Part shown: in pieces, positions 1-64,000 of the stretch
How positions within the stretch are numbered: the stretch's first letter is position 1
Layout of the letters: the number at the start of each line of letters is the position of its first letter
NCBI GenBank assembly: GCA_963775725.1
Contig: CAVZKA010000001.1
Span: 740,309 to 804,308 of the forward strand
DNA from: an uncultured Acidobacteriota bacterium
Lineage (GTDB): Bacteria > Acidobacteriota > Thermoanaerobaculia > UBA5066 > Gp7-AA6
Length of the DNA stretch: 64,000 bases
Direction of reading: 5' to 3'
Program-made: the position numbers and the translations under genes
Notes under the pieces: generated by a model
Database searches by the model: none
What the model was told of the DNA's origin: nothing
What the model saw: the letters and a program-made list of their open reading frames with translations, nothing else

Positions 1-432
1 CATCTTCATCATCGCCTCGAAGGCCCGCTTCGCCTCCGCGCCGCCGGCAGAGAACGCGTCGGTCAAGGCACGAGGGGTGATTTGCCACGAGAGACCCCAG
101 CGGTCCTTGCACCAGCCGCAGTCGCTCTCCTTGCCGCCGTTGCCGACGATGGCGTTCCAGTAACGGTCGGTCTCTTCCTGGTCGTCGGTTGCGATCTGGA
201 AGGAGAACGCCTCGGTCTGCTTGAAGTGCGGCCCGCCATTCAGGCCGATGCAGGGAATGCCGAAGACCGTGAACTCGACGGTGAGGACGTCGCCCTTTTT
301 GCCGCTCGGGTAGTCGGCCGGCGACTGGTGAACGGCCTTGACCTGGCTGTCCGGAAACGTCGCGGCGTAGAAGGTCGCGGCCTCGAGCGCGTCCTTGTCG
401 TACCAGAGGCAGATGGTGTTCTTTGGCGTCAT
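1..432 (-). CDS. VOC-superfamily protein with a PhnB / 3-demethylubiquinone-9 3-methyltransferase-like domain; C-terminus runs off the window
   Basis: My own reverse-strand translation from the ATG at ~430-432 reads MTPKNTICLWYDKDALEAATFYAATFPDSQV...GKKGDVLTVEFTVFGIPCIGLNGGPHFKQTEAFSFQIATDDQEETDRYWNAIVGNGGKESDCGWCKDRWGLSWQITPRAL. It is absent from the ORF track because it is truncated at the window edge. Confidence 0.7.
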   Translation of the reverse strand, partial: MTPKNTICLWYDKDALEAATFYAATFPDSQVKAVHQSPADYPSGKKGDVLTVEFTVFGIPCIGLNGGPHFKQTEAFSFQIATDDQEETDRYWNAIVGNGGKESDCGWCKDRWGLSWQITPRALTDAFSAGGAEAKRAFEAMMKM

Positions 433-616
433 CGTCGCTGCTCCTTGCTTTGGTCGCTTGCGGTCTGCTCGAGCGGCAGGAATCCCTCACCGCGCGACCA
501 TGCTCCCCCACTCTTTTCGGTGCAAGCCGGATGCCGACGCCGGGGGCAATCCCGGGATTTTCGTGGCCGCCCGCTGATTTTGCCGGCCGGAAAGGTGCGC
601 GGCGAATGTCGACGCG

Positions 617-1093
617 CTATTTCGCCTCCACCGGAAGCGGCGTCCGTGAATACATCCCGACCGGATGTCCGGCCGGGTCGATGACGAGGCCGACTGCGCC
701 CCTCCCGTCGGAGAGATTGAACGGGAATCCCGGAGGAATCATGCCGCCGAGCTCCTTCGCCCTCGAGCAGCTCGCGGGCATGTCCTTGACCTGGATATAG
801 ACCACGCCGTCATAGGGGCTGATCTTGCCCTCGGCGACGCGCAGCGTTCCGACGGGCTTGCCGCCGGAGACGATTTCCAGCGCGAGATTCTCGCCTCCGG
901 GCACCGAGGTGTACTCCCACCCGAAGAGGCCGGCGTAGAACGCCTTCGACTGGGCGAGGTTACTCGTCGTGATGTCGAACCACGCCACGCGGCCGTCTCC
1001 GACATCCGGCTTGGGCCCCTTGTTCTGTGCGGCCGCGGAGCCGCAGGTCATCAGGGCGAGAGCGATTCCGGTCGCGATGAGTCTTGCGCGCAT
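617..1093 (-). CDS. Secreted VOC/glyoxalase-fold protein
   Basis: Taken from the internal Met of track ORF 617..1207. MRARLIATGIALALMTCGSAAAQ is a signal peptide, followed by a glyoxalase-like segment AWFDITTSNLAQSKAFYAGLFGWEY...GKPVG. Confidence 0.6.
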   Translation of the reverse strand: MRARLIATGIALALMTCGSAAAQNKGPKPDVGDGRVAWFDITTSNLAQSKAFYAGLFGWEYTSVPGGENLALEIVSGGKPVGTLRVAEGKISPYDGVVYIQVKDMPASCSRAKELGGMIPPGFPFNLSDGRGAVGLVIDPAGHPVGMYSRTPLPVEAK

Positions 1094-1361
1094 GTGTCCT
1101 CCCGAAGTTGCGACAACGGTACCAAAAGTCGGGAGCGCCCAGGAGTGCGCCGGGGGCCCGTCCCGTGTGTGGTCGACTATGAGACATACGTTGGAGGTGT
1201 GCCCCATGCGAAGGACCCTTGCCCCGTTCGCGTCACTTGCAGCATGAACACCTTCCGGGGCCGGTCATGCTCCCGCGCTGCTGCTCGCCCGGCAGGAAAT
1301 ACGTCCGCGAACGCGACCCGTCGGTCGAAGGCGTGCGCGCCGGGTTGTCCGTACGACGCGT

Positions 1362-1853
1362 CAGTCGAACCAGTACTCCAGCGTTCCGTCGGATCCTTTT
1401 CCGAAACTGCCCTCGAAGCCGCCCTCTCCACGCAGACCGGCGAGCTCCGCTGTTCCCGATCCGGGGACGACCGACCACTTCGCCGTGATCCTGCCGTTCG
1501 CGACGACTTCGGAGCCCTGAAGCACGAACGTTCCCAGGCGCCCGGCCAGTGTTTCCGCGGAATCGCTGCATGCTGACGAGGATGGCAGACTTGTCGTCGC
1601 GCTGGACCTGGAGAGCGCGGACGGTCGACTCGCCCTCCAGATCGCCCGTGAACGTTTCCTTCAAATAGAGCTCCATCAAGGCCGGCCTCGCGGTCTCGTC
1701 GTACGGCTTGGCCTCGGAACTCTGAACGGTGATCCTGGCTTTGGCTTTGGAGCGCGCAGGAGGCTTCGCGTTCACTGGTCTGCCCGGGGTGCCGGCGGTC
1801 TGCGAGGCGCCGAGAAGCACGAGGGCGAATGCGGCCGTGGTCGGGAAGCTCAT
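1362..1853 (-). pseudogene. DUF3224-family secreted protein interrupted by a frameshift
   Basis: The N-terminal 95 aa (MSFPTTAAFALVLLGASQTAG...AKPYDETARPALMELYLKETFTGDLEGESTVRALQVQRDDKSAILVSMQ) lie in the frame of track ORF 1233..1982. A typical DUF3224 C-terminus (...GRLGTFVLQGSEVVANGRITAKWSVVPGSGTAELAGLRGEGGFEGSFGKGSDGTLEYWFD*) appears in the +1 frame after ~1565 and ends with a stop at ~1362. Confidence 0.5.
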
Positions 1854-1974
1854 GGGGTTCCTCCCTCCGATTTCGATGGGGCCTGCGGGCCCCGTCCGTG
1901 GACCTGCAAGACAGAGGCCCACCGCGCGACGGAGGCTCCGAGAAGGGGGAGGCCTGGCTTCTTTCGGCGACGCG

Positions 1975-2475
1975 CTACGCACGCCGAGCCGGCTGCGGCA
2001 CGAACCGGCTCATCGCGAGCGAGATGGGCAGGCCGACGCAGGTCATGTGGACGAGCAGGGGCACGGGCCAGATCTCTGGCAGCGGCCGTTTCGGGGCGTT
2101 CGCGATGTAGAGGGGGCGCAGCGCGGAAAGTACCGGAATGACGCCGCGGTACATGACGAGCAGCCAGAAGACGCCGAAGAGGATCCCGCCGAGGACGGGC
2201 CACTCCAGCATCGCGGGCCAGCGGCGGCTCGCGAGGTAGAAGACGAGAGTGGCAGAGAGGGCCACGAGGAAGTGCATGGCGAGGCCGAGGATCGCGGTCG
2301 GCACGCCCATCTCGAAGCTCCGCGGGCCGAGGACGGAAGCGGCTATGCCCTGGAGCATGCGCATGGGCTTGCCCCCGCTCGTGATCGAGATGACGACCGC
2401 CGAGGTGATGTCGAGGATGCCGCAGGCGAGCCAGGCCCAGAGGATGGCGCGGCGGACGGACGGACTCATGGTCAT
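1975..2475 (-). CDS. Hypothetical polytopic membrane protein (about 4 TM segments)
   Basis: Track ORF. Hydrophobic segments AILWAWLACGILDITSAVVISI, VPTAILGLAMHFLVALSATLVFYL, LGGILFGVFWLLVMY and WPVPLLVHMTCVGLPISLA. No recognisable enzymatic motif. Confidence 0.5.
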   Translation of the reverse strand: MTMSPSVRRAILWAWLACGILDITSAVVISITSGGKPMRMLQGIAASVLGPRSFEMGVPTAILGLAMHFLVALSATLVFYLASRRWPAMLEWPVLGGILFGVFWLLVMYRGVIPVLSALRPLYIANAPKRPLPEIWPVPLLVHMTCVGLPISLAMSRFVPQPARRA

Positions 2476-2671
2476 CTTCTGGGATCTTTTGAGCTGGAGC
2501 TGGGGGTCAGTCCTGAGTTGTTGACTTACCGCGGGGCGCGGAGCAGAGCGTCGGCCCCGAGATCAACAGATTGGCCCGCCGGCTTGGTGATCGCACCGCT
2601 CAACGCCTCGACTCCCCATGGAACCTGGGAGTCGGCCATGAAGGCGGCCTCGTCGGTCTGTTCGCCCATGA

Positions 2672-3385
2672 CTAGTTCGGCCAGTTCAGGCCGAGCGCCT
2701 TCGCGAGGAAGACGGCCATCTGTCCGCGCGTCACCGGGCTGTCAGGACAGTAGGACCCGCTCCCGCAGCCGCCGGTGATCCCCGACGCCGCGAGGGCCTC
2801 GATGAACTGGTAGAACGGATGCGACGTGGCCACGTCGTTGAACGTCGGTGTGGCGGGCGCAGGGCTGACCTGGAGTCGGTAGCCGAGCACCGCGGTCGTC
2901 GCGGCGGCAGTCGACCCGTCAGCCACGAAGCCGATCTCCAGGAACAAGCGCCGGTTCACGTTGTCGACCACGTAGCCAGCCAGGGCCTTCGTGACGGTCT
3001 GGCAGCCGTCGTCCTGGGAGGCGATCGAGTCGATCAGGGTGAGCGCCCCGCACCCTCCGGCGGCGGCGTCGCAGTCGGCGAGGATCAGCGAGACGTCGTG
3101 GTTTGGAGCGACGTCGTCGTCGCAATACTGGAACTGCATGGAGGTGATGACGGCTCCCGTCGGCAGGCGCGGGTTCGTCACGAACAGCCCGTTGCCGGAG
3201 AGGGCGATCCAGCGGTCGTTGAAGATCTGGCCGTTGGAGATGGGATTGAAGTCGGACGGCTCGAACCGGACGTACGTCGTGTTCGTCGTGCCGTAGGCGG
3301 AGGGGGCCGGACCCTCGGCCGACGCGACGGCCGAGGCCGCGACGAGGGCCGTCAGGACGGCGAGAGCCCGAGGGAATCTGCGCAT
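2672..3385 (-). CDS. Secreted protein with an SLH-like C-terminal domain (paralog A)
   Basis: Signal peptide MRRFPRALAVLTALVAASAVASA. The C-terminus TFNDVATSHPFYQFIEALAASGITGGCGSGSYCPDSPVTRGQMAVFLAKALGL fits the SLH pattern F-DV...F..IE.L...GI..G......P...VTR...A.FL. The N-terminal domain is of unknown family. A paralog lies at 8500..9219. Confidence 0.6.
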   Translation of the reverse strand: MRRFPRALAVLTALVAASAVASAEGPAPSAYGTTNTTYVRFEPSDFNPISNGQIFNDRWIALSGNGLFVTNPRLPTGAVITSMQFQYCDDDVAPNHDVSLILADCDAAAGGCGALTLIDSIASQDDGCQTVTKALAGYVVDNVNRRLFLEIGFVADGSTAAATTAVLGYRLQVSPAPATPTFNDVATSHPFYQFIEALAASGITGGCGSGSYCPDSPVTRGQMAVFLAKALGLNWPN

Positions 3386-3439
3386 GGACGGGACCTCCTC
3401 GCCCGAGTATAGGGCAGCGAAAGAAGATCGCCCGCGCCG

Positions 3440-3931
3440 CTACTTCGCCGCCGGCTTCGCGTTTCTCGGGTCGTCGGCCGGATTCACGTACTTGAACTCG
3501 ATCGGCCCCTGTCCGAAGAGCACGATGTCCGCCCCGGCTTTGCCCGCGAACGCGTAGTGGTTCATCCCGGTCGGCATCATCGCGAAGCCGCCGACGTGGA
3601 GCGCCTTGTTCTCCTTCGCGGTCTTCGACAGCTTGTCGCCCATGCCGAAGGTCAGGGAGCCGGCGGTGACGACGACGTTCTCGTCGGTCGGATGAGAGTG
3701 CGCGGGAATGGCGTAGTTGGCCGGCATCCGGATCCGAACGGCGTAGGCGCCGGCGGCCATGGGATTTCCCGAGAGAACCGCGAGCTGCGCCCCCGGGGGC
3801 AGCATCGGCGGAGCGGGTCCCCACTTGGCGTCGTTGACCGCGCTGATGACCTGCGAGGGGGACTGCGCGAACAGAGACGTGGCGAAGACGGAAGCGAGCA
3901 CGACGAGGGTCCAGGTCGAAAGCTTCTTCAT
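3440..3931 (-). CDS. Secreted cupin-domain protein
   Basis: Signal peptide MKKLSTWTLVVLASVFATSLFAQ. Cupin-like core PAHSHPTDENVVVTAGSLTFGMGD...HVGGFAMMPTGMNHYA. Confidence 0.7.
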   Translation of the reverse strand: MKKLSTWTLVVLASVFATSLFAQSPSQVISAVNDAKWGPAPPMLPPGAQLAVLSGNPMAAGAYAVRIRMPANYAIPAHSHPTDENVVVTAGSLTFGMGDKLSKTAKENKALHVGGFAMMPTGMNHYAFAGKAGADIVLFGQGPIEFKYVNPADDPRNAKPAAK

Positions 3932-4221
3932 GGCGTTCTCCTTCGCCGCGAATTCTATTCAAGAGTCGAAGGGAGCGTCACTCCTGATTTGCCGACTCGT
4001 GGGGGTCTTTCCGCGCCAATCGGGGCGATTGTCCCGGGTCATCCCGTTGGCCAACGGGCATTGCCGGAATTCTGGGGGGCCGGCCCGGGAATTTCTCGCC
4101 CCACGTCCGACATCTAGAAAATGTGCGGCCGGCTCCGGCGAATGCCGGCGGCAGGCGCTTCCGAGATCTTCTCAGCGCCGGTCCGCGCGAACACAAACCT
4201 GGTGGATCGAGGAGGTGTTCC

Positions 4222-4737
4222 ATGGATCAGAGGATCGACTACAACAACGTCACGCCCGGGGCCCTGCAGGCGATGCTGGGCCTCGAGAAGTACCTGAGCC
4301 AGAAGGCGGATCGGAAGCTGCTCAACCTGGTCTATCTGCGCGCATCGCAGATCAACGGCTGTGCGTTCTGCATCGACATGCACTGGAAAGACCTGCGCGC
4401 GCAGGGCGAGAGCGAGCAACGGCTGTACGGCCTGGACGCGTGGTCCGAGTCTCCCTACTACAGCGACCGGGAGCGTGCCGCGCTGGCCTGGACCGAAGCG
4501 GTGACCCGCCTGACAGAAGGGCACGTGCCCGACGAGGTGTTCGAACAGGCCCGCCGTTTCTTCTCCGAGGCGGAGCTCGCCGACCTGACACTGGGTGTCG
4601 TGGCGATCAACGGTTGGAACCGGCTGAACATCGCATTTCGGACGCCCGCGGGAGGCTACCAACCGACCGCGAGGAAGGTGCTCCCGACGCCCCAGGATTC
4701 GGAAGGCCGCGCGCCGCGGCCGCAAGCCGCCCACTGA
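4222..4737 (+). CDS. Carboxymuconolactone decarboxylase (AhpD-like) family protein
   Basis: Trimmed to the Met at MDQRIDYNNVTPGALQAML, with GGAGG ~10 nt upstream. The family motif ASQINGCAFCIDMHWKD is present. Confidence 0.75.
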   Translation: MDQRIDYNNVTPGALQAMLGLEKYLSQKADRKLLNLVYLRASQINGCAFCIDMHWKDLRAQGESEQRLYGLDAWSESPYYSDRERAALAWTEAVTRLTEGHVPDEVFEQARRFFSEAELADLTLGVVAINGWNRLNIAFRTPAGGYQPTARKVLPTPQDSEGRAPRPQAAH

Positions 4738-4896
4738 GGCATCCGGGACAGGGGCCAGTCCTGGGATCGTCTCGGGGCTGACCCCTGAGCTTCGCCGGCC
4801 CTGCGGAAGGTGGGCAAGGATGGACTCCCGTTCAGCCCCGCCCGCGGATCTTCATGTCCACCAGCTCGTCGATCGACACGTCCTTCTGCCGCGCCT

Positions 4897-6060
4897 TCAG
4901 CCCCTCTTGCGCCCCGCCAGCCGCCAGAACTGCGTCTCGTTCAGCAGCGTGATCCGGTGGCCCTTCTCGCGCAGGCGCTTGATCTCGAGCAGCTTCCTGC
5001 CCGCGTCCTTGCCGGCCGCCTGGAGCGGATTGGGCTTGCCCCGGACGACGACGGTCGTCTTCGCGGAGGGCGAGCCGTGGATCTTCGCACCGGCGCGGCG
5101 CGCGGCCCGGGCGGCTTCGATGCGGGGACGGCTGAGGATTCCGGTGAACGCGAGGTGCGCGCCCTTGAGCGTGCGCAGGCGTCCGACCTTGAGGGCCGCA
5201 GGCGGGTGGGTGAGCGCGTCGATCAGTTCCTGCGCGCTCTCGTAGCGCTTGCGGCGCTCGCCGATGCAGCGATAGACGATCTCCTTCAGGTGGTCGGTGC
5301 AGCGCAGGCCCCGCACCTCGCCCGTCCGGATCCGGGCGGCCGCGCTGCCCTTCACGAGCATTCCGAGCAGCTGCCCGACCTGGTAGACGTCGTCGCGCGC
5401 CTGCCACTTGGGGGCGAGTCCGGAGAGGATGTCGCTCGGGACGCCCCACGGGTTCAGCGTGCGCGCGGCGACGCCGCGGCGGTCGCTCTGGTGGCTGACG
5501 ATGCCGAAGTCTCCGAGCTTGAGTGAAACGCCGTCGCAGACGAAGACGTTCATCGGCGTCAGGTCCCGGTGGAGGAGCTGGCCCCGGTGGAGCTTGCCGA
5601 GCACCTCGAGAATGCCGGCGATCTCGCGCCGCGCGGTCCGCTCGGTCCAGCTCTTGCCCGTGCGATCGAGGTAGGCGCGCAGGTCGCCGTGCTTCGCGTA
5701 CTCGAGCGCGAGGCAGTAGAGGACGCTGCCGTCCTCCCGGATCAACGGAAACGCGTCGAAGACGCGGATCGCGCGGGCGTGGCCCGCGAGGAGCTGCCCG
5801 AAATAGGCTTCCTTCAACCAGCCGTCGATGTGCTCGCTCGCCTTGATCGCGACGGCCGCCGGGACCGAGAGGGAGCGCGTCACCCGCGTCGCCAGGTACG
5901 CCTGGCCGAAGCCACCTTGGCCGAGCAGGCTGTCGATCCGGTAGCGCAGGCGCGTCTCGGGACTCGCGATGACCTGCTGCGGGAGCAGCAGGGCCTTGCC
6001 CCGCGCCGCGCGGGTGGCGGCGGACATCCCGAGAGTCGTGGCTCTGGTATCTACGGTCAT
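4897..6060 (-). CDS. Ser/Thr protein kinase with a C-terminal BRCT domain
   Basis: This is the C-terminal 387 aa of track ORF 4897..7359. Kinase motifs: LGQGGFGQAYLA (G-loop), VAIKAS (Lys), HRDLTPMNVFV (catalytic loop), KLGDFG, DVYQVGQLL. The last ~90 aa (LKGAHLAFTGILSRPRIEAARAARRAGAKIHGSPSAKTTVVVRGKPN...GHRITLLNETQFWRLA) resemble a LigA-type BRCT domain. The ORF upstream of 6060 is low-complexity and antisense to a real plus-strand gene. Confidence 0.7.
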   Translation of the reverse strand: MTVDTRATTLGMSAATRAARGKALLLPQQVIASPETRLRYRIDSLLGQGGFGQAYLATRVTRSLSVPAAVAIKASEHIDGWLKEAYFGQLLAGHARAIRVFDAFPLIREDGSVLYCLALEYAKHGDLRAYLDRTGKSWTERTARREIAGILEVLGKLHRGQLLHRDLTPMNVFVCDGVSLKLGDFGIVSHQSDRRGVAARTLNPWGVPSDILSGLAPKWQARDDVYQVGQLLGMLVKGSAAARIRTGEVRGLRCTDHLKEIVYRCIGERRKRYESAQELIDALTHPPAALKVGRLRTLKGAHLAFTGILSRPRIEAARAARRAGAKIHGSPSAKTTVVVRGKPNPLQAAGKDAGRKLLEIKRLREKGHRITLLNETQFWRLAGRKRG

Positions 6061-6144
6061 CGGAAGAGATTCCGCGAGGAGTCTACTGCGGGGTCGCCCC
6101 GGCGTTTCGACGGGCGCAGTAGGATTTGCCGGACGAGGTGACGC

Positions 6145-6876
6145 ATGTCGCAACGGCTCCCATCCCGGATCGCGCTCCTGGCTCTCGCCGCTGCCTTTCC
6201 GGCATGGGCACGCGCGGAAGACCTCCGCGACGTGCTGAAGCGGCAGACGCAGGAGCTCGCCGACGCGGTCGGGACCGGAACGTCGGCGGTGTGGGACGAG
6301 TACCTGGACGCCGGCGTCCTCTTCGTCGACGAGAGCGGCACGGTCGCGACGAAGAAGGAGATGGTCGAACAGCTGAGACCCCTGCCCGAAGGCGTCTCCG
6401 GGTCGATCGCGGTGACCGACTTCGTGGTCGCGGACCACGGCGACGTCGCGGCGACGACGTACGTCGAGGACGAGCACGAGAACTACCATGGGCACGCGCT
6501 CCACTGTCAGTACCGGGCGACGGACGCGTGGAAGCAGACGCCGGCCGGATGGCGGCTGATCGCGAGCCAGGTGCTGGCGCTGCGCACGGACCCGCCGGCG
6601 ATCGCGCTGCGGGTCGCGACGCTCGAGGGCTATTGCGGGAAGTACGCGCTGACGCCGGCGATCGCGTACGAGATCCGCCGCAAGGGCGACGGGCTCGAGG
6701 GGCAGCAGACCGGGCGCAAGCCCGAGACGCTCCTCGTCGAGGCGCCGGACGTCCTGTTCGTGCCGGGCAAGCCGCGTTACCGATATGTCCTCCTGCGCGA
6801 CGCGGCGGGAAAGATCACGGGGATGGCGCAGAGGCGCGAAGCGTGGGACCTGGTCTGGAAGCGGGAGAGCTCGTAG
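6145..6876 (+). CDS. Secreted NTF2-like (SnoaL/DUF4440-type) protein
   Basis: Signal peptide MSQRLPSRIALLALAAAFPAWARA. NTF2-like core AVWDEYLDAGVLFVDESG...YRATDAWKQTPAGWRLIASQV. The C-terminal extension is of unknown function. Confidence 0.6.
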   Translation: MSQRLPSRIALLALAAAFPAWARAEDLRDVLKRQTQELADAVGTGTSAVWDEYLDAGVLFVDESGTVATKKEMVEQLRPLPEGVSGSIAVTDFVVADHGDVAATTYVEDEHENYHGHALHCQYRATDAWKQTPAGWRLIASQVLALRTDPPAIALRVATLEGYCGKYALTPAIAYEIRRKGDGLEGQQTGRKPETLLVEAPDVLFVPGKPRYRYVLLRDAAGKITGMAQRREAWDLVWKRESS

Positions 6877-6887
6877 GAGTCGGGCCG

Positions 6888-7900
6888 TGAAGCCCCGTCG
6901 GATCTTTCCCCTGCGCCGCTCGGCCATCGCCCTGCGCAGAGACCGGGAGGGCGAGAGCCCGCGCACGATCGTCATCGCGCTGATCGCCAACCTCGTCATC
7001 GGCGTCGCGAAGCTGCTCGCGGGGCTCGCCTCGGGGTCGACCGCGCTGATCGCCGAGGCCGCGCACTCGGGGGCCGATTGCGTCAACGAGGTATTTCTCG
7101 CGATCGGGCTGTACCGGTCGCGGCAGCCGCCGGACCAGGTGCATCCGTTCGGGCATGCGCGGGAGCAGTTCCTCTGGGCGTTCATGGCGGCGATCGCGTC
7201 GTTTCTGTTGGGTGGGTGCCTCTCGATCGGTATCGCGGTCCGGGAGCTCGAGTCGCGCGGCCACCCGGTCGTCGGGGGACTCGCGCCGTGGATCGTTCTC
7301 GCGGTCGCGTTCGCGGCGGACGGAGCGTCCTGGCTGCAGGCCATGAAGCAGGCGGGCAAGCAGGCGAAGGACTACGACCTGACGATCGGCCGCTACCTCG
7401 TGCGCGCGAGCGACCCCGTGGTGCGCGCTGTGCTCGTCGAGGACAGCGCGGCGCTCATCGGTCTCGTCCTCGCCGCGGCAGGCCTGTCACTGGCCCGGAT
7501 CACGGGCTCGAACACACCGGACTCCGTCGCGTCGCTGCTGATCGGGGTGCTGCTCGCCGTCACGGCGTTCTTCCTGGCCCGTCCGTTCGCCGATTTCCTG
7601 GTCGGACGCTCCATCGCCGCGCCGCAGCTCGAGCGGCTGCGGGCGATCGTCGAGGGCGACCCGGCGATCGAGGAGGTCTTCGTGCTCCAGGCGATGTACT
7701 CCGGGCCAGAGGAAGTGGTCGTCCTCGGCAAGGCCCGTCCCTCGCCGAGGCTCGGCATCGAAGAGCTCGGCCGCGCGATGGACGAGATCGACCGGAGGAT
7801 CCGGCAGGCGTTCCCGTTCGTCGCCGACGTGTTCATCGACGTGACGAGCGCGCCGGGCTCGGCGGCGCAGACTCCGCATGGCTCTTCAGAACCGCGTTGA
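6888..7900 (+). CDS. Cation diffusion facilitator (CDF) family transporter
   Basis: GTG start chosen downstream of AGGAG (~6874). Family motifs: IALIANLVIGVAKLLAGLASGSTALIAEAAHSGADCV and GHAREQF. Hydrophobic TM core plus a cytoplasmic C-terminal domain. Confidence 0.75.
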
Positions 7901-8606
7901 TCCCTGCGGAGCCCTGCGCTCGACGCCCGAGCGCGGGGCCTGGATGGGCAACCGCGGCGTGCTGCATGACGCGTCGCAGCGCGTCGTCGCGCAGTGGCGG
8001 CTGCAGCGATGGATCACGTGCGTCCTCTCGTGGAAGGGCCGGCGGCGCGAGGTCTTCGCTCCCAACCGGTGGAGCGAGCTGTTCTTCCTGGACGAGGCGA
8101 CCGCGCTCGCGGCGGGGCATCGGCCCTGCGCGGAGTGCCGGCGGCCGCGCTACCTGGAGTTTCGTGCCGCCTGGGAGGCGGGCCGGCGCGGGCGCGACGC
8201 GCGGTCCGGGTTTCTCCGGGCGGACGCGATCGATCGGGTCCTGCACGCGGAGCGGGTGGATCGCACGGGAAGAAAGAAGACGTACCGCGCGGCGCTGTCG
8301 TCGCTTCCCGACGGAACGATGGTGGAGCGCGCGGGCTCGCCGCACCTGGTCTGGCGCGGGAAGCTGCGGCGATGGAGCTTCGGCGGCTATGGTCCGGCAG
8401 TGGACGCCGCGCCCGATGAGGTCGTGGACGTCCTGACGCCGCGCTCGATCGTCGGCGCCATCCGGGCCGGATTCCTGCCGCAGGTCGATCCAGCCGGAAT
8501 CAGTTCGTCCAGTGCATCCCGAGCGCCTTCGCCAGGAACACGGCCATCTGCCGCCGCGTCAGCGGGGCGTCCGGGCAGTAGTTGCCGCCGCCGCAGCCCG
8601 CGGTGA
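7878..8606 (+). CDS. Hypothetical protein with a CxxC motif; boundaries uncertain
   Basis: Track ORF with balanced composition (WMGNRGVLHD...ELFFLDEATALAAGHRPCAECRRPRY). The motif ALAAG-RPC-C is reminiscent of an Ada-type metal-binding segment, but the match is weak. The 3' ~100 nt overlap the convergent gene 8500..9219, so the true stop is uncertain. Confidence 0.35.
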   Translation: MALQNRVDPCGALRSTPERGAWMGNRGVLHDASQRVVAQWRLQRWITCVLSWKGRRREVFAPNRWSELFFLDEATALAAGHRPCAECRRPRYLEFRAAWEAGRRGRDARSGFLRADAIDRVLHAERVDRTGRKKTYRAALSSLPDGTMVERAGSPHLVWRGKLRRWSFGGYGPAVDAAPDEVVDVLTPRSIVGAIRAGFLPQVDPAGISSSSASRAPSPGTRPSAAASAGRPGSSCRRRSPR

Positions 8607-9219
8607 CGCCCGAGGCCACGAGGGCCTCGATGAACTTGAAGCCGGGGTCGATGACGGACACGTCGTTGAAGGTCGCTACGACCGGCGGCGCGCTGACCTG
8701 GCGCCGCCAGTGGATCTGCACGGCGCCGAGACCCGCGTTGGCGTTGAGGGTGGCCCGCACCTGGTGAAACAGGTTCTCGCCGAGGTTGGCGTCGAAATGC
8801 CGGAACACGTAGGAAAACGGCGCCGTGCAGACCACGTCGTAGCCGGTGTCGTAGTCCGCGACGACGTTCGAGCCGGCGACTTCGTCTTCGCCGGTGAACT
8901 GGCCGCTGGCGGGAAGCAGGACCCGGTTGATCGCCGCGACCACCAGCGAGAACGGGTCCGGATCGTTGGCGTAGACGCAGACCTGGAAGATCTCCGCTCC
9001 GTCGGGAAGCTCGAGCGGCGCGACGTACAGCGCCGTCCCGTAGATGTACCCGCTGCCGTAGTTCGTGATCGCCCCGCTGACCAGCGGGCGAAAGGCGGCC
9101 GAGCTGAGCGTGAGGACCTGGTCTCCGAGGCCGTAGGCCTGCGACCGGGCGCTCGACGCGGCGGCGAGGGCGGCGAGGGCGAAGAGCGAAACGAGAAGCG
9201 CACGGCGGCGGGAGGGCAT
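8500..9219 (-). CDS. Secreted protein with an SLH-like C-terminal domain (paralog B)
   Basis: Start set at MPSRRRALLVSLFALAALAAASSARSQA (signal peptide), with AAGGAG ~7 nt upstream. The C-terminus TFNDVSVIDPGFKFIEALVASGVTAGCGGGNYCPDAPLTRRQMAVFLAKALGM is nearly identical in pattern to 2672..3385. Confidence 0.6.
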   Translation of the reverse strand: MPSRRRALLVSLFALAALAAASSARSQAYGLGDQVLTLSSAAFRPLVSGAITNYGSGYIYGTALYVAPLELPDGAEIFQVCVYANDPDPFSLVVAAINRVLLPASGQFTGEDEVAGSNVVADYDTGYDVVCTAPFSYVFRHFDANLGENLFHQVRATLNANAGLGAVQIHWRRQVSAPPVVATFNDVSVIDPGFKFIEALVASGVTAGCGGGNYCPDAPLTRRQMAVFLAKALGMHWTN

Positions 9220-9317
9220 GGAGGGCTCCTTTCCAGCCCATTGTGCGCCGGCCGGGGGCACGGCAGTTGTGATCTGTAGCTCTTGGGCGCCGGGTTTTTC
9301 GCCGGGAGGCCCTCCCC

Positions 9318-9716
9318 CTAGCGACCGGGCTCGGGAACGAGCGTCGGCTTGGACCGGGCCGATCCGGAGGCGCGCAGGCGCTGAAATTCCGACTCGAGCT
9401 GGCTAATCTCGGCTTCGGTCATTCCTTCGAGGCTGATCAATCCGTTGCGCGCGCCCTTCTGCGCGCGGATCAGCTCGTCGAGTTTCAGGGGCATCGCCTT
9501 GGAGTCCCGGTTCTGCGCGTTCTGGACGAGAAAGATCATCAGGAACGTCGCCACCGTCGTCCCGGTGTTGATCACGAGCTGCCAGGTCTCCGAGTAATGA
9601 AAGAACGGGCCCGAGACAGCCCAAACGACGCAGAGCAGGGTCGCGGCCGCAAAGGCCCAGGGGGAGCCCATCGCCGTGGACGCGCGATGGGCGATCTTGC
9701 GGAAGAAGTCGTTCAT
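9318..9716 (-). CDS. Small membrane protein of the low-affinity iron permease (Fet4-like) family
   Basis: C-terminal 132 aa of track ORF 9318..11003, starting MNDFFRKIAH with GGAGAAA upstream. The motif QLVINTGTTVATFLMIFLVQNAQNRDSKAMPLKLDELI is characteristic of the family. The rest of the long ORF is antisense to the FAD monooxygenase gene. Confidence 0.55.
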   Translation of the reverse strand: MNDFFRKIAHRASTAMGSPWAFAAATLLCVVWAVSGPFFHYSETWQLVINTGTTVATFLMIFLVQNAQNRDSKAMPLKLDELIRAQKGARNGLISLEGMTEAEISQLESEFQRLRASGSARSKPTLVPEPGR

Positions 9717-9878
9717 GTCTGCTATTTCTCCCCGGACTCCGCATTTGCAGTTTTCGTGCCGTAGCTGGCCGGGGTTGTGCAGAGGCCCGGTGGCGACCGG
9801 AGAATGATCGAGTCCATGCGCGGCGACTCCTACGGGGCGGCGTACCAGATCAGGAGGTTTTTTGATAAAGAAAGCGCC

Positions 9879-11345
9879 ATGGCGGGCGGCGCTGGAGACA
9901 CCGATGTCCTGATCGTCGGCGCGGGGCCGGTCGGGCTCTTCCTCGCCAACGAGTGCGCGCGCCGCGGCCTTCGATACCGGATCGTCGAGACGCACGCGAC
10001 GCAATCGGAGCACTCCAAGGCGCTCGCCATCTTTCCGCGGACCCTCGAGATCTTCGACATGGCGGGCGTCGCCGGTCCGTTCCTCGAAAAAGCGAACCGC
10101 GCGACGCGTGTCGCCATCGTGGCGCACCAGCGCGGCCTCGCGCACATCCGGTTCGCGCCGGAGGAGACCCCCTACCGCTTCATCGCCATGGTTCCCCAGG
10201 ACGTCACCGAGAAGCTCCTCGCCGCAGAGCTGGGCCGTCGGGGCGGCGGCGTCGAGTACGAGACCGCGTTCGTGTCGGCGGTCGAGCGCGATGGCCGCGT
10301 GAGCGCCGTGCTCGATCACGGGGGCCGGCGCGAGGAGCTCACCGCCGCGTTCGTGGTCGGCTGCGACGGCGCGCACAGCACGATACGGCACCTCCTGAGC
10401 CTGCCGTTCGAGGGTGCCGCGTACGAAGCCCTGTTCATGCTGGCCGACATCCAGACCAACGAGGCCCTCCCCGCCGACGAGCTGCAGCTGTGCCCGAGCG
10501 AGCACGGTCCCGCCGCCATCTTTCCCATGAGCGCGACGCGGCGGCGCGTCGTCGCGACGGTCGATGCCGCCGAGGGCGACGCGCCCTCGCTCGAGCTCGT
10601 GCGCAGAGTCCTGGCCGAGCGCGGGCCCGCGGGAGTCGAAGCGCGGGCCCTCCACTGGAGCAGCTACTTCCGCATTCATCACCGGCGCGCCGGGCAGCTG
10701 CGCGTCGGGCGGATGTTCATCGCCGGCGACGCCGCGCACATCCACAGCCCGTTCGGAGGCCAGGGGATGAACACCGGGCTGCACGACGCCTGGAACCTCG
10801 CCTGGAAGCTCGACCTCGCGCTGCGCGGCCGGGGCAACGAGACGCTGCTCGGCAGCTACGCCGCCGAGCGTCTTCCGGTGATTCGCCACGTCATCGAGAC
10901 GACGCATCGCCTGACGAAGGCGATGGGGACGGCGAGCCGGCTGGCGCAAACCGTGCGCGACGCCGTGATCCCCGTCGTGTCCCGCCTGTCGCCCTTTCAG
11001 CACGCCTTCGTGCAGACGCTCTCGGGCCTGGGGATCGCCTATCGCGGAAGCCCGATCGTCGAGGGGTCCGGCGAGCGGTACTTCGACGACGGGCTGCGCG
11101 GCGGAGCGGGCATTCGGAGCCGGTTTCTGCTCGTCGTCGGCGACGCGGCGGATCCGGGCCCCGGGGCGCGGCAGGCCGCGGCGCGGCTGGCCGGGTCGCT
11201 TCCCGACGTCGTCGAGGTCCGGCCGGGCCCGGGCTCCGGGATCCGGCTCGTCCGGCCCGACGGATACCTGGCGTATTCCGCGCCCGACGCGGACGCAAGC
11301 AGCGTGAACGCCGTGCGTTCACTTCTGGAGCGGCAGACGAAGTAG
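9879..11345 (+). CDS. FAD-dependent aromatic-ring monooxygenase (PheA/TfdB/UbiH family)
   Basis: Trimmed to MAGGAGDTDVLIVGAGPVGLFLANECARRG, the dinucleotide-binding GxGxxG motif. The second FAD motif GRMFIAGDAAHIHSPFGGQGMNTGLHDAWNLAWKL is present. ~490 aa. Confidence 0.8.
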   Translation: MAGGAGDTDVLIVGAGPVGLFLANECARRGLRYRIVETHATQSEHSKALAIFPRTLEIFDMAGVAGPFLEKANRATRVAIVAHQRGLAHIRFAPEETPYRFIAMVPQDVTEKLLAAELGRRGGGVEYETAFVSAVERDGRVSAVLDHGGRREELTAAFVVGCDGAHSTIRHLLSLPFEGAAYEALFMLADIQTNEALPADELQLCPSEHGPAAIFPMSATRRRVVATVDAAEGDAPSLELVRRVLAERGPAGVEARALHWSSYFRIHHRRAGQLRVGRMFIAGDAAHIHSPFGGQGMNTGLHDAWNLAWKLDLALRGRGNETLLGSYAAERLPVIRHVIETTHRLTKAMGTASRLAQTVRDAVIPVVSRLSPFQHAFVQTLSGLGIAYRGSPIVEGSGERYFDDGLRGGAGIRSRFLLVVGDAADPGPGARQAAARLAGSLPDVVEVRPGPGSGIRLVRPDGYLAYSAPDADASSVNAVRSLLERQTK

Positions 11346-11448
11346 AAGGAGCGAAACCGATGCGTTTCTTCAGGCTCGCTCTCGTCGCTGCATTGGTGCT
11401 CGCGCCCGGGCGACTGCTGCTGGCGCAGGCCCGGGGAAAAGGGGTCCC

Positions 11449-12306
11449 GTGACCGCGTACCGCACGATCCAGATCGATGGCCTGTCCATCTTCTACAGGG
11501 AGGCGGGCCCGAAGGACGCGCCGACGATCCTCCTGCTGCACGGCCTGCCGAGCGCCTCGCGGCAGTTCGAGCCGCTCTTGACGCGCCTCTCGGACCACTA
11601 TCACCTCGTCGCCCCCGACTTCCCGGGCTTCGGGCACAGCGACTGGCCGGATCCGAAGAAGTTCGCGTATACCTTCGACCACATCGCCGAGATCATGAAT
11701 CGCTTCACCGAGGCGCTCGGACTGAAGCGCTCCACGCTGTACATGCACGACTACGGCGGTCCGGTGGGCTTTCGGATGGCGCTCGCGCATCCCGACCGGG
11801 TGGAGGCGCTGATCGTCCAGGATGCCGTGGCGCACGACGAGGGCTTGGGCCCGAACTGGAAGGCCCGGCGAGCCTTCTGGGCCGATCGCGCCGCCAACGA
11901 AGCCCTGCTGCGCACGAACCTCCTGTCGCTCGCGGCGACGAAGACCCGCCACGTCGGCAGCGACCCCAACGTCGAGCGCTACGACCCGGATCTCTGGACC
12001 GACGAGTTCGCGTTCCTGAGCCAGCCCGCGCAGGGCGACATCCAGGCCGACCTCTTCTACGACTACCGCACGAACGTGGAGGCTTACCCGAAGTGGCAGG
12101 CCTGGATGCGAGAGAAGCAGCCGCGGCTGCTCGTCCTCTGGGGCAGGTACGACCTCTCCTTCGAGCTGACGGAACCGGAGGCCTACCGGAGAGACGTGCC
12201 GAAGGCAGAGGTCCACGTGCTCGACGCGGGACATTTCGCGCTCGACGTGGCGCCGGACGAGATCGCGGAGATCGTCCGCGCGTTCATGCAGGGCGGCGCG
12301 CGGTGA
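11449..12306 (+). CDS. Alpha/beta hydrolase (epoxide-hydrolase/haloalkane-dehalogenase-like)
   Basis: GTG start. LLLHGLPSASRQFEPL matches the HG oxyanion motif, and YMHDYGGPVG is the nucleophile elbow with Asp in place of Ser. The C-terminal HFALD supplies the catalytic His. Confidence 0.8.
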   Translation: MTAYRTIQIDGLSIFYREAGPKDAPTILLLHGLPSASRQFEPLLTRLSDHYHLVAPDFPGFGHSDWPDPKKFAYTFDHIAEIMNRFTEALGLKRSTLYMHDYGGPVGFRMALAHPDRVEALIVQDAVAHDEGLGPNWKARRAFWADRAANEALLRTNLLSLAATKTRHVGSDPNVERYDPDLWTDEFAFLSQPAQGDIQADLFYDYRTNVEAYPKWQAWMREKQPRLLVLWGRYDLSFELTEPEAYRRDVPKAEVHVLDAGHFALDVAPDEIAEIVRAFMQGGAR

Positions 12307-12319
12307 AGGCGGAGGGGAG

Positions 12320-12898
12320 CTAGGGCCTCGGCGCCGGATCGCCGAGGCCGAGCTCGCTGCGCAGCGCGTCGACGTCGGCTTTCATCACGTAGTAGTCCAT
12401 GTTGACCCACAGCTCGCTGTGGTGGAAGCCGCCGTCCTTCATCTCGAGGACGGCCTTCTGCTTGCTCCAGCCCTGGACGACGACGCGGTAGAGAGCGACG
12501 AGCGCGCCCGTCCGATCCGCTCCCTGCCTGCAGTGGACCATCAGCGGGCGATTGGCAGGATCGGTCATGACACGCAGCGCCCGGAGGACGCGGTCGTCGT
12601 GGAGGCCCAGGGCGCTCATCTTGATCTGCACGAGCTTGAGCGAGCCGTCGGGGACGAGCGCCGCGTCGCCCTTGCCGCCCGCGAGATCGAGCACGGTCCG
12701 GACGCCGAGAGCCTGGAGCTCCTGGAAGCCGGCGGCCGTCGGCTGCGAGCCGCGGTAGAGGCCCTCCTCGACCCTGTAGAGGTTCTGGATGCTGGTGCCC
12801 TCCACCGGGGTTGCCCAGTCGGCCGGTCGCTGCGCCGGCTCGGCGGCGCTCGCGGCTCCGGCGCGGAGCGCGAGAGCGCGAGAACCGGGATCGCCCAC
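12320..12898 (-). CDS. Dual-specificity / tyrosine phosphatase family protein (CX5R)
   Basis: The active-site loop VHCRQGADRTG is an HCxxGxxR(S/T) motif. A possible N-terminal signal-like segment is present. The start is ambiguous: a GTG at 12898 versus an out-of-frame ATG (MKKW) at ~12906. Confidence 0.6.
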   Translation of the reverse strand: MGDPGSRALALRAGAASAAEPAQRPADWATPVEGTSIQNLYRVEEGLYRGSQPTAAGFQELQALGVRTVLDLAGGKGDAALVPDGSLKLVQIKMSALGLHDDRVLRALRVMTDPANRPLMVHCRQGADRTGALVALYRVVVQGWSKQKAVLEMKDGGFHHSELWVNMDYYVMKADVDALRSELGLGDPAPRP

Positions 12899-13107
12899 TT
12901 CTTCATGCAGGTGGAGGAACGCGCTGCGGGCGACGATTCTTCCAACGCCTTCGGCCGGGCGCAGACTCCATCGCGAGCGAATTGCGACTCCGTGTCCCGC
13001 GTCAGGAGGCGTCCATGACTTCGAGGACGAACGTCCGCATCGCCGGATTTACAAACCTTCCCTCCGCGCCGCCGTAGTCACCTTCAAGACACATGAGGAG
13101 GCTCGCC

Positions 13108-14247
13108 GTGTACCATCGTCTCGCCAGCTGCGCCCTCGCCCTGCTCTGTGCGTCCACGGCTTACCCCCAGACGATTTCCGTTCCCCCCGACTCGCCGCGC
13201 TGGGACCTCCAGGGGAGGGCGGAGGTCGCGGACTACCTCGGTCGCAAGTGCCTCCTTCTCGACGGGGGTGCGGCGGCCCTGAAGGACTTCGAGATGCGCG
13301 ACGCCGTCATCGACGTGGATGTCGCGACGCCCGCCGTCCGCGGCTTCTTCGGCTTCCAGTTCCGGCTGGCGGACGAGGGCGCCAACGGCGAGTGGGTGTA
13401 CCTGCGCCAGCACAAGTCCGGCTACCCGGACGCCATGCAGTACACGCCGATCCTGAACACGGGCGCCAACTGGCAGATCTACAACGGCGAGGGGTTCACG
13501 GGGGCGGTCGACATCCCGAAGGGCGAGTGGTTCCACCTGCGCCTCGTCGTGACGGGGGCGCAGGCGAAGCTCTACGTCAAGGACATGGAGAAGCCAGCAC
13601 TCGTCATGGACGATCTCAAGAGCGGCGTGCAGAAGGGCGAGTTCGCGCTGCACGACCTGATCGGCGCGACGTACTTTTCGAACTTCGAGATCCGGAACAC
13701 GCCCGACACGCCCTGGCAGCGTCGCATGCCCGCGATGCCGGCGGGCACGCTGACGCAGTGGCGGATTTCACCCTCGTACGATGCGCTCGCGCGCAACGTC
13801 GAGCGCCCGCTCTCGAAGGCCGAGGCCGCCGCGATCCAGTGGAAGAGCGTCGAAGCGGAGCCGCCCGGTTTCGTGGTGCTGTATCGGTATCTCCAGGCGC
13901 CGCATCTCAGAGTGACTTTTGCGACCGATTTCACCAGGCGCCTGGAGCCTCAGCCCGGAACCCGGCTCGTCTACGCGCGGACGACGTTCCAGTCCGATCG
14001 CGACCAGGTGAAGAAGCTCGAGATCGGCTACAGCGACGAGGTCAGCGTCTTCCTGAACGGGAAGATCCTCTTCCGCGGAAGGAGCGCGCAGAACTTTCGC
14101 GACCCGGGGTTTCTGGGGATCGTGAACCCGGAAAACGACACGCTCTATCTGCCGCTGAAGAAGGGGAGCAACGAGCTCATACTGGCGGTGAGCGAGCTCG
14201 GCGGCGGATGGGGGTTCATCTGCCGGCTGGGGGACGCTGGCAAGTAG
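13108..14247 (+). CDS. Secreted concanavalin/LamG-like protein (DUF1080 / 3-keto-disaccharide-hydrolase-like)
   Basis: Start moved to the GTG 6 nt downstream of AGGAGG (13096-13101), giving signal peptide (M)YHRLASCALALLCASTAYPQ. The domain pattern EWVYLRQHKSGYPDAMQYTPILNTGANWQIYNGEGF...GEWFHLRLVVTGAQAKLYVKD is typical of DUF1080. Confidence 0.55.
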   Translation: MYHRLASCALALLCASTAYPQTISVPPDSPRWDLQGRAEVADYLGRKCLLLDGGAAALKDFEMRDAVIDVDVATPAVRGFFGFQFRLADEGANGEWVYLRQHKSGYPDAMQYTPILNTGANWQIYNGEGFTGAVDIPKGEWFHLRLVVTGAQAKLYVKDMEKPALVMDDLKSGVQKGEFALHDLIGATYFSNFEIRNTPDTPWQRRMPAMPAGTLTQWRISPSYDALARNVERPLSKAEAAAIQWKSVEAEPPGFVVLYRYLQAPHLRVTFATDFTRRLEPQPGTRLVYARTTFQSDRDQVKKLEIGYSDEVSVFLNGKILFRGRSAQNFRDPGFLGIVNPENDTLYLPLKKGSNELILAVSELGGGWGFICRLGDAGK

Positions 14248-14284
14248 CGCGCGCTCGCAGGCTCCGCGGTAGGCTTCTCGCCGC

Positions 14285-15835
14285 GTGACCGGCTTCGAAT
14301 CGCTCCTCGGCGTCCTGCTCGTCGCCGTCGTCCTCGCCGCGCTCGCGCGAAGGATGGGGGCGCCGTACCCGGCGTTCCTCGCCCTCGGCGGAGCGGTGCT
14401 GGCGTTCGTGCCGGGCGCGCCGAGGTTCACGATCGATCCGGCGGTGGCGCTGGCCCTCTTCGTGGCGCCGGTGCTTCTCGACGCGGCGTACGACGCGTCG
14501 CCGCGGGACCTCCGGGACTACTGGGTCCCGATCACGAGCCTCGCGGTCGTGAGCGTCACGTTGACGACCGCGGCGGTCGCGGTGGTGGCGCGGATGCTCG
14601 TGCCGGAGATTCCGTGGGCGGCGGCGGTCGCGCTCGGTGCGATCGTGTCGCCGCCGGACGCCGCGGCGGCGATGGCGGTGTTGAAGCAGCTGCGCCCTCC
14701 CCACCGGATCCTGACGATCCTCTCGGGCGAGAGCCTCCTGAACGACGCGAGCGCGCTCCTGATCTACCGGCTGGCAGTCGGCGCCGTGGCGATGCGGGCG
14801 TTCTCGCTCCGGGGCCTGGCGCCGACGCTCCTGCTCGTCGTCGTCGGCAGCATCGTCGTCGGGCTGGTGCTCGGCCGGGTGATCCTCAGGCTGACCGGCG
14901 CGCTCGAGGACGTGCCGACGGCGATCATCATCCAGTTCATCACGACCTTCGGCGTCTGGATCCTCGCGGACCGGCTCGGGCTCTCGAGCGTCCTCACGAT
15001 GGTCTGCTTCGCGGTGACCGTCGCGCGGGGTGCGCCCGAGCGCACGCCGGCGCGGGTCCGCCTGCCGTCCTATGCCGTCTGGGACACCGCGGTGTTCCTG
15101 CTGAACGTCCTCGCGTTCGTGTTCATCGGCCTGGAGACCCGTCCGATCCTCGCGGCCCTCGATCCCGACGTGCGCGTGCAGTACATGCGCTTCGCCGGCC
15201 TGATCCTGCTCACGGTGGTCGCCGCGCGGATCTTCTGGGTGCTGCTGCACAACGGTGTCGTCCTGTGGAAGAACCGCGTGCTCGGCCATCGCCCCAAGCG
15301 CCCCGGGCAGCCGCCCCCGACGTTCGCGGGCGGCCTGGTCATCTCGTGGGCGGGGATGCGGGGCATCATCACACTCGCGGCGGCGCTCGCCCTGTCCGAC
15401 GGGTTCCCGTACCGGGACCTCATCGTCCTGACGGCGTTCGCGGTCGTCTTCGGCACGCTCGTCGTCCAGGGGCTGACGCTCAAGCCACTCATCCGCCTGC
15501 TCCGACTCGACGAGGACGATCCCGTCGGCCGCGAGGTGGAAGCCGCACGCGGGCGCGCGCTCGAGGCCGCGCTGTCGGCCGTCGGGAGCGACCATTCTCC
15601 GGCCGGGCAAGCGGTTCGCCTGGAGCTTTCCGCGCACCTCGGCGGGCACGGCCCATCCGGCGGGGAGCCCGGCGCGGCCGGCGCGTCGCACGAAGACGTC
15701 CACCGGCGCGCCCTCGAGGCGGCCCGACGCACCGTCATCGCGATGCGGGATCGGGACGAGATTGGCGACGACGCGTTCCACCGGCTCGAGGAGGAGCTCG
15801 ATCGGGTCGAGGTCGGGATCGCTGCGGGAGGCTGA
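14285..15835 (+). CDS. Na+/H+ antiporter (CPA1/NhaP-type)
   Basis: GTG start. About 12 TM segments. Motifs ILSGESLLNDASALLIYRLAV and VISWAGMRGIITLAAALAL. A hydrophilic C-terminal tail follows. Confidence 0.8.
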   Translation: MTGFESLLGVLLVAVVLAALARRMGAPYPAFLALGGAVLAFVPGAPRFTIDPAVALALFVAPVLLDAAYDASPRDLRDYWVPITSLAVVSVTLTTAAVAVVARMLVPEIPWAAAVALGAIVSPPDAAAAMAVLKQLRPPHRILTILSGESLLNDASALLIYRLAVGAVAMRAFSLRGLAPTLLLVVVGSIVVGLVLGRVILRLTGALEDVPTAIIIQFITTFGVWILADRLGLSSVLTMVCFAVTVARGAPERTPARVRLPSYAVWDTAVFLLNVLAFVFIGLETRPILAALDPDVRVQYMRFAGLILLTVVAARIFWVLLHNGVVLWKNRVLGHRPKRPGQPPPTFAGGLVISWAGMRGIITLAAALALSDGFPYRDLIVLTAFAVVFGTLVVQGLTLKPLIRLLRLDEDDPVGREVEAARGRALEAALSAVGSDHSPAGQAVRLELSAHLGGHGPSGGEPGAAGASHEDVHRRALEAARRTVIAMRDRDEIGDDAFHRLEEELDRVEVGIAAGG

Positions 15836-15904
15836 GAGGCCGGGAGTTCTCGGGTTTGACTGGAGGATCCGGCGGTCATAGCCTCGCAGGCTGGAGGCCG
15901 GAAC

Positions 15905-16357
15905 ATGGCGACGAAGAAATCCGCGAAGACCGCACGGAAGAAGACCGCTCCCCGCAGAAAGGCAGACGGATCGGCGCTGGCCTTGAGCTCGGCGTCGCCG
16001 AGCCTCACGGTGAACAACCTCGAGAAGAGCCTCGCGTTCTACCGCGACGTCCTCGGGTTCAAGGTCGAGCAGACCTGGGACGAGGGGGGCAAGGTCACGG
16101 GGGTGTCGCTGCGCGCCGGCGGCGTGTCGTTCATGATCGGGCAGGACGACTGGAAGAAGGGACGCAAGCGGAGCAAGGGAGTCGGCTTCCGGATGTTCTG
16201 CATGACCAACAAGAACGTCGACGCCATCGCCAGGAGGATCCGGGCGCGGGGCGGCAAGCTGGACGCGGGTCCGCGCGATCAGCCCTGGGGCGTGCGCGAC
16301 ATTTCCCTGACGGATCCCGACGGGTTCAAGATCACGATCGCCGTCGAGAAACGCTGA
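15905..16357 (+). CDS. VOC/glyoxalase-fold protein with a basic N-terminal extension
   Basis: MATKKSAKTARKKTAPRRK precedes a glyoxalase-like fold: LTVNNLEKSLAFYRDVLGFKVEQTWDEGGKVTGVSLRAGGVSFMI...GFKITI. Confidence 0.7.
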   Translation: MATKKSAKTARKKTAPRRKADGSALALSSASPSLTVNNLEKSLAFYRDVLGFKVEQTWDEGGKVTGVSLRAGGVSFMIGQDDWKKGRKRSKGVGFRMFCMTNKNVDAIARRIRARGGKLDAGPRDQPWGVRDISLTDPDGFKITIAVEKR

Positions 16358-16645
16358 CGAGACGATAGGTCGGGGCTCCTCGTGTCCGGCCTGTGCGGGC
16401 GCCTGGTCGATCGCGTACTCCTGCGTCGCCTTCGACCGACGATCCGGGAATCGAGGAACACAGAGCGACCCCGGGGCTCAGGGCATGTCACCGGTCGACG
16501 TTGACGACGTGCCGTGGGGGACGCGCTCCATGAATCGCGGCGGGTCCTCCCACGCGAAAGCCCCACATTCGACCCCTTGCTTACCGAGGGGAGGGTGTCG
16601 TAGACTCCTCTCGGAAACCGATATGAGCCGAGAGAAGGACCGACC

Positions 16646-17329
16646 ATGACTCGCACGACGAACGCCAGGGTCGCGGGCTTCACGTTCTTCATCTATATCG
16701 CCGTTGCGCTCGGCTCGATGGCCCTCTCCGACAGGGCGACCGGCGGGGAGCAGATCGCCGCGAGCCTCGCGAGCATCGCCCGGCATGCGTCCGATCTGCG
16801 CGTGGCGTTCATCCTCGACCTGCTCAGCTGTTTCTGCGCCCTGGTGCTGGCCGTGACGCTGTACGCGATCACGCGCGACCAGGATCCGGACCTCGCGATG
16901 CTGGCCCTGACCTGCCGCGTCGCCGAGGGCGTGATTGGCGGCGTCGATCTGCCGCGAGCACTCGGCCGGCTCTGGCTCGCGACGTCCGCCGGAGCAAGCG
17001 CCCCGGACCCCGCGACGGCGAGCGCTCTCGGCGCCGTGCTGGTGAAGCTGCCGAGCTGGAGCAGCGACGTCGCCGCGATTTTTTTCGCCGTCGGCAGCAC
17101 GCTCTTCGCCTGGCTGCTCCTGCGCGGGCGAATCGTACCGGCTGCGCTGGCGTGGCTGGGCCTGCTCGCCTCGATCCTTGCGGTTGTGGCGCTTCCGCTT
17201 CGGGCCGTGGGGGTCATCGGCGGCTCGATCACGCTGCCCATGTGGCTTCCGATGCTCGCCTACGAGGTGCTGCTCGGTCTGTGGCTGATCGTCAAGGGCG
17301 CGGCCATGCCGTCGCGGAGAGCGCCATGA
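16646..17329 (+). CDS. DUF4386-family membrane protein
   Basis: A polytopic membrane protein sitting immediately upstream of, and translationally coupled to, a PadR regulator (ATGA overlap at 17326-17329). This pairing is common for DUF4386. Confidence 0.55.
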   Translation: MTRTTNARVAGFTFFIYIAVALGSMALSDRATGGEQIAASLASIARHASDLRVAFILDLLSCFCALVLAVTLYAITRDQDPDLAMLALTCRVAEGVIGGVDLPRALGRLWLATSAGASAPDPATASALGAVLVKLPSWSSDVAAIFFAVGSTLFAWLLLRGRIVPAALAWLGLLASILAVVALPLRAVGVIGGSITLPMWLPMLAYEVLLGLWLIVKGAAMPSRRAP

Positions 17330-17661
17330 GCAAACCGGCCGACCTCGTCCAGGGCACCCTGGACCTGCTTCTGCTGAAAATCCTGGCGCTCGAGCCGCTG
17401 CACGGGTGGGCCATCAGCCTTCGCCTGAGGTCGCTTTCCTCCGATGTGCTGCAGGTCAGCGAAGGGTCTCTCTACCCGGCGCTGCACAAGCTCGAGCAGG
17501 AGGGCTGGATCAAGGCCGAGTGGAAGCAGACCGAGAACAACCGGCGCGCAAAGTTCTACTCGCTCACGGCGCTGGGACGAAAAGAGCTCGAATCGGAGGC
17601 GGCGAACTGGAAGCGGCTGTCGACGGCCATCTCGCACGTCGTGCAACTGGCAGAAGCGTAG
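17326..17661 (+). CDS. PadR-family transcriptional regulator
   Basis: Internal Met of track ORF 17152..17661. The sequence LLLLKILALEPLHGWAISLRLRSLSSDVLQVSEGSLYPALHKLEQEGWIKAEW is a canonical PadR winged helix. Confidence 0.8.
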   Translation: MSKPADLVQGTLDLLLLKILALEPLHGWAISLRLRSLSSDVLQVSEGSLYPALHKLEQEGWIKAEWKQTENNRRAKFYSLTALGRKELESEAANWKRLSTAISHVVQLAEA

Positions 17662-17665
17662 GGCC

Positions 17666-20371
17666 ATGCGCATCGCACACTGGTGGTACACGGCGCCGCT
17701 GCGGTTGAAGTCGATCTTCCGCCGCCACCGGGTCGAGAACGAGCTCGACGAGGAGCTGCAGTTTCACCTCGATCACAAGATCGAGGAGGGCATCGCCGAG
17801 GGCCTCTCGCCGGAAGAGGCGCGGTATCGCGCGCTGCGCGCCATGGGCGGGCTCGATCAGAAGAAGGAAGAGATCCGCGACGCGCGGCGCGTCCACTGGC
17901 TGACGGACTTCCTGGACGACGTGCGCTACGCCGTGCGGAGCCTGCGTCGTACGCCCGGACTGACGGCGCTCGTGGTCGTCACGATCGCGCTCGGAATCGG
18001 GATGACGTCGACGCCTCTGAGCATGCTCGATGCGCTGATCTTCCGGCCGTACCCGGTGCCGCACCCGGGCGACGTGGTCACGCTCGTGAGCACGTCCCGC
18101 GACAACGGATTCGAGCCCTTCTCCTACCGCGAGTACCTCGACATCCGCGACCGGGCGAAGAGCTACGACGGCGTGATCGCGAACGCGCCGATCTCGACCG
18201 TCGGCTTCAGCGCCGAGCGCGACGCCACGCCCCTCGTCCGCGGCGGCATGCTGGTCTCCGGCAACTTCTTCCGCGTGCTCGGCGTCGAGCCGGCGGTCGG
18301 CCGCGGCTTCCGGCCGGACGAGGACGAGGCGCCCGGCCGCGACGCGGTCGTGGTCCTCTCGTGGGACTTCTGGCAGCTCGAGTTCGCGGGCGCCGGTTCG
18401 GCCGTCGGCCGGGTCGTGCGCCTGAACGGAAAAGAGTTCACGATCATCGGCGTGGCGCCGGAGACGTTCACCGGGCTGTATATCTTCGACCGCCCCGACC
18501 TCTACATTCCCCTCGCGATGGCGCGCGTGTTCTCGCCGGGCGCGACGAAGGACTTCTTCACGGATCGCGACGACCGCGGCCTGATGGTGCGGGGGCGCCT
18601 CGCGCGGGGGGCGACGCTGCGGCAGGCGCGGAACGAGCTCTCCGTGGTGGCGCGGGATTTCGAGCGCGAGTATCCGAAGGTGAACCGCGAGCGCGGCGCG
18701 GCCGTGCGCACGATGTTCCAGATGCGGACGCAGGACGCCGACCTCAACTGGAAGTTCAGCGTGATCTTCACGACGCTGGCGCTCGCCGTGCTGCTGGTCG
18801 CGTGCACGAACGCCGCCGGGCTCCTGCTCTCCCGCTCCCGGACGCGGACCCGGGAGATCGCCATACGGCTGGCGATCGGGGCGGGGCGCTTCCGGCTGAT
18901 CCGGCTTCTCCTGACGGAGAGCCTGGTGCTCGCGCTCGTCGGCGGCCTGGGCGGGATCGCGGTCGGATACCTGGGCATCCGCGCCATGCAGACCTTCTCC
19001 ATTCCGGCCGAGCTGCCGGTCAAGGTGCCATTCCGGATGGACGGGCGCATGCTCCTGGTCAGCCTCGTGCTGTCGGTTCTCTCCGCGCTCTTCTGCGGCC
19101 TCGCGCCGGCGCTGCAGAGCACGCACACGAACCTGGTGAGGGGCTTGAAGGCGACCGCCGGCGAGGAGTCCGGCGGAGGGCGCAGGCGCCTGTGGGGCCG
19201 GAACGCCCTCGTGGTGGCGCAGATCGCCATGTCGATGATGCTGCTGGCGGCCTGCTTCCTGATGGTCCGGGGGTTTCAGCACAGCATCGGGGAAGGCCCC
19301 GGCTATGCGACGGATCACCTGCTGATGGTCCGGTTCGACCCGCGCCTCGTGCAGTACGACGCGGCGAAGACGGAGCGCTTCTACGAGCAGCTGGCCGCGC
19401 GCGTTCGAGAGGCGCCGGGCGTCGTGAGCGCGGGATTCACCCGGAACCCTCCGCGCGCCCTGGGAGATTTCGACCGCGTGGCGTTCGTGCCGGAGGCGTT
19501 CCAGATGCCGCGCGACCGCCGCAGCCTGACGTCGACGATGGACACCGTCGACGAAGGGTTTTTCGAGACGATGGGCGTCCCGATCCTGCGCGGCCGCGGC
19601 TTCCGCGCGTCCGACACGGCGGCCGCGCCGCGGGTGGCCGTCGTCAACGAGCAGTTCGGCAAGCATTACTGGCCGGGCGCCGATCCGGTGGGCAAGCGCA
19701 TCCGGCTGGAAGGCGCGAATGGCGAACCGGTCGAGATCGTCGGCGTCGCCCGCACGATCAAGTACCGCGACGGGCCCAGCCACAGGGACGAGGATTTCGT
19801 CTACCTGCCGCTCGCGCAGCACCCCGTCGCGCGCATGGTCCTCCTGTTGAAGTCGAGCGGCGACCCGCTGCAGTTGGTCGGCCCCGTCAAGACGATCGTC
19901 CGCGCGCTCGACGCGAACATGCCGATGCTCGAGACGAGGACGTACGAGGACCTCTACCGCTACGGCACCGTGGAGGGGCCGCGCGTCGCCGTCCTGCTCG
20001 TCGGCACGATCGGCGCGGTGGGCCTTCTGCTCGCGATCGCCGGCCTGTACGGTCTCGTCGCGTACAACGTCAGCCGCCGGACGCGCGAGATCGGCATCCG
20101 CATCGCGATCGGCGCGACGCCCCGCGACGTCGTCCGCCTGATGATGGGCAAGGGCCTCGTTCTCGTCGGCGCCGGAGCGGCGATCGGCCTGGCGATGGGT
20201 ATCGGCCTCGAGCGATTCATGAACTCGATGCTGTTCGACGCGGGCGGAGTCGACCTCGTCGTCTACCTCGTCGTCGTGCCGGGGATGCTGCTGGTCACGA
20301 TGCTGGCCGCCTATCTCCCCGCGCGGCGCGCGACCCGGATCCCGCCGACCCTCGCGCTGCGCTGCGAATAG
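17666..20371 (+). CDS. ADOP-type duplicated FtsX/MacB-like ABC transporter permease
   Basis: From MRIAHWWYTAPLRLKSIFRR inside track ORF 17444..20371, ~900 aa. Two FtsX halves are present, each with 4 TM segments, and the protein directly follows a PadR gene (the Acidobacteria-type ADOP arrangement). Antisense ORFs 17564..19822 and 17683..20379 are spurious. Confidence 0.8.
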   Translation: MRIAHWWYTAPLRLKSIFRRHRVENELDEELQFHLDHKIEEGIAEGLSPEEARYRALRAMGGLDQKKEEIRDARRVHWLTDFLDDVRYAVRSLRRTPGLTALVVVTIALGIGMTSTPLSMLDALIFRPYPVPHPGDVVTLVSTSRDNGFEPFSYREYLDIRDRAKSYDGVIANAPISTVGFSAERDATPLVRGGMLVSGNFFRVLGVEPAVGRGFRPDEDEAPGRDAVVVLSWDFWQLEFAGAGSAVGRVVRLNGKEFTIIGVAPETFTGLYIFDRPDLYIPLAMARVFSPGATKDFFTDRDDRGLMVRGRLARGATLRQARNELSVVARDFEREYPKVNRERGAAVRTMFQMRTQDADLNWKFSVIFTTLALAVLLVACTNAAGLLLSRSRTRTREIAIRLAIGAGRFRLIRLLLTESLVLALVGGLGGIAVGYLGIRAMQTFSIPAELPVKVPFRMDGRMLLVSLVLSVLSALFCGLAPALQSTHTNLVRGLKATAGEESGGGRRRLWGRNALVVAQIAMSMMLLAACFLMVRGFQHSIGEGPGYATDHLLMVRFDPRLVQYDAAKTERFYEQLAARVREAPGVVSAGFTRNPPRALGDFDRVAFVPEAFQMPRDRRSLTSTMDTVDEGFFETMGVPILRGRGFRASDTAAAPRVAVVNEQFGKHYWPGADPVGKRIRLEGANGEPVEIVGVARTIKYRDGPSHRDEDFVYLPLAQHPVARMVLLLKSSGDPLQLVGPVKTIVRALDANMPMLETRTYEDLYRYGTVEGPRVAVLLVGTIGAVGLLLAIAGLYGLVAYNVSRRTREIGIRIAIGATPRDVVRLMMGKGLVLVGAGAAIGLAMGIGLERFMNSMLFDAGGVDLVVYLVVVPGMLLVTMLAAYLPARRATRIPPTLALRCE

Positions 20372-20375
20372 GGGA

Positions 20376-20750
20376 CTAGGTCTTCGCCGCCGGCTCCTGG
20401 TAGATGCCGAGGACGTTGCCGCCCGGGTCGCGGAACCGCGCGGTGATCTCGGGCGCGTCGACGCCGATGGGCTGCACGATCTCGCCGCCGTGCGCGACGA
20501 CCTTCCGGGCGGCGTCTGCCGCGTCGTCGACCATGACGTACACGATGAGGCCGGCTTCGCGGTGGGGGGGCCGGCCGGTCACGAAGGCGCCGCTGACTTC
20601 GCCGATGGCGTCGTCGAACGCCGTCGCTCCGTCCCCGCGCTTGCGCATCTTCCAGCCAAACACCGCCGCGTAGAAAGCGGCCGAGCGCGCGACGTCGGTC
20701 GCGGGGATCTCGACGTAGCAGATCTTGCCGTCGCCGTGGGTCGGTGGCAT
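20376..20750 (-). CDS. VOC/glyoxalase-fold protein
   Basis: KICYVEIPATDVARSAAFYAAVFGWKMRKRGDGATAFDD...GGNVLGIYQ. Confidence 0.7.
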   Translation of the reverse strand: MPPTHGDGKICYVEIPATDVARSAAFYAAVFGWKMRKRGDGATAFDDAIGEVSGAFVTGRPPHREAGLIVYVMVDDAADAARKVVAHGGEIVQPIGVDAPEITARFRDPGGNVLGIYQEPAAKT

Positions 20751-20831
20751 GGGAAGGATTGTACTGGTCCCGCCGGGCGGTCACCGGGGCCCGGCGTGAT
20801 TCTCGGCGTCGCGCGCCTGCCTTCCCCGTGT

Positions 20832-21191
20832 CTACTTCTTCGGCTGCCAGAGCCCGATGACCGCTCCCGTCGGGTCTTTGAAGATGCTCAGCCAGCCGAG
20901 CTCCGCCACCGGGATGACGTCCCGCAGGATCGTCGCGCCGAGGGATTTGGCCTTCGTCGTCGCGGTCTGGATGTCGTCGACGCCGACGTACGGCATCCAC
21001 GCCGACGGCGCCCCGGGCACCATCTGCTGCATGATCCCGCCGCCCGTGGCGCCGGCGACGCCGATGGTGGTGTAGACCATGCCCTCCATCGGGACGTCTT
21101 CGAGCTTCCAGTCGAAGAGCTTGCCGTAGAAAGCCTTAGCCTTGTCGACGTCCGTGGTGGCGAGTTCCGAATGCACGAATGCGTTTGCCAT
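20832..21191 (-). CDS. VOC/glyoxalase-fold protein
   Basis: C-terminal 119 aa of track ORF 20832..21884: MANAFVHSELATTDVDKAKAFYGKLFDWKLEDVP...DPTGAVIGLWQ. The upstream part of the track ORF is Arg/Pro-rich junk. Confidence 0.7.
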   Translation of the reverse strand: MANAFVHSELATTDVDKAKAFYGKLFDWKLEDVPMEGMVYTTIGVAGATGGGIMQQMVPGAPSAWMPYVGVDDIQTATTKAKSLGATILRDVIPVAELGWLSIFKDPTGAVIGLWQPKK

Positions 21192-21295
21192 GCAGGACCT
21201 CCATGCCTTTCTTTCGTGGAGGAGGGCCAAAATGTTTCCTCTGCCTGCGGGGAGAATTCCGTACACGGACTGGGCCAGTGAGGCGCGCGGCCGGC

Positions 21296-21766
21296 CTAGA
21301 CCCGTTCGACCCGGAGGTCGTAGCAGCCGGCCTGCGTGTCGCGGACGTGGAGGTAGTCCACGTCGTCGCGCTCGAGCAGCCGCAGGAGGGCGTCCTCGAC
21401 GCGGGCGCCGTCGGCGACGCGCTCCTCGGCCCGCTGCAGCCTCCCGCGCCCATACGCGACGACCGTCAGGTCGTGCGATAGCAGGTCCGCCGGAAAGCCG
21501 CCGTGCTCCGGATGCCGATCGCACTCGGTCTCGTGGATGAAGACCGGTCCGGGCAGTGGAAAGGGCTCGATGCCGTGGAAGGGATCGAGCGTGAAGAGCA
21601 GGCGCCGGTCGACGCCGACGCGAAAGTCGCGCAGGCAGAGGCGGCAGGGACCGTAGCCCGTCGCGACCTCCGCGTGGACGGGGTGTCCGTACCCCGGCGA
21701 CGTGCGTGCGCTGCGCACTTTTTCCGCGAGCGCTTCGCTGATCGCCACGATCCGGAATGCCGTCAT
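21296..21766 (-). CDS. DUF1203-like hypothetical protein
   Basis: From MTAFRIVAISEALAEKVRS inside track ORF 21296..21943. ~156 aa with balanced composition. Confidence 0.45.
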   Translation of the reverse strand: MTAFRIVAISEALAEKVRSARTSPGYGHPVHAEVATGYGPCRLCLRDFRVGVDRRLLFTLDPFHGIEPFPLPGPVFIHETECDRHPEHGGFPADLLSHDLTVVAYGRGRLQRAEERVADGARVEDALLRLLERDDVDYLHVRDTQAGCYDLRVERV

Positions 21767-21858
21767 GCGCGCCTCCTCGTCTCTTTCCCGCAAAACACGT
21801 CCGCGCCGCGAAAGGTTGCGATTCGCGTGCGATAATCGCGTTTGATCGCCGCCTCCCG

Positions 21859-22392
21859 ATGAGCACGAAAAGACACGTCCCCACCGAGCCGTCCGAGCCG
21901 TTCCCGGCCGACGAGATCGAGGAGTACCACTCGCCGGAGCCATGGACGCAGGACGGCCGCTACATCCGGGACGCGAAGCAGGCGATCGTCGTCCGCGGAC
22001 GGACGCTGGCCGACGCCCGGCGGATCGTCGCCGCGATCAACGCCACCCGCGACATTCCGACGGATGCGCTCGAGCACTGGCTGGTCCAGGACGTTTCGGA
22101 CCCGGTTGGCCGGCCGGACCTCGAGATCGCGATCAACGACGAGGTCGACCATTCGCCCTTCGCCGTGCCGCCGCCCGACGGCGTTCCGGCGCTCGATCCG
22201 GTCGAGATTCCGGCCCCGGCCGCGCAGGCCGGGCCCGAATCCTGGCCGTACACTCTGACCGCCCCCGAGCGCCGGCGGCGCGACCGCCGCCGCGGCGAGC
22301 GCCGGTCGCCCGGGTCCTCGGCCGGGCTCGACGACCTCCTCTTCGACCGCCGCGTCATGGAACGCCGGTTCGGCGAGCGTCGGGGCCGCTGA
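21859..22392 (+). CDS. Hypothetical protein
   Basis: From MSTKRHVPTEPSEPFPADEIEEYHSPEPW. It has a diverse, acidic composition (…ADARRIVAAINATRDIPTDALEHWLVQD…), unlike the overlapping antisense ORF 21763..22524, which is Ala/Arg/Gly-rich. Confidence 0.35.
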   Translation: MSTKRHVPTEPSEPFPADEIEEYHSPEPWTQDGRYIRDAKQAIVVRGRTLADARRIVAAINATRDIPTDALEHWLVQDVSDPVGRPDLEIAINDEVDHSPFAVPPPDGVPALDPVEIPAPAAQAGPESWPYTLTAPERRRRDRRRGERRSPGSSAGLDDLLFDRRVMERRFGERRGR

Positions 22393-22468
22393 GCGTCCGC
22401 TTTCGCCGCTTTTGTCGAGCTCTTCACCGACGGCTGGAATCGCAACGAACGCAATCAGAGGAGACCGA

Positions 22469-22891
22469 ATGCGAAAGATCGTGACCCGCTTCGTGCCGAT
22501 GGCCTTGCTCGCGCTCGCGCTCACCGTCCCGGCCCGCGCGGCCCAGGACGCGACCGCGAGCCCGCAGGCAAAGGCGTACCAGGGCCTCCTGAAGGCGGTG
22601 GCCGCCGGCGACTACGTCGCTTACAAGAAGTGCATGACGAAGGCCGCCAACGAGGGGATCGAGAAGCAGACGAAGGAGATGAAGCTCGACCCGAAGAAAG
22701 TCATGGGCATGCTGCAGGCCATGACGCCGACGGACATCAAGTACACGTCCGTGAAGGTCGAAGGCAAGAAGGCCGTCCTCGACGCGACCGGCAAGGTCGG
22801 CGGCGAGGCCAACTGGGGCACGATCAACCTCGAAGAGGAAGACGGCCAGTGGAAGATCGGCCAGCAGAGCTGGACGAATACGAAGAAGTAG
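22469..22891 (+). CDS. Secreted Lys-rich hypothetical protein (DUF4878-like)
   Basis: From MRKIVTRFVPMALLALALTVPARAAQ, a signal peptide, with GAGGAG ~6 nt upstream. Mature part ~115 aa. Confidence 0.5.
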   Translation: MRKIVTRFVPMALLALALTVPARAAQDATASPQAKAYQGLLKAVAAGDYVAYKKCMTKAANEGIEKQTKEMKLDPKKVMGMLQAMTPTDIKYTSVKVEGKKAVLDATGKVGGEANWGTINLEEEDGQWKIGQQSWTNTKK

Positions 22892-22978
22892 TGTCGTAAC
22901 GGGGCGGGCGCCATCGAGAGGGCCTACTCCGCTCTCCCGGCGGGGGAGGGTTCGCATTTTGGCTTGTTCGCGTCGACC

Positions 22979-24439
22979 TCAGCGAATTCGCCTCAATACG
23001 TTGCCATGGCGGACGTACCGCACCGGGCGGCCGTCCGCCCCCATTTCGAACACCACTTCTTCGCCGAGCGTGTCGTCCTTGCGGATCCGCCGGAACCGGT
23101 GCTCGCCGGTTTTCTTGAACCGCTCGAGGTCCTTCAGGGGTTTCATCGTCGGCAGCTCCAGCATCGCGATCCCGTCCTCCCACGGCAGGACGACGACCTC
23201 GCCCGCCCAGGGCTGCGCGTCGTAGGTCCCCGCGTAGGCGCGCAGCGACGCGTCCGGCGTCTTTCCCTTGCCCGGCTCCTTGACGGCGGCCGCGACCCCA
23301 GGCGCCACGAGGTCGTAGAGCTTCTGCGCCCAGTCCTGCGCGTCGAGACTCTGCGCGTTCGAGAGGAACACCGTCGCGATGCGGTCGGGCCGGCTGATGA
23401 GCAGAGCCGAGCGGAACCCCGGACAACTCCCGTCGTGGCCGACGAACGTCTTGTCGCCGCTCCTCCAGATGTGGAACCCGAGGCCCCAGAGCGTGTCGAA
23501 GTCGGGCTCGGCCCAGTGGATGCGCTGCATCTCGCGCAGCGTCGTCGCCTTGAGAACTTCGGTGCCGCCCTTCTCGAGCAGGCGGAACTGCCACGACGCG
23601 AAGCGGCCGAGGTCCGAGACGTCGGACGCGTAGCCCGCGGCGGGCGCGACGCCGTTGATCGTGAAGAACGGAAGCGGCTGGCGCTTGCCCTCGCGGTCGC
23701 GCGAGGAATACCCGACGGCGAGGCGTTTGCCGCGCTCGGCCGCCGGAATCTCGGGCGTGGTGCTCGTCATCCCGAGGGGAGAGAGGACCTTCTCCTCCGC
23801 GTACGCGGCGTAGGGCTGCCCGGACGTCGCCGCGACGGTCTCGCCGAGAAGCGTGAAGCCGATGTTCGAATACTGGAAGTTCGACTCGGGCGCGTAGAGC
23901 GCCTCGAGGGTCGGGACCTTCGCCACGATCTGCTCGTGCGTCGGGAACGCAAAGTCGGGCGCCGACCAGTACGCGATGCCGGGCTCCTGCGGCAGGCCCG
24001 AGGCGTGCGTCAGCAGGCCTTCGATCGTCACGTCGCCTTCGCCCTCCGTGCGTTTCAGGTGGAACCACGAGAGGTGCTTGCCGACCGGATCGTCCAGGCG
24101 CAGCCTGCCCGCGTCGCGCTGCTGCATCACGGCGACGCTCGTGAAGAGCTTGGAGATCGAGCAGATGCTGTAGAGCGTGTCCGCCGCCGCCGGCCGGCCG
24201 TCGGAAACGTCCGCCTGCCCGAAGCCCCCCTCCCAGAGCAGTTCCTGGTCGTGGACGATCGCGACCGAGATGCCGGGGATCCGCTCGTACGCGCGCTCGG
24301 CCTCCAGCCAGGCGCGCGCGAGCTCGAGTGCCGAGGCGACGCGGGGATCCTGCGCGAGGAGCGCGGGCGCGTTCTGTCCGCGCGCGGCGGCCGCGGCGAG
24401 CAGAGCGAGGGCGGCGAGGGTCGGTCGGCGCAAACTCAT
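22979..24439 (-). CDS. Beta-lactamase-fold serine hydrolase (class C / DD-peptidase-like)
   Basis: C-terminal 486 aa of track ORF 22979..26161. Signal peptide MSLRRPTLAALALLAAAAARGQ. SxxK motif in TLYSICSISKLFTSVAVM, plus YSNIGF and HDGS. Confidence 0.8.
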   Translation of the reverse strand: MSLRRPTLAALALLAAAAARGQNAPALLAQDPRVASALELARAWLEAERAYERIPGISVAIVHDQELLWEGGFGQADVSDGRPAAADTLYSICSISKLFTSVAVMQQRDAGRLRLDDPVGKHLSWFHLKRTEGEGDVTIEGLLTHASGLPQEPGIAYWSAPDFAFPTHEQIVAKVPTLEALYAPESNFQYSNIGFTLLGETVAATSGQPYAAYAEEKVLSPLGMTSTTPEIPAAERGKRLAVGYSSRDREGKRQPLPFFTINGVAPAAGYASDVSDLGRFASWQFRLLEKGGTEVLKATTLREMQRIHWAEPDFDTLWGLGFHIWRSGDKTFVGHDGSCPGFRSALLISRPDRIATVFLSNAQSLDAQDWAQKLYDLVAPGVAAAVKEPGKGKTPDASLRAYAGTYDAQPWAGEVVVLPWEDGIAMLELPTMKPLKDLERFKKTGEHRFRRIRKDDTLGEEVVFEMGADGRPVRYVRHGNVLRRIR

Positions 24440-25293
24440 CGCTCGCCCACGTCCACCATGTCCGTGTGGACGAGCCAGGCGCCGTTTTCCCGCCGCAGGA
24501 GGGCCTCGCCGTAGAGATGGTCGATGAACGTGTTGCTGCCGGTGAAGAGCACCACGGCGCGGTCGCCGTTCACGAAGCCGCCGCCCACCCGGATGGTCTT
24601 CAGCATCGTGTGCTGGTCGTGCCAGAGGAACTCGATCCAACCGTCGAGGTCGCCGTCCTTCTCGTCTTTCGCCCACTGCGCCTTCATGTCGGCGTCGAGC
24701 AGAGCGTAGATGGCTTTCTTGTCCCGGGCCTCGAGGGCCGCGTGGTACGCGAGCCAGGCCTTGCCCGGCGCGCCGCCGTCTTTCGGGAGGGGATCGCCCC
24801 AGGTCTTCGGCGGCATTGGGACGTCGAAGGTCACGTCGAACTCGCGGTCGTCGTCCCTGTAGGAGACCGTTCCGGCCAGCCGCCCGCCGGCGGCCTTGAC
24901 CGTCGACTTCACCTTGGAGTCGTAGCAGAAGCCGCAGCCGTCGCCCGATTCGAAGTAGTAGGAGAGGCCGGTGTACTTGCCGCTCGGGTCGAACTCGAAA
25001 TTCACGACCTTCACGTCCTCGTCCGCGAAACGGTCGTTGATCGCGCCGGCCTTGTCGTAGAAGGCGTCGAGGGCCGAGGCATGGAACCCGGCGTTGGAGA
25101 CTGCCACGCGGATGACGGGATCGTCGCCGAAACCGCCCGTCCTGCCCCAGTAGGCGTACGCGCCCGCGATCTCGAGCTTGAACCGCTTGTCCTCGAACTT
25201 GCCGGAGGCCGTCGCGGGTGCGGCGGACCCGGCGGCCAGGACGGCGGCGACGCACAGGAGGGCCAGAGCGGCCAGGGCGAGCCTTCGAGCCAT
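24436..25293 (-). CDS. Secreted hypothetical protein, coupled upstream of the serine hydrolase
   Basis: Track ORF. Signal peptide MARRLALAALALLCVAAVLAAGSAAPATA. Its stop overlaps the start of 22979..24439 (ATGA). Confidence 0.55.
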   Translation of the reverse strand: MARRLALAALALLCVAAVLAAGSAAPATASGKFEDKRFKLEIAGAYAYWGRTGGFGDDPVIRVAVSNAGFHASALDAFYDKAGAINDRFADEDVKVVNFEFDPSGKYTGLSYYFESGDGCGFCYDSKVKSTVKAAGGRLAGTVSYRDDDREFDVTFDVPMPPKTWGDPLPKDGGAPGKAWLAYHAALEARDKKAIYALLDADMKAQWAKDEKDGDLDGWIEFLWHDQHTMLKTIRVGGGFVNGDRAVVLFTGSNTFIDHLYGEALLRRENGAWLVHTDMVDVGER

Positions 25294-25351
25294 GGAACCT
25301 CCGTTCAGGGATTCTGGTGCGGGGATTGTATTCCTGACATAACCTACGCGC

Positions 25352-26170
25352 GTGAAACGCCTGATCGACCTGACGGTCGAGGACCTCGTCGCCAGCCTCG
25401 TCTGGCGCTACGAGGGCGGCAGCGGCGCCGACGCCCTGGTCTCGCCGACCGACCGCACCACGCTGTCCCAGGCCGACGACGAGATCTTCCTCGCGGCGAC
25501 CGAGTTCGAGCTCTTCGACGCGACGCGGCACGGCGGCTTCTGCTTCCCGGCCGAGAGCGGCGGCGTGGATTACCTGCAGCCCGTCGTCCTGACGCCAACC
25601 GGCCCCGTCTCGTTCTGGTTCGACGACCCGCCGCCGGAGCAGGTTCTGTCGGAGCAGTGGAGGGCGCTTGCCCGGGAGCACGCCGCCATCTTCCCGATCG
25701 CGTTCCGCTGCCTCGTCCCGGTGGACGAGCGCATGGTCACCGGCCGGATCGACCGCGTGGAATTTCCGCGCGAGGCGCCGGCCACGGCCGCGACGGCGAA
25801 GAGCGATCCGCCCGCGACCCCGCGACGCGGCGCAATCGGAAAGCAGCAGACTCGAACCATCCGGCGCCGCAAGGCGGAGATGACCGTCGAATTCAGCCAG
25901 GGCGCGATGCAGGGCGCCGGCGTGACCGGCGACATCTCGCGCCGCGGCATGTTCGTGCGCTCGAACCTCGCGCCGGGGACCGGACCCGTGGTGCGGCTGA
26001 CCGTCAATCTTCCGGGCGGACGCAAGCTCGCGCTGACCGGTCGGGTCGTGCGCAACGTCCAGAGCGCGCCGACCGCGCGGACGGCGCCGGGCTTCGGCCT
26101 GCGCCTGGTGGACGACTGGCCGGAGTACGACGAGATCTTCGGCCGCCCGCACGTTCCCCACAAGAAGTAG
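25352..26170 (+). CDS. PilZ-domain protein with an N-terminal domain of unknown function
   Basis: GTG start. The C-terminus RRRKAEMTVEFSQ...GDISRRGMFVRSNLAPGTGPVVRLTVNLPGGRKLALTGRVVRN shows the RxxxR and D/NxSxxG PilZ c-di-GMP binding signatures. The N-terminal ~170 aa match no known family. Confidence 0.6.
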   Translation: MKRLIDLTVEDLVASLVWRYEGGSGADALVSPTDRTTLSQADDEIFLAATEFELFDATRHGGFCFPAESGGVDYLQPVVLTPTGPVSFWFDDPPPEQVLSEQWRALAREHAAIFPIAFRCLVPVDERMVTGRIDRVEFPREAPATAATAKSDPPATPRRGAIGKQQTRTIRRRKAEMTVEFSQGAMQGAGVTGDISRRGMFVRSNLAPGTGPVVRLTVNLPGGRKLALTGRVVRNVQSAPTARTAPGFGLRLVDDWPEYDEIFGRPHVPHKK

Positions 26171-26188
26171 CCCTTAGGAGGAGCTCCC

Positions 26189-26674
26189 ATGAAGAACGCC
26201 CGCGAATTTTTCGTCGAATCTTTCAAGGCCGAGAAACCGAAGTTCCTGAGCGTCCTGCGGGCCGTGCCCGGCGACAAGACGGCCTACCGCCCCCACGAAA
26301 AGTGCAGCAGCGCCGGCGACATCGTCTGGCTCGTGGCGAGGGAGTGGGGCGACGCCTGCGAGGTCATCGACCACGGTAAGGTGAACTTCGCCGTGAAGCC
26401 CGCGCCGGCGAAGGTCCAGGACTCGGTCGCCACGTTCGAGAAGAACGCGGCGGAGATCGAGAAGCGGCTGGACAAGCTGGACGACGCCGCGTGGGATCGC
26501 AACGCCCAGTTCCTGATGGACGGCAAGGTCGTGTGGGAAGCGCCTCTTGGCGGGATGCTCTATGGCTTCCTCTTCGACGCGATCCACCACCGCGGCCAGC
26601 TCTCGAGCTACCTGCGCCCGATGGGCGCGAAGGTGCCCTCGATCTACGGGCCGTCGGCCGACGAGAATGGTTAG
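26189..26674 (+). CDS. DinB/YfiT-like (DinB_2) family protein
   Basis: AGGAGG RBS. Conserved His triad of the DinB_2 helical bundle: H..AIHHRGQLSSYLR. Confidence 0.7.
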   Translation: MKNAREFFVESFKAEKPKFLSVLRAVPGDKTAYRPHEKCSSAGDIVWLVAREWGDACEVIDHGKVNFAVKPAPAKVQDSVATFEKNAAEIEKRLDKLDDAAWDRNAQFLMDGKVVWEAPLGGMLYGFLFDAIHHRGQLSSYLRPMGAKVPSIYGPSADENG

Positions 26675-26680
26675 ACAGAC

Positions 26681-27277
26681 CTAGTCGTTCACCCGGCGCT
26701 GGTACTTCCAGTTGCGCGTCTTGCCCTCGGCGATCCAGCCGGCGGCGAAGCCGAGGCGCTTGTCGCGCGTGGCGTCGGTCTTCGCCTCGAGGATCCACTC
26801 GGAGTATTCGCGCCGCTGGCTCGGGCTCAGTTTTCGGAATCCTGCGGCCGCGCCCGCCTTTTTCTTCAGCGCGGCGGTCAGCGACGCGGGAACCGGCAGC
26901 GGCTTCTTCGCCTTGCGGACGGGGCCGAGCCTGACGCCGTCGTCGGCGAGCTTCTTAGCCTGGCGCACGTAGCCGACGATCACGGAGTCCGGCGGCAGGT
27001 CCGAGAGCTTCGTGATGCAGCCGAACTGGCCCATCGCTCCCTCGCTGCGCTTCAGGTTCATCGCCCGGTTCCAGAAGCCGAAGGTGCAGTGCTCCTTGAA
27101 GGCCGCCATCCCGCAGAAGATGCCGCCGTAGTCGAAGTGCGGCATGCCCCACTTGATCCCCTCGACGACGGGCGGGCAGCCCGTGTGCACGAGCTTGCGC
27201 AGGCGCGTCAGGATCGGCCGGGCGAACGGAGCGGATCTGGCGATGTAGGCGTCGACGCGGGGGTCCTTCCTGCCCAT
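26681..27277 (-). CDS. DUF1801 (YdhG/YdeI-like) domain protein
   Basis: C-terminal ~198 aa of track ORF 26681..27661, starting M(NM)GRKDPRVDAYIARSAPFARPILTRLRKLVH with AAAGGAG upstream. The start could be 27277 or 27283. Confidence 0.6.
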   Translation of the reverse strand: MGRKDPRVDAYIARSAPFARPILTRLRKLVHTGCPPVVEGIKWGMPHFDYGGIFCGMAAFKEHCTFGFWNRAMNLKRSEGAMGQFGCITKLSDLPPDSVIVGYVRQAKKLADDGVRLGPVRKAKKPLPVPASLTAALKKKAGAAAGFRKLSPSQRREYSEWILEAKTDATRDKRLGFAAGWIAEGKTRNWKYQRRVND

Positions 27278-27279
27278 GT

Positions 27280-29427
27280 TCATTGCTCCTTTGGAATGAC
27301 GATCGTCCAAACCGTCTGGCTGCCGTCGTTGTTGAAGGTGCCGAACGGCCGCGCCAACCCGGCCGCGACCGCGCCGATCGTGTCCCGGGGCATGCCGTGC
27401 AGCTCGAGATTGCCTTCGCTGTCGGTCGCGATCGGTTGGCCGCAGTTCGTGGCGTATTCCTGCCAGATCCCGAGGGGGAGCAGAACGCCGTGGACGGTCC
27501 ACTGCAGGGTCCAGCCGTCGAGCGGCGCGCCGGTTTCGTCCTCGACGTGCACGTGCAGCGTTTCGGTCTCGGGGACGAGCTGGATGTTGGCTTCGTCGCC
27601 GCCCCGTATCTCTTCGTGGAAGTAAGCGTCCGTGGGCCGCACGACGATCCGGTGGCCGCACACCATCACTTCCAGGATGTGGAAGCCCGTCGCCGTGCCG
27701 GGAAACCCGAACTCGCCGGCGGCCGACGTCATGACCTGGCGGGCGAAGTCGAAGCCGCGCGCGTCGGGATCCATGCCCACGTTCACGCCGGCCAGCGGCA
27801 CGCCCGACTCGTCGGTGACGACCCCGTGGAGCCGGACCCCTTTCTCCAGGCGCACCTCGAGGTCCTTTCCCTCGGGGGTCACGTCGATCTCGTAGAAGTC
27901 GGCCGGGGCGTAGCCCTCGTGCTGGACGTGCACGTCGACGCGGCGGGAGAAGAGGTTGCGCAGACGGAACCGACCTTCCCGGTCGGATGTGGCGGACATG
28001 GAGGCGTCCATCGCCTCCTTCGCTTCTCCCGTCTTGTCAGGCGACGTGGACACGGCGACGTTCGCGCCGGCGATCGGCGTCCCGGTTTCCGCGTCGCGAA
28101 CGACGCCGTGGATCTCGGCCAGCGGGATGAGGACGTCATGCTCGACCTCGGAAACGCCGCGATCGGCGTGGACTTCCTCTATGAACGGTGTCTCGTCGCC
28201 TGGCGGCAGGGTCCTCACGAAGATCCGGTCGGAGGAAGTCCACACTCGCAGCGCGTACTCGCCTAACAGGCCGGATACCGTGGAGATCCCCTTGAGCGCG
28301 CCTTCGAACGGCACGCCGACCACGGCGTCGGGCACCACTTCGTCGCCGCGCTTGACGACGCCGTAGATTCTCACCGGGACGAAGACGAATCGAAGTTCCG
28401 CGGTCTTTCCCGGATCGACGGTGACGACCGCTGCATGCCGGAGCCCGCTGGCCTGGGCCTCGCACTCGATCGAGACGAGGCCCGGCTCGATCTGTCCGAG
28501 CTCGACGACCGTCACGTCCTTCGGGCGAATCGTTTTCGAGCCGAGTTCGACGTCCATGGCGCCGGTCCTGCTGGAGAGTCCCTTCCCGCGCACCGTGAGC
28601 TCACCTTTCGGCAGCTCGATCGGGAACTCGACGGTGAGGCGGACCGATCCGAGATCCTGGATGACGAAGTCGCCGAGGTCCGTGACGCCGCCTGGCTTCA
28701 GGGCGGTGAAGGGCTTGCGCTTTCGGCCGCCTCCGGGGATCTCGACGCGCAGCTCCCAGGCTCCGACGGGAAGGCTCGCGAAGTCGAGCGCGGCGCGGTC
28801 GGCTGCGATGGGCCGCGTCTTGAAGAACCGGGACTCCTGGTCGTCGGGCGCCGGGTCCGTGCGCGACACCCAGCCGAGCCACCGCTCGGGCGGCTTGTCC
28901 GTGCGCGCGCTCAGGATCCGCGCCTTCACGCGGGCCGCGCGCTTCAACGTCGAGGCGGCGTTCGTGAAGGTCGGAGCGCCCGACGTCACGTGCGAAAAGG
29001 CGGGCGCAAAGCCCGGCACGAGGATCGCGACGTCCCAATCCCCCGCCGAGACGACGAAGCGCACGCCGGCCTTGGCGTTGCGCACTTCGACCGGCGCCTC
29101 GAAGGCGGGGGCGTGCTCCCACGTCGTCGCATCGGCGGCCTTGACGACGATCGTGGCGCGGCCGGCGCGCTCGGGCCCGGCGAGAGGCCAGAGAACGAGC
29201 GTGTCGTCGCTCGGGAAATAGAAGACCGGACCGTCGTCCGCGGGCTGGTAGAAGCGCAGCCCGGCCGCCGCCAGCATGGTATCGGCCGGGACGCTCGCGC
29301 GGCCGTCCTTGTCGAGCGGGATGGTGTGCCCGCCGAGCACGATCGAGGTGGCGGGCGCGGCGCCGGGCGCCGGAGCCAGCGTGATCGCGTCCCGGGCGGC
29401 CAGGGCGAACAGCACCGCGGCGAGCAT
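27280..29427 (-). CDS. Large secreted protein with carboxypeptidase-regulatory-like (CarbopepD_reg) beta-sandwich domains
   Basis: Signal peptide MLAAVLFALAARDA. Repeated segments HGVVRDAETGTPIAGANVAVS... and HGVVTDESGVPLAGVNVGM... match CarbopepD_reg_2. Its stop abuts the DUF1801 start. Confidence 0.65.
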   Translation of the reverse strand: MLAAVLFALAARDAITLAPAPGAAPATSIVLGGHTIPLDKDGRASVPADTMLAAAGLRFYQPADDGPVFYFPSDDTLVLWPLAGPERAGRATIVVKAADATTWEHAPAFEAPVEVRNAKAGVRFVVSAGDWDVAILVPGFAPAFSHVTSGAPTFTNAASTLKRAARVKARILSARTDKPPERWLGWVSRTDPAPDDQESRFFKTRPIAADRAALDFASLPVGAWELRVEIPGGGRKRKPFTALKPGGVTDLGDFVIQDLGSVRLTVEFPIELPKGELTVRGKGLSSRTGAMDVELGSKTIRPKDVTVVELGQIEPGLVSIECEAQASGLRHAAVVTVDPGKTAELRFVFVPVRIYGVVKRGDEVVPDAVVGVPFEGALKGISTVSGLLGEYALRVWTSSDRIFVRTLPPGDETPFIEEVHADRGVSEVEHDVLIPLAEIHGVVRDAETGTPIAGANVAVSTSPDKTGEAKEAMDASMSATSDREGRFRLRNLFSRRVDVHVQHEGYAPADFYEIDVTPEGKDLEVRLEKGVRLHGVVTDESGVPLAGVNVGMDPDARGFDFARQVMTSAAGEFGFPGTATGFHILEVMVCGHRIVVRPTDAYFHEEIRGGDEANIQLVPETETLHVHVEDETGAPLDGWTLQWTVHGVLLPLGIWQEYATNCGQPIATDSEGNLELHGMPRDTIGAVAAGLARPFGTFNNDGSQTVWTIVIPKEQ

Positions 29428-29433
29428 CGAGCT

Positions 29434-29853
29434 CTAGTCTTCGCCCCGGACGCGTCCGCGCCGGGCCTTCACGTGGGAGCGCTGCACCTTGGCCTCGATG
29501 CGCCGCTCCTTCGCGGCCCGGCTCGGGCGGGTCTTGCGGCGGGTCCTGGGCCGGTGCGCGGCCCGGGCGATGAGCTCGGCGAGCCGCTCACGCGCGGCGG
29601 CGCGGTTCTGGGCCTGCGTCCGGAACGCGCGGCTGTCGATCAGGAGAATGCCTTCGGCCGAGATCCGCTTGCCCGCGAGCGCGACGAGCCTCGCCCTCAC
29701 GTCCTCGGGCAGCGTCGAGGCGGAGACGTCCAGGCGCAGCTCGACGGCCGTCGCGACCTTGTTGACGTTCTGTCCGCCGGGACCGGACGCGCGCACGAAC
29801 CGCTCGCTGAGCGCGTGCTCGGGGACGGCGATCGAGGGGGTGACGGTCAGCAT
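29434..29853 (-). CDS. arfB: Alternative ribosome-rescue factor ArfB (peptidyl-tRNA hydrolase, GGQ)
   Basis: SGPGGQNVNKV GGQ motif plus a basic C-terminal tail (RPRTRRKTRPSRAAKERRIEAKVQRSHVKARRGR). ~139 aa. Confidence 0.8.
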   Translation of the reverse strand: MLTVTPSIAVPEHALSERFVRASGPGGQNVNKVATAVELRLDVSASTLPEDVRARLVALAGKRISAEGILLIDSRAFRTQAQNRAAARERLAELIARAAHRPRTRRKTRPSRAAKERRIEAKVQRSHVKARRGRVRGED

Positions 29854-29912
29854 CGGGCTCTCGGGACACCGGATTATAGAGACCTCGGGGCAATCGCTGT
29901 ATCGTTCCCGAC

Positions 29913-31745
29913 ATGAAAAGGCACGTGTGGAAAGCCCTGGCCGCGCTGCTCGCGTTCGTGCCGCCCCTCAGCGCCTCCAACAAGCCGGTCCTCCACGGCA
30001 AGCACTGGGTTGCGATCACCGGCAAGCCGCTCGCCGCGACGGCGGGATCCATGACCTTCCAGAAGGGCGGCAACGCCGTCGACGCGGCCTGCGCGATGCT
30101 GGCGGCGACGACGACGATGTTCGACACGCTCTCCTGGGGCGGCGAGACGCAGGCGCTGATCTTCAACCCGAAGACCGGCAAGGTCATCGCGGTCAACGCG
30201 CTCGGCGTGGCGCCGACGGGAGCGACGCCGGAGTTCTTCCACGGGCGCGGCATGGCGTATCCGCCCGAATACGGCCCGCTCGCGGCCGTGACGCCGGGGA
30301 CGCCGGGCGGCCTGATGATGATGCTGGCGGAGTACGGGAAGCTGTCGCTCAAGGACGTCCTCGCGCCCGCGATGCAGCTGGCCGAGGGGTACCCGATCGA
30401 GAAGGAGCTGGCCGACGGCCTCGAGCGCGAAAAGAAAGAGATCCGCCAGTGGCCGTACTCGGCGAAGCTCTTCCTGACGCATCCGGGCGAGGCGCGCGAG
30501 GCGCCGCGCCCGGGCGAGATGTTCCGCCAGCCGGACCTGCTCGCGACGCTCCAGAAGCTGGTCGACGCCGAGCAGGGCGCGCGCGCCGCGGGCCTCGGCC
30601 GCAAGGAGGCGATCTACGCGGCGTACGACCGGTTCTACAAGGGCGACATCGCGCAGGAGTTCGTGCGCGGCTCGAAGGAGCAGGGAGGCCTCGCGACGAT
30701 GGAGGACCTCGCGAAGTGGCGCCCGCGGTTCGAGGAGCCCGTCACGACGACCTACAAGGACATCGCCGTCTACAAGCTCGACGTGTGGACGCAGGGCCCC
30801 GCGATGCTCGAGGCGCTCAACCTCCTCGAGCCGATGGACCTGAAGGGCATGGGCTACAACAGCGCGCGTTACATCCACGCGCTCTACCAGGTCATGAACC
30901 TCGCGTTCGCCGACCGCGACTTCTACTACGGCGACCCGGACCGGCCGCCGGCGGAGCCGCGGCTCGGGCTGTTGTCCAAGGACTACGCGGACGCGCGCCG
31001 CAAGGTGATCGACTGGACGAAGAACGACGCGAACGCGAAGCCGGGCGACCCGTACCCGTTCCAGAACGGGAAGAACCCGTACCTCGACCTGCTCGCGAAG
31101 TGGAAGAGCGACGCGCCCGTCCCGAAGGTGAGCGAGGCGCGATCCTTCGAGGAAGGCTTCCTCGCGGGCACGACCTCGATCGAGGCGGCCGACGAGGAGG
31201 GCTGGGTCGTCTCGGTGACGCCGTCCGGCGGCTGGAACCCCGTCTGCATCGCCGGCAGGACGGGCATCGGCATGAGCCAGCGCATGCAGAGCTTCGTGCT
31301 CGATCCGGCGGAGAACCCGTACAACGTGCTGGAGCCCGGCAAGCGCCCGCGCGTGACGCTGACTCCCGGCATGGCGCTGAAGGACGGCAAGCCGTACCTC
31401 GCCTTCGCCGTGCAGGGCGGCGACACGCAGGACCAGAACCTGCTGCAGTTCTTCCTGGACTTCGTCGAGTTCGGCATGGACGTCCAGGAAGCCGTCGAGG
31501 CGCCGAACGTCAACAGCTTCCAGATGCGGAGCTCCTTCGGCGCGCACCAGTCGCGCCCGGGGCTGATCGAGATCAACGATTCCACGCCGCCGTACGTGCG
31601 CGACGAGCTGAAGAAGATGGGCTACAGGATCCGCACCGCGGCGAAGACGTCCGGGCCCATCAACGCGATCTACTTCGACCGCGAGCACGGCACGATGTGG
31701 GGCGGCTCGAGCGACTACGGCGACGACTACGGCGTCGCCTGGTAG
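29913..31745 (+). CDS. ggt: Gamma-glutamyltransferase
   Basis: Signal peptide, ~610 aa. GGT-family blocks, including the catalytic Thr context TTS in FLAGTTSIEAADEEGWVVSVTPSGGW and the GGDTQDQ-containing segment. Confidence 0.85.
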   Translation: MKRHVWKALAALLAFVPPLSASNKPVLHGKHWVAITGKPLAATAGSMTFQKGGNAVDAACAMLAATTTMFDTLSWGGETQALIFNPKTGKVIAVNALGVAPTGATPEFFHGRGMAYPPEYGPLAAVTPGTPGGLMMMLAEYGKLSLKDVLAPAMQLAEGYPIEKELADGLEREKKEIRQWPYSAKLFLTHPGEAREAPRPGEMFRQPDLLATLQKLVDAEQGARAAGLGRKEAIYAAYDRFYKGDIAQEFVRGSKEQGGLATMEDLAKWRPRFEEPVTTTYKDIAVYKLDVWTQGPAMLEALNLLEPMDLKGMGYNSARYIHALYQVMNLAFADRDFYYGDPDRPPAEPRLGLLSKDYADARRKVIDWTKNDANAKPGDPYPFQNGKNPYLDLLAKWKSDAPVPKVSEARSFEEGFLAGTTSIEAADEEGWVVSVTPSGGWNPVCIAGRTGIGMSQRMQSFVLDPAENPYNVLEPGKRPRVTLTPGMALKDGKPYLAFAVQGGDTQDQNLLQFFLDFVEFGMDVQEAVEAPNVNSFQMRSSFGAHQSRPGLIEINDSTPPYVRDELKKMGYRIRTAAKTSGPINAIYFDREHGTMWGGSSDYGDDYGVAW

Positions 31746-31764
31746 CCTGCTAGGCTTCGCGGAC

Positions 31765-32406
31765 ATGGCAGGCACGGTCACGAACCCCGAGGCCCGCTGG
31801 CCGGTCTTCGTCGCGCTCGTCGGCGTCGGCGGCATCTCGCTTTCGCTGCCGCACTCGCTCGTCGTTGGGCCGCGGTGGCTGCTGCTCGTGCTCGTCCTCG
31901 CGCTGCTCATCCCGGCTACGATCGCGCACCGCGCCGGCAAACATCGGATCGACATGCTGTTCGGTTACGCCGTCAGCACCCTGATCACGCTCGCACTCGC
32001 GGCTTCGCTGGTCCTGCTCATCTTGCGCCTGCCCTCCAAGACCGAGTCGCCGGGTTCGCTGCTCGCGTCGGCGACGACGTTGTGGGTGACGAACGTGCTC
32101 GTCTTCGCGATCTGGTACTGGCGCCTGGACGCAGGGGGCCCGCACGCGCGCGAGAAACGGGGCGGCCACACGGCGGGGGCGTTTTTTTTTCCGCAGATGA
32201 TGGACGGGGTGCCGATCGAGCACCCCGAGCGGTGGATGCCGCGCTTCGTCGACTACCTGTTCCTGGCGTTCAACACGAGCACGGCCTTCTCGCCGACGGA
32301 CACCGCGATCCTCTCCCGGTGGGCGAAGGCGCTGTGCATGCTGCAGTCGCTCATTGCGCTCTCGATCATCGCGATCCTCGCCTCGCGCGCCGTGGGAATG
32401 TTGTAG
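31765..32406 (+). CDS. DUF1345-like integral membrane protein
   Basis: Track ORF with 5-6 TM segments and balanced loops. Confidence 0.45.
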   Translation: MAGTVTNPEARWPVFVALVGVGGISLSLPHSLVVGPRWLLLVLVLALLIPATIAHRAGKHRIDMLFGYAVSTLITLALAASLVLLILRLPSKTESPGSLLASATTLWVTNVLVFAIWYWRLDAGGPHAREKRGGHTAGAFFFPQMMDGVPIEHPERWMPRFVDYLFLAFNTSTAFSPTDTAILSRWAKALCMLQSLIALSIIAILASRAVGML

Positions 32407-32423
32407 GCCGGACTCTGCCCGCG

Positions 32424-32666
32424 CTATTCGGGGCGGGGGAAGAACAAACCCAGCGTCAGCGCCGTCCCGATGGCGAGGGAGACCCACGCGTTCGTGACGA
32501 AGTAGCCATAGGCCATCAGTGCGATGCCGATGAAGAGCGGGCGCGGCTCGTGGTTCTTCCTGCCATGGCGGAATGCGAAGTAGCCGACGAGGCCGAACAG
32601 GACGGCCAGCAGGATCGTCCAGAGCGAGAAATCGCCGAGCAGCCCATTGAGATCGAGGCCTTCCAC
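32424..32666 (-). CDS. Small membrane protein (GlsB/YeaQ/YmgE-like)
   Basis: 80 aa with 3 hydrophobic segments: LWTILLAVLFGLVGYFAF, LFIGIALMAYGYFV, VSLAIGTALTLGLFF. Confidence 0.45.
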   Translation of the reverse strand: MEGLDLNGLLGDFSLWTILLAVLFGLVGYFAFRHGRKNHEPRPLFIGIALMAYGYFVTNAWVSLAIGTALTLGLFFPRPE

Positions 32667-32697
32667 TGAAGGCCAGAATACACGGCTTGGGCCCTCG

Positions 32698-34833
32698 TCA
32701 GGGTCTTGTTCCGGTCAATCCCCGTTCTTCGAGGAGGGGCTGGACCTGCGGATCGCGCCCGCGGAAGGCCCGGTACATCTCCGCGAGGTTCTGGCTGCCG
32801 GCGCGCGAGAGGATCATTTCGCGGAAGCGCTGGCCGTTCTGGCGGGTCATGCCGCCGTTTTCCTTGAACCAGTAGTACGCGTCGTCGTCGATGACCTCGG
32901 CCCACAGGTAGGCGTAGTAGCCCGCGGCGTAGCCGCCGCCCCAGATGTGCCCGAAATAGGTCGTGCGGTAGCGCGGCGGCACCTCGGCGAGCGCGACCTT
33001 CGTACGCTCGAGGGTGGCCTTCTCGAACCCGTTGACGTCCTGCTTCGGCGCGTCGGCGGGCAGCGTGTGCCAGGCCATGTCGAGCAGCGCCGCGGCGAGG
33101 TACTCGGTCGTCATGTAGCCCTGGTTGAAGGTCTTCGCCTTCCTGATCTTCGCGACGAGGGAGTCGGGCATGGGCGCGCCGGTCTCGTGGTGCTTCGCGT
33201 AGTGGGCGAAGACGGTCGGCTCGGTGGCCCAGTGCTCGTTGAACTGCGAGGGGAACTCGACGAAGTCGCGCGGCGTCCGGGCGAGCGTCGGGTAGGTGAT
33301 GTTCTGAAACATCGCGTGGAGGGCGTGGCCGAACTCGTGGAAGAGCACGGTCACGTCGCCAAACGAGATGAGCGCCGGCCGGCCCGCGGCCGGCTTGGTG
33401 AAGTTCAGGACGTTCGTGACGACCGGCTTCGTGCCCATGAGGCGGCTCTGGTCCACGAACGTGTCGCACCACGCGCCGCCGCCCTTGGAGGGGCGCTGGT
33501 AGTAGTCGCCATAGTAGAGCGCGAGGGGAGTGCCGTCGGCGTCGAAGACCTCCCAGACGCGCACGTCGGGGTTGTAGACCGGGATGTCGGGGCGGGGCTT
33601 GAAGGTGATCCCGTACATCTTGTTGGCCGCGTAGAAGACGCCGTCGTTCAGGACCCGGTCGAGCTCGAGGTACGGACGCACCTCCGACTCGTCGAGGTCG
33701 TACTCGGCCTTGCGGACCTTTTCGGAGTAGAGCTCCCAGTCGGCGGCGGAGAGCGTGAAGCCGCCCTTCTCCGCGTCGATCTGCTTCTGGATCCGGGCCG
33801 CCTCGCCGCGCGCCTTGGCGGTCGCAGCGGGGACGAGGTCCGCCATGAGCGTGTCGGCGTTCTGCGGTGTCTTCGCCATCTGGTCGTCGAGGACGTAGTC
33901 GGCGTACGTCTTGAAGCCGAGCAGCTTCGCCTTCTGCGCCCGAAGCTGCGCCAGGCGCGCGACGGTCGCCGTCGTGTCGTTCTCGCCCCCGTGGTTGCCG
34001 CGCTTCTCCGAGGCCTCGAGGATCCGCTGGCGCAGGGCGCGGTCCGTGAGCGACGACAGCACGGGCTGCTGCGTCGTGTTCTGCAGCGCGAAGACCCACT
34101 TGCCGTCGAGCTTGCGCTCCTTCGCGGCCTCGACCGCGGCGGCGAGGGCCCCGTCCGTGGCGCCGGCGAGCTGCTTCTTGTCCGCGACGACCGGGGCGGA
34201 GGCGTTGTTGTCGGCCAGCAGCTTTTCCTCGAACGCGGTGTCGAGCTTGGACTCCTCCTCGTTGAGCGCCATCAGCGTCTTCTTGTCGGCGTCGGAGAGG
34301 TCCGCGCCCGCGCGGACGAACGTCAGGTCGTACCGCTCGACGAGGTACTTCGCCTCCGGGTCGAGCCCGAGCGTCGCGCGCTGCGCGTAGATCGCCTTGA
34401 TCCGCGCATAGAGCTTCGGGTTCAGGTTGATGGCATCGTTGTGCGCCGCGAGCTTCGGCGCGACCTCGCTCTTGATCTTCTGGATCGCCGCGTTCGTGTC
34501 GGACTGCTCGATGTTGTAGAAAACCTTGTAGGCGCGCGTCAGCAGCACGCCCGTCTTTTCCATCGCCTCGATGGTGTTCGCGAAGGTGGGGGGCGCGGGG
34601 TCGTTGGCGATCGCCTCCATCTCGGCGCGCTGGATCCGCATGCCTTCCTCGATCGCCGGCTGGTAGTCGGTGACCTTGATCCTGTCGAAGGGCGGCGCCT
34701 GGAAGGGGAGCGCGCTCGGCGCGGCGAAGGGGTTCGAGGCGGGCAGCTGGCCGAGCGCCGGGAAGGCGGCGAGGGCGAGGATCGAGGCGAGGGGGAGCAA
34801 TCGCTGGATTCTCATCACAGCCTTTCTGGTCAT
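32698..34833 (-). CDS. dcp: M3-family metallopeptidase (peptidyl-dipeptidase Dcp / oligopeptidase A-like)
   Basis: Signal peptide. The HExxH zinc motif lies in VTVLFHEFGHALHAMF. ~711 aa. Plus-strand ORF 32647..34854 is antisense noise. Confidence 0.85.
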   Translation of the reverse strand: MTRKAVMRIQRLLPLASILALAAFPALGQLPASNPFAAPSALPFQAPPFDRIKVTDYQPAIEEGMRIQRAEMEAIANDPAPPTFANTIEAMEKTGVLLTRAYKVFYNIEQSDTNAAIQKIKSEVAPKLAAHNDAINLNPKLYARIKAIYAQRATLGLDPEAKYLVERYDLTFVRAGADLSDADKKTLMALNEEESKLDTAFEEKLLADNNASAPVVADKKQLAGATDGALAAAVEAAKERKLDGKWVFALQNTTQQPVLSSLTDRALRQRILEASEKRGNHGGENDTTATVARLAQLRAQKAKLLGFKTYADYVLDDQMAKTPQNADTLMADLVPAATAKARGEAARIQKQIDAEKGGFTLSAADWELYSEKVRKAEYDLDESEVRPYLELDRVLNDGVFYAANKMYGITFKPRPDIPVYNPDVRVWEVFDADGTPLALYYGDYYQRPSKGGGAWCDTFVDQSRLMGTKPVVTNVLNFTKPAAGRPALISFGDVTVLFHEFGHALHAMFQNITYPTLARTPRDFVEFPSQFNEHWATEPTVFAHYAKHHETGAPMPDSLVAKIRKAKTFNQGYMTTEYLAAALLDMAWHTLPADAPKQDVNGFEKATLERTKVALAEVPPRYRTTYFGHIWGGGYAAGYYAYLWAEVIDDDAYYWFKENGGMTRQNGQRFREMILSRAGSQNLAEMYRAFRGRDPQVQPLLEERGLTGTRP

Positions 34834-35192
34834 GGTTGTCCGGTGGCCGCGTAGCGCTTGTGGCGTTCCACCTGTTCGTGCGGTACCAATCTTCGGGTCA
34901 GCATCGGCAACTCCTCGGTGACGTCGGCGGCTCGGCTTTATATACGATGAATCGGGCCTTGGGATTTGGGTTGGTCCAAATTGATTCGGAGGCTCCGCCC
35001 AAGCACGCGAAAGCGATTACGCCGATCCTGAACGTGTCGAGCATGGAAGAGTTTCCGGATCAGTAAGCGAATCGGCGGGCACGACCAGAGACCGCTTCGC
35101 TTCGTTCCGGCGATATCCGGGGCGGGGGCATTCCCGTCTCCCTCCTTATAGACTCCTCGGCCAGAAGCCTCGCGCAACGACAAGGAGCAAGG

Positions 35193-36596
35193 ATGAACCG
35201 GACCTTTCGCACGATTCTTCCAATACTCGGCGTGGTCATCGCCCTCGGGGCGACCCCGGCCTTCGCGCAGTCGGATCTGCCCGCCGAGATGCGCACCGCC
35301 ATCGACGCCGCGGCAAACGAAGCGCTGAAGGCGTCCGGGGCGCCGGGCGCGTCCATCGCGGTCGTCCGGGACGGGAAGATCGCCTACGTCCAGGCCTACG
35401 GCGACGCGAAGATCGATCCGAAAGCGCCGGCGCGGCCGCCGATGCGCTACAGCATCGGATCGGTGAGCAAGCAGTTCACGGCGACGGCGATCCTGATGCT
35501 CGCCGAGGACGGGAAGCTTTCGCTCGACGATCCGGTCGGCAAGTTCCTGCCCGGACTGACGCGCGCGAACGAGGTGACGATCCGGCAGCTGCTGTCGCAC
35601 ACGTCGGGCTACCAGGACTACTGGCCGCAGGACTACGTGCCGCCGTTCATGCTGCAGGAGATCACCGCGGCGGCGATCCTCGACAAGTGGGCGAAGAAGC
35701 CGCTCGACTTCGAGCCGGGCACGCAGTACCAGTACAGCAACACCGGGTACGTCGCCGCGGGCGTGATCGTCGAGAAGGCGAGCGGGAAGCCGCTGCTCGA
35801 GTTCCTCGGCGCGCGCGTGTTCGCGCCGCTCGGCATGGCGAGCATCGTCGACATCGACCGGCAGACGCTCGGGGCCAACGATCCGGTGGGCTACAAGCGT
35901 TACGCGCTCGGGCCGCTGCGCGTCGCGCCGAAGGAAGGCAAGGGCTGGCTCTTCGCCGCGGGCGAGCTCGCAATGACGGCCGAGGACCTCGCGCGGTGGG
36001 ACCTCGGCATGATCGACCAGAAGCTGCTGAAGCCCGCCTCGTACAAGCAGATGCAGACGGACACGCTGCTCAAGAATGGCCTCGGCATCGGCTACGGCCT
36101 CGGCATCGACGTGACGCGGTGGGATGGCCGCCGCGTCCTCGAGCATGGAGGCGAGGTCTCCGGGTTCACGGCGGAGAACGTCGTGTTTCCCGACGACCGT
36201 GCGGCCATCGTGGTGCTCGTCAACCAGGACGCCGTCGACACGTCCGGGACGATCGGCCGGAAGATCTCCCGGGTCCTCTTCGCCCAGGGCGGCGCCGGTC
36301 CGGCCGAGGCGCGCGCGCGGCAGGTCATGGAAGGTCTGCAGAGGGGCAAGATCGACCGCACGATCTTCACCTCCAATGCGAACAGCTATTTCACCGACCA
36401 GGCCCTCGCGGATTTCGCCTCGGGCCTCGCTCCGCTCGGCGCGATCAAGCAAATCCAGCAGACCCGGAGCAACGACCGCGGCGGGATGACGTTCCGGCTG
36501 TTCGAGGTGAAATATCCGGACAGGACCGTGTCGATCTGGGAGCGGGACATGCCGGACGGGAAGATCGAGCAGTTCCAGGTGATGCCGGGGGGGTAG
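35193..36596 (+). CDS. Beta-lactamase-fold serine hydrolase
   Basis: Signal peptide MNRTFRTILPILGVVIALGATPAFAQ. SxxK in YSIGSVSKQFTATAILML, plus YSNTGY and HGGE. Confidence 0.8.
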   Translation: MNRTFRTILPILGVVIALGATPAFAQSDLPAEMRTAIDAAANEALKASGAPGASIAVVRDGKIAYVQAYGDAKIDPKAPARPPMRYSIGSVSKQFTATAILMLAEDGKLSLDDPVGKFLPGLTRANEVTIRQLLSHTSGYQDYWPQDYVPPFMLQEITAAAILDKWAKKPLDFEPGTQYQYSNTGYVAAGVIVEKASGKPLLEFLGARVFAPLGMASIVDIDRQTLGANDPVGYKRYALGPLRVAPKEGKGWLFAAGELAMTAEDLARWDLGMIDQKLLKPASYKQMQTDTLLKNGLGIGYGLGIDVTRWDGRRVLEHGGEVSGFTAENVVFPDDRAAIVVLVNQDAVDTSGTIGRKISRVLFAQGGAGPAEARARQVMEGLQRGKIDRTIFTSNANSYFTDQALADFASGLAPLGAIKQIQQTRSNDRGGMTFRLFEVKYPDRTVSIWERDMPDGKIEQFQVMPGG

Positions 36597-36612
36597 CCCG
36601 CCCGGGAAAATA

Positions 36613-36721
36613 CCCTCTCCCCCGAGGGGAGAGGGCAAGGGTGAGGGGTTTGTAGCTCTCGCTCTTGACGAGAGAGGAATGTGGGCGCCCCTCACCCCAA
36701 CCCTCTCCCGCCGGGAGAGGG
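36613..36721. repeat. ~110 bp nested imperfect palindrome built from CCCTCTCCCC/GGGGAGAGGG hairpins
   Basis: Layout: 10 bp hairpin CCCTCTCCCC-cga-GGGGAGAGGG (36613-36635); GGGTGAGGGG (36639-36648) pairing with CCCCTCACCC (~36689-36698); a central CTCTCG-ctcttga-CGAGAG hairpin; then a second CCCTCTCCC-gcc-GGGAGAGGG hairpin (36701-36721). It lies between the serine hydrolase and the MBL hydrolase. Confidence 0.6.
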
Positions 36722-36772
36722 AGTAGAGCGGGGCGGTTGCAACATTCGCCCTCGCGATTCGTTCAACTCCGC

Positions 36773-37873
36773 ATGATGCGGACACGACTCGTCGGGAAAA
36801 TCTTGGGTTTCGCGGCCCTGCTCTCGTGGCGTGCCGCTTTGCCGGCCGCCGACTTCCCTCCCGCCCGCATGTTCCAGACCGTCGAAGCCGCCCCCGGCGT
36901 CTACGCCTTCATCGCCGCCGCGACGAACGGCCCGATCCCGAGCGGCAACGTGGTCGCGATCGTCGGCGACGACGGTGTCCTCGTCGTGGACTCCGGCCGC
37001 TTTCCCACGCTGGCAAAGCGGATGATCGCCGAGATCCGCGCGAAGACCGACAAACCCGTTCGCTACCTCGTCCACACGCACTGGCACCTGGACCACATCG
37101 CCTCGGACGAGGTGTTTCGGGAGGCTTACCCCCACATGGCAATCGTCACGACGGACTTCACGCGACGGAAGATCGCCGAGAAGCAGGTTCCGTACCTCAA
37201 GGAACTCGTCCAGACGGACGCCGGCTACGTCGAGTACCTCGAGAGCCTCGTCGCCAAGGGCAAGGGGCGCGACGGCTCCGCGATGTCGGACGAGTTGAAG
37301 CGCTACCTCTCGAGCCAGGTGCCTGACATCCGACTCGAGTCCGCCGAGCTCGCGGGCGTCGCCGCCGTAATCCCGGACCTGACGTTCGACCACGAGCTGC
37401 GCATCCACCTCGGCAAGCGCGAGGTCCGCATTGCGTTTCTCGGCAAGGGCAACACGGCCGGCGACACGGTCGTCTTCGTTCCCGACGCGAACGTCGCGGT
37501 CACGGGCGACCTGCTCGTCAGCCCGACCCCGTACGGCTACGGCTGCCACCCGGCCGCCTGGATCGCGACGCTCGACGTTCTCGCGGCGTCCGGCGCGACG
37601 GTGATCGTCCCGGGCCACGGCCCGGTCATGCACGACTGGAGCTACGCGAAGAAGGTGCAGGCGCTGCTCGCCGAGGTGCGCCGGCAGGTCGAGGCGCAGG
37701 TAAAGCGGGGCGCCACGGTCGAGCAGACCCAGGAGCGCGTCGATCTCTCGGCCCAGAAGAAGCTCTTCGCCGGCGACAGCTTCGAGCAGGGCGCAGCGTT
37801 CGACGACTTTTTCGTCCGCTCCGCCGTGGACCGCGCTTACCAGGAGGCGAAGGGGAAGATGGCGGAGGAATAG
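36773..37873 (+). CDS. Secreted MBL-fold metallo-hydrolase
   Basis: From MMRTRLVGKILGFAALLSWRAALPAA (signal peptide). HxHxDH motif in LVHTHWHLDHIA. A later GHGPV provides a metal-binding His. Confidence 0.75.
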   Translation: MMRTRLVGKILGFAALLSWRAALPAADFPPARMFQTVEAAPGVYAFIAAATNGPIPSGNVVAIVGDDGVLVVDSGRFPTLAKRMIAEIRAKTDKPVRYLVHTHWHLDHIASDEVFREAYPHMAIVTTDFTRRKIAEKQVPYLKELVQTDAGYVEYLESLVAKGKGRDGSAMSDELKRYLSSQVPDIRLESAELAGVAAVIPDLTFDHELRIHLGKREVRIAFLGKGNTAGDTVVFVPDANVAVTGDLLVSPTPYGYGCHPAAWIATLDVLAASGATVIVPGHGPVMHDWSYAKKVQALLAEVRRQVEAQVKRGATVEQTQERVDLSAQKKLFAGDSFEQGAAFDDFFVRSAVDRAYQEAKGKMAEE

Positions 37874-37928
37874 AAAGCGGCCCGGGCTTCGTCGGAAAAG
37901 CCCGGGCCGAACGCGAGGGACGAGAGTG

Positions 37929-38408
37929 TTACTGGGAGGCCGGGGGAGCCGGGCGCATGTGGCGCGCCCTGGCGTTTGCGGCGGCCGCGGCGGTGCAGGC
38001 GTTCAGCTGGTCCACCTGCTCGGCCGACAGGTTTCCAAGGACCTGTTCATGGATGGCCTGGGCATCCGCCTTCATCTTGGTGTGGGCGGCGTCCTGGTCG
38101 ATGGCGTTCTGGCCGAGGACGGACTTGTCGGCGCCGGCCGCGAGGTCGGCCTGCATCTTCTGGTGGGCGGCCTTCATGGCGTCGCCGTCGGCCTTGAGCG
38201 TGATCCTGCCGGCCGCGCGGGCCTCATCGATCGCGGTCTTCTGGGCGGCAGAGAGGTCGAGGGTCGCGAGGCATTTCTCCATCTGGTGATGGCCCCAGCC
38301 CATCATCCCGCCATGGGGGCCGGCGGCCGCGTTCTGGTCGGCCGCGGCGGCCGCCGCGACGGCGAGTCCGAGCACGACGAGCGTTCGAGATCCGGGAAAC
38401 CGTTTCAT
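37929..38408 (-). CDS. Periplasmic Spy/CpxP-family (LTxxQ) protein
   Basis: Signal peptide MKRFPGSRTLVVLGLAVAAAAAA. Two LTxxQ-type repeats, LDLSAAQKTAIDEA and LSAEQVDQLNA. Helical, Ala/Gln/Lys-rich. Confidence 0.65.
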   Translation of the reverse strand: MKRFPGSRTLVVLGLAVAAAAAADQNAAAGPHGGMMGWGHHQMEKCLATLDLSAAQKTAIDEARAAGRITLKADGDAMKAAHQKMQADLAAGADKSVLGQNAIDQDAAHTKMKADAQAIHEQVLGNLSAEQVDQLNACTAAAAANARARHMRPAPPASQ

Positions 38409-38580
38409 TGGACGGATGCTCCTTTCTCCGGACGCCGGTCCGATTTCCCCGGGCGTCCCTAGTCAACCCTAATAACGAGCCGGGAGGGTCGGAAGATTAC
38501 CCGCCCGGAACCTTTTCCGGCCGCCGCCGTCAAGGGGAATGACGGGCCACGGGATCGGTGCGTCCGAAAAGGGGGTGGAC

Positions 38581-41034
38581 GTGGAAATCCTGGTGCAGGA
38601 CATCCGGTACGCACTGCGTGGAATGCGCCGGGCCCCCGGGTTCACCGCCGCGGCGATCCTCACGCTGGCCCTCGGGATGGGGGCGACGACGGCGATCTTC
38701 TCGGTCATCCGGGCCGTCCTGCTGTCGCCCCTTCCGTACGCCGAGCCCGAGCGGCGCGTCACGGTCTGGAGCAAGTGGGTCGGCTTCGACAAGACCTGGC
38801 TGGCCGACGGGGAGCTCATGGATTACCGGCGCATGGTCCCGAGCTTCGAGAGCGTCGCGGGGTGGGACGCCGGCGAGGCGAACCTGACCGGCGGCGAGGG
38901 CGAGGCGGCGCGGGTGGGGATGGCGGCGGTCACGGCGAACACCTTCGCGACGCTCGGCGCGCGGCCCCAGGTCGGCCGCGCCTTCACGGACGACGAGGAC
39001 CGGCCCGGCGGCGCTCCCGTCGCAGTGCTCGGATACGGGCTGTGGCAGAACCGGTACGGCGGCGACCCCGACGTTCTCGAAAAGACGATCGAGCTCGACG
39101 GCGTCCCGCGCCGCGTGGTGGGCGTGATGCCGCGGGGCTTCGCGTTGCCGACCGACTTCACCATCAATGCCGCGGAGCCGTCGCAGGTCTGGATCCCGCT
39201 GCAGATCGACCCGAAGGACATCTCCCATGGCAACCACGGCCTGTACGGGGCGGCGGCGCTCGTCCGAGGCGCGACCGCCGAGCGCGCCACGGCGGAGCTG
39301 AAGACGCTGGCGGCGAACCTCACCCGGCAGGGGATCTACCCGGCACAGATGCACTTCGACGCCTTCGCCGTTCCGGTCGAAAAGGAGATCCGCGGGGGCG
39401 CCCGGCGCGCGCTCGTGCTGGTGTTCGGCGCGGTGCTGTTCCTGCTGCTGATGGCGTGCGCGAACGTGGCCAACCTCCTGCTCGCGCGGGCGGAGGGCCG
39501 GATGCGCGAGCTCTCCGTGCGCGCCGCGATCGGCGCGGGCAAGGCGCGGCTGACGCGGCAGCTGCTGACGGAAAGCTTCGTCCTGGCGGTCTCGGGCGGT
39601 CTGCTCGGGCTCGTCTTCGCCTGGGTGGGCGTGCGGCTGATCGCGGCGCACGGGGCCGCGGGTCTACCCGCGCTCGCGCCCCTCGGCATCGAGCCGCGCA
39701 TGATGCTCTTCGCGGCGGCGCTCTCGATCCTGACGACCTTCCTCTTCGGCCTCGCCCCGGCCGTCCAGATGCTGCGCCTCAACCTGACCGAGTCGCTGCG
39801 CGAGAGCGCCGCGAACACGTCGGCGGGCGTGCGGCGCGCGGGCCTGCGCGGCATGCTCGCGGCGGCGCAGATGGCGCTGGCCGTGCTGCTCCTGCTCGGG
39901 GCGGGGTTGATGCTGCGCAGCCTCGACCGGCTCATGCACATCGACCTCGGCTTCCAGCCCGAGCACGTCCTGACGCTCCAGCTCCGGCCGCCCGAGGCGA
40001 CGTACAGGACGCCGGCGTCCGTCGTCGCGTTCTACCGGCAGCTGCTCGAGAACGTGCGCGCGTTGCCCGGGGTGCAGGCGGCCGGGATGGTGCGCCTCCT
40101 GCCGCTCGCGAGCGAAATCGGGGACTGGGGCCTGGAGATCGAGGGCTACGTGCCCCCGGCGGGGTCGCACGCCAAGGGCGACTGGCAGGTCGTGTCGGAC
40201 GGCGCGTTCGAGGCGCTCGGCGAGCGGCTCGTGCGGGGCCGGGCTCTCACGGCGGCGGATTCGGCCGACGCGGTCGGCGTCGTGCTCGTCAACGAGATCC
40301 TGGCGCAGACTTACTGGCCGGGACAGGACCCGATCGGCAAGCGCATGCGCATGGGCGCGAATTCGCAGCGGCCGTGGATGACGGTCGTCGGCATCGTGCG
40401 CAACGAGCGGCACAACTCGGTCACCGGGGCCGTGAAGGAGAAGTTCTACGTGCCGTACGCGCAGTTTCCGATCGCCCGCGAGGGCGACGCGGCGCGGGGC
40501 ATGACTCTCGTCCTCCGCACGGGAGCGGACCCGATGTCGCTCGCCGGACCCGTCCGCGCCGAAGTGCGGCGCCTGGATCCGAACCTCCCGATCGCCAACG
40601 TGCGGCCGATGACCGCGGTCGTGGACGCGTCGCTCGCGACGCCGCGGCTGACGGGCTCGCTGCTCTCGATCTTCGCGGGCCTGGCGATCCTGCTCGCGGG
40701 CGTCGGTGTCGCGGGTGTGCTCGCCTACCTCGTCAGCCGCCGCCGGCGCGAGATCGGGATCCGCATGGCCCTCGGCGCCTCGCGCTGGAACGTGCTCGGC
40801 ATCGTGATCCGGCGGGGCGTCGCGTATGCCGGCGCGGGAATCCTCGTCGGCATCGTGGCGGCGCTCTTCCTCACGCGCCTGATGGAAGGGCTCCTCTATG
40901 ACGTCGCGCCGCGCGACCCGGTGACCTTTGCCGCGGTCACGCTGCTGCTGCTCGGGATCGCCGTCGCCGCGAGCGCCGTGCCCGCGATCCGCGCCGCGCG
41001 GGTGGATCCGCTCGAAGCGCTGCGCGGCGAGTGA
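38581..41034 (+). CDS. ADOP-type duplicated FtsX/MacB-like permease (second copy)
   Basis: GTG at ~38581 preferred: AAGGGGGT lies 8 nt upstream and it gives the typical N-terminus (M)EILVQDIRYALRGMRRAPGFTAAAILTLALGMGATTAIFSVIRAVLLSPLPY. Track ORF starts at 38539. Two FtsX halves. Overlapping ORFs 38775..40901 and 38530..39651 are rejected. Confidence 0.75.
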   Translation: MEILVQDIRYALRGMRRAPGFTAAAILTLALGMGATTAIFSVIRAVLLSPLPYAEPERRVTVWSKWVGFDKTWLADGELMDYRRMVPSFESVAGWDAGEANLTGGEGEAARVGMAAVTANTFATLGARPQVGRAFTDDEDRPGGAPVAVLGYGLWQNRYGGDPDVLEKTIELDGVPRRVVGVMPRGFALPTDFTINAAEPSQVWIPLQIDPKDISHGNHGLYGAAALVRGATAERATAELKTLAANLTRQGIYPAQMHFDAFAVPVEKEIRGGARRALVLVFGAVLFLLLMACANVANLLLARAEGRMRELSVRAAIGAGKARLTRQLLTESFVLAVSGGLLGLVFAWVGVRLIAAHGAAGLPALAPLGIEPRMMLFAAALSILTTFLFGLAPAVQMLRLNLTESLRESAANTSAGVRRAGLRGMLAAAQMALAVLLLLGAGLMLRSLDRLMHIDLGFQPEHVLTLQLRPPEATYRTPASVVAFYRQLLENVRALPGVQAAGMVRLLPLASEIGDWGLEIEGYVPPAGSHAKGDWQVVSDGAFEALGERLVRGRALTAADSADAVGVVLVNEILAQTYWPGQDPIGKRMRMGANSQRPWMTVVGIVRNERHNSVTGAVKEKFYVPYAQFPIAREGDAARGMTLVLRTGADPMSLAGPVRAEVRRLDPNLPIANVRPMTAVVDASLATPRLTGSLLSIFAGLAILLAGVGVAGVLAYLVSRRRREIGIRMALGASRWNVLGIVIRRGVAYAGAGILVGIVAALFLTRLMEGLLYDVAPRDPVTFAAVTLLLLGIAVAASAVPAIRAARVDPLEALRGE

Positions 41035-41051
41035 GCGTTTCGAATTCGGTC

Positions 41052-41145
41052 CCGTAGGGGCGGGGCTTGCCGCGCCCGGGCGACTATCGCGACGAACAAC
41101 AGATTCGGCCGCCAGTTATCCGGGCGGCCCAAGGGCCGCCCCTAC
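41052..41145. repeat. MITE/REP-like element copy A, with 11 bp terminal inverted repeats CGTAGGGGCGG / CCGCCCCTACG
   Basis: The termini match those of the element at 49885-49973 in reverse-complement orientation. Internal GGCGGGGCTTGCCGCGCC palindromes sit at both ends and the ~40 bp centre diverges. It lies between the convergent ADOP permease (+) and lipoprotein (-) genes. Confidence 0.65.
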
Positions 41146-41171
41146 GGCACGGGAGACGGATGTTTCCAGCA

Positions 41172-41206
41172 ACAAAAAAACCGCGGCCCCCGTGTGAAGG
41201 CCGCGG
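41172..41206 (-). terminator. Intrinsic terminator downstream of the minus-strand lipoprotein gene
   Basis: Minus-strand reading: CCGCGGCC-ttcacacggg-GGCCGCGG followed by TTTTTTT (plus strand: aacaaaaaaaCCGCGGCCcccgtgtgaaGGCCGCGG). Confidence 0.6.
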
Positions 41207-41260
41207 CGAGGAGAAGGAAGAGCGGGGTCTGTGGGCCCGCTCGCCGGGATCCGGGTCAGC

Positions 41261-41569
41261 TCACCGGCCCGAGTGGGACGCGACGTTCGACGGCATCGCG
41301 CACTGGTAGGCGGTGCCCTTGTCGGCGTTGTCGCTCGCGACGAGGACGGTGTTGGCGCCCTTGCTCCTGGCGGCGCGCGTCAACTGCGTCGTCGCATCGG
41401 ACTCGTCGAACGAGCCGGCCCTGGCTTCGATCTCGCCGATCTTCTGGCACGACGCGACGGCGGCCGGGCTCTTGGTGACCGCCACGTCCTGGAACGAGTT
41501 CTGACTGCAGCCCGCGGCGCCGAGTGCGAGCGAGGCCGCGGCGAGGATTCCGATCGAGATGCGTTTCAT
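41261..41569 (-). CDS. Small lipoprotein
   Basis: Internal Met of track ORF 41261..41614. MKRISIGILAAASLALGAAGCSQ carries a lipobox LGAAGC. ~100 aa mature. Confidence 0.55.
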   Translation of the reverse strand: MKRISIGILAAASLALGAAGCSQNSFQDVAVTKSPAAVASCQKIGEIEARAGSFDESDATTQLTRAARSKGANTVLVASDNADKGTAYQCAMPSNVASHSGR

Positions 41570-41759
41570 GTGTGCCTCCATCTGAAAAGGTGGGTTGCGT
41601 TTTTTCATCCGCACACATTGAGACGTAGGCGCGATGGTGTTGGTTTCGAACTTTGATCGGAAAATCTTGCGTGTGTCGCGGTGTCACAGCGCGCCTCCGG
41701 CGCGGCGTCTGGGACGCGATGACACACGACCCATATAATTCCCGCCAACTCGCGGAGGG

Positions 41760-44700
41760 ATGGCGTTGATGCAAAGACGACGGCACCTTTTCCTGGCGGC
41801 ACTCGCGATGGCGGCGACGGCGCGGCTTACGGCGCAACCGTTCGATCCGCGGCTACTCTCGGATGTGCACTGGCGTATGGCGGGCCCGTTCCGGGGCGGG
41901 CGCGTGCTCGCGGTCGCGGGCGTGCCGGGGCAGCCGGAGCATTTCTACTTCGGCGCCGTCGGCGGGGGCGTATGGGAGAGCCAGAACGCCGGGCGCACGT
42001 GGGAGCCGATCTTCGACGGCCAGCCGATCGCGTCCATCGGCGCGCTTGCCGTGGCCCCTTCGGACCCGCGCGTCCTCTACGTCGGCTCGGGCGAGGCCGA
42101 CATGCGGTCGGACATCTCCCATGGCAACGGCATGTACCGCTCGTCGGACGGGGGCCGGACGTGGGCGCACGTCGGCCTCGAGCAGACGCGGCAGATCGGG
42201 CGCGTCGTCGTGGATCCGCGCGACGCGAACCGCGTTTACGTCGCGGCGCTCGGCCACGCGTATGGGCCCAATTCCGAGCGCGGGGTCTTCCGCTCGAAGG
42301 ACGGGGGAAAGAACTGGTCGCGCGTCCTCTTCAAGGACGAGAACACCGGGGCGATCGACCTCGCGCTCGATCCCTCGAACCCGAAGACGATCCTGGCCGC
42401 GCTCTGGCAGACGCGGCGGCCGCCCTGGAACACGTATCCGCCCTCCAACGGTCCGGGCAGCGGGCTCTACCGCTCCGACGACGGCGGCGACACGTGGAAG
42501 GCGGTCGCGGGCGGATTTCCCTCGGAGAAGCTCGGCCGCGTCGGGATCGCGTTCGCGCCGAGCGCTCCGCGGCGCGTGTACGCGCTCGTGGACGCGAAAG
42601 AGGGGGGGCTGTACGCCTCGGCCGACGGCGGCGCGACGTGGTCGCGCGTCAGCGCGGACAGGAGGATCTGGGAGCGCGGCTGGTACTTCGGCGGCGTCGC
42701 GGTCGATCCGAAGGATCCGGACACGGTCTATGCCTGCGACGTGACCGTGTACCGGTCGACCGACGGAGGCAGGGAGTTCCTGCCGATCAAGGGCGCGCCG
42801 GGCGGCGACGACTACCACCAGCTCTGGATCGATCCGTCCGAGCCGCGCCGCATGATCCTCGGCACCGACCAGGGCGCCGTCGTCAGCGTGGACGGCGCGA
42901 AGACGTGGAGCTCCTGGTACAACCAGCCGACCGCCCAGTTCTACCACGTGTCGACCGACGACCGGGATCCGTACTGGATCTACGGCGCGCAGCAGGACAG
43001 CGGCGCCGCGGCGACGCCCTCGCGCACGGACTACGCCACCATCACGCTGCGCGACTGGCGCCCCGTGGCCGTGGGCGGAGAGAACGGCTACGTCGCCCCC
43101 GACCCCGCCCATCCGGACATCGTCTTCGGCGGCGGCGTGAGCCGCTTCGACTGGAAGACCCTGCAGGAGCAGAACGTCGATCCGACGCTCGCGCATGCGG
43201 GCGACTACCGCGGCGAGTGGACGTTGCCGCTCGCCATCTCCGCGAGCGAGCCCGGCGCGATCTACTTCGGCAACCAGTTCCTGTTCCGGTCCACCGACGG
43301 CGGCGGCCACTGGGACAAGATCAGCGACGACCTGACGCGGGAGGCGCCGGGCGTGCCCGCGACGCTCGATCCCGCGACCGCCGCCGACAGCGCCACCCCC
43401 GGCCCCCGGCGTGGCGTGATCTATGCGGTCGCGCCCTCTCCGCTCATCCCCGGCCTCGTCTGGTGCGGCACGGACGACGGGCTCGTCTGGCGGACGCGCG
43501 ACGGCGGGAAAGAGTGGCAGAACGTCACGCCGCCGCCGCTGACGCCGTGGTCGAAGGTCGGCCTCCTCGAGGCCTCGCGCTTCGACGCCGATGTCGTGTA
43601 CGCCGCGATCGACCGGCACCGGCTCGACGACCTCGATCCCCACATGTACCGGACGCGGGATGCCGGAAAGACCTGGACCGCGATCACGCGCGGCATTCCC
43701 GCGGGCAGCTTCGTCAACGTCGTGCGCGAGGACCCCGAGCGCAAGGGGCTGTTGTACGCCGGAACCGAGACGGGCGTGTTCGTCTCCTTCAACGACGGCG
43801 ACGCCTGGCAGCCGCTCCAGGGCAATCTGCCCAACTGCTCGGTGCGCGACATCTCGTTGCGCCGCGGCGACCTCGTCGTGGCAACGCACGGCCGATCGTT
43901 CTGGGTGCTCGACGATCTCTCGCCCCTGCGGCAGCTCGACGCCGGGACGGCGGCGGCGCCGGCGTGGCTGTTCGCGCCGCGCGACGCCGTGCGCCTGAAC
44001 CCGGCCGGCTTCCAGGGGACGCCCGAGCCGAAGGACGAGCCCGCGGCCGAGAACCCGGCCCGCGGCGCGCTGCTCGACTACCTGCTGCGCGCGCCGTCCG
44101 CGGCGCCGGTCGTGCTCGAGGTCCTCGACGCGAAGGGCGCCGTCGTGCGCCGGTACGCGAGCGACGACGCGAAGGAGCCGCCCGACCTGCAGGCGCTCCG
44201 CGTCACCGAGGACTGGGTTCCGGAGGCCGAGCCTCCCTCCGCGGCGGCGGGCCTGCACCGCCTGGTGTGGGACCTGCGCTACGCGCCGGCCGCGGGACTG
44301 TCGCGATCGCGGCGGGCCGCGACGGGCGTCTGGTCGCCGCCCGGCCGGTACACGGTGCGGTTGACGGCGGGGGGACAGACGCTGACTCAGGCGCTGGTGG
44401 TCCGGAAGGACTCGCGGGTCGCCGCCTCCGACGAAGACCTCGTCCGGCAGTTCGAGCTGGCGCGCCGCGTCGAGGCCGATCGGGTGCGCGCCGGATCGGC
44501 GCTCGCGTCCGCCGCCTCCCTGCGCAAGCAGTCGGCCGCCGTCGCCGGGAAGGCTTCGGACGAAGCGGCGGCAGCGCTCGCCGCGTTCGGAAAAGAGGTC
44601 GACGCCGCGGCGGGCCCGGCGATCAGCCCCGAGGAGTTCTACGACGTGAGCCAGGCGGGGCCCACGACCCTGCTGCGGCTGGTCGTGTCCCTGGCGCGCC

Positions 44701-44885
44701 TGCAGGGCGCGATCGAGAGCGCCGATGCCGCTCCCACGGCCGATGCCGTGGCAGGCTTCGCGCAGCAGCAGGAAGCCCTCGAACAGGGCCTCACCCGCTG
44801 GAACGGCCTGGTTCGGACGGCGCTGCCGAAGCTCAACGCGACCCTCGGCGCCGCGGGGCTTCCGGCCCTCAAGGTCGGCGGCTAG
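41760..44885 (+). CDS. Secreted BNR/Asp-box repeat protein (sortilin/VPS10-like beta-propeller)
   Basis: Signal peptide (start at 41760 or at the second Met, 41769). More than 8 Asp-box repeats S/TxDGGxTW: SSDGGRTWAH, SKDGGKNWS, SDDGGDTWK, SADGGATWS, STDGGREF, STDGGGHWD, TRDGGKEWQ, TRDAGKTWT. ~1040 aa. Antisense ORF 41853..44942 is spurious. Confidence 0.75.
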   Translation: MALMQRRRHLFLAALAMAATARLTAQPFDPRLLSDVHWRMAGPFRGGRVLAVAGVPGQPEHFYFGAVGGGVWESQNAGRTWEPIFDGQPIASIGALAVAPSDPRVLYVGSGEADMRSDISHGNGMYRSSDGGRTWAHVGLEQTRQIGRVVVDPRDANRVYVAALGHAYGPNSERGVFRSKDGGKNWSRVLFKDENTGAIDLALDPSNPKTILAALWQTRRPPWNTYPPSNGPGSGLYRSDDGGDTWKAVAGGFPSEKLGRVGIAFAPSAPRRVYALVDAKEGGLYASADGGATWSRVSADRRIWERGWYFGGVAVDPKDPDTVYACDVTVYRSTDGGREFLPIKGAPGGDDYHQLWIDPSEPRRMILGTDQGAVVSVDGAKTWSSWYNQPTAQFYHVSTDDRDPYWIYGAQQDSGAAATPSRTDYATITLRDWRPVAVGGENGYVAPDPAHPDIVFGGGVSRFDWKTLQEQNVDPTLAHAGDYRGEWTLPLAISASEPGAIYFGNQFLFRSTDGGGHWDKISDDLTREAPGVPATLDPATAADSATPGPRRGVIYAVAPSPLIPGLVWCGTDDGLVWRTRDGGKEWQNVTPPPLTPWSKVGLLEASRFDADVVYAAIDRHRLDDLDPHMYRTRDAGKTWTAITRGIPAGSFVNVVREDPERKGLLYAGTETGVFVSFNDGDAWQPLQGNLPNCSVRDISLRRGDLVVATHGRSFWVLDDLSPLRQLDAGTAAAPAWLFAPRDAVRLNPAGFQGTPEPKDEPAAENPARGALLDYLLRAPSAAPVVLEVLDAKGAVVRRYASDDAKEPPDLQALRVTEDWVPEAEPPSAAAGLHRLVWDLRYAPAAGLSRSRRAATGVWSPPGRYTVRLTAGGQTLTQALVVRKDSRVAASDEDLVRQFELARRVEADRVRAGSALASAASLRKQSAAVAGKASDEAAAALAAFGKEVDAAAGPAISPEEFYDVSQAGPTTLLRLVVSLARLQGAIESADAAPTADAVAGFAQQQEALEQGLTRWNGLVRTALPKLNATLGAAGLPALKVGG

Positions 44886-44931
44886 GGCTCGCCGTCCGGT
44901 GGCGGCCCCGCTTTGCCCTGCCGCGCCCGAG

Positions 44932-45510
44932 ATGGTCCGCATCCCGGGCGCGGAGCGCCCTTACCGGCTCGGGCGCACGCCCGTGACCAACCGTGAGTAC
45001 GCCGCGTTCGTCGCGACGGGACGCGCGGCGCCGCCGCCCTGGTGGACGGAGGCGCCGTTCCGCGCGGCGGACAAGCCGGTCGTCGGAGTCACCTGGCACG
45101 AGGCGATGGCATTCTGCGAGTGGCTGTCCGAATCGGCCGCCGGGCTCTGGCGACTGCCGACGCAACTCGAGTGGGAGCACGCCGCGTGCGGAGGTCTCGA
45201 CGCGCCGGCGACGGCATGGGGCGACACGATCCCCGGCGGCGAGATACCGGCCGGTCCTCTCGAGGGCCCCTGGAGCGCGGGCCGGGGGACGCCGAACGGA
45301 TACGGACTCTGCGACATGGGCACGATCGTCCACGAGTGGTGCCTCGACTGGGATCGTCCGGGCCGGCGCGCGAGCCGCGGCGGCTCGTGGCGCCATGCCG
45401 TGCGCTGGTCGGCGCCGTCGGCGAAGAGCAGCCTCGCTCCCGATGCGCGCTACTCGGACTACGGGTTTCGGTTCGCGTGGGAACCGGGACCGGGAGCGGA
45501 AGTTCCGTGA
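44932..45510 (+). CDS. Formylglycine-generating-enzyme (SUMF1/FGE-sulfatase) domain protein, short form
   Basis: From MVRIPGAERPYRLGRTPVTNREYAAFV inside track ORF 44725..45510. FGE-domain blocks: PVVGVTWHEAMAFCEWLS, RLPTQLEWEHAACGG, GTIVHEWCLDW, RGGSWRH. Only ~192 aa. Confidence 0.65.
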   Translation: MVRIPGAERPYRLGRTPVTNREYAAFVATGRAAPPPWWTEAPFRAADKPVVGVTWHEAMAFCEWLSESAAGLWRLPTQLEWEHAACGGLDAPATAWGDTIPGGEIPAGPLEGPWSAGRGTPNGYGLCDMGTIVHEWCLDWDRPGRRASRGGSWRHAVRWSAPSAKSSLAPDARYSDYGFRFAWEPGPGAEVP

Positions 45511-45536
45511 CGCCGGCGACGAGGCCGTGTTATAAA
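45506..45536 (+). promoter_or_regulatory. Candidate sigma70-like promoter (GTGACG-N18-TATAAAT) immediately after the FGE gene stop
   Basis: A TATAAAT hexamer at ~45530-45536 is very unusual in this GC-rich DNA. A -35-like GTGACG sits 18 nt upstream. No CDS starts within the next ~150 nt. Confidence 0.3.
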
Positions 45537-45624
45537 TAGGTGAAACTGCGGTCGACTCCGGATCATCGAAGGGTGAAGGGAGCGCAGAGCTTGCGAGCAG
45601 GTAAGAGCACGGAGTGAAGTCGAA

Positions 45625-45658
45625 GCGGGCGCCCGAGCGCGCCCGCTTCTTTTTTTTG
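45625..45658 (+). terminator. Strong rho-independent terminator (8 bp GC stem plus T-run)
   Basis: GCGGGCGC-ccgag-CGCGCCCGC followed by TTCTTTTTTTTG. It sits ~115 nt after the FGE-domain gene stop and ~35 nt before the next gene start. Confidence 0.65.
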
Positions 45659-45693
45659 CGCCCTCGCGGCGCGTGGGATAGGGAGGCAACGAC

Positions 45694-46146
45694 GTGACCT
45701 TGAAACCGGCTGGCCGCCCCCCGAGTGATCGCATCGCCCGGCGAATGGTCCAGTTCGCCGGCTTCGTGTTCTACCTGCTCTCGGTCCAGGCCCTGGTGAC
45801 GGCCGGGGTCGGGGTCCACGTCTTCGTGACGGGCGGCAGCGCCCAGGACCTGCTGTTGCCGTGCATGTCGGGGATCCTGGCCTGCTGCTACGTGCTCGTC
45901 GGCTTCCACCTGCGCCGCTACCGGCTGTGGGCCCGGAACTTCGCGTTCGCGTTCGCGGGGACCAGCGTCTTCGCGTTTCCCGTCGGGACGGGACTCGGCC
46001 TCGTGATCGTGGGTCTCGTGGCCGGCGCCAACCGCGCCCGCCTCTTCCCACAGCTGCGCCGGCACCCGGCCGCGGCCGAAGCGGTCGAGGAGGAGTGGCC
46101 GCTGCTGCGCTTCGAGCCGGAGCTCTTCCCCGAGCAGGCCGGGTAG
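45694..46146 (+). CDS. Hypothetical membrane protein
   Basis: GTG start with GGGAGG upstream. TM segments FAGFVFYLLSVQALVTAGVGVHVFV, ILACCYVLVGF and FAFAFAGTSVFAFPVGTGLGLVIVGLVAG. The antisense long ORF 44869..46065 is rejected. Confidence 0.4.
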   Translation: MTLKPAGRPPSDRIARRMVQFAGFVFYLLSVQALVTAGVGVHVFVTGGSAQDLLLPCMSGILACCYVLVGFHLRRYRLWARNFAFAFAGTSVFAFPVGTGLGLVIVGLVAGANRARLFPQLRRHPAAAEAVEEEWPLLRFEPELFPEQAG

Positions 46147-46212
46147 CGCGGGCGGGCCCCGGAAGGGCGCCGACGCCTCGCTTGCCGATCCCCGTTACGG
46201 GATACTAGGCAC

Positions 46213-46548
46213 ATGCTGAACAAGGCGTTCATCACGTCCGCCCTCGATCTGCCCGGCTACCGGATCTCCCGGAACTTCGGCATCGTGCGGGGAATCGTCG
46301 TCCGTTCGCGGAGCATCGTCGGGACCATCGGCGCCGGGATCCAGAGCCTCTTCGGCGGCAACATCACGCTCTGGACCGAGATGTGCGAGCACGCGCGCCA
46401 GGAAGCCTTCGACCTCATGGCGCGCCACGCCGAGCAGATGGGCGCCAACGCCATCGTCGCGTTCCGCTACGACGCGACCGAGGTGTCCCCAGGGGTCACC
46501 GAGGTGCTGGCCTACGGCACCGCGATCCTCGTCGAGCCGGAACGGTAA
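46213..46548 (+). CDS. YbjQ/DUF74-family protein
   Basis: [18 protein letters not shown]...[35 protein letters not shown]...[14 protein letters not shown]...[10 protein letters not shown]. Full-length family match of ~110 aa. Confidence 0.75.
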
Positions 46549-46601
46549 GGGCGCGCCACGTGCTTTCGATCCTCGGCCCGCGCCGCGGTGGGAGGTAGGG
46601 G

Positions 46602-46904
46602 ATGAAGGGAATCCTGATCTGGGTCCTGCTCGGGGCATTGCTCGGGATCGTCGCGGCGTCCTTCATCGTGCCGCCCATGCTGGGCTGGTACAACGAGGCC
46701 GGGTACCTGTCGCAGGGCAACCAGGCCGCGGCGATGGTCAACCTGCCGGAAGTCGTGCGCTATGCGACGACGCGGCTGATCCGGGGACAGGCCATCGGCG
46801 GATTGATCGGCGCCGTGGTCTTCCTGGTGCTGGGCCTGTCCTTCGGCGGCCGGAGCAGGCGTCGCGCCGCGGCGACGCCCGCGGACCCTCAGCGCATCCA
46901 GTAG
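46602..46904 (+). CDS. Small hypothetical membrane protein (2 TM)
   Basis: GGGAGGTAGGGG upstream of the ATG. Segments ILIWVLLGALLGIVAASFIV and LIGAVVFLVLGLSF. Confidence 0.45.
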   Translation: MKGILIWVLLGALLGIVAASFIVPPMLGWYNEAGYLSQGNQAAAMVNLPEVVRYATTRLIRGQAIGGLIGAVVFLVLGLSFGGRSRRRAAATPADPQRIQ

Positions 46905-47866
46905 TCGTACGCGGCGCGGGCGATCGCGGCGATCGCCTTCTCGCGCTCGGCGAGGCTTCGGTCGGAGCCCTTGACCAGGACGGCGATGGCCAGGTGGCCG
47001 CGGCCGCCCGGCAGCGTCACGATCCCGATGTCGTTGGTGCAGATGTTCGCGGCCCCGAGGTCGAAGCCGGTTCCGGTGCGGTGCGCGACCGGAGTGTCCG
47101 CGGGCAGCTGACCCTTCAGGCGGCCGGAGCCCGGGCGCGTGCGGAGCATGAGCGCGAGCAGGCGCTCGCGGCTGTCCGCGGCGAGCCGGCGCCCTTCCTG
47201 GACCTGGCGCAGCAGCTGGACGAGCGCGTTGGGGGTCGCCGTGTCGCGGGGGTCGGCGAGGAACTTCGCGAAGGCCTCGCGGCGCGCCGCCGCCGGCACG
47301 GAGTCGATGGCCGCGCGGATCGTCGCGAGCGTCCGCGAGGGCCGCAGGGGGGCCGCCGCGACGCCGGCCGCGTCGAAGGCGAGCTCGAGCTCGGACCGGT
47401 CCACCCGGATGTCCCCGAGGCCGACGGCATCGAGCTGCGCGGTGACGGTCTCGGGCCCGCCCGCGAGCGGCAGGAGGAGGTCGACGGCCGTGTTGTCACC
47501 GTCGACGAGCATCGCCTCGAGCAGCTCGCCGACCGTGAGCGCGATGCCTCCGTTGGGAGCGCGCTCGGACAGCGAGCCGCCGAGGCGCATGTCGGCGGGG
47601 GCCAGTACCATCTTCTGGTCGAGGCGCACCGCGCCGCGGTCGGCGCGGGAAAGCAACTCCACGGCGACGGCCAGCTTGAAGACGCTCGCCATCGGGAAGC
47701 GCTCGTTGCCATGGAGCGAGGCGCCGCGGCCGGTCTCGAGATTCAGGACCGAGACGCCGACGGTTCCCCCGGCGGTCGCCGCGATCGCGCGGAACCTCTC
47801 CTCCAGGACGGCGCGGGGATCGGCGGGCCGGGCGACGAGCGCGAGCAGCAGGAGCAGGGCGGTCAT
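46889..47866 (-). CDS. Class-A-like beta-lactamase-fold serine hydrolase with variant motifs
   Basis: C-terminal 325 aa of track ORF 46889..48211, starting MTALLLLLALVARPA (signal). SxxK in RFPMASVFKLAVAVELL. The SDN-position is DGDNTA and the KTG-position reads RTGTG. Confidence 0.7.
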   Translation of the reverse strand: MTALLLLLALVARPADPRAVLEERFRAIAATAGGTVGVSVLNLETGRGASLHGNERFPMASVFKLAVAVELLSRADRGAVRLDQKMVLAPADMRLGGSLSERAPNGGIALTVGELLEAMLVDGDNTAVDLLLPLAGGPETVTAQLDAVGLGDIRVDRSELELAFDAAGVAAAPLRPSRTLATIRAAIDSVPAAARREAFAKFLADPRDTATPNALVQLLRQVQEGRRLAADSRERLLALMLRTRPGSGRLKGQLPADTPVAHRTGTGFDLGAANICTNDIGIVTLPGGRGHLAIAVLVKGSDRSLAEREKAIAAIARAAYDYWMR

Positions 47867-47886
47867 GTCCCCGAGTATACGGAGCA

Positions 47887-47919
47887 ATAAAAAGGCCGGC
47901 GACCCCGAGGGCCGCCGGC
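47887..47919 (-). terminator. Intrinsic terminator after the DUF5666 gene
   Basis: Minus-strand reading: GCCGGCGGCCCTCGGGGTCGCCGGC hairpin followed by CTTTTTATT (plus strand: aataaaaagGCCGGCGaccccgagggCCGCCGGC). Confidence 0.55.
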
Positions 47920-47945
47920 GCGAAGGGAGGAACCGGAGAGATCGT

Positions 47946-49103
47946 TCAGTCGTCCGAGCCCGAGTCGTTGCTTCCGTGGCCGTGGTGGCCGCTTCCGCTG
48001 GTGGTGGTGCTGCCGCTGTTGCCGCTCCCGCCCGTGGAGGGGGTGGAGCCGCCGTGGTCGTCGCCCGAATCGTGGTTGGAGCCGTCGTCGCTGCGGCTGC
48101 CGCTGCCGCTGCCATTGCCGTGGTCGTTGCCGTGGTCGTCGTTCTGGTCGTTGCCGTCCTCGAGCTTGATCTCGCTCGCGGAGAGGGAGCCGTCGGCCGC
48201 CTTCGTCGCATGGACCTCGACGGTGCTGCCGACCACGGGGGCCCCCAGGATCTGCGTCGTCGCGTCGATGCCGACGACCTGCCCGGAGATCGTCCACGAC
48301 GTGTCGCCGATGCCCTCGACGGTTCCGACGAATTCGACTTCGGCCCCGGCCGCGTCGTCGTCCGCCTCGATGCGATCCGCGATCGACGCGCCCGCGGCGT
48401 CGTCGTGGAACTTGACCTCGACCACGTCGCCCACGCCCGGGTCGCCTTCGAACGTGGTCTGGTCGTCGATCGTGAAGACCTTCGCGTCGATGGTCCACGC
48501 CGTGTCGCTGACCGCCGTGACGACGCCCTTCAACTCCTGGTCCTCACCGGTCTCGACGCTGTCCGACGCCGGGTGGATCTCGGCGGCCCGCAGGGTCCCC
48601 GCCGTCGTCGGGACGAGCGTCGCGGCGATGGTCGCTCCGGATCGGAGGTCGCGCGCGGAGCGGAGGCTCCCGGAGGCGGAGCGCCCCGAGAAGCTCGTGT
48701 GGCGGTCGATCTCGATCTCGACGCCCTGCACCTCGATGTGGTTCCGGTCGTCCGCGATGCGCCCGATCGAGCCCGTCACGGAGAGGGGGCTCTTCGACTC
48801 GACCACGACGTGGTCCGCGCGGAGGCGGCCGTCCGACCCCCGATCACCGACGCGAAGCGTCACCGATGTGCCGGGCGCGAGCGTCTGCGCGGCGAGGGAG
48901 CGCCCGGAAATCATCTCGGTCACGCTTCCCGCCAGGCGGAAGTGCGCGGACACGCCGACGAGCGCGAGGTCGTCGCCCTGGACCGAAGCCACCGTGCCCG
49001 ACCACGCGCCCGCGTTCTGCGCGGCGCGCGCCGACGCCGACCCGAAGAGAACCGCCACCACCGCCGCGATTGCCTGGATGAACCGCTTTCTCGAGGGAAC
49101 CAT
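47946..49103 (-). CDS. Secreted tandem DUF5666-repeat protein with a His/Asp/Gly/Ser-rich C-terminal tail
   Basis: From MVPSRKRFIQAIAAVVAVLFGSASARA (signal) inside track ORF 47946..49166. Repeated modules: ...SVTGSIGRIADDRNHIEVQGVEIEID..., ...VVTAVSDTAWTIDAKVFTIDDQTTFEG..., ...FVGTVEGIGDTSWTISGQVVGIDATTQI.... Tail: DGNDQNDDHGNDHGNGSGSGSRSDDGSNHDSGDDHGGS...GSGHHGHGSNDSGSDD. Confidence 0.6.
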   Translation of the reverse strand: MVPSRKRFIQAIAAVVAVLFGSASARAAQNAGAWSGTVASVQGDDLALVGVSAHFRLAGSVTEMISGRSLAAQTLAPGTSVTLRVGDRGSDGRLRADHVVVESKSPLSVTGSIGRIADDRNHIEVQGVEIEIDRHTSFSGRSASGSLRSARDLRSGATIAATLVPTTAGTLRAAEIHPASDSVETGEDQELKGVVTAVSDTAWTIDAKVFTIDDQTTFEGDPGVGDVVEVKFHDDAAGASIADRIEADDDAAGAEVEFVGTVEGIGDTSWTISGQVVGIDATTQILGAPVVGSTVEVHATKAADGSLSASEIKLEDGNDQNDDHGNDHGNGSGSGSRSDDGSNHDSGDDHGGSTPSTGGSGNSGSTTTSGSGHHGHGSNDSGSDD

Positions 49104-49233
49104 CTTCCGCCTCCTTCCGGCCGCTTGTGTCGAGATCGGCCGGCGAGGGGAGATTAGGATGCGCAAGGAGCGCGGCGCCGTTTTTCATTTCGCGCTCATC
49201 GAACCTTGAGAGACTCTTAATTCGGACCAGAGC

Positions 49234-49854
49234 GTGCAGGAAGAATTTCTCGTCGAAGGCCCCGGTGACGCGCGACACGTCGTCGTGCTGGCGCACGGCG
49301 CGGGCGCGCCGATGGACTCGCCGTTCATGAACCGCGTCAGCGCGGGCCTCGCGTCGCGCGGGATCCGCGTCGCGCGCTTCGAGTTCGCGTACATGGCGAA
49401 GCGGCGCACGGAAGGCCGGCGCGGCGCCCCCGACCGCGAGCCGGCGCTGCGCGCGCGCTGGAAGGAAGCGATCGAACGATCCGGCGGCGGCCCGCGCGTC
49501 GTGATCGGAGGCAAGTCGCTTGGCGGCCGGATCGCGAGCATGGTCGCCGACGAGGTCGAAGCGCGCGGCCTCCTGTGCTTCGGCTATCCGTTCCATCCTC
49601 CCGGCGAGCCGGAGCGCCTCCGCACGGCGCACCTCGCGGACCTGCGCACGCCCGCGCTCTTTCTCCAGGGCACGCGCGACCCCTTCGGCACGCGCGAGGA
49701 CGTCGCCGGCTACGCCTTGTCCCCCGCGATCCGCATCGCGTGGCTGGAGGCGGGGGACCACTCCTTCAAGCCGCCCGCCCGCTCGGGCCGCACGGAGGCG
49801 CAGAACGTCGAGGAGGCGATCGCCGTCGCCGCGGCGTTCGTCGAGGGGCTGTAG
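49234..49854 (+). CDS. Alpha/beta-fold hydrolase (dienelactone-hydrolase/KANL3-like)
   Basis: GTG start. VVVLAHGAGAPMDSPFM, GGKSLGGRIAS (GxSxG nucleophile elbow), then DHSF supplying the His. Confidence 0.65.
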   Translation: MQEEFLVEGPGDARHVVVLAHGAGAPMDSPFMNRVSAGLASRGIRVARFEFAYMAKRRTEGRRGAPDREPALRARWKEAIERSGGGPRVVIGGKSLGGRIASMVADEVEARGLLCFGYPFHPPGEPERLRTAHLADLRTPALFLQGTRDPFGTREDVAGYALSPAIRIAWLEAGDHSFKPPARSGRTEAQNVEEAIAVAAAFVEGL

Positions 49855-49884
49855 CCGCAGCGGGAGTCGTTGCCGTACTTGGGG

Positions 49885-49973
49885 TCGTAGGGGCGGCCCT
49901 TGGACCGCCCGGGCGGCCAAACAGGAGGCGCTACTCGCGATCGCAACCCGGGCGGGGCAAGCCCCGCCCCTAC
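49885..49973. repeat. MITE/REP-like element copy B, inverted relative to copy A
   Basis: Termini (G)GGTCGTAGGGGCGG ... CCGCCCCTACGACC(C) form 11-15 bp TIRs. The reverse complement aligns with copy A over ~27 bp at each end (GTAGGGGCGGGGCTTGCCcCGCCCGGG ... GGGCGGtCCAAGGGCCGCCCCTAC). It sits between convergent genes 49234..49854 (+) and 49970..51055 (-). Confidence 0.65.
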
Positions 49974-51055
49974 GACCCCGACGTTTGCTCCGGGTCGACC
50001 GGCGGGGGCGCGGCGAGCAGCGGCCGCACGAAGGGGCGCACGAGCCGTCCGAGGATGCTACTCGCCGGCTCACCGCGGGCGAGCGCCTGGAGACGCCGGA
50101 CCTGCTCGACGGCGAGGTAGGCGACCGGCAACAGCCAGATCACCGACCACGCGACGCCGTCGTTCGCGCCGTATGCGGACAGCGAGACGAAGGCGTTCAG
50201 CACGGACGCCGCGAGGAGCACCGACGCGGTGATCCGGCCCCAGCGCACGGCGTCGAACCCGAATCGCCCCGCGAGGAATTCCTGCTCGCCGACGGAGAGG
50301 AACGCGAGCGCGGGCTCGAGGACGTGGAAGCGATCCTGGAGGCCCTTCTCGTCGAGCGGTTCCGCGGCGCGGGCGGCGGCCTGACGCGGCGCTCCCGGTT
50401 TGCGCAGCGAACGCCACAGGAGGATCGCGAAGACGACCGGCAGCGATCCCATCGGCTCCTGCCCCGCGATCGCGCTCGCCAGGCGCAGCGCCGATTCGCC
50501 GAAGAGGTAGGCGGCGACGGGCAGGGGCGGCGCGAGCCACGAAGGCGCATCCAGCGCGGCACCGGCGTTGTGCACGAGAAAGGCCACGAGGCCGAGAAAT
50601 CCGATGACGAAGAGAGGAACCGCCGAGGCGATCGTCATCTTCGAGGCGGGGGCCCCGAAGTCCCGCTCCATCTTCTTCTGCATGTCCGCCGGCAACAGTC
50701 CCGCGAGCGGAGCCAGGACGATGGCCAGGCGCCGCTTCCCGTCGTCGGCGCGGCGGTCGCGGCGATCCGCGGCGCGGAGGTTCTCGGAGGCCTCGTCGTA
50801 TTGCTCGAGCCGGCGGATGGCGTGGTTCTCCGGCCAGGGGGAGAGCCGGTACAGCATCCCGCCCCGGGGGGTCGGATCCGCGCCGAGGACCTCGTAGATG
50901 CGGCCTTCCCACGCGATCGCCGTGCCCGGGTACTCGGCGCTGCGCAAGGTCTTCCCGCTGCGCGCGGTCCAGGCTTTCGCGAACGGGCAGGAGAGCTCAA
51001 TCTCGCCGCTCGCGCGGGTTCGGACCTGGTCGGCGCCGTAGGCGCGCGGGGTCAT
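49970..51055 (-). CDS. Hypothetical membrane protein
   Basis: C-terminal 361 aa of track ORF 49970..51967, starting MTPRAYGADQVRTRASGE. It has a soluble N-terminal part followed by ~6 TM segments (IASAVPLFVIGFLGLVAFLV, LPVVFAILLW, ITASVLLAASVLNAFVSL, VAWSVIWLLPVAYLAV). The rest of the track ORF is antisense to xth and low-complexity. Confidence 0.45.
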   Translation of the reverse strand: MTPRAYGADQVRTRASGEIELSCPFAKAWTARSGKTLRSAEYPGTAIAWEGRIYEVLGADPTPRGGMLYRLSPWPENHAIRRLEQYDEASENLRAADRRDRRADDGKRRLAIVLAPLAGLLPADMQKKMERDFGAPASKMTIASAVPLFVIGFLGLVAFLVHNAGAALDAPSWLAPPLPVAAYLFGESALRLASAIAGQEPMGSLPVVFAILLWRSLRKPGAPRQAAARAAEPLDEKGLQDRFHVLEPALAFLSVGEQEFLAGRFGFDAVRWGRITASVLLAASVLNAFVSLSAYGANDGVAWSVIWLLPVAYLAVEQVRRLQALARGEPASSILGRLVRPFVRPLLAAPPPVDPEQTSGS

Positions 51056-51170
51056 GCCGATGAGCTTACAGGCGCCGGGCGTTTCGAGGGGCGCTCGACG
51101 CGCCCATGGGGGCCGGCAGCGTTTGCGGGCGCAGTTCGCGAAATCCCCGTAAGGGTATAGCGTTAGGGCG

Positions 51171-51437
51171 ATGGCTCGCGGTTGGGGGAAAAGCGAGGAG
51201 GACCTCGGCGCGGAGAAGGAAGCCGCCAGGGAGGCCGCGGACGAGGCCGCGGCGCGCCCGGATCGGGCCCACGCGGACGCGCTCGTGCGCCGCCGCTCTC
51301 TCGAGCTCTCGCTCGCGCGCATCGAGGACCTGCTGGCCAAGACCGACAACCCGGCCCGGCGCGCGGCGCTCGAGTCGGCCCGCGCCGAGCTGCAGGAGCG
51401 GCTGGCCGCCGACGGCCCCGGGCCCGACCCGCAATGA
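51171..51437 (+). CDS. Small helical hypothetical protein translationally coupled to xth
   Basis: Track ORF of 88 aa: MARGWGKSEEDLGAEKEAAREAADEAAARPDRAHADALVRRRSLELSLARIEDLLAKTDNPARRAALESARAELQERLAAD. Its TGA overlaps the xth ATG. Confidence 0.3.
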   Translation: MARGWGKSEEDLGAEKEAAREAADEAAARPDRAHADALVRRRSLELSLARIEDLLAKTDNPARRAALESARAELQERLAADGPGPDPQ

Positions 51438-52198
51438 GGGTCGCGACCTGGAACGTCAACGGGATCCGCGCCCGCGAATCCCAGGTGCGGGAGTGGATCG
51501 CCCTCGACCGCCCCGACGCCGTCTGCCTCCAGGAGATCAAGGCGAAGCCCGAGCAGATTCCCGCGATGCTCTTCGAGTCCGAGGGCTACTGGTGCTACTG
51601 GCATGGCGCGGGGGGCTACTCCGGCGTGGCGCTCCACGTGCGCAAGGACCTGTGTCCCGAGCGCCCGATTTTCACGCACCCCGCGTTCGACCACGAGACG
51701 CGGATCGTCGCTGCCGATATCGGCGGGATCACCGTGGCGTCGGTGTACGTGCCCAACGGCGGCAAGGACTATCCCTCGAAGCTCCGCTTTCTCGAATCGC
51801 TCGAGAGCTACGCCGCCGAGCGCCGGGCGGCCGGCCGGGAGCTGCTGATCTGCGGCGACCTGAACGTCGCGCGCACCGATCGCGACGTGCACCCGCGCGA
51901 GCGCAAGGCCGACGCGATCGGCCAGCGCCCCGACGAGCGCGCGCTCTTCGAGAAGATGATGTCGCACGGCCTCGTGGACGTCGGCCGCGCGCTCGACCCG
52001 GACAACGAGGGGCTCTTCACCTGGTGGCCGCCCTGGCGCAACATGCGCCAGCGCAACATGGGCTGGCGGATCGATTTCATCCTGGCGAGCGAATCACTGG
52101 CCGCGCGCGCGAAGTCGTGCGTCGTGCGTCCGGAGGTCGGCACGAGCGACCATGCTCCCGTCGTCGCGGACTTCGACGAGTTACGGAGGCTTCCATGA
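51434..52198 (+). CDS. xth: Exodeoxyribonuclease III
   Basis: From MRVATWNVNGIRARESQVREWIA inside track ORF 51182..52198. Motifs CLQEIK, VASVYVPNGG, ICGDLNV, WRIDFIL and SDHAPV are all present. ~254 aa. Confidence 0.85.
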   Translation: MRVATWNVNGIRARESQVREWIALDRPDAVCLQEIKAKPEQIPAMLFESEGYWCYWHGAGGYSGVALHVRKDLCPERPIFTHPAFDHETRIVAADIGGITVASVYVPNGGKDYPSKLRFLESLESYAAERRAAGRELLICGDLNVARTDRDVHPRERKADAIGQRPDERALFEKMMSHGLVDVGRALDPDNEGLFTWWPPWRNMRQRNMGWRIDFILASESLAARAKSCVVRPEVGTSDHAPVVADFDELRRLP

Positions 52199-54003
52199 AG
52201 GCATCCCGGGCCCTGCTTGGCATCATCGCGGCCGCCCTCACCGTGGGAGCGTCCAATCCGAGCGTTTCCATCGAACGGATCGAGAAGGGGCTGCGCCCCC
52301 CCGTCCTCATCGAGGGAGACAGGACGTGGACGCTCGAAGAGCGAATGAAGCTCTTCCACGTCAACGGGCTTTCCGTGGCCGTGTTCCGGGACTACCAGAT
52401 CGCGTGGGCGAAAGCGTATGGATTCGCGGACGAGACGGCGGGCGTGAAGGCGACGGAAACCACGCTCTTCCAGGCGGGCTCGGTGAGCAAGCCGGTCGCG
52501 GCGATGGGGGCGCTGAAGCTCGTCGAGGAAGGCAAGCTCTCGCTCGACAAGGACATCAACGCGTACCTCAAGAGCTGGAAGATCCCCGAAAACGACCTGA
52601 CGAAGAAAACGCCGGTGACGCTGGAGATGCTCCTCTCCCACACGGGCGGGCTGACGGTCCACGGTTTCGCCGGCTATGCGGCCGACGCGAAGGTGCCGAC
52701 GGTGGTCGAGCTGCTCGACGGGGCGGCTCCGGCCAATTCGGCCCCGATCCGCGTCGATCTCGCGCCGGGCACGCAGTACCGGTACTCGGGCGGCGGCTAC
52801 ACGATCGCGCAGCTCGCGATGACGGACGTGACGGGCCAGACCTTCCCGAGCCTGCTCGAGGCGCTGGTGTTGAAGCCGCTCGGGATGACGCAGAGCACGT
52901 ACGATCAGCCGCTTCCCGCGGCGCTCGTCCCGAAAGCCGCAGCCGGTTACTCCGCCGACGGCAAGGAAGTTCCCGGCAAACGCCACGTGTATCCCGAGAT
53001 GGCCGCCGCGGGCCTGTGGACGACGCCGTCGGACCTCGCGCGCTTCGGGATCGGCCTGCAGAACATCCTGCGCGGAAAGCCGGGCCCCATCTCGAAGGCC
53101 ATGGCCGAGCGCATGACGACGGCCGTGCGCGAGGGCTACGGCCTCGGCCTCGCGGTGGCCGAGAAGGATGGCGCGTACTTTTCCCACGATGGCGCCGACG
53201 AAGGATTCCAGACGCTCTTCATCGGCCACAAGACGAAGGGCTACGGCGTCGCGATCATGGCCAACTCCGACGCGGGCTTCAAGGTGATGCCGGAGTTGCT
53301 GCGCGCAATCGGCGCCGAGTACGGATGGGAGGGCTTCCCGGAGGCGCCGCTGCGCCTGGCCCACCTGACGGCCGAGCAGCTCGCCGCGGTGGCCGGGCGG
53401 TACAGGCTCGGCACGGACGAGGTGCTGGTCGTGACGCCGAAGGGCGACGCCCTCGATTGCCGCGTGACATTCGGCGAACCGTTCACGCTCGTGCCCGTCT
53501 CTCCCATCGCGTTCGCGCGGCGCGACGAGAACACGCGCTACATCCTTGCGAACAGCTGGGTGAGGGTCGATCCGGGCGGCGTGCCGGGCAAGGAGTTTCC
53601 GCGGATGACGGCCAGGGCGCACGTTCCGTCCGAGGACCTCGAGGCCGGCCGCGTGGACGAAGCGCTGGCCGCCTACCGCAAGCTCAAGGAGACCAACCCG
53701 TCGGATCCGGCCGTGGCCGAGCAGCGGTTCAACAACGTCGGGTACCGCCTGATCATGCAGAAGGAGTACCCGAAGGCAATCGCGATCCTCCAGCTGAACA
53801 CGGAGCTCTATCCCGCGTCGTGGAACACTTACGACAGCCTCGCCGAGGCGTACATGGCCAGCGGCGACAAGGAGAAGGCGGTCGCGCTCTACCGCAAGTC
53901 CCTGGAAGTGATCGAGGCCGACCCGAAGGCGACCGCCGAACAGAAGACGGCGATGAAGGGCAACGGGCTCGCGAAGTTGAAGGAGCTCGGCGCGACGCCC
54001 TAG
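52195..54003 (+). CDS. Beta-lactamase-fold serine hydrolase with a C-terminal TPR-like domain
   Basis: From MKASRALLGIIAAALTVGASNPSVS (signal) at the ATGA overlap with xth. SxxK in LFQAGSVSKPVAAMGALKL, plus YSGGGY and HDGA. The C-terminus (AAYRKLKETNPSDPAVAEQRFNNVGYRLIMQKEYPKAIAILQLNTELYPASWNTYDSLAEAYMASGDKEKAVALYRKSLEV) is TPR-like. Track ORFs 51106..54003, 52152..54308 and 51808..53622 are composite or spurious. Confidence 0.8.
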   Translation: MKASRALLGIIAAALTVGASNPSVSIERIEKGLRPPVLIEGDRTWTLEERMKLFHVNGLSVAVFRDYQIAWAKAYGFADETAGVKATETTLFQAGSVSKPVAAMGALKLVEEGKLSLDKDINAYLKSWKIPENDLTKKTPVTLEMLLSHTGGLTVHGFAGYAADAKVPTVVELLDGAAPANSAPIRVDLAPGTQYRYSGGGYTIAQLAMTDVTGQTFPSLLEALVLKPLGMTQSTYDQPLPAALVPKAAAGYSADGKEVPGKRHVYPEMAAAGLWTTPSDLARFGIGLQNILRGKPGPISKAMAERMTTAVREGYGLGLAVAEKDGAYFSHDGADEGFQTLFIGHKTKGYGVAIMANSDAGFKVMPELLRAIGAEYGWEGFPEAPLRLAHLTAEQLAAVAGRYRLGTDEVLVVTPKGDALDCRVTFGEPFTLVPVSPIAFARRDENTRYILANSWVRVDPGGVPGKEFPRMTARAHVPSEDLEAGRVDEALAAYRKLKETNPSDPAVAEQRFNNVGYRLIMQKEYPKAIAILQLNTELYPASWNTYDSLAEAYMASGDKEKAVALYRKSLEVIEADPKATAEQKTAMKGNGLAKLKELGATP

Positions 54004-54025
54004 GTATCGTTTCTCAACACGTTAT

Positions 54026-55426
54026 TCACGGTACCTGGGGCATCGTGCGCGGCATCTCCGCGCGCTTCGGGTTCATCACGGAGGCATTGGCCGGACTCTC
54101 GATGCGCGGATTGGTGCGCGTCGTCGAGATCCAGCGCGAGAGCCAGACGCCGCCGAGCACCGCCGCGAGAGCGCCGAGCAGCAGGAAGGCCCGCGGAAAC
54201 CGGCCCGGCGGCCGCGCCCGGGAGAGCGCGGCGCCGGCAACCGCGAGGGGCGTCGCGAGCGCCAGCAGCGGCAGGCCGAAGCGGCCTTCGACCTCGACGG
54301 GCAGGTAGAGCGCGAGACAGGCCCCGGCGACGAGCCCGGAGCTCAAGACGACGAAGGTGCCCGGGGTCAGCTCGCGGCGCCGCAGGATCCGCCCGACGCC
54401 GGCGAGGGCCCCGGCCAGCGCCCCGTACACGAGCAGGTAGCTGAAGATCGAGAGCGGCCAGCGGTACCAGGGCGCGAGGTCCGTCACGTACGTGAACGGA
54501 AGATCGGGGTCGACCATCCCGAACCCGTGGAGCGCGAGCGTCGCGAGGTAGTGCAGGGGATGGTGGCGCAGGAAGAGCGCCGGCGTCGCGTCGCCGCGGT
54601 AGAGCGGGTTCACGTAGACGAGAAACGGCGACTGGTCCGGCTGCACGAGCGTCGCGTACTTGAGCGCGCCCATGCCCCAGTTCGCCTGCTGCCGGTAGAG
54701 GTCCTTCTCGATGAGCGGGCTGAAGGTCCCGAAGAGGCGGTGGTTGATGAGGACCTGCGGGAGCAGGGGCGGGACGAGGCCGGCGATCGCCGCGCCCACG
54801 CCCGCGAGCCCGACGTCGCGCCAGCGGATCGCGCGGATCGCCCACACCAGCGCGAGGGCGGCGACCACCACGATGTTCGCGGGGCGCACCGCGACGCCCG
54901 CGGCGGCGAAGAAGAAGGAAAGGAAGATCTGGAGCAGTGGCGCGCGCGGCCGCTCGTGCGCGGGCGCCTTCCACGCGAGCGCGACGCTCGCCAGGATCAG
55001 CGCCGCGGAGAGCAGGTCGGAGAGCGGCTCGGCCGTGTGGAGGAGCAGGATCGGATTGAGGGCGCCGAGGACGTACGCCGCCGCGCCCAGCCGCGGCGAG
55101 TCGAAGACGGCGGCGACCTTGCGGCCGACGTACGCGCAGGCGGCAAGCCACGCGACCCACTGTACGGCGAAGACGATGAGGCGCAGCTCCTCCTGCGGCA
55201 CGGCGCGAAATCCCGCCACGGCCGCGAGGAAGAGCGGATACCCGTACGTGCGGATGTCGGTCGGCCACGCCAGCAGTCCCTGCGTGCGGATGATCTCGGC
55301 GAGGTAGTGGTAGCCCCAGGAATCGTAGATGAGGGTCGGGTAGGCCTCGGCGAAGAAGAAGCAGGCGATGCCGGCCGAGGCGAGGGTCGCTCCGAGGACG
55401 GCGTGCCGGCTCCTCACGCCGCGATC
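54026..55426 (-). CDS. Polytopic membrane protein, possibly a GT-C-type glycosyltransferase (more than 10 TM)
   Basis: GTG start at ~55426 (VRSRHAVLGATLASAGIACFFFAEAYPTLIYDSWGYHYLAEII...). It is the hydrophobic C-terminal 466 aa of track ORF 54026..56809. Confidence 0.45.
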   Translation of the reverse strand, partial: DRGVRSRHAVLGATLASAGIACFFFAEAYPTLIYDSWGYHYLAEIIRTQGLLAWPTDIRTYGYPLFLAAVAGFRAVPQEELRLIVFAVQWVAWLAACAYVGRKVAAVFDSPRLGAAAYVLGALNPILLLHTAEPLSDLLSAALILASVALAWKAPAHERPRAPLLQIFLSFFFAAAGVAVRPANIVVVAALALVWAIRAIRWRDVGLAGVGAAIAGLVPPLLPQVLINHRLFGTFSPLIEKDLYRQQANWGMGALKYATLVQPDQSPFLVYVNPLYRGDATPALFLRHHPLHYLATLALHGFGMVDPDLPFTYVTDLAPWYRWPLSIFSYLLVYGALAGALAGVGRILRRRELTPGTFVVLSSGLVAGACLALYLPVEVEGRFGLPLLALATPLAVAGAALSRARPPGRFPRAFLLLGALAAVLGGVWLSRWISTTRTNPRIESPANASVMNPKRAEMPRTMPQVP

Positions 55427-56190
55427 TCTCCCGGACCGCGAAAGCGCAGGAGCCGGTAGCCGTACGCGCCCGAGCGGTACAGCTCCCGGTAGGCCGCGCC
55501 GCTCTCGAGCAGCCCGTCGATCGCTGCGGCCTCGACGCCGAGCTCCGCCTCGATGGCTTCGCGGTGCTTCGGGATGCGCGCGAGGAAATAATCGACGGTC
55601 GGCGCCGCGGCGTCGGACAGATCGAGCACCTCCTGGAGCCGGAATCCCGCTCCCGCGGCCGCCGCGAGAAAGCGATCGAGGCGGGGAAGGCTCTGCGGCC
55701 GGTCGACGGCCGCAATCGCGAACTCGTCGAGCACGAGGACCGTCGCGTGCGCAGCGGCCAGGCCCCGGACCTTGCGGAAGAGCGTCTCGCTTTCGATGTA
55801 CTGCGAGGACTCCTGGAAGAGCACGATGTCGAATCGGCCCGGAGGATCGAACGCCTCGAGCGGTGTCGTGTGGACGCGGATGCGCGACCCGAACCGTTCG
55901 GCCGCGGCCGCCGCCTGGACCGCGTCCGGCGTGATGCCCTCGGCGTCGTAGCCGAGCGCTGACAGGCGCGCGAGCGTGGTCCCGAGGCCGACCCCCACTT
56001 CCAGCAGGTGCGCGGGCGCGGGAGGCAGGCGGGACAGGAGCAGCGCGGTGGAGCGCTCCTGGGCCGCGGCGATCGAGTCGCCGGGCGCCTCGAAGAAGCC
56101 GTAGTGCATGCTCTCCGCGCGTCCCTCTTCCCGCGTCAGGACGTTCAGGAGCACGTTCAGGGGAAAGGGGAAGTCGCGGTACCGCAACAC
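55414..56190 (-). CDS. Class I SAM-dependent methyltransferase
   Basis: Motif I in HLLEVGVGLGTTLARLSALGYDAEGITPD, and the post-I acidic residue region IVLFQESSQYI. Overlaps the downstream membrane-protein start by ~13 nt. Confidence 0.65.
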   Translation of the reverse strand: MLRYRDFPFPLNVLLNVLTREEGRAESMHYGFFEAPGDSIAAAQERSTALLLSRLPPAPAHLLEVGVGLGTTLARLSALGYDAEGITPDAVQAAAAAERFGSRIRVHTTPLEAFDPPGRFDIVLFQESSQYIESETLFRKVRGLAAAHATVLVLDEFAIAAVDRPQSLPRLDRFLAAAAGAGFRLQEVLDLSDAAAPTVDYFLARIPKHREAIEAELGVEAAAIDGLLESGAAYRELYRSGAYGYRLLRFRGPGEIAA

Positions 56191-56239
56191 AGGCGGAGGA
56201 TCTTATCGGAAGGACCGGATAAGCTTGGCGCAGCCGCCG

Positions 56240-57190
56240 ATGATCCCTCTCTCCGACATCCGCGCCGCGGCCCTGAGGCTCGCGGGGCGCGTTCATCGCA
56301 CGCCGCTCGTGTCGTCGATCCTGCTCGGCGAGCGGGCGGGCGCGCGGCTGTTCTTGAAGTGCGAGAGCTTTCAGAAGACGGGCTCCTTCAAAGCGCGCGG
56401 CGCGCTCAACAAGGTTCTGTCGTTGCCCGACGCCGATCGCGCGCGCGGGCTCGTCACGGTCTCGGCGGGCAACCACGCGGCGGCCGTCGCGTGGGCGGCG
56501 CGCGAGGCCGGCTGTTCGGCGGTCGTCGTCATGCCCACCGACGCGCCGCGCTCCAAGATCGCCGCGGTCCGGGGCTATGGCGCGGAGATCGTGCTCCATC
56601 CCGACCGGCCGACGCTCTTCGACAAGCTGCACGAGGTGCGGGACGCCCGCGGCCTGACCTTCGTCCATCCCTTCGACGACCCGGTGCTGCTCGCCGGCGC
56701 GGGTACGGCGGGCCTCGAGATCGCCGAGGAGTTTCCGGACGTCGAGGTCGTCGTCGTGCCCGTCGGCGGAGGCGGCCTGCTCGGCGGGGTCGCCTCGGCC
56801 GTGAAGCAACTGCTTCCCGGCGCGCGCGTCGTCGCCGTCGAGCTCGCCGACGGGCCGGGCCTCGCGCCGGCACTCGCGGCCGGCAAGCCGGTCCCGGTCA
56901 CGCGGCCCGCGACGCTCGCCGACGGCATGACGCCGCCCTTCGTCGGCGCGCTGCCGCTCGCGATTGCGCTGGAAGCGGTGGACCAGATCGTGACCGTGAC
57001 CGAGGAGGAGATCCGCGAGGGGATGCGCCTGCTGATGACGCGGGCAAAGCTCTACGTCGAGGGATCCGGCGCGGCGGCCGCGGGGGCGTTGATCGCGGGA
57101 AAGATCGCGTTTGCGCCCGGAACGCGCGTCGTCGCGCTCGTGTCGGGCGGGAACGTGGACCTGGATCGAATCGCCACGCTGATCCGGTAA
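56240..57190 (+). CDS. PLP-dependent threonine/serine dehydratase family enzyme
   Basis: From MIPLSDIRAAALRLAGRVHRTPLV inside track ORF 56108..57190. PLP-Lys motif ESFQKTGSFKARGA. Gly-rich loop VVPVGGGGLLGG. ~316 aa. Confidence 0.8.
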   Translation: MIPLSDIRAAALRLAGRVHRTPLVSSILLGERAGARLFLKCESFQKTGSFKARGALNKVLSLPDADRARGLVTVSAGNHAAAVAWAAREAGCSAVVVMPTDAPRSKIAAVRGYGAEIVLHPDRPTLFDKLHEVRDARGLTFVHPFDDPVLLAGAGTAGLEIAEEFPDVEVVVVPVGGGGLLGGVASAVKQLLPGARVVAVELADGPGLAPALAAGKPVPVTRPATLADGMTPPFVGALPLAIALEAVDQIVTVTEEEIREGMRLLMTRAKLYVEGSGAAAAGALIAGKIAFAPGTRVVALVSGGNVDLDRIATLIR

Positions 57191-57223
57191 GTGGCCGCGA
57201 GCGATTGGTCCGTTCGTTCGATC

Positions 57224-57583
57224 TCAGGCCGTCCGCGCCGCCGCGGCCCGGTGCTTCTGCGTCGCATACCCGACGATCGCTCCGACGAGCGCGCCCGGCA
57301 GCATGATCTCGAAGTAGTAGTGCTTCCCGTTCGGGTCGGGCATCGCCGCGACGATCCACGCGAGCAGCAGACCGACGCCGAGCCCGAACAGAACGCCGAG
57401 CGACAGCGAATTCACCTTTCGGGCGAAGAAGCCGATCGAGACGCCCGCGATCAGGCCCTTGAACGTCGAGCCGATGACGATGCCCACGAGCTGGTTGCGC
57501 ACCTCCGGCGTGAAGTAGGCCGTCAGCCCGTCGAAAATGCCCAGGACGCCCCCGAGAATCAGTCCGAACAGCGGTTTGCTCAT
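57224..57583 (-). CDS. Small membrane protein (4 TM), last gene of the sigma-kinase operon
   Basis: MSKPLFGLILGGVLGIFDGLTAYF...LVGIVIGSTFKGLIAGVSIGFFA...LGVLFGLGVGLLLAWIVAA...MLPGALVGAIVGYA. GGAGGCG lies ~10 nt upstream. Confidence 0.5.
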   Translation of the reverse strand: MSKPLFGLILGGVLGIFDGLTAYFTPEVRNQLVGIVIGSTFKGLIAGVSIGFFARKVNSLSLGVLFGLGVGLLLAWIVAAMPDPNGKHYYFEIMLPGALVGAIVGYATQKHRAAAARTA

Positions 57584-57630
57584 AGATGTGTCGCCTCCAC
57601 CCTCTCTATTCAACGCGACTCGGGAATCCT

Positions 57631-58662
57631 TTAACGCCTTCCGTACAGGAGAAGGACCGTGCGCGCGACGAGGTACGCGAGCACGATCAGGATCGGGGCC
57701 TGGTAGCGCGTGAAGAAGCGTCGTGCGCGCTCGAAGAGATCTTCGTGGTGCGCGCGCACGCGCTCGCCGTCGAGGAACCGGCCGACTTCGGCGGCGACCT
57801 CGGCGGCGCCGTCGTAGCGCGCGGCGGGATCGGCCGCCATCGCGCGCAGGACGACCGACTCGAGCGGGCGCGGGATTCCGGCGTCGATGCGCCGCGGGGG
57901 AAGGGGCGCGAGCCGGGCCTCGCCGCGCGCCCGCCGCCCGGCAGACGCGTCGTCGAAGGGCGCGCGCCCGGTCAGCAGGAAGTGGAGGATCGCCCCGAGC
58001 GCGTAGACGTCCGCGGCCGTCCCCGTGCGTTCGGCGGATCCCTCCGCCTGCTCGGGCGCCATGTAGGCGAGCGTCCCGATGACCTGCCCGTCCGCCGTCC
58101 CCGGAGCCGCCGGCGCCGACCGGGCCGCGGGCGTCCCATCCGGGTCGGTGAGGACCTTTGCCACGCCCCAGTCCATGACGAGCACCTCGCCGAAAGCGCC
58201 GATCATCACGTTCTCGGGTTTCAGGTCCCGGTGCACGACGCCGTGCGCGTGCGCGAAGGCGACGGTCTCGCAGATGCGGCGGAATGCGCGCAGCCGCTCG
58301 GGCAGCGCCATCTTCGGCGCGAGCTCGTCGAGGCGCTTGCCGTCCACGCGCTTCATCGCGTAATAGACGCGGCCGTCCGGGAGCATGCCGGCGTCGTGCA
58401 CCGGCACGATCCCCGGGTGCTCGAGCCGCGCGATGACCCGCGCCTCCGCCCGCAGGCGCTCGACGGTGTCCGGCCGCGCCGCCGCGGTCGCGACGACTTT
58501 CAGCGCCACCTTGCGGCCGAGGACCGTGTCTTCGGCGAGGTAGACCGTGGACATCCCGCCGTGCCCGAGCTCGTCGAGCGGGCGATACTTCGTCTCGCCG
58601 AGGTCCGGCCACTCGGCGACGCGCTTCAGGTGCCGGACGGTCTCGTCGGAGAGCCACCTCAT
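57631..58662 (-). CDS. Ser/Thr protein kinase with a C-terminal transmembrane anchor
   Basis: From MRWLSDETVRHLKRVAEW inside track ORF 57631..58911. Motifs LGHGGMSTVYLA, VALKVV, HRDLKPENVMI, DWGVAK (DFG variant), GTLAYMAPEQ. C-terminal TM helix APILIVLAYLVARTVLLLY. Confidence 0.75.
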   Translation of the reverse strand: MRWLSDETVRHLKRVAEWPDLGETKYRPLDELGHGGMSTVYLAEDTVLGRKVALKVVATAAARPDTVERLRAEARVIARLEHPGIVPVHDAGMLPDGRVYYAMKRVDGKRLDELAPKMALPERLRAFRRICETVAFAHAHGVVHRDLKPENVMIGAFGEVLVMDWGVAKVLTDPDGTPAARSAPAAPGTADGQVIGTLAYMAPEQAEGSAERTGTAADVYALGAILHFLLTGRAPFDDASAGRRARGEARLAPLPPRRIDAGIPRPLESVVLRAMAADPAARYDGAAEVAAEVGRFLDGERVRAHHEDLFERARRFFTRYQAPILIVLAYLVARTVLLLYGRR

Positions 58663-59408
58663 TCCGAGACTCCGAGCAGGCTCTTTGCCTCGTCCCGGAA
58701 CTCGCGGTCGCTCGTCGTGATCTCGCGCAGCTTCTCGAGGACGATGCGCCGGAACTCGCGGCGCGCGAAGGCGAGGAAGTTCGTGACCTGCGTGACGGGA
58801 ATGTGCAGCTCCTCGGCCAGGCGGTCGTACGTGAGCCGCTCCTCCGGGTCGCGGTCGAGCTCGTAGCGCTCGAAGAGCAGGAAGGGCAGGTCCTTGCCGC
58901 GCAATGCGCACTCCTCGCGCAGCGTCTCGACCGAGAGCACGAACAGGCTGCGTACGAACTCGTCGTGGAAGTACTGGTCCATCGTCCGGCCGGCGGCGGG
59001 CGCGCCGCGCGCGATCTCACTCTCGGCGACGTCGAAGTCGAGCGGGACGACCGGCGATCCCGGCGAGCGCTTCTGCCGCAGCGCGGCCTTCCTTTCGTTG
59101 GCGACGTACCGGTCGAGGCAGACGCGCAGGTAGGTGCGGAAGCTGCCTTTCTCCGGTTCGTAGGCCGCGAAGAACTCCTTCTCGAGCGCCCGCGCGAAGA
59201 AGCCCTGGGTCAGGTCCTTGGCTTCCTCGTTGCCTTCGCGGTGGCGGATCCGAAGGTACTTGTAGATGGGCTTCCAGTAGGCGGCGACCAGGATCGAGAG
59301 CCCGCGCTCGCGCTCGATGAGGTCGCCGCTCTGCGCGGCGAGGACGGCGGAATGCCGCGTCGCCGGGAACTTGCCCGAACCCTCCCCGATGCCGGTGTCG
59401 TCGACCAT
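58659..59408 (-). CDS. ECF-type sigma-70 family RNA polymerase sigma factor, extended ~250 aa form
   Basis: From MVDDTGIGEGSG (internal Met of track ORF 58659..59465). Sigma-2-like ILVAAYWKPIYKYLRIRH...AKDLTQGFFARALEK. Sigma-4-like RLTYDRLAEELHIPVTQVTNFLAFARREFRR. Its stop overlaps the kinase start (ATGA). Confidence 0.65.
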   Translation of the reverse strand: MVDDTGIGEGSGKFPATRHSAVLAAQSGDLIERERGLSILVAAYWKPIYKYLRIRHREGNEEAKDLTQGFFARALEKEFFAAYEPEKGSFRTYLRVCLDRYVANERKAALRQKRSPGSPVVPLDFDVAESEIARGAPAAGRTMDQYFHDEFVRSLFVLSVETLREECALRGKDLPFLLFERYELDRDPEERLTYDRLAEELHIPVTQVTNFLAFARREFRRIVLEKLREITTSDREFRDEAKSLLGVSE

Positions 59409-59424
59409 GGACGCGGTATATCGT

Positions 59425-59853
59425 ATGAGGGTGACGCCGGAAGCGACAGCGGTAGCCGACGCCAACCTCGCCTTTTATCGCGCCCTCGAGGCCCGCGACC
59501 TCGAGACCATGGCCAGGGTCTGGTACCACGACGAGTCCGTCAGCTGCGTTCACCCCGGCTGGCACCGCCTGGACGGGTGGGACGAGGTCGAGCGGTCCTG
59601 GGAGAACATTTTCACCAATTCGCGGCCCTGGGCAGTCTCCTGCGAGGACATCCGCATCGCGCTCGCCGGTGACCTCGCGTGGGTCACGTGCGTCGAGGTC
59701 ATCGTTCCGTTCGGTGCGGAGGAGGAGTCGGAGGCCGCGCGGATGCAGGCCACCAACCTGTTCGGACGGGTGGACGGAGAGTGGCGCCTGGTTCACCATC
59801 ACGCTTCGCCCTCGCCGACCGGAGAGGGGATCCCGGAGGAGCCGGTCAACTAA
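59425..59853 (+). CDS. NTF2-like (SnoaL/DUF4440-type) protein, divergent from the sigma factor gene
   Basis: Start at MRVTPEATAVADANLAFYRALEARDLETMARVW. An alternative ATG at 59407 would overlap the sigma ATG within CCATGG. Has the typical NTF2 topology ...DGEWRLVHHHASP. Confidence 0.55.
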   Translation: MRVTPEATAVADANLAFYRALEARDLETMARVWYHDESVSCVHPGWHRLDGWDEVERSWENIFTNSRPWAVSCEDIRIALAGDLAWVTCVEVIVPFGAEEESEAARMQATNLFGRVDGEWRLVHHHASPSPTGEGIPEEPVN

Positions 59854-59874
59854 TTTGATTCGCGGAGGGCTGGG

Positions 59875-60870
59875 ATGAGGATTCTGAAGGTCCTGGGTTG
59901 GATCGTCGCTGCGCTCGTGGTCGCCGCCGGGAGCCTCCTCGCATGGCTCGCGCTGCGCTCTCCCGACCGGCTGCCGCCTTCCACCGAGAAGGTCGCGCCG
60001 ACGCCCGAGCGCCTGGCGCGCGGCAAGTACCTGGTCCGTCACGTCGCGGACTGCCTGCCCTGCCACTCCGACGTCCTCGGGGACCGCTTCGCCATTCCCA
60101 TCAAGCCGGGCACCGAGGGCCAGGGCGGCTTTGCCTTCGACAAGAAGCTCGGCGTGCCGGGACGCGTGCAGGCGCAGAACATCACGCCGGATCCGGAGTT
60201 CGGCATCGGCTCCTGGTCGGACGGCGAGGTCATGCGGGCCGTGCGCGAGGGCGTCGACCGCAAGGGCAGGGCCCTCTTCCCGATGATGCCGTACGCCGGG
60301 TTTCACAGGTTGAGCGACGAAGACATGCGCTCGATCCTGGTCTACCTGCGGACGTTGAAGCCCATACACCACGAGGTCGCGCCGCGGCAGCTCGACTTCC
60401 CGGTCAACCTGCTCGTCAAGTTCTCCCCGAAACCGATCACCGCGCCCGTCCCGGCGCCGGATCCGAAGGACACCCTGGCCTACGGCAAGTATCTCGTCAC
60501 GATCGCGGGCTGCCGCGACTGTCACACGCCGCACGACGACAAGGGCCAGCTCGTCCCCGGGATGGACTACTCGGGAGGATGGCTGATGGTCGGCCCCTGG
60601 GGACGCGTCGTGTCGGCTAACATCACCCCCGATCCGGACAACTTCATGGGGCAGACGACCCGCGAGGCGTTCATCGGCCGGTTCAAGGCCTTCGAAGGCC
60701 TCGATGCCGGCACCTCGCCGGTCGCGTTGCCGGGCAGGAACACGGTCATGGGGTGGTCGCGCTACGCGGGCATGACCCCCGAGGACCTCGGCGCGATCTA
60801 CGACTACCTGAAGACCGTCAAGCCCATCAAGAAGAAGATCAACCCCTTCCCGGACGCGAAGACAGAGTGA
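59875..60870 (+). CDS. Membrane-anchored diheme cytochrome c
   Basis: N-terminal TM/signal MRILKVLGWIVAALVVAAGSLLAWLAL. Two heme-binding sites: CLPCHS and CRDCHT. Confidence 0.75.
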   Translation: MRILKVLGWIVAALVVAAGSLLAWLALRSPDRLPPSTEKVAPTPERLARGKYLVRHVADCLPCHSDVLGDRFAIPIKPGTEGQGGFAFDKKLGVPGRVQAQNITPDPEFGIGSWSDGEVMRAVREGVDRKGRALFPMMPYAGFHRLSDEDMRSILVYLRTLKPIHHEVAPRQLDFPVNLLVKFSPKPITAPVPAPDPKDTLAYGKYLVTIAGCRDCHTPHDDKGQLVPGMDYSGGWLMVGPWGRVVSANITPDPDNFMGQTTREAFIGRFKAFEGLDAGTSPVALPGRNTVMGWSRYAGMTPEDLGAIYDYLKTVKPIKKKINPFPDAKTE

Positions 60871-60895
60871 TGGCGACACGAGTTCAGGGCGCTCC

Positions 60896-61864
60896 ATGAA
60901 GGCCGTCCGCGTCCACGCGCCCGGCGGCCCGGAGGTCCTGTGTTACGAGGACGTGCCCGAGCCGCAGCCGAAATCGGGCGAGGCGGTCGTGCGCGTCGAG
61001 GCGGCCGGCCTCAACTTCATCGACGTCTACTACCGCACGGGGCTCTATCCGCAGGCGTTGCCGTTCACGCTCGGCCGGGAGGGCTCGGGCACGGTGCTCT
61101 CTGTCGGCGCGGGCGTGAAGGACCTCGCCCCGGGCGACCGGGTCGCCTGGGCGGCCGTCCTCGGCGCCTACGCCGAGCAGGCGGCGGCGCCCGCGGAGAG
61201 CCTCGTGAAGCTGCCCGACGGCGTCGACACGAAGCAGGGCGCCGCGGCGATGCTGCAGGGCATGACCGCGCACTACCTGGCGCGCGCGGTCTACCCGCTG
61301 AAGCCCGGCGACACCTGCCTCGTGCATGCGGCCGCCGGCGGCGTGGGGCTCCTGCTGACCCAGATCGCGAAGATCTGCGGGGCGCGCGTGATCGGGACCG
61401 TCTCGACCGAGGAGAAGGCGAAGCTCGCGCGCGCGGCGGGAGCGGACGAGACGATCGACTACACGCGGCAGGACTTCGTCGCGGAAGTGCGGCGGATCTC
61501 GGACGGCGCGGGAGTCCAGGTCGTCTACGATTCGGTCGGCAGGACGACGTTCGAGAAGGGATTCGAGTGCCTCGCCCCGCGCGGCATGATGGCGCTCTTC
61601 GGCCAGTCGAGCGGGCCCGTCGCCCCCTTCGACCCCCAGGTCCTGTCGCAGCGCGGCTCCCTCTTCCTGACGCGGCCCACCCTCTTCCACTACATCGCGA
61701 CCCGCGCGGAGCTCGTCGCGCGCGCCGGCGAGGTGCTGTCCTGGATCCGGGACGGGCGGCTCAAGTTGCGGATCGGCCGGGAGTTCCCGCTCGCGGAAGC
61801 CGCCGACGCCCACCGCGCCCTCGAGGGCCGCCGGACGACCGGCAAGGTCCTGCTCATCCCCTGA
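60896..61864 (+). CDS. qor: NADPH:quinone oxidoreductase (MDR superfamily, Qor-like)
   Basis: MKAVRVHAPGGPEVLCYEDVPEPQP... with cofactor motif VHAAAGGVGLLLTQIAK. ~322 aa. Confidence 0.8.
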   Translation: MKAVRVHAPGGPEVLCYEDVPEPQPKSGEAVVRVEAAGLNFIDVYYRTGLYPQALPFTLGREGSGTVLSVGAGVKDLAPGDRVAWAAVLGAYAEQAAAPAESLVKLPDGVDTKQGAAAMLQGMTAHYLARAVYPLKPGDTCLVHAAAGGVGLLLTQIAKICGARVIGTVSTEEKAKLARAAGADETIDYTRQDFVAEVRRISDGAGVQVVYDSVGRTTFEKGFECLAPRGMMALFGQSSGPVAPFDPQVLSQRGSLFLTRPTLFHYIATRAELVARAGEVLSWIRDGRLKLRIGREFPLAEAADAHRALEGRRTTGKVLLIP

Positions 61865-61937
61865 ACGAGCGGCACGCCGGATGTGAAATGATTCCGGCAG
61901 AATCCACGCGCATCCGGCTCGATCGAGGTGACGCACC

Positions 61938-62798
61938 GTGATCCTCGTGACTGGCGCAACGGGAAAGGTCGGACAGGAAGTCGTCCGCCAGCTCGCGGCC
62001 GCCGGAGTCCCGGCGCGCGCGCTGGTGCGCGAACCCGCCGGCGCTTCGCACATCCGGATCCCGGGAGTCGACATCGTCGTCGGGGACCTGTCGAAGCCCG
62101 AGACGCTCGGTCCCGCATTCGCGGGGGTCGACCGCGTCTTCCTGCTGACCCCGGCCGCGCCCGACCAGGTGGACCTCCAGGCGAATGCGCTCGCGGCGGC
62201 GCTGCGCGGCGGCGTCCAGCGCATCGTCAAGGTCTCGGTCGCGGGCGGGCCGGACGCGGGCACGCAGATCGGGCGCTGGCACTGGGCGACCGAGAAGCAG
62301 ATCGAGGCCTCCGGGCTCGACTTCACGTTCCTGCGTCCGACGCTCTTCATGCAGCAGATGTGCGCCTACGCGCCCTCGATCGCGGCGCGCGGCACGTTCT
62401 CGGCCCCTATGGGCACGGGCGAGATCGCGCTCGTGGACACGCGGGACGTCGCCGCGGTCGCCGTCTGCGCCCTCATGGAGGACGGCCACAGCCATCACAT
62501 CTACGACCTCACGGGGCCCGAGGCACTCTCCTACGACGCGGTCGCCGACGCGATCTCGGAAGCGCTCGGCAGGAAGGTGGCCTACGTCCACGTGCCGCCC
62601 GAGTACGCGAAGAAGCAGATGCTCGCCGACGGCGTGCCGCGCTGGCTCGCCGACGACATGATCATCCTCTTCGCGTCGTTCCGCGAGGGCTACGGCGCCG
62701 GGGTGACGAACACGGTCGCCGAGGTCACGAAGAGAAAGGCGCACACCTTCCGGCAGTTCGCGAAGGACCATGCCCGCGTGTTCTCCGAGGGGAAATGA
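61938..62798 (+). CDS. NmrA-like / atypical SDR NAD(P)-binding protein
   Basis: GTG start. N-terminal Rossmann motif (M)ILVTGATGKVGQEVVRQL. The classical YxxxK is absent, consistent with the NmrA family. Confidence 0.75.
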   Translation: MILVTGATGKVGQEVVRQLAAAGVPARALVREPAGASHIRIPGVDIVVGDLSKPETLGPAFAGVDRVFLLTPAAPDQVDLQANALAAALRGGVQRIVKVSVAGGPDAGTQIGRWHWATEKQIEASGLDFTFLRPTLFMQQMCAYAPSIAARGTFSAPMGTGEIALVDTRDVAAVAVCALMEDGHSHHIYDLTGPEALSYDAVADAISEALGRKVAYVHVPPEYAKKQMLADGVPRWLADDMIILFASFREGYGAGVTNTVAEVTKRKAHTFRQFAKDHARVFSEGK

Positions 62799-63928
62799 GG
62801 CCGGCGGCCGTCCTCGCGATGCTGGCGGCGGGGGCGGCGGCGGCGGCCCCGGTCTCGCCGTTCGGTCCGCCGTTCCGTGTCGCGGTCGGCGCGTCCCGGA
62901 GGCCCATGGCGCTCGCCGCCGGGGACTTCAACGAGGACGGCAAGGTTGACCTCCTCGTCGCGAGCGAAGGCTCCAATGACGTGCTCGCCCTGCTCGGGGA
63001 CGGGCAGGGCGGCCTGCGCGCGGGAGCCTCCGCGTCGGCGGGCGCGAATCCGGCCGAGATGTTCGTCGGCGATTTCAACCATGACGGTCACGGCGACGTC
63101 GCGATCGCCAACCACGACACGAGCTTCGTCACGATCCTGCTCGGCGACGGCAAGGGTGGATTTCGTCCGGCACCCGGCTCTCCGCTGACGGTCCGCAGCA
63201 AGCCGCACCCGCACACGGTCGACGGCTGCGACGTCGACGGCGACGGGAACCTCGACCTCGTCATCGACAGCTGGGCGGAGGATCGGCTCACGCTCCTGCT
63301 CGGCGACGGCAAGGGCGGGTTCCGGACCCCGGGGGCGTCGATCGAGGTGGGCCGCAAGCCGTACCGGAACCTGAAGCTCGCCGACGTCAACGGCGACGGG
63401 AAGTGCGACGTCGTGGCGCCGAGCTACGGCCAGGGCGTGGTCACGGTCCTGCTCGGCGACGGGCACGGCCACTTCAAGGCGGGCAGCCCGATCCCAGCGG
63501 GTCCGGCCCCGTTCACCGTGGACGTCGGCGACCTCAACCACGACGGCTTCCCGGACCTCGCGTTCTCCAACTACTCGGGCCAGATCAGCGACGCGAGCGA
63601 CGACGCCATCTCGTTCCTGCTCGGCGACGGGAGGGGCGGATTCCGGCCCGGCCCGCGCCTTGCGACCGGCCGCGGACCCTTCCAGCTCTCTGCCGGAGAC
63701 ATCAATGGCGACGGGTTCGTGGACGTCGTGACCGCGGACTACGGCGGCTCGGACCTGACGGTTGCGCTCGGTGGAGCGGACGGCCTATCGCCCTCGCGCA
63801 CGGCTCGAGTCCCCCTGCCCGGCAAGCCCGAACGCGTGCTGCTCGTGGACCTGAACGGCGATCACAGGGCCGACGCGATCGCGATCAGCGGCGAAGGCCG
63901 CGACGTCTTCGTCCTGATCGCGAAATAG
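62795..63928 (+). CDS. Secreted FG-GAP/VCBS-repeat beta-propeller protein
   Basis: From MRPAAVLAMLAAGAAAAAP (ATGA overlap with the NmrA-like gene). Seven repeats with a DxNxDGxxD Ca-binding-like motif: GDFNEDGKVDL, GDFNHDGHGDV, DVDGDGNLDL, DVNGDGKCDV, GDLNHDGFPDL, GDINGDGFVDV, DLNGDHRADA. Confidence 0.7.
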   Translation: MRPAAVLAMLAAGAAAAAPVSPFGPPFRVAVGASRRPMALAAGDFNEDGKVDLLVASEGSNDVLALLGDGQGGLRAGASASAGANPAEMFVGDFNHDGHGDVAIANHDTSFVTILLGDGKGGFRPAPGSPLTVRSKPHPHTVDGCDVDGDGNLDLVIDSWAEDRLTLLLGDGKGGFRTPGASIEVGRKPYRNLKLADVNGDGKCDVVAPSYGQGVVTVLLGDGHGHFKAGSPIPAGPAPFTVDVGDLNHDGFPDLAFSNYSGQISDASDDAISFLLGDGRGGFRPGPRLATGRGPFQLSAGDINGDGFVDVVTADYGGSDLTVALGGADGLSPSRTARVPLPGKPERVLLVDLNGDHRADAIAISGEGRDVFVLIAK

Positions 63929-63929
63929 C

Positions 63930-64000
63930 GATGTTCTGCCCCAACTGCGGCGACGAGTACCGCGAAGGCTTCACGCGCTGCGCGGACTGCGAGGCGGACC
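63930..64000 (+). CDS. Zinc-ribbon protein, 5' fragment (continues beyond the window)
   Basis: My own translation from the ATG at ~63930: MFCPNCGDEYREGFTRCADCEAD, with CxxC...CxxC spacing. Not in the track because the ORF is incomplete. Confidence 0.3.

Follow-up and report, generated by a model that had tools for sequence, protein, structure and literature searches.

The 64-kb window, i.e. the whole stretch of DNA that was analyzed, contains two related genes, designated A and B, whose features are collected in Table 1. Both ORFs were found at the positions, and on the minus strand, assigned to them by an earlier, sequence-only reading, and its view of their products as secreted paralogs of unknown function was retained. 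The product of gene A is identical to database protein P0001; for gene B, a GTG codon at position 9261 is an alternative start.

Table 1. Positions of genes A and B and of their features within the window.
Feature	Position	Strand	Description	Basis
Gene A	2672..3385	minus	237 aa: signal peptide, jelly-roll head, single C-terminal SLH domain	ORF list, Pfam
A signal peptide	3317..3385	minus	Sec-type, residues 1-23 (MRRFPRALAVLTALVAASAVASA), ends in A-S-A cleavage motif	read from sequence
A head	2861..3286	minus	beta-jelly-roll, residues 34-175, four Cys, family motif LPxGA..(x)..YCD	
A SLH domain	2714..2845	minus	residues 181-224 (Pfam span)	PF00395 profile positions 1-44, Sap SLH1 alignment, model helices
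A Cys loop	2747..2767	minus	Cys207-x5-Cys213 (CGSGSYC), presumed disulfide	invariant Cys; Sap SLH1 alignment
A TRGQ	2720..2731	minus	counterpart of SLH "TRAE" ligand-binding motif; Arg220 = SLH-Arg43	alignment, invariance
Gene B	8500..9219	minus	239 aa from ATG; three-part architecture as in A	ORF list, BLASTP, Pfam
B signal peptide	9142..9219	minus	Sec-type, residues 1-26 (MPSRRRALLVSLFALAALAAASSARS)	read from sequence
B head	8686..9138	minus	jelly-roll, residues 28-178, two Cys	pairwise alignment; member of family alignment
B SLH domain	8542..8673	minus	residues 183-226	PF00395 profile positions 1-44
B Cys loop	8575-8595	minus	CGGGNYC	translation
B TRRQ	8548-8559	minus	TRRQ	translation

Comparison of the two proteins by BLASTP (E=1e-33, 38% identity across 202 aa) revealed that the N-terminal alignment, previously described as loose, reflects true homology. 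The N-terminal regions are thus not different domains, as had been claimed, but members of one jelly-roll family (26% identity between the heads in pairwise alignment). The C-terminal modules are indeed alike, but the term "near-identical" was too strong, with 66% identity over the C-terminal 67 aa and 69% (38/55) over a 55-aa core. At the DNA level the SLH modules share 76% identity (dS about 0.5), so neither gene conversion nor a recent duplication explains this likeness.

No additional paralogs were detected by tblastn within the window; a near-identical contig (L001) carries two more just past the window's left edge, the second of them partial. Pfam annotation of the rest of the window identified no glycan cluster, the genes being ordinary ones for an acidobacterium. 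A scan for promoters and terminators gave little information, with a single promoter-like site, upstream of the cupin gene preceding A.

A Sec-type N-terminus is present in 87 of 102 family ORFs and a lipobox-like motif in only two; in the structure model of A, the signal-peptide region has a pLDDT below 50. In a diderm cell, a Sec-exported protein remains periplasmic unless it is exported further. Inspection of the A and B sequences revealed the Sec signal only and no recognizable outer-membrane export signal, and surface display of these proteins is an assumption.

SLH domain of the cysteine-pair subtype and jelly-roll head

The C-terminal module of A and B is a real SLH domain, as the sequence-only reading had proposed, and represents a cysteine-pair subtype. 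Both modules span the complete PF00395 profile (44 positions), with scores of 39.7 bits (A) and 31.0 bits (B) against a gathering cut-off of 20.8 bits, and a PDB-sequence profile search matched only the SLH domains of SbsB, Sap and OmpM-type proteins (8bz2, 8bys, 8bym). In the monomer model of A, the SLH part contains helices 192–200 and 217–230, with a pLDDT of only 61–83, and the core helix extends past the Pfam span to about residue 233. Sub-threshold matches to FimA-like_C (E=0.018) and to NEAT/LRR NCBIfam models, the latter covering the SLH part only, were dismissed. The correct name for A and B is "S-layer homology domain-containing proteins", already given by NCBI to close relatives; for the two proteins themselves, this naming is a modest practical outcome.

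Both proteins contain the cysteine pair (GGCG..YCP) and T-R-x-Q, neither of which varies among 59 family members; G206, T219, R220 and Q222 (A numbering) are likewise invariant. When the domain is aligned without gaps to Sap SLH1, GITGG/GVTAG and TRGQ/TRRQ match the GIIxG and TRAE motifs. The cysteine pair is not an addition to the SLH pattern, as had been suggested, since in A the two residues replace, without any indel, the N and E that flank the "DKGMF" loop of Sap SLH1; Cys207 and Cys213 are probably disulfide-bonded. In SpaA/Sap, SLH-Gly29 (GIIxG) and SLH-Arg43 (TRAE) contact the pyruvylated sugar, and SLH3 of SpaA has TRAQ, i.e. the same E-to-Q change as the family's TR-x-Q (PMC6081394). 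The third ligand-contacting residue of SpaA, SLH-Trp13, corresponds to Pro190 of A in the Sap SLH1 alignment. This region reads S-H-P-F-F in the family consensus and I-D-P-G-F in B, with an aromatic residue next in most members. The loss of Trp13 is a subtype difference, compatible with membership of the SLH domain family.

The predicted structure of the head is a confidently modelled beta-jelly-roll, a fold that it shares with CBM16, CBM22, CBM36, CBM6, CBM35 and domain III of Cry toxins. Unlike these, with which its identity is under 12%, the head has its own conserved motifs (YGT, LPxGA, YCD and VDN) and putative disulfides. No Pfam match to the head, including any CBM family, was obtained even at E≤10, and the head was unmatched in the PDB-sequence profile search. 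The fold similarity, at this level of identity, is the one basis on which a sugar-binding role may be suggested. One further candidate from the head-domain search, a 1,492-aa repeat protein (P0374), looks like a spurious low-complexity match.

Family distribution and glycan genes

Analysis of the distribution of homologs revealed that the family of A and B is not small, as had been supposed: its members fall into more than 2,690 protein clusters and, among species-representative genomes, occupy at least 565 loci. The best 80 of the at least 565 loci are almost entirely from Thermoanaerobaculia/Acidobacteriota MAGs, and the genes there often form tandem arrays (up to seven genes). A conserved Q-V-S-P-A-P linker joins the head to the SLH domain, and a conserved anchor (71% in the SLH module) contrasts with a diversified head (24%). 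The combination of a jelly-roll head with a single cysteine-pair SLH domain defines a so far undescribed gene family. Searches of the literature found no paper linking "S-layer homology" to Acidobacteriota or Thermoanaerobaculia, nor any that describes an S-layer for Thermoanaerobaculum, the genus of the cultured relative Thermoanaerobaculum aquaticum.

All-against-all clustering of 1,038 neighboring ORFs identified no conserved partner gene besides the family itself. The next neighbor clusters were Ser/Thr kinases (27 genes at 16 loci), followed by MacB/FtsX permeases. Both are widespread protein families, and their counts were judged, without a formal test, to be no higher than expected by chance.

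The genomes carrying the family also encode proteases and TIG/PKD proteins with three C-terminal SLH copies of the cysteine subtype. The threefold version aligns over its full length with the Bacillus 3xSLH, and a natural protein of this kind, P0082, was modelled onto the Sap/SpaA SLH trimer (3PYW/6CWC; TM 0.63–0.77, including values of 0.74–0.77), the model being of moderate confidence (pLDDT 65, from a four-sequence alignment). Since three copies of this anchor would display such proteases and TIG/PKD proteins, we propose that a general system of SLH display exists in this lineage, with the single-SLH proteins as one of its branches.

CsaB was not found in the window, either with an E. coli WcaK seed or by Pfam annotation. 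Across the window and 81 loci, the seed gave one real match, at L042, where a CsaB-like domain (PF04230, 89 bits; TIGR03609, 168 bits, below the equivalog cut-off of 213) lies 258 bp from an array of seven family genes. At a second locus (L084), a CsaB-like gene, Epimerase_2, Glycos_transf_4, Wzy_C and a family member are all located within 7 kb. CsaB-like and ManNAc-supplying genes thus co-occur with SLH proteins in two related genomes, and CsaB-like genes beside family genes are commoner than random sampling of 1.3 Mb predicts. Gene clusters with CsaB-like, epimerase and TagO-like genes are present in at least some Thermoanaerobaculia genomes. A database search with the L042 domain, followed by a 16-sequence profile, retrieved CsaB-like proteins, none of them assigned to the 1.9-Mb contig of this genome. 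Close CsaB-like clusters numbered only about 13, compared to thousands of family clusters, which may mean either that many carriers lack CsaB or that the database does not cover these MAGs completely.

The sequence-only reading had regarded SLH/CsaB anchoring as unusual outside Firmicutes, Cyanobacteria and Deinococcus-like lineages. This agrees with the broad survey of Witwinowski et al., in which the system was described as "practically absent in the Gracilicutes" and all sampled Acidobacteria were scored as negative; Thermoanaerobaculia were not sampled in that survey. The absence of csaB alone would not refute SLH identity, since SLH domains of the OmpM type need no CsaB to bind polyamine-modified peptidoglycan.

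Proposed envelope anchoring and its alternatives

The family shares the Pfam domain and the FxDV, GIIxG and TR-x-(E/Q) motifs with SLH proteins of Firmicutes (Sap/EA1 and BSL of B. anthracis, SpaA/SlhA of P. alvei, SLH-bearing glycosidases), as well as the presence of many different passengers on one conserved anchor and, in relatives, of nearby CsaB-like and UDP-GlcNAc 2-epimerase genes. It differs in having one SLH domain per chain instead of three, a Cys-x5-Cys pair around the loop following SLH-Gly29, Pro in place of SLH-Trp13, an undescribed jelly-roll passenger, and a Gracilicutes diderm (Acidobacteriota) instead of a monoderm Firmicute as host. One SLH domain per polypeptide is also found in OmpM (Negativicutes), SlpA (Deinococcus/Thermus) and LysBT1 (a Brevibacillus prophage endolysin), which are homotrimers with three prongs from three chains; LysBT1 also resembles the family in being a small soluble protein with a C-terminal SLH domain. 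In contrast to these proteins, encoded by one or few genes, the family is a massively expanded set of paralogs, for which a trimer is only proposed here, with neither the beta-barrel or coiled-coil of OmpM and SlpA nor the enzymatic domain of LysBT1.

The explanation we favor, with a probability of roughly 0.65, is that A and B are SLH-anchored, Sec-exported members of this large paralogous family, which is essentially confined to Thermoanaerobaculia (Acidobacteriota). Each protein has a Sec signal peptide for export, and its CBM-like head (about 145 aa), probably stabilized by disulfides, is connected through the linker to the C-terminal SLH domain. Three such domains, contributed by three identical chains or perhaps by more than one paralog, would pack as the usual three-pronged SLH spindle. 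The spindle may bind an envelope glycan non-covalently through two invariant residues, the Arg of TR(G/R)Q and the Gly of GxTxG; a polymer with CsaB-pyruvylated ManNAc is the most likely glycan. The cell envelope would thus hold variable heads, for which carbohydrates or other extracellular ligands are the most plausible targets.

SLH/CsaB anchoring is treated as a hallmark of Terrabacteria, and here a Gracilicutes class, Thermoanaerobaculia, has SLH proteins of both the single and the triple type, encoded at several loci and in tandem arrays in each genome. Anchoring, if confirmed, would constitute a clear exception, bearing on the spread of envelope-attachment systems (ancient inheritance or horizontal transfer), and would establish an SLH subtype marked by a cysteine pair, together with an undescribed family of jelly-roll heads. 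A bolder version, which we regard as speculative and improbable, is that Thermoanaerobaculia operate full SLH/pyruvylated-glycan display in their diderm envelope, with a combinatorial lectin repertoire as the main cargo and paralogs co-assembling as mixed trimers. Mixed trimers are conceivable in view of the contrast, among paralogs that are often encoded in tandem arrays, between a nearly invariant SLH module and heads of only about 24% identity; if such trimers exist, many different three-headed binding units would be held on one envelope polymer.

Several other explanations were weighed against CsaB-dependent anchoring. The domain may be a true SLH that recognizes modified peptidoglycan (like OmpM of Negativicutes, which binds the cadaverine- or putrescine-modified form) or another anionic glycan, with the proteins acting in the periplasm. 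This is rather unlikely, although it would agree with the export signals, with the rarity of close CsaB-like proteins relative to the family and the lack of any that could be assigned to this genome, and with the known CsaB-independent function of OmpM-type domains; the replaced SLH-Trp13 and the loop rebuilt around the cysteine pair by SLH-Gly29 could also shift specificity. Against it stand the invariance of the pyruvate-contacting Arg and the flipping Gly and the CsaB-like and epimerase genes adjoining family genes in two relatives, above random expectation. It is distinctly improbable that the module is mainly an oligomerization domain or stabilizing tail, with no anchoring role, of soluble, secreted or periplasmic, lectin-like trimers, a view close to the novel dimerization domain that the sequence-only reading named as an alternative: the presence of one SLH per chain, the lack of a conserved partner gene and the example of LysBT1, whose single SLH drives trimerization and thermostability, argue for this view, but the LysBT1 domain also mediates cell-surface binding, ligand-binding residues are invariant in addition to helix-packing ones, and the same subtype occurs in classical triple form at the C-terminus of enzymes, where oligomerization is not needed.

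SLH domains in other phyla also serve as outer-membrane-to-wall tethers and in S-layer lattice subunits, and OmpM and SlpA are as a rule trimeric single-SLH proteins. Such a role for A and B is very improbable, given that the OmpM/SlpA layout (N-terminal SLH, coiled-coil stalk, C-terminal beta-barrel porin) differs from that of these 237–239-aa proteins, in which the SLH is C-terminal and the remainder is a soluble-type beta-sandwich of 145 aa; likewise, a single abundant lattice or tether protein is hard to reconcile with genomes that each encode several paralogs, some of them in tandem arrays, with heads of only 24% identity. Finally, many spurious long ORFs overlap A and B in other frames, as would be expected if the genes were artefacts of a GC-rich genome or their resemblance to SLH proteins were due to chance. 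The codon composition of A and B, which is that of real genes (GC3 0.92 versus GC2 0.50–0.53), speaks against this explanation, and it is already refuted by the BLASTP match between A and B, by thousands of homologs with a conserved architecture, by matches to curated HMMs and by the confident fold.

Genes A and B and their C-terminal SLH module

Both minus-strand ORFs described in the sequence-only reading, here termed genes A and B, were found in the ORF list at the same coordinates (see table). Their codon-position GC contents (GC3 0.92, GC2 0.50–0.53; window GC 69%) show the pattern of real genes, and inspection of the encoded sequences revealed that each starts with a typical Sec signal peptide, with a positive n-region and a hydrophobic core, terminating in an A-x-A-like motif. 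BLASTP comparison of the two proteins (38% identity across 202 residues, E=1e-33) indicated that they are homologous across nearly the whole mature length, beyond the C-terminus alone. Given this homology, the N-terminal parts, initially regarded as different unknown domains, represent one shared domain. The term "near-identical", applied earlier to the C-terminal modules, was overstated: they are highly similar, with 66% identity in the last 67 residues and 38 of 55 core residues identical (our own count). Recent duplication or gene conversion was ruled out as the cause of this similarity, since the module DNA of A and B is only 76% identical (dS about 0.5). No further family copy was found within the 64-kb window.

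Coordinates of genes and sites (window positions, except for the related Acidobacteriota locus L042)
Feature	Position	Strand	Remarks
Gene A	2672-3385	minus	237 aa (ORF list)
Gene B	8500-9219	minus	239 aa from ATG (ORF list)
Secreted Cupin_7 gene	3440-3931	minus	precedes gene A at a distance of 54 bp
Sigma-70-like promoter site	3952-3981	minus	just upstream of the Cupin_7 gene; only one in 2300-9600
CsaB-like fusion ORF	L042:1099-6879	minus	1,927 aa

The proposed relationship of the module to the S-layer homology (SLH) domain was borne out. The Pfam SLH model (PF00395; 44 profile positions, gathering score 20.8 bits) matched A with 39.7 bits and B with 31.0 bits, in each case over positions 1-44, and a PDB sequence search with a profile of 59 family members returned SLH domains only (SbsB, Sap and the OmpM-type entries 8bz2, 8bys and 8bym). 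Membership of the A/B module in the SLH family is thus almost certain. The module of A aligns with SLH1 of Sap without any gap and retains FxDV; the counterparts of GIIxG are GITGG (A) and GVTAG (B), and those of TRAE are TRGQ (A) and TRRQ (B). Pyruvate-dependent ligand binding is made possible by SLH-Gly29 and SLH-Arg43 (Blackler et al., PMC6081394); the corresponding residues of the family, G206 and R220, do not vary within the 59-sequence alignment. The position of the third ligand contact, SLH-Trp13, is occupied in the family by Pro. The cysteine pair, described before as an addition to the SLH pattern, is not an insertion: the cysteines substitute residues flanking the short loop after SLH-Gly29 (C-G-x-G-x-Y-C). 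Since both are invariant in the family, a disulfide closing this loop is likely.

The N-terminal head and the extent of the family

AlphaFold2 modelling with the 59-sequence alignment predicted that residues 34-175 of A form an all-beta sandwich of the jelly-roll type (pLDDT mostly >90). No Pfam model matched this head, even at E<=10. The family has motifs of its own, namely Y-G-T directly after the signal peptide, L-P-x-G-A, Y-C-D and V-D-N, together with Y-x-L-Q-V-S-P-A-P, which runs into the SLH domain. Each head usually contains two or four cysteines, a content that fits an oxidising, extracytoplasmic location.

The distribution of the head was examined with a two-sequence, head-only profile run against 1.84 billion cluster representatives, which yielded 99 proteins, mostly of 220-270 aa with the family architecture. 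Three of the proteins retrieved (P0322, P0328 and P0330; about 500 aa) carry three tandem heads and no SLH, showing that the head is also found as a repeat module in its own right. In five other database proteins (P0009, P0015, P0017, P0020 and P0038) two jelly-roll + SLH units are arranged in tandem in one chain; such natural fusions show that neighbouring units are able to function within a single polypeptide.

A search with A identified more than 2,690 related clusters at E<=1e-3, and nearly all of the listed matches were 225-270 aa long with one SLH. Across a set with a single genome for each GTDB species, relatives were present at no fewer than 565 loci. The best 80 of these, derived from 35 assemblies, were labeled Thermoanaerobaculia, Thermoanaerobaculum, Acidobacteria or Acidobacteriota, with the exception of two short contigs binned as Gemmatimonadales. 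Orthologs of other window genes, 63-83% identical, also occur in these loci, which suggests that the window itself derives from this clade. The 1.33 Mb of retrieved loci contained 233 module copies, some of them in tandem arrays, in which five to seven family genes are spaced about 750-900 bp apart. Among 102 members, median pairwise identity was 71% for the SLH module and 24% for the head; judged by sequence, the putative anchor is conserved and the head diversified.

Additional paralogs were observed outside the window. The near-identical contig L001 encodes a third one (L001:18672-19421, minus strand, 249 aa) and an incomplete fourth SLH module (L001:20390-20452), both 8-10 kb past the left edge of the window, and P0107 (258 aa) is encoded on the same 1.9-Mb contig as the window.

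SLH plus CsaB have been described as "practically absent in the Gracilicutes" by Witwinowski et al., in whose sampling, which did not include Thermoanaerobaculia, every Acidobacteria was negative. A literature search, limited to the searchable library, found no paper linking SLH with Thermoanaerobaculia or Acidobacteriota. The domain call itself is not new, since automated annotation names relatives accordingly (two matches to A are entitled [quoted passage not shown]). Novel aspects are the lineage, the extent to which the family has expanded, the Cys-pair subtype in single copy and with a substitution at Trp13, and the undescribed jelly-roll passenger.

Triple-SLH proteins, CsaB-type enzymes and the proposed mode of anchoring

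The family loci also contain 17 ORFs with two or three modules of the Cys subtype. All ten that were scanned terminate in SLH repeats, and their other parts comprise IPT/TIG, PKD, reprolysin-type metalloprotease, beta-helix or cupredoxin domains, which is the same layout as in Firmicutes SLH-displayed exoproteins. One protein with three Cys-SLH repeats, P0082, shows 31-33% identity to the 3xSLH region of Bacillus plasmid-encoded proteins across 97% of its length. Its AlphaFold2 model, of only moderate confidence (pLDDT 65, pTM 0.66; four-sequence alignment), matched SLH trimers alone in the PDB (3PYW, TM 0.74/0.77; SpaA entries, 0.63-0.77), which indicates, at the level of modelling, that the Cys subtype is a bona fide SLH forming the three-pronged spindle. 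In alignment A4 of triple Cys-SLH proteins, each linker between the repeats of P0055, P0082 and P0086 contains a further conserved Cys pair (P-P-x-C ... D-V-x-C-P), extra to the pair within each SLH.

Neither a search seeded with E. coli WcaK nor Pfam annotation revealed a pyruvyl transferase within the 64-kb window. With the same seed, one was found in L042, a locus of an Acidobacteriota MAG. The N-terminal 400 residues of this ORF match PF04230 (89 bits), and the best NCBIfam match of its N-terminus is TIGR03609, CsaB, with a score of 168 bits that falls short of the equivalog cut-off (213 bits); WcaK itself reaches only about 30 bits. The CsaB-like domain is fused to GT1/GT4, GT2, a second GT1 and a methyltransferase, so that the ORF would effectively be a whole glycan-repeat assembly line in a single polypeptide. 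It starts 258 bp from a divergently oriented array of seven family genes. The closest stand-alone homolog of the domain, P0121, is encoded beside a divergent, adjoining UDP-GlcNAc 2-epimerase gene, in a cluster with WecA/TagO-type Glycos_transf_4, GT2 glycosyltransferase and Wzy_C genes and 5.5 kb from a 271-aa family member. In P. alvei, UDP-GlcNAc 2-epimerase supplies the ManNAc of the wall polymer that CsaB pyruvylates (PMC11464976). A profile of L042/P0121-type proteins found CsaB of Firmicutes, Cyanobacteria and Vampirovibrio as the next matches; about 13 close relatives only were recovered, none of them on a contig as long as the one that carries the window. Because the L042 domain and P0121 lie near family genes, relatives in this lineage show genetic linkage between the family and putative CsaB-type enzymes. 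In P0153, P0164 and P0282, a CsaB-type pyruvyl transferase is fused to Glyco_tran_WecG (TagA-like, PF03808), uniting ManNAc transferase and pyruvylating enzyme in one protein.

According to the mechanism that we favor (probability about 0.65 as a whole), the Sec signal would direct the export of A/B-type proteins, and three single SLH domains would come together in a common spindle, an arrangement known from SlpA, OmpM and the endolysin LysBT1, whose one SLH, C-terminal as in the family, mediates both trimerisation and surface binding. This spindle, with its Arg and Gly ligand residues intact, would bind a pyruvylated envelope glycan, and the heads held on the envelope may bind carbohydrates or other ligands. 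Taken separately, a pyruvylated ligand has about even to slightly better odds, and sugar binding by the head is a guess from its modelled fold.

A missing csaB would not speak against SLH identity, since the SLH domains of OmpM bind polyamine-modified peptidoglycan. The main rival explanation retains a true SLH, but with another ligand and a periplasmic location; set beside the intact Gly and Arg, it appears unlikely. Weaker explanations are that the module is a tail for oligomerisation only, or that the proteins constitute an outer-membrane tether or an S-layer lattice.

Genomic surroundings and strain differences

No conserved operon was found around A or B. The Cupin_7 gene and A may form a bicistron, since the single promoter-like site of the region precedes the former; pairing of Cupin_7 and family genes is not conserved in other loci. 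No neighbor family recurred beyond chance (judged without a formal test), the commonest being Ser/Thr kinases and MacB/FtsX permeases. The window also encodes two MacB_PCD/FtsX permease paralogs, a sortilin/BNR-repeat protein and a PilZ-domain protein (17444-20371, 38539-41034, 41760-44885 and 25352-26170; all plus strand), which belong to common families and are unrelated to the SLH finding.

L001 (ENA) represents a near-identical strain with a differing sequence, sharing 99.3% identity with window 1-4898 and 97.3% with window 4897-12306. The 820-aa mechanical ORF at window 4897-7359 (minus strand) is too long; for the sister contig, the database lists a Pkinase of 387 aa, the end of which corresponds to window 4897. 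At this site (~4897/4898), L001 carries an extra 1,069 bp absent from the window (L001:7421-8489), which constitutes most of a 353-aa ORF without a Pfam match, located directly 3' of the Ser/Thr kinase gene.

Follow-up and report, generated by a model that had tools for sequence, protein, structure and literature searches.

The kinase-BRCT gene occupies the minus strand of the window, the 64,000-nucleotide stretch of DNA analyzed here, and all features of the protein described below are encoded on that strand. The complete coding sequence (4897..6060) translates into 387 residues, with an ATG at 6060 and the stop codon at 4897-4899, and every motif string quoted in the original prediction was located in this translation where it had been placed. 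A longer mechanical open reading frame of 820 residues (4897..7359) was rejected as a high-GC artefact; the start Met of the 387-residue protein is the same in relatives, and residues 7-9 are conserved. The GC3 of the gene is 0.85. Public data contain a 100% identical copy of the protein as well as more than 120 clusters whose proteins have a full-length identity of 79-100% to it. The product has no transmembrane or hydrophobic segment (maximum KD19 = 1.18) and is predicted to be a soluble, cytoplasmic protein. It opens with an N-terminal leader (residues 1-39, 5944..6060; ATT...RGKALLLPQQ...SPET) that is conserved in the close clade, where the invariant columns include T8, T9, R20, G21, A23-Q28, S33 and P34, and weakly conserved across the wider family. 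The flanking genes in the window encode a CMD/AhpD-like protein, a DUF4440/SnoaL (NTF2-like) protein, a Cation_efflux (CDF) transporter, and SLH and cupin proteins; the first three had been named in the original prediction and were identified as described. An Rfam scan of the window gave no matches, and a promoter and terminator scan of the locus gave nothing above background.

Residues 40-283 (5212..5943) form a Hanks-type Ser/Thr protein kinase domain that is recognized both by Pfam and by profile matches to the PDB. Pfam Pkinase PF00069 covers residues 40-250 with 69.7 bits, above its cut-off of 31.7 (E = 3.4e-19), and a PDB profile search with the kinase retrieved PknB (~6e-12) together with PLK4, CDK6, and others at about 1e-12. 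In an alignment of 51 diverse relatives, with identity down to 30%, twelve columns are invariant, all at canonical kinase-core positions, and eight of these are classic catalytic residues (G49, K73, E84, H164, D166, N171, D184 and D224). The glycine-rich loop LGQGGFGQAYLA spans residues 46-57 (5890..5925), with G49 invariant and G47, G50 and G52 nearly so, and is followed by the invariant catalytic lysine K73 of the VAIK motif (5842..5844). The catalytic loop HRDLTPMN (residues 164-171, 5548..5571) is that of an RD kinase: H164, D166, P169 and N171 never vary, and R165 is near-invariant. In the DFG motif (residues 184-186, 5503..5511), D184 and G186 are invariant and F185 is near-invariant, and the stretch DVYQVGQLL lies at residues 224-232. 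The activation loop has no Ser or Thr that is kept throughout the wide family. With the Pfam cut-off passed and the catalytic residues invariant in the 51 relatives, the earlier description of a complete kinase core holds, and the domain is apparently active-looking and catalytically competent as judged from its sequence. The APE position had been read, correctly, as APK (residues 216-218, 5407..5415); the close clade has A216-P217-K218 without exception, and among the 51 relatives of the wider family the residue that follows AP varies.

The core is the one found in Mycobacterium tuberculosis PknB and other Hanks-type kinases, sharing the G-loop, the VAIK Lys, the αC Glu, HRD, the Asn, and DFG. 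Unlike PknB, the window protein lacks a transmembrane helix, PASTA, TPR or other usual sensor domain and carries a BRCT domain instead, and the Glu of APE is unconserved in the kinase-BRCT family. The PknB_PASTA_kin model of NCBIfam (NF033483) scores 50.1 bits, below its cut-off of 450, and a PASTA match is absent.

The kinase is connected to the C-terminal domain by a short, Pro-rich, basic linker, THPPAALKVGRLR (residues 284-296, 5173..5211), which has a pLDDT below 50 in both models described below and is 90% conserved in the close clade versus 16% in the wide family. Next comes one BRCT domain, which belongs to the LigA/RFC1 class (residues 297-383, 4912..5172), and the protein ends in a basic tail, RKRG, that together with the stop codon occupies 4897..4911 and varies in length and sequence among relatives. 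The segments on which the BRCT assignment had originally been based are LKGAHLAFTGILSRPRIEAARAARRAGAKIHGSPSAKTTVVVRG (residues 298-341) and GHRITLLNETQFWRLA (residues 367-382). In a full-length scan, Pfam PF00533 scores 21.1 bits, just under its cut-off of 21.3; scanned alone, the tail reaches 24.9 bits (E = 2.5e-5), above the cut-off. The tails of 17/17 relatives match PF00533, and six full-length relatives of differing relatedness all exceed the cut-off, at 21.8-29.3 bits. A family profile of the tail matches the solved BRCT domains of RFC1 (8.8e-11) and LigA (6.9e-10) in the PDB, and these two are the top matches both by sequence and by structure. An AF2 model of the tail alone, built from a diverse alignment, has medium confidence (pLDDT 71), and its predicted fold follows the β1-α1-β2-β3-α2-β4-α3 order of BRCT domains; the Dbf4 BRCT is among its Foldseek matches. 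The full-length AF2 model, built from a shallow alignment of 41 sequences that are 79-100% identical, is poor, at a pLDDT of 55.7 and below 50 in the tail. The sequence profile, the predicted fold, and the fold search all point to the ligase-type BRCT that had been proposed for the C-terminus. Neither of the two outcomes that the original prediction had named as telling against itself was found: the tail was classed as a BRCT fold rather than as another one, and hundreds of independent assemblies carry the same fusion, which is therefore not two reading frames joined by error.

Bacterial BRCT domains are known essentially from LigA and from a DnaQ-like exonuclease (PMC10386641), and the rarity of BRCT in bacteria outside LigA, part of the original argument, agrees with this 2023 review. 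The best NCBIfam match of the tail is in fact an exonuclease family, PRK06195 (1.6e-7), with residues 283-380 aligned to positions 219-304 of the 309-position profile. DnaQ-like exonucleases of the PRK06195 type likewise place a catalytic domain before one C-terminal BRCT, but the catalytic domain is a 3'-5' exonuclease there and a kinase here, and the match of 31 bits compares with a family cut-off of 373.

The kinase-BRCT fusion is common to hundreds of relatives from Thermoanaerobaculia, Vicinamibacterales and Bryobacteraceae, a taxonomic range that is incomplete and was taken from source names (Thermoanaerobaculia, Acidobacteriota, Bryobacteraceae). The assemblies that carry it come from NCBI, ENA, JGI, and Logan, and one copy, in a MAG labelled Vicinamibacterales, is 66% identical to the window protein. 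Across the alignments, the BRCT domain is conserved as much as the kinase, with 86.8% versus 85.0% in the close clade and 38% versus 40% in the wide family. When the gene is compared with its syntenic ortholog in locus L001, dN/dS is 0.17, the lowest of the four genes compared, the three neighboring genes all being higher. These values indicate that the gene is under purifying selection in both domains, and the sequences collected here define a conserved family in soil Acidobacteriota. Recent horizontal transfer was considered for the window/L001 pair as the cause of the kinase being more similar than its neighbors; it was rejected on the syntenic position and on a dS of 0.38 versus 0.35 for the adjacent CMD gene. 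Our literature search, sparse in subscription-journal papers, found no description of a bacterial kinase-BRCT fusion.

The residues that line the phosphate pocket of characterized BRCT domains can be followed in the alignment. T306-G307 (5140..5145) aligns with human RFC1 T415-G416 and BRCA1 S1655-G1656, and is kept in 48/51 (T306) and 46/51 (G307) relatives. R313 (5122..5124), kept in 46/51, aligns with human RFC1 R423 and with the Arg of the LigA 'SRPR' motif. At the start of helix α2, the G-x-K motif G354-R-K356 (4993..5001) is conserved in relatives, G354 in 50/51 and K356 in 49/51; by our own reading of the alignment it would correspond to human RFC1 K458 and yeast Rfc1 K208, whereas the alignment printed by HMMER places the motif differently. 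K334, which aligns with the DNA-contacting K195 of yeast, is unconserved outside the close clade. LigA, RFC1, and the window protein have the T-G, Arg, and G-x-K residues of the pocket in common. In the window protein the BRCT is a single domain, not one of a tandem pair, and, as also in LigA, C-terminal. It differs from the LigA and RFC1 domains in being joined to a protein kinase and not to a ligase or an AAA+ clamp loader, in an insertion of ~9 residues between β3 and α2 (NPLQAAGKD) with a longer α2 helix, and in its charge. The tail is far more basic, with a net charge of +20 over 104 residues and a pI of 12, compared with +4 for the LigA segment, -2 for human RFC1, and +5 for yeast Rfc1; tails average +17.4 across the close clade and +10.9 among distant members of the family.

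[quoted passage not shown] This DNA-end binding site is the same pocket with which other BRCT domains bind phosphopeptides or poly(ADP-ribose) (PMC6334254). In the full RFC, the BRCT-DNA contacts differ from the isolated-domain model and strengthen binding by only ~two-fold (PMC9293004), so conservation of the pocket is no proof of 5'-phosphate recognition.

The lack of functional context noted for the neighboring genes holds and generalizes to about 90 loci. All-against-all comparison of the flanking open reading frames in 7 loci and 80 metagenome loci yielded no conserved neighbor or operon partner, and no PP2C, FHA, repair, or ART/ARG partner was present among these loci; the most frequent neighbor cluster is 'another kinase', found in 12 loci. 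A DNA-repair or replication gene is a conserved neighbor in none of the about 90 loci. Even among relatives that are 67-93% identical the neighbors are variable, and the gene is stand-alone. Tail-bearing relatives were not found on phage or plasmid records, nor close relatives on viral contigs (IMG/VR). Some relatives have a long form with an N-terminal TY-Chap3 domain (PF22552, 55.8-74.4 bits); the window protein has no PF22552 match and only the 39-residue leader. BrxB/BrxC/PglX-like genes are found at 2 kb from one long form, and a second one adjoins a DUF6361 protein and a large Helicase_C protein, so that proximity to defense genes describes 2/3 long-form loci.

The reading that we tentatively favor, at somewhat under an even chance, is that the BRCT domain serves as a targeting or sensing module that tethers the kinase to, or activates it on, DNA nicks, gaps, and ends. 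The domain would bind a phosphate-bearing polyanion, the likeliest ligand being duplex DNA that carries a 5'-phosphate where it is nicked, gapped, or recessed at an end, as is the case for the isolated RFC1 BRCT and LigA. Binding would concentrate the RD-type kinase at such sites, where it could trans-autophosphorylate and then phosphorylate DNA-bound substrates, for example repair, replication, or nucleoid proteins. One polypeptide would then be both the sensor and the transducer of DNA discontinuities. We infer the link to DNA damage or replication from the conserved 5'-phosphate pocket residues and the +20 tail, which back it. Counted against DNA binding are the unconserved K334, the pLDDT of 71 of the tail model and the poor full-length model, the missing repair neighbor, and the N-terminus of the domain: the extra N-terminal helix of RFC1, needed for tight DNA binding, is missing from the window protein, which has a short linker in its place. 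A bolder version, which we consider doubtful, sees in the family a prokaryotic counterpart of the eukaryotic checkpoint signaling that depends on BRCT domains after DNA damage: a one-polypeptide sensor kinase for DNA discontinuities that would recognize 5'-phosphate nicks, gaps, or ends or ADP-ribosylated DNA and would turn on the Ser/Thr phosphorylation of repair, replication, or nucleoid proteins, with the TY-Chap3 long forms as a derived anti-phage version.

The pocket could instead read protein, by the logic of Chk2/Rad53. It is conceivable, if unlikely, that it binds pSer/pThr of the kinase itself or of primed substrates without contacting DNA, and that this binding would drive dimerization and trans-activation or processive phosphorylation of substrates, an outcome to which we give the same low probability. 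Phosphopeptide binding of high affinity is usually seen in tandem BRCT pairs, however, and here the domain is single; its top sequence matches belong to the DNA-binding LigA/RFC1 class and not to phosphopeptide binders, a net charge of +20 is far above what a peptide pocket needs, and the Ser/Thr residues of the activation loop are unconserved across the wide family. We regard it as very unlikely that the pocket is a nucleotide or ADP-ribose sensor that binds NAD+, ADP-ribose, or ADP-ribosylated DNA or protein, as do the BRCT domains of XRCC1 and Ligase IV, and just as improbable that kinase activity would be coupled in this way to ADP-ribosylation or NAD-derived signals. ADP-ribosyltransferase, macro-domain, and ARG genes were not observed beside any of the about 90 family loci, and the domain is most similar in sequence to LigA and RFC1 rather than to XRCC1. 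Bacteria in general are not known to make poly(ADP-ribose).

A role in conflict with phages, as a single-gene defense or stress sensor resembling PD-T4-6 or Stk2, is decidedly improbable: the kinase would turn off functions of the host or the phage once its BRCT domain had sensed invading DNA ends or modified macromolecules. PD-T4-6 is described as a single-gene kinase system, and the window gene likewise stands alone among variable neighbors. The best PADLOC matches are PD-T4-6 (1.4e-21, 75.4 bits) and mad6 (6.7e-21, 73 bits), and the TY-Chap3 domain of the long forms was described from predicted antiviral systems that counter ADP-ribose; the BrxB/BrxC/PglX-like and DUF6361-Helicase_C surroundings of long forms point the same way. 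The PADLOC matches are nevertheless restricted to the generic kinase core, that to PD-T4-6 covering residues 38-241 only, and the models match generic Hanks kinases and have no curated cut-off. NCBIfam MADS6 (NF047741) scores 48.8 bits, below its equivalog cut-off of 460, and no MADS gene cluster surrounds the gene, which encodes no TY-Chap3 domain and has metabolic and transport genes, not a defense island, around it; support from defense islands is confined to the two long-form loci. The syntenic position, a dS near that of the neighbor, the dN/dS of 0.17, and the 66% identical Vicinamibacterales copy are unlike the fast, patchy evolution of defense genes, and the family has no copy found on phage or plasmid records. 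The possibility that the fusion is an artefact, whether through an error of assembly or frameshift that joined two genes or through a BRCT-like tail that arose by chance and has no function, draws on the full-length Pfam score 0.2 bits under the cut-off and on the low-confidence tail of the first AF2 model. It is effectively refuted by the recurrence of the fusion in hundreds of independent assemblies, the conservation of the tail at the level of the kinase, the above-cut-off scores of the isolated tail and of relatives' BRCT domains, and the family-profile E-value of 1e-10 to solved BRCT domains.

Acidobacteriota are dominant in soils and barely studied genetically, and BRCT-dependent phospho-signaling is regarded as a eukaryotic hallmark. 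What is understood of bacterial DNA-damage signaling comes, to our knowledge, almost wholly from RecA/LexA and a few transcriptional systems. A Hanks kinase with a LigA/RFC1-class BRCT in cis is a concrete candidate for kinase signaling at bacterial DNA nicks and ends; were the domain to read phosphopeptides or ADP-ribose instead, it would even then add a new sensor module to those of bacterial Ser/Thr kinases, in a protein that is small, soluble, and modular. The design principle, a phospho-ligand module combined with a Ser/Thr kinase, is that of Chk2/Rad53 (FHA and kinase) and of Dbf4-Cdc7 (with the BRCT on its regulatory subunit) in signaling on DNA damage or replication. In those systems, however, the module is an FHA domain in cis or a BRCT in trans, whereas the kinase-BRCT protein carries its BRCT in cis; common descent beyond the generic domains is without support, and damage signaling by the bacterial protein is putative.

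In a scan of contigs with the generic pattern HRD[LI][TK]PxN, the matches listed comprised 79 unrelated kinases and one true family member, L004, from a MAG labelled Vicinamibacterales.

The kinase-BRCT gene runs from an ATG at 6060 to a stop codon at 4897-4899 on the minus strand and encodes 387 residues. The original prediction, made from the sequence alone, described a Hanks-type kinase fused to a C-terminal BRCT domain, and every motif quoted for it was found by coordinate at the expected place on this strand: the G-loop LGQGGFGQAYLA (residues 46-57), the VAIK lysine K73, HRDLTPMN (164-171), DFG (184-186), APK (216-218) in the position of APE, and the strings quoted from the tail, which fall within residues 298-382. 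The gene is real, with a GC3 of 0.85, a dN/dS of 0.17 against the syntenic ortholog, and public matches that include a protein of 100% identity and over 120 clusters that are 79-100% identical; databases already annotate the product as 'protein kinase'. The stop-to-stop frame (4897..7359, minus strand, 820 codons) extends far 5' of the true start, and its upstream part runs across two real genes of the plus strand, DUF4440 (6145-6876) and CDF/Cation_efflux (~6785-7900). An 820-residue protein was rejected as a high-GC artefact of the usual kind; homologues share the methionine at 6060, keeping also residues 7-9. Automatic gene callers could be misled by a frame of this length and extend the protein far at its N terminus.

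The kinase core (domain residues 40-283) proved as complete as predicted. Pfam Pkinase matches residues 40-250 (E = 3.4e-19; 69.7 bits versus a cut-off of 31.7), and a family profile searched against structures matched PknB, PLK4, CDK6, Nek7 and PDK1 at ~1e-12. An exhaustive representative search returned 194 clusters at E < 1e-30, including full-length relatives down to ~30% identity, from which 51 relatives were taken for a conservation alignment. Its only invariant columns are G49, K73, E84, F104, H158, H164, D166, P169, N171, D184, G186 and D224, which correspond to the canonical catalytic and structural residues expected of an active Hanks kinase. The protein is an RD kinase (R165); the missing APE glutamate is K218 in its own clade and variable elsewhere in the family. 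It contains no hydrophobic segment (maximum KD19 = 1.18) and is therefore soluble, unlike most bacterial receptor-type Hanks kinases. It differs from named systems in falling short of the NCBIfam equivalog cut-offs for PknB-PASTA kinases (50 versus 450) and MADS6 (49 versus 460), and the PADLOC matches to PD-T4-6 and mad6 span the generic kinase core only. The window encodes another Hanks-type kinase (57634-59016, minus strand; Pkinase 3.4e-36), which lacks the BRCT tail and is only ~27% identical to this protein.

The tail (residues 284-387) contains the BRCT domain (297-383). PF00533 scores 21.1 bits in a full-length scan, 0.2 under its cut-off, and 24.9 bits (E = 2.5e-5) on residues 284-387 alone; it matches the tails of 17/17 relatives and gives 21.8-29.3 bits in six full-length relatives of differing relatedness. 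Residues 283-380 align in NCBIfam to the BRCT end of PRK06195 (DnaQ-BRCT, 1.6e-7) and to LigA (2.2e-5), and pre-existing JGI labels on family fragments read 'BRCT domain type II-containing protein' or 'NAD-dependent DNA ligase'. A profile of 36 tails, 32-84% identical to that of the window protein, was searched against the PDB and matched the BRCT domains of human RFC1 (8.8e-11) and Thermus LigA (6.9e-10), E. coli LigA (5.7e-9) and yeast Rfc1 (6e-9), with no significant match other than RFC1/Rfc1 and LigA BRCT. The AF2 model of residues 282-387 (pLDDT 70.9) has the order β1-α1-β2-β3-α2-β4-α3, and Foldseek placed it closest to LigA BRCT (7.6e-6) and RFC1 BRCT, followed by the BRCT domains of Dbf4, Rad4 and PARP1. 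Sequence profiles, the family profile against the PDB and the predicted fold are three independent lines that agree on BRCT, so the check for a non-BRCT fold, the outcome named beforehand as contradicting the fusion, is negative for the tail.

Reference residue numbers were counted from alignments of the tail with LigA and RFC1. T306-G307 correspond to human RFC1 T415-G416, at the BRCA1 S1655-G1656 position; R313 corresponds to human RFC1 R423 and the 'SRPR' Arg of LigA; and G354-R-K356 correspond to human RFC1 G-Q-S-K458 and yeast Rfc1 G206-P-K208, where the pairing of K356 with K458/K208 is our reading of the canonical motif and HMMER put G-x-K on the later RFC1 'GTKII' segment. Across the 51 diverse relatives, the pocket is kept at T306 in 48, G307 in 46, R313 in 46, G354 in 50 and K356 in 49. 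Outside the close clade of near relatives, K334, aligned with the DNA-contacting yeast K195, is not retained as K or R, and a ~9-residue insertion between β3 and α2 is low-confidence in the AF2 model. With a net charge of +20 over 104 residues (pI 12.0), the tail is far more basic than the comparable segments of LigA and RFC1 (-2 to +5); averaged over tails, the charge is +17.4 for the close clade and +10.9 for distant members. The BRCT domain is conserved as much as the kinase (86.8% versus 85.0% in the close clade; 38% versus 40% in the wide family), so both halves are under selection. An intact kinase is fused to an intact LigA/RFC1-class BRCT with a conserved phosphate pocket and a polycationic surface.

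Kinase and BRCT are, singly, textbook domains, and a new partner domain is not categorically new because bacterial Hanks kinases occur in fusions with many accessory domains. No description of this combination was found in the literature, where earlier mention in domain-architecture surveys is possible. According to a 2023 review (PMC10386641), DNA ligase and a protein resembling pol III epsilon are the only BRCT carriers in most bacteria, which matches the restricted distribution originally assumed.

The gene is conserved across Acidobacteriota. Close relatives (67-100% identity) are plentiful in soil and rhizosphere metagenomes, and those named come from Thermoanaerobaculia or Acidobacteriota MAGs except P0116, an 80% identical member labelled 'Syntrophomonadaceae bacterium' (Firmicutes) by NCBI, which probably sits on a mis-binned contig and does not mark a transfer between phyla. 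A MAG labelled Vicinamibacterales carries a 66% identical copy (locus L004), and a second large branch, at 35-45% identity, is Bryobacteraceae wherever named. About 1 in 10 of the listed members of that branch are long forms of 500-550 aa with an N-terminal TY-Chap3 domain (PF22552, 56-74 bits) before the kinase-BRCT core, as in proteins P0264, P0393 and P0402 and at loci L089 (8001-9596) and L088 (8001-9593).

The gene stands alone. In the window, the short form, kinase-BRCT alone, neighbours genes for CMD/AhpD-like, DUF4440, CDF transporter, cupin, SLH and FAD monooxygenase proteins. No neighbour is conserved among seven diverse loci, where L001, the closest genome, is the one syntenic case, or among 80 soil/rhizosphere metagenome loci (L090-L169), and the neighbours give no functional context, as anticipated. 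The commonest neighbour cluster of the 80 loci is a Ser/Thr kinase, unrelated to kinase-BRCT and in many cases ending in PD40/Tricorn-like repeats at the C terminus; it occurs at 12 loci, in mixed orientation, and is probably a consequence of how many kinases these genomes encode, not of functional pairing. Against L001, identity is 90.7% for kinase-BRCT (dN/dS 0.17, dS 0.38), 85% for CMD (dN/dS 0.21, dS 0.35), 69% for the FAD monooxygenase (dN/dS 0.32) and 75% for orf185 (dN/dS 0.33), the last two with dS of 0.60-0.67. The locus is under strong purifying selection and vertically inherited; recent transfer was rejected for the pair of the window and L001, given the synteny and a dS close to that of CMD. 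Phage and plasmid collections yielded no relative bearing the BRCT tail, and viral contigs no close relative. In L001, a gene encoding Y1_Tnp and Bac_DnaA_C domains (9496-10497), predicted from Y1_Tnp to be of transposase type, lies between the kinase-BRCT and CMD genes, which are adjacent in the window.

Our preferred reading, proposed tentatively, is that the BRCT domain holds the kinase at DNA carrying 5'-phosphate discontinuities, where its local accumulation would enable trans-autophosphorylation of the RD kinase and where DNA-bound substrates would be phosphorylated. Yeast Rfc1 K208 lines the cavity holding the recessed 5' end, and the isolated human RFC1 BRCT has a Kd of ~10 nM for recessed 5'-phosphate DNA; in whole RFC, DNA binding gains only about two-fold from the BRCT, whose DNA contacts differ from the isolated-domain model (PMC9293004). 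The same pocket is a DNA-end site in RFC1, a phosphopeptide site in BRCA1, 53BP1 and TOPBP1, and a poly(ADP-ribose) site in XRCC1 (PMC6334254). Further caveats for DNA tethering are that the locus has no linked repair gene and that the pocket is chemically compatible with pSer/pThr and ADP-ribose too. The former chemistry would suit a BRCT that docks phosphopeptides, by analogy with Chk2/Rad53, which we consider rather doubtful; the latter would suit sensing of ADP-ribose or NAD, which is quite improbable. That the fusion is an artefact is scarcely conceivable.

A conflict or defence kinase is unlikely for the window gene and more probable for the TY-Chap3 long forms. TY-Chap3, a chaperone-like module predicted to bind peptides, was defined in antiviral systems centred on ADP-ribosylglycohydrolase, in a paper that makes no mention of the TY-Chap3-kinase-BRCT architecture (PMC9503650). 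BrxB/BrxC/PglX-like (BREX) genes are found 2 kb from one long form, another adjoins the genes of a DUF6361 protein and of a Helicase_C protein of 1155 aa, and a third sits beside an AlkA_N glycosylase gene. DNA sensing and defence are not mutually exclusive, and both can hold. As a candidate for bacterial kinase signalling at DNA lesions, the family is clean and testable, with a function that we infer entirely.

Two paralogous small proteins (2672-3385 and 8500-9261, both minus strand; 38% identity, E = 2e-33) flank the kinase locus. Each has one C-terminal SLH domain, ending ...GGCG.G.YCPD.P.TR.QMAVFLAKALG..W.N., and an N-terminal part with no Pfam match. The 242-aa ORF at 7878-8606 (plus strand), also with no match in a Pfam scan, is 75% identical over 169 aa to an ORF at 4977-5534 of L001 and is a conserved hypothetical gene. 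Two large MacB_PCD/FtsX permease genes, of a type often expanded in Acidobacteriota, which would agree with the origin inferred for the window, lie at 17429-20368 and 38476-41031 on the plus strand, in stop-to-stop frames of 980 and 852 codons.

Follow-up and report, generated by a model that had tools for sequence, protein, structure and literature searches.

The ECF-like sigma factor, the membrane-anchored Hanks-type Ser/Thr kinase and the small four-helix membrane protein (tm4) described here are encoded by a real three-gene signalling cassette, and the trio is a conserved module across several phyla. The genes lie in a stretch of 64,000 nucleotides from an uncultured Acidobacteriota bacterium (the window), and our literature searches found the trio nowhere described. 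Judged by sequence, the cassette resembles those of the known kinase-controlled sigmas, and what is specific to its family is the FPxTRxS motif, the C-terminal extension of the sigma, and tm4. The features of the cassette are:

57224–57583, minus strand: tm4, a glycine-rich four-helix membrane protein of 119 aa from an uncharacterised family
57584–57630, minus strand: kinase–tm4 spacer of 47 nt, with the Shine-Dalgarno sequence GGAGG at 57594–57598
57631–58662, minus strand: Hanks-type Ser/Thr kinase, 343 aa, tail-anchored
57640–57705, minus strand: C-terminal transmembrane anchor of the kinase (about residues 320–341), hydrophobic tail APILIVLAYLVARTVLLLYGRR
58659–58662, minus strand: ATGA, the 4 nt in which the sigma TGA and the kinase ATG overlap
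58659–59408, minus strand: ECF-like sigma, 249 aa, with start ATG at 59406–59408 and stop at 58659
59196–59225, minus strand: sigma region 2.2, EAKDLTQGFF (residues 62–71), with the acidic D/E-A-x-D kept
59349–59369, minus strand: N-terminal sigma motif FPATRHS (residues 14–20), with T17 and S20 as candidate phospho-acceptors

The arrangement of three minus-strand genes with a sigma/kinase overlap in ATGA can be read directly in the sequence, as a preliminary description of this DNA had it. The identical 4-nt overlap is also found in close relatives, and sigma and kinase are probably co-transcribed and translationally coupled. The tm4 gene closely follows the kinase gene (the gap is 47 nt, not the 48 nt given earlier), and its GGAGG lies 10 nt upstream of the ATG. 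The reported absence of an anti-sigma gene held up: a Pfam scan of the window neighbours found no anti-sigma domain among the scannable genes, which contain PALP, methyltransferase, cytochrome c, ADH_zinc, NmrA and FG-GAP families, plus two stretches assigned to no Pfam family (one of them with an approximate start and possibly out of frame). With a sigma, an anchored Hanks kinase and no anti-sigma gene, the locus therefore belongs among those of the kinase-associated ECF-type sigmas. Rfam has no match over 56000–61000, and a consensus scan of 57100–59900 gave neither a sigma-70 promoter nor a convincing terminator.

The window sigma does not reach the cut-offs of the curated ECF models (Sigma70_r2: E 1e-3, 19.3 bits, cut-off 24; TIGR02937: E 5.6e-8, 32.6 bits, cut-off 42.9), and a phmmer search against PDB returned zero matches at E up to 10; we therefore name it 'ECF-like' and regard it as divergent. 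The profile of its family matches M. tuberculosis SigE/SigH and AlgU in PDB, aligning sigma-2 and sigma-4.2, and 43 out of 54 sigma relatives match Sigma70_r2. The AF2 model of the window protein (pLDDT 90) has only ECF sigmas as top Foldseek matches. Profile and fold matches, which are to ECF sigmas (group 4) only, support an ECF-like sigma, as had been proposed. At E up to 1e-3 the family counts 9845 cluster representatives, 270 of which reach E up to 1e-30.

[quoted passage not shown] The length is real (249 aa, and 249–250 aa in all close homologues), but the extra residues are not mainly in the linker: they form an N-terminal and a C-terminal extension of about 25 aa each. The C-terminal extension is a conserved single helix (LREITxSxxEFRxEAxxLLG) beyond sigma-4. 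Toward the other end is the motif FPxTRxS, whose P15 and T17 do not vary among the 54 aligned sequences; T17 is found in 137 of 138 family sequences (99%), and S or T at position 20 in 97%. The motif sits in the low-confidence, disordered N-terminal tail of the AF2 model and is missing from RpoE and SigE in the alignments; it is family-specific. Region 2.2 (EAKDLTQGFF) aligns with DVPDVVQEAF of RpoE and DAEDLTQETF of M. tuberculosis SigE, with D or E at position 62 in 87% and at position 65 in 100% of 138 sequences. The linker helix is near-invariantly acidic as well (D124 96%, E129 93%, E131 87%). T67 of the DLTQ segment was considered as a phospho-acceptor and down-weighted: although conserved, it is not family-specific, the identical DLTQ being present in canonical M. 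tuberculosis SigE.

The kinase matches Pkinase (E 1.5e-36) and the PknB kinase domain (E 1e-45). We were able to read in it all the elements of a Hanks-type kinase, namely a Gly-rich loop (GHGGMS), the catalytic Lys (VALK), HRDLKPEN, a DFG variant (DWG) and APE. The C-terminal helix of the preliminary description agrees with the hydrophobic tail, and the protein ends 3–4 residues past this single helix, leaving it with no ectodomain and no sensor domain; no TPR match was found in the window kinase. Kinase relatives of four phyla share an anchor tail of the form ...LVLAYLxMR...R-stop, which carries Tyr and Arg, and a conserved juxtamembrane segment, FLDGxPVxAYRE. Only about 25 residues separate the kinase domain from the anchor.

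For tm4 there is no family in Pfam, NCBIfam or PADLOC, and the names of its 3961 homologues are either 'hypothetical' or inconsistent. AF2 predicts four helices (pLDDT 73, from a shallow alignment), and the conserved residues include D18, K42, E92 and P96. Two candidate identities were rejected as not significant: chain Y, a 4-helix subunit of complex I (Foldseek against PDB, TM about 0.5, E 0.45), and Tim17 (Pfam, E 0.22). The small membrane protein, which had been treated as a passenger, turns out to be conserved better than either of its partners, with a mean identity of 0.62 as compared to 0.52 and 0.54 for the other two.

We compared 83 loci from Acidobacteriota, Myxococcota, Planctomycetota and Gemmatimonadota, using a narrower sigma alignment for the genome scan. 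The sigma family is mainly acidobacterial, with Myxococcus and Sorangium as cultured carriers. Of 78 loci, 75 have the kinase gene directly after the sigma gene. For tm4, a position downstream of the kinase is shared by 63 of 72 loci (at one further locus it is divergent upstream), so that the trio passes the check in related genomes suggested earlier. Recurrence of this gene order in nearly all of the 83 loci is far beyond chance. Pairwise identities of sigma and kinase co-vary (r 0.75), and those of tm4 co-vary weakly with both (r 0.40). One protein (P0170, 1530 aa) has a sigma of the family type fused to a kinase domain, which may be a frameshift artefact. The exceptions are of three types: a sigma with all motifs and no kinase within 5 kb (L014, L018, L026), an anchored kinase with no tm4 nearby (L009, L042, L048), and two Sorangium loci in which the kinase has no anchor and tm4 is also absent. 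We note that a small glyoxalase/VOC-like protein is a recurrent fourth gene at related loci. A glycosyltransferase-like gene that seemed to be conserved downstream was traced to the clustering of overlapping ORFs and dismissed as an artefact.

Upstream of the sigma gene lies a divergent gene, and the features of this region are:

59409–59424, unstranded: gap of 16 nt separating the sigma ATG from the likely SnoaL ATG, holding most of a conserved AT-rich block
59416–59427, minus strand: AT-rich block CATACGATATAC
59415–59420 and 59420–59425, minus strand: AT-rich hexamers TATACC and TACGAT, respectively
59425–59853, plus strand: divergent SnoaL_3/NTF2-like gene (SnoaL_3, E 4.4e-29), a neighbour and not a module member

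The SnoaL gene adjoins the sigma gene only in close relatives (L001–L007), where it is called as 140–142 aa. CCATGG at 59405–59410 contains an ATG on each strand, that of the sigma on the minus strand and, on the plus strand, one in frame with the SnoaL_3 ORF; the preliminary description took it as a shared double start. The site is not conserved in this role: because one close relative (L004) has an in-frame stop and three others lack a Met there, we regard the double start as a local coincidence. The SnoaL start is most likely at 59425 rather than at the CCATGG ATG (59407), and the two start codons are then 16–22 nt apart across the whole close clade.

The suggestion of a leaderless sigma transcript fared better. 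A Shine-Dalgarno sequence precedes 2 of 62 sigma genes, 31 of 79 kinase genes and 51 of 54 tm4 genes at the related loci, and none is found ahead of the window sigma start, in contrast to kinase and tm4. A TAnnnT hexamer ends 5–18 nt before the start of 21 of 62 sigma genes (10.4 expected), and at the same distance in 1 of 79 kinase and 2 of 54 tm4 genes. Out of 79 loci, 10 carry TTGnCA-N17-TAnACT upstream of the sigma (2.1 expected); these are mostly from Terriglobia, and the window is not among them. It is plausible from these patterns that the sigma mRNA is leaderless or has a short leader.

Taken together, we lean, with somewhat better than even confidence, toward the trio being one transmembrane signalling module, from sigma to kinase to tm4, that would work as follows. 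The kinase lacks a sensor domain and would therefore be controlled within the membrane by tm4, which may report a membrane or envelope cue. Toward the outer leaflet, the conserved Arg of the kinase anchor may face two conserved acidic residues of tm4, D18 and E92. The kinase would then phosphorylate the sigma directly, for which EcfP/PknT and EcfK/PknS provide precedent. The acidic residues of region 2.2 are already there and the linker helix is acidic too; therefore, no charge restoration of the ECF43 style would be involved. The switch would most likely be on FPxTRxS (T17/S20), the choice of acceptor site being a guess. Phosphorylation might open or close an auto-inhibited compact sigma with involvement of the conserved C-terminal helix; we count in favour of a compact sigma the pTM of its model (0.82), which is high for a two-domain sigma modelled alone. 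The operon promoter would yield a leaderless or very short-leader sigma mRNA, and control would then be post-translational. In its most specific form, the proposal is of a distinct multi-phylum system in which tm4 senses a cue and steers the kinase by helix contacts, and the kinase phosphorylates FPxTRxS of a core-competent sigma; this we put forward tentatively, rating it as rather doubtful in all its parts together.

Alternatively, the kinase could be mainly a tether or inhibitor, i.e. a functional anti-sigma, of a competent sigma, with release triggered by tm4 and phosphorylation being inhibitory or secondary. The canonical core-binding residues are all kept in the sigma, which without an anti-sigma would otherwise be constitutively active; the juxtamembrane FLDGxPVxAYRE is conserved, and the layout resembles that of sigM-yhdL-yhdK in B. 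subtilis. Yet the catalytic motifs are all conserved, which a pure tether would not need, no anti-sigma domain is recognisable, and kinase domain and anchor are only some 25 residues apart. We consider this explanation unlikely, and keep direct phosphorylation as the preferred one.

Sigma and kinase could also be merely co-expressed, the sigma driving the operon while kinase and tm4 serve other substrates. Multiple substrates are common for Hanks kinases (PMC13147305), and some sigma copies have no adjacent kinase. Against this stand the adjacency in 75/78 loci of four phyla, the ATGA overlap, the co-variation of the two proteins (r 0.75), the P0170 fusion and the experimental precedent of neighbouring pairs, which together make mere co-expression improbable.

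A third possibility, which we find just as hard to sustain, is that of a plain ECF43 member acting like EcfP, in which phosphorylation by the kinase, in region 2.2 or (as for EcfK) in the linker, would be needed before the sigma could bind core RNA polymerase. The architecture of kinase-associated groups such as ECF43 was what the preliminary description proposed, adding that experimental data were sparse. The latter is dated: direct phosphorylation of a sigma by the neighbouring kinase has been demonstrated for EcfP/PknT (2020) and EcfK/PknS (2018, 2026) (PMC13147305, PMC8999054). For ECF43 we compared the published motifs and PF07638, and we used RpoE and SigE as alignment references. As in EcfP-PknT of Vibrio parahaemolyticus and EcfK-PknS of Xanthomonas citri, the sigma is followed at +1 by a Hanks kinase with one transmembrane helix, and an anti-sigma gene is absent. 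PF07638 (Sigma70_ECF) gives weak matches in 27 of 54 relatives, and one Sorangium member (L030) is above the cut-off at 26 bits; the window sigma gives none even at E up to 10, and the sigma family is therefore a neighbour of PF07638 and not a clear member.

The sequence features that define ECF43 differ. In ECF43, region 2.2 has lost its acidic residues, with STTA, QTTA or QATE in place of DAED and the Thr as phospho-acceptor (PMC8999054), and the sigmas depend on phosphorylation at this site or, for EcfK, in the linker. At the Q/S-T-T-A positions the window family retains D/E-A-x-D (EAKD in the window; 87% and 100% acidic, as given above), the position of the phospho-threonine is occupied by K, E or Q in the 138 sequences, and the linker is acidic already. 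The kinases of ECF43 are large proteins (PknS has 833 aa) that carry periplasmic TPRs besides a single transmembrane helix, whereas the window kinase has 343 aa and no ectodomain. Furthermore, the published description of ECF43 includes no conserved third gene of the tm4 type, and the group as re-classified is proteobacterial, whereas the window host is an acidobacterium. The predicted target promoter of ECF43 is GTC (-35) ... CAG (-10). Judged by the defining features of ECF43, the window sigma would lie outside this group. It keeps the very residues whose absence explains ECF43, so if the kinase controls the sigma, a different mechanism is necessary.

Finally, the strong match of the kinase to PADLOC PD-T4-6 models (E 1.9e-73) might indicate an anti-phage defence kinase with incidental neighbours, which is very improbable given that the match covers the generic kinase domain alone, that this domain is also where PknB (E 1e-45) and other housekeeping kinases match, that sigma, tm4 and SnoaL have no PADLOC matches, and that the chromosomal synteny is stable over many phyla, unlike that of a defence island.

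Phosphorylation of sigmas is a recently established control principle that, in the literature covered, has been worked out for two ECF43 proteins only. If the specific proposal were true, the cassette would represent a second, mechanistically different control of sigmas by Ser/Thr phosphorylation, beside the charge restoration of ECF43. It is a compact case, with a receptor kinase that has no receptor domain and an unannotated, highly conserved membrane protein, and its sigma family is large and widely distributed among soil phyla that are difficult to work with. As there are cultured carriers (Myxococcus and Sorangium), the idea is directly testable.

Other ECF groups are also kinase-associated, i.e. 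ECF59, ECF61, ECF62 and ECF217 (Planctomycetes), ECF283 (Actinobacteria) and ECF267 (Sorangium/Chondromyces), and some such groups retain a DAED-like motif (PMC8999054). As in the window, the kinase adjoins the sigma in these groups and an anti-sigma is usually missing. By their published descriptions they differ in being recorded from single phyla and in having kinases with WD40, TPR or at least 5 transmembrane helices, and a small 4-helix membrane partner is described for none of them.

The sigM-yhdL-yhdK operon of B. subtilis encodes an ECF sigma, a single-pass membrane regulator and a small multi-pass protein that works with the regulator. The trio is like it in gene layout, but YhdL is an anti-sigma factor and the partner in the window is a kinase. 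The window sigma differs from ECF41, ECF42 and similar groups in that its extension is only a helix of about 25 aa, with no SnoaL or TPR domain, and in that a kinase is also present; it has in common with them an extension beyond sigma-4, and its compact predicted conformation suggests intramolecular control.

Translation of the minus strand of the window gave the sigma gene, the kinase gene and a small gene for a membrane protein that we call tm4, and the divergent plus-strand ORF next to them matched SnoaL_3 in a family scan (E 4.4e-29). The features are:

59425-59853, plus strand: SnoaL_3 gene (59425 is its probable start)
59405-59410: CCATGG, with the sigma ATG on the minus strand and an in-frame ATG for the SnoaL_3 ORF on the plus strand
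59406-59408 (ATG) to stop at 58659, minus strand: sigma ORF, 249 aa, from translation
58659-58662, minus strand: ATGA common to sigma and kinase
58662 to 57631, minus strand: kinase, 343 aa, from translation
57583 to 57224, minus strand: tm4, 119 aa, from translation

The preliminary description was thus right about the three minus-strand genes and the overlap of sigma and kinase in ATGA; the kinase-tm4 gap, given there as 48 nt, measures 47 nt and contains a GGAGG 10 nt 5' of the tm4 ATG. It was also right in reporting no anti-sigma gene, as Pfam found no anti-sigma domain in the neighbors scanned around the trio. The identified neighbors are a PALP enzyme, a methyltransferase, a cytochrome c, a quinone oxidoreductase, an NmrA protein and an FG-GAP protein; two more neighboring stretches matched no Pfam family (one has an approximate start and is possibly out of frame).

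We checked the conservation of the trio in related genomes. A genome scan found 80 loci with the sigma family, in many classes of Acidobacteriota, in Myxococcota (Myxococcus dinghuensis and two Sorangium), Planctomycetota (Phycisphaerae) and Gemmatimonadota, and in a few bins labelled otherwise. Counting these together with loci reached via close homologues, sigma is directly followed by a homologue of the window kinase in 75 of the 78 loci with enough flank, and a tm4 homologue is found downstream of the kinase in 63 of 72 loci (and divergent upstream in one more). Of the three, tm4 shows the highest conservation (mean pairwise identity 0.62, versus 0.54 for the kinase and 0.52 for sigma). 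Pairwise identities of sigma and kinase co-vary (r 0.75), and those of tm4 co-vary weakly with either (r 0.40). The trio is therefore a conserved three-part module with the small membrane protein as a central part, which goes beyond the preliminary description. Among the relatives from the sigma family search, one 1530-aa protein (P0170) has a sigma of the window type (residues 3-227) joined to Pkinase, AAA_16 and TPR domains; the joining may be natural, making it a sigma-kinase fusion, or may be an artefact of a frameshift. Three loci (L014, L018 and L026) have a sigma with all family motifs and lack both kinase and tm4 within 5 kb; these sigmas could be orphan paralogues or could have partners encoded at other sites.

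The window sigma is a divergent ECF-type sigma. The family scan matched it weakly (Sigma70_r2, E 1e-3; TIGR02937, E 5.6e-8; both below curated cut-offs) and phmmer found no PDB relative. A profile built from 54 relatives matches Mycobacterium tuberculosis SigE and SigH and Pseudomonas aeruginosa AlgU, with both sigma-2 and sigma-4.2 aligned, and the all-helical AlphaFold model (pLDDT 90, pTM 0.82) has only ECF sigmas as its best Foldseek matches. An N-terminal extension of about 25 aa, modeled with low confidence, is followed by sigma-2, a linker that contains a short acidic helix, sigma-4 carrying small insertions, and a C-terminal extension of about 25 aa that forms one helix. At E <=1e-3 the family comprises 9845 50%-cluster representatives, of which 270 reach E <=1e-30; nearly all are 235-255 aa long. 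Three features set it apart from canonical ECFs: an FPxTRxS motif in the disordered N-terminal tail (T17 is present in 137/138 family sequences and S/T20 in 97%), a KRGGG turn, and the C-terminal helix LREITxSxxEFRxEAxxLLG. T67 of DLTQ is likewise conserved, and is not distinctive since M. tuberculosis SigE has an identical DLTQ.

Close homologues, from metagenome-assembled genomes of Thermoanaerobaculia (Acidobacteriota), are all 249-250 aa long, and most of the 80 loci have a start codon aligned with Met1 of the window sigma, which together support the ATG at 59408. The preliminary description placed this ATG in a CCATGG that also gives the divergent NTF2-like (SnoaL) gene an in-frame ATG. 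Both in-frame ATGs are indeed present; a SnoaL start at this site is improbable and the double use is a local coincidence. Gene calls in relatives give a SnoaL product of 140-142 aa, with a start 15-20 nt from the sigma ATG, and the site equivalent to CCATGG has an in-frame stop in L004 and no Met in L003, L006 and L007, so the window gene probably starts at 59425, leaving a 16-nt gap to the sigma ATG. Other ECF groups (e.g. ECF41 and ECF294) have SnoaL-like domains fused to the sigma as regulatory extensions; here a free-standing SnoaL_3 gene is paired divergently with sigma, 15-22 nt from start to start, and only in the seven closest loci (L001-L007), which places it outside the module.

The 16-nt gap contains a conserved AT-rich block. 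Read on the sigma strand, the block includes TACGAT, which ends 11 nt before the ATG, and TATACC, which ends 6 nt before it; a consensus scan of 57100-59900 found no full promoter. A Shine-Dalgarno motif precedes 2/62 sigma, 31/79 kinase and 51/54 tm4 genes. A TAnnnT hexamer ending 5-18 nt before the start is found for 21/62 sigma genes (10.4 expected), and at the same spacing for 1/79 kinase and 2/54 tm4 genes. These counts support, short of proof, a sigma transcript that is leaderless, as suggested earlier, or has a very short leader. In some Terriglobia a housekeeping-type promoter (TTGTCA-N17-TAGACT) upstream of sigma hints at constitutive transcription rather than autoregulation. Terriglobia loci (L034, L035, L048, L052, L067, L068, L053, L064, L072, L074 and L083) also have a conserved long block round the -10-like element upstream of sigma, GTCGTACACTCCC or CTGCATAGACTCC, which is longer than a plain -10 hexamer requires and is often preceded by TTGTCA at 17-nt spacing.

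The kinase matches Pkinase clearly (E 1.5e-36), and has every catalytic motif and no sensor domain. Its architecture is uniform across module loci: the kinase domain is followed by a conserved FLDGxPVxAYRE segment, and the protein ends in a membrane anchor (LVLAYLxMR...R-stop type) in which a Tyr and an Arg are conserved, with nothing past the membrane. PADLOC matches to the defence kinase PD-T4-6 probably reflect the generic kinase domain. A second kinase-like stretch in the window (5341-5946, minus strand) shares 26% identity with the module kinase over 219 aa (E 3e-5).

tm4 matched no family in Pfam/NCBIfam-type scans, and its 3961 homologues lack a Pfam domain and are named 'hypothetical' or carry mutually inconsistent automatic names. 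Conserved D18, K42 and E92 lie in its helices, and the positive charges of its loops (K3, R55-K56, C-terminal K/R) point to an N-in, C-in topology. We infer that D18 and E92 would lie near the outer leaflet, where the Arg of the kinase anchor would sit. In Sorangium (L030:5001-7519 and L046:5001-7516) sigma is followed by two tandem kinase-like stretches; the best-matching kinase is longer (519-532 aa) and has no C-terminal anchor, and no tm4 is nearby, a joint loss that fits a link between anchor and tm4. Resemblance of tm4 to Tim17-type 4-helix proteins is weak and not significant (Pfam Tim17, E 0.22), as is the Foldseek match of its model to a mammalian complex I subunit (chain Y, TM ~0.52, E 0.45).

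Directly 3' of tm4 on the same strand, 29 distinct loci among the 83 compared have a gene for a 122-aa glyoxalase/bleomycin-resistance-like (VOC) protein (30 matches including the L001/L002 duplicate; e.g. L001:10198-10566). Several acidobacterial classes are represented; L058 (a Phycisphaera bin) and L077 give only weak matches. The window has no VOC gene at this place (the end of tm4 is 33 nt away from the convergent PALP gene) and has only paralogues at 20397-21176. The VOC gene may be a target gene, hinting at a response to toxic compounds.

Our best reading, based on the synteny, the co-variation, the fusion protein and the precedent of ECF43, is a sigma module under kinase control in which tm4 is a partner. 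tm4 would be a membrane-embedded input to the kinase, which would phosphorylate sigma. Since the core-binding acidic residues of sigma are constitutive, the phosphate would act elsewhere, most plausibly at T17 or S20, and there would govern a compact sigma that inhibits itself; which residue accepts the phosphate, which way the switch works and how tm4 makes contact are guesses. It is possible, and we rate it second, that the kinase is a tether or inhibitor, i.e. a functional anti-sigma. That sigma and kinase are merely co-expressed is unlikely given the conservation of the module.

None of the literature searched describes this trio. The preliminary description likened its architecture to that of kinase-associated ECF groups such as ECF43 and called experimental data sparse; experimental work on ECF43 already exists, and the motif data contradict a plain ECF43 mechanism. 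According to the classification supplement, two reviews and the EcfK paper, ECF43 sigmas have a PF07638 domain, and at +1 a kinase that has a single transmembrane helix and TPRs in the periplasm; in region 2.2 an uncharged STTA/QTTA replaces the acidic DAED, and phosphorylation of its threonine restores the charge for beta-prime binding (EcfK, an ECF43 sigma, has an extra phosphorylation site in the linker). In contrast, the window sigma has EAKD at these positions, aligned to DVPD of RpoE and DAED of M. tuberculosis SigE; among 138 family sequences the first of the four is D/E in 87% and the last in 100%, and where ECF43 has its phospho-threonine the family has K, E or Q. The linker has a near-invariant acidic helix (LDFxxAExEL). 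At E up to 10 PF07638 does not match the window sigma; it matches half of the relatives weakly, and a single Sorangium member lies just above the cut-off. The family thus neighbors the PF07638/ECF43 lineage without the defining mechanistic feature of ECF43, and by these features it is not ECF43. The other kinase-linked groups of the 2021 classification (ECF59, 61, 62, 217, ECF267 and ECF283), described from Planctomycetes, Sorangium/Chondromyces and Actinobacteria, differ, by their published descriptions, in having other kinase architectures and no small membrane partner.
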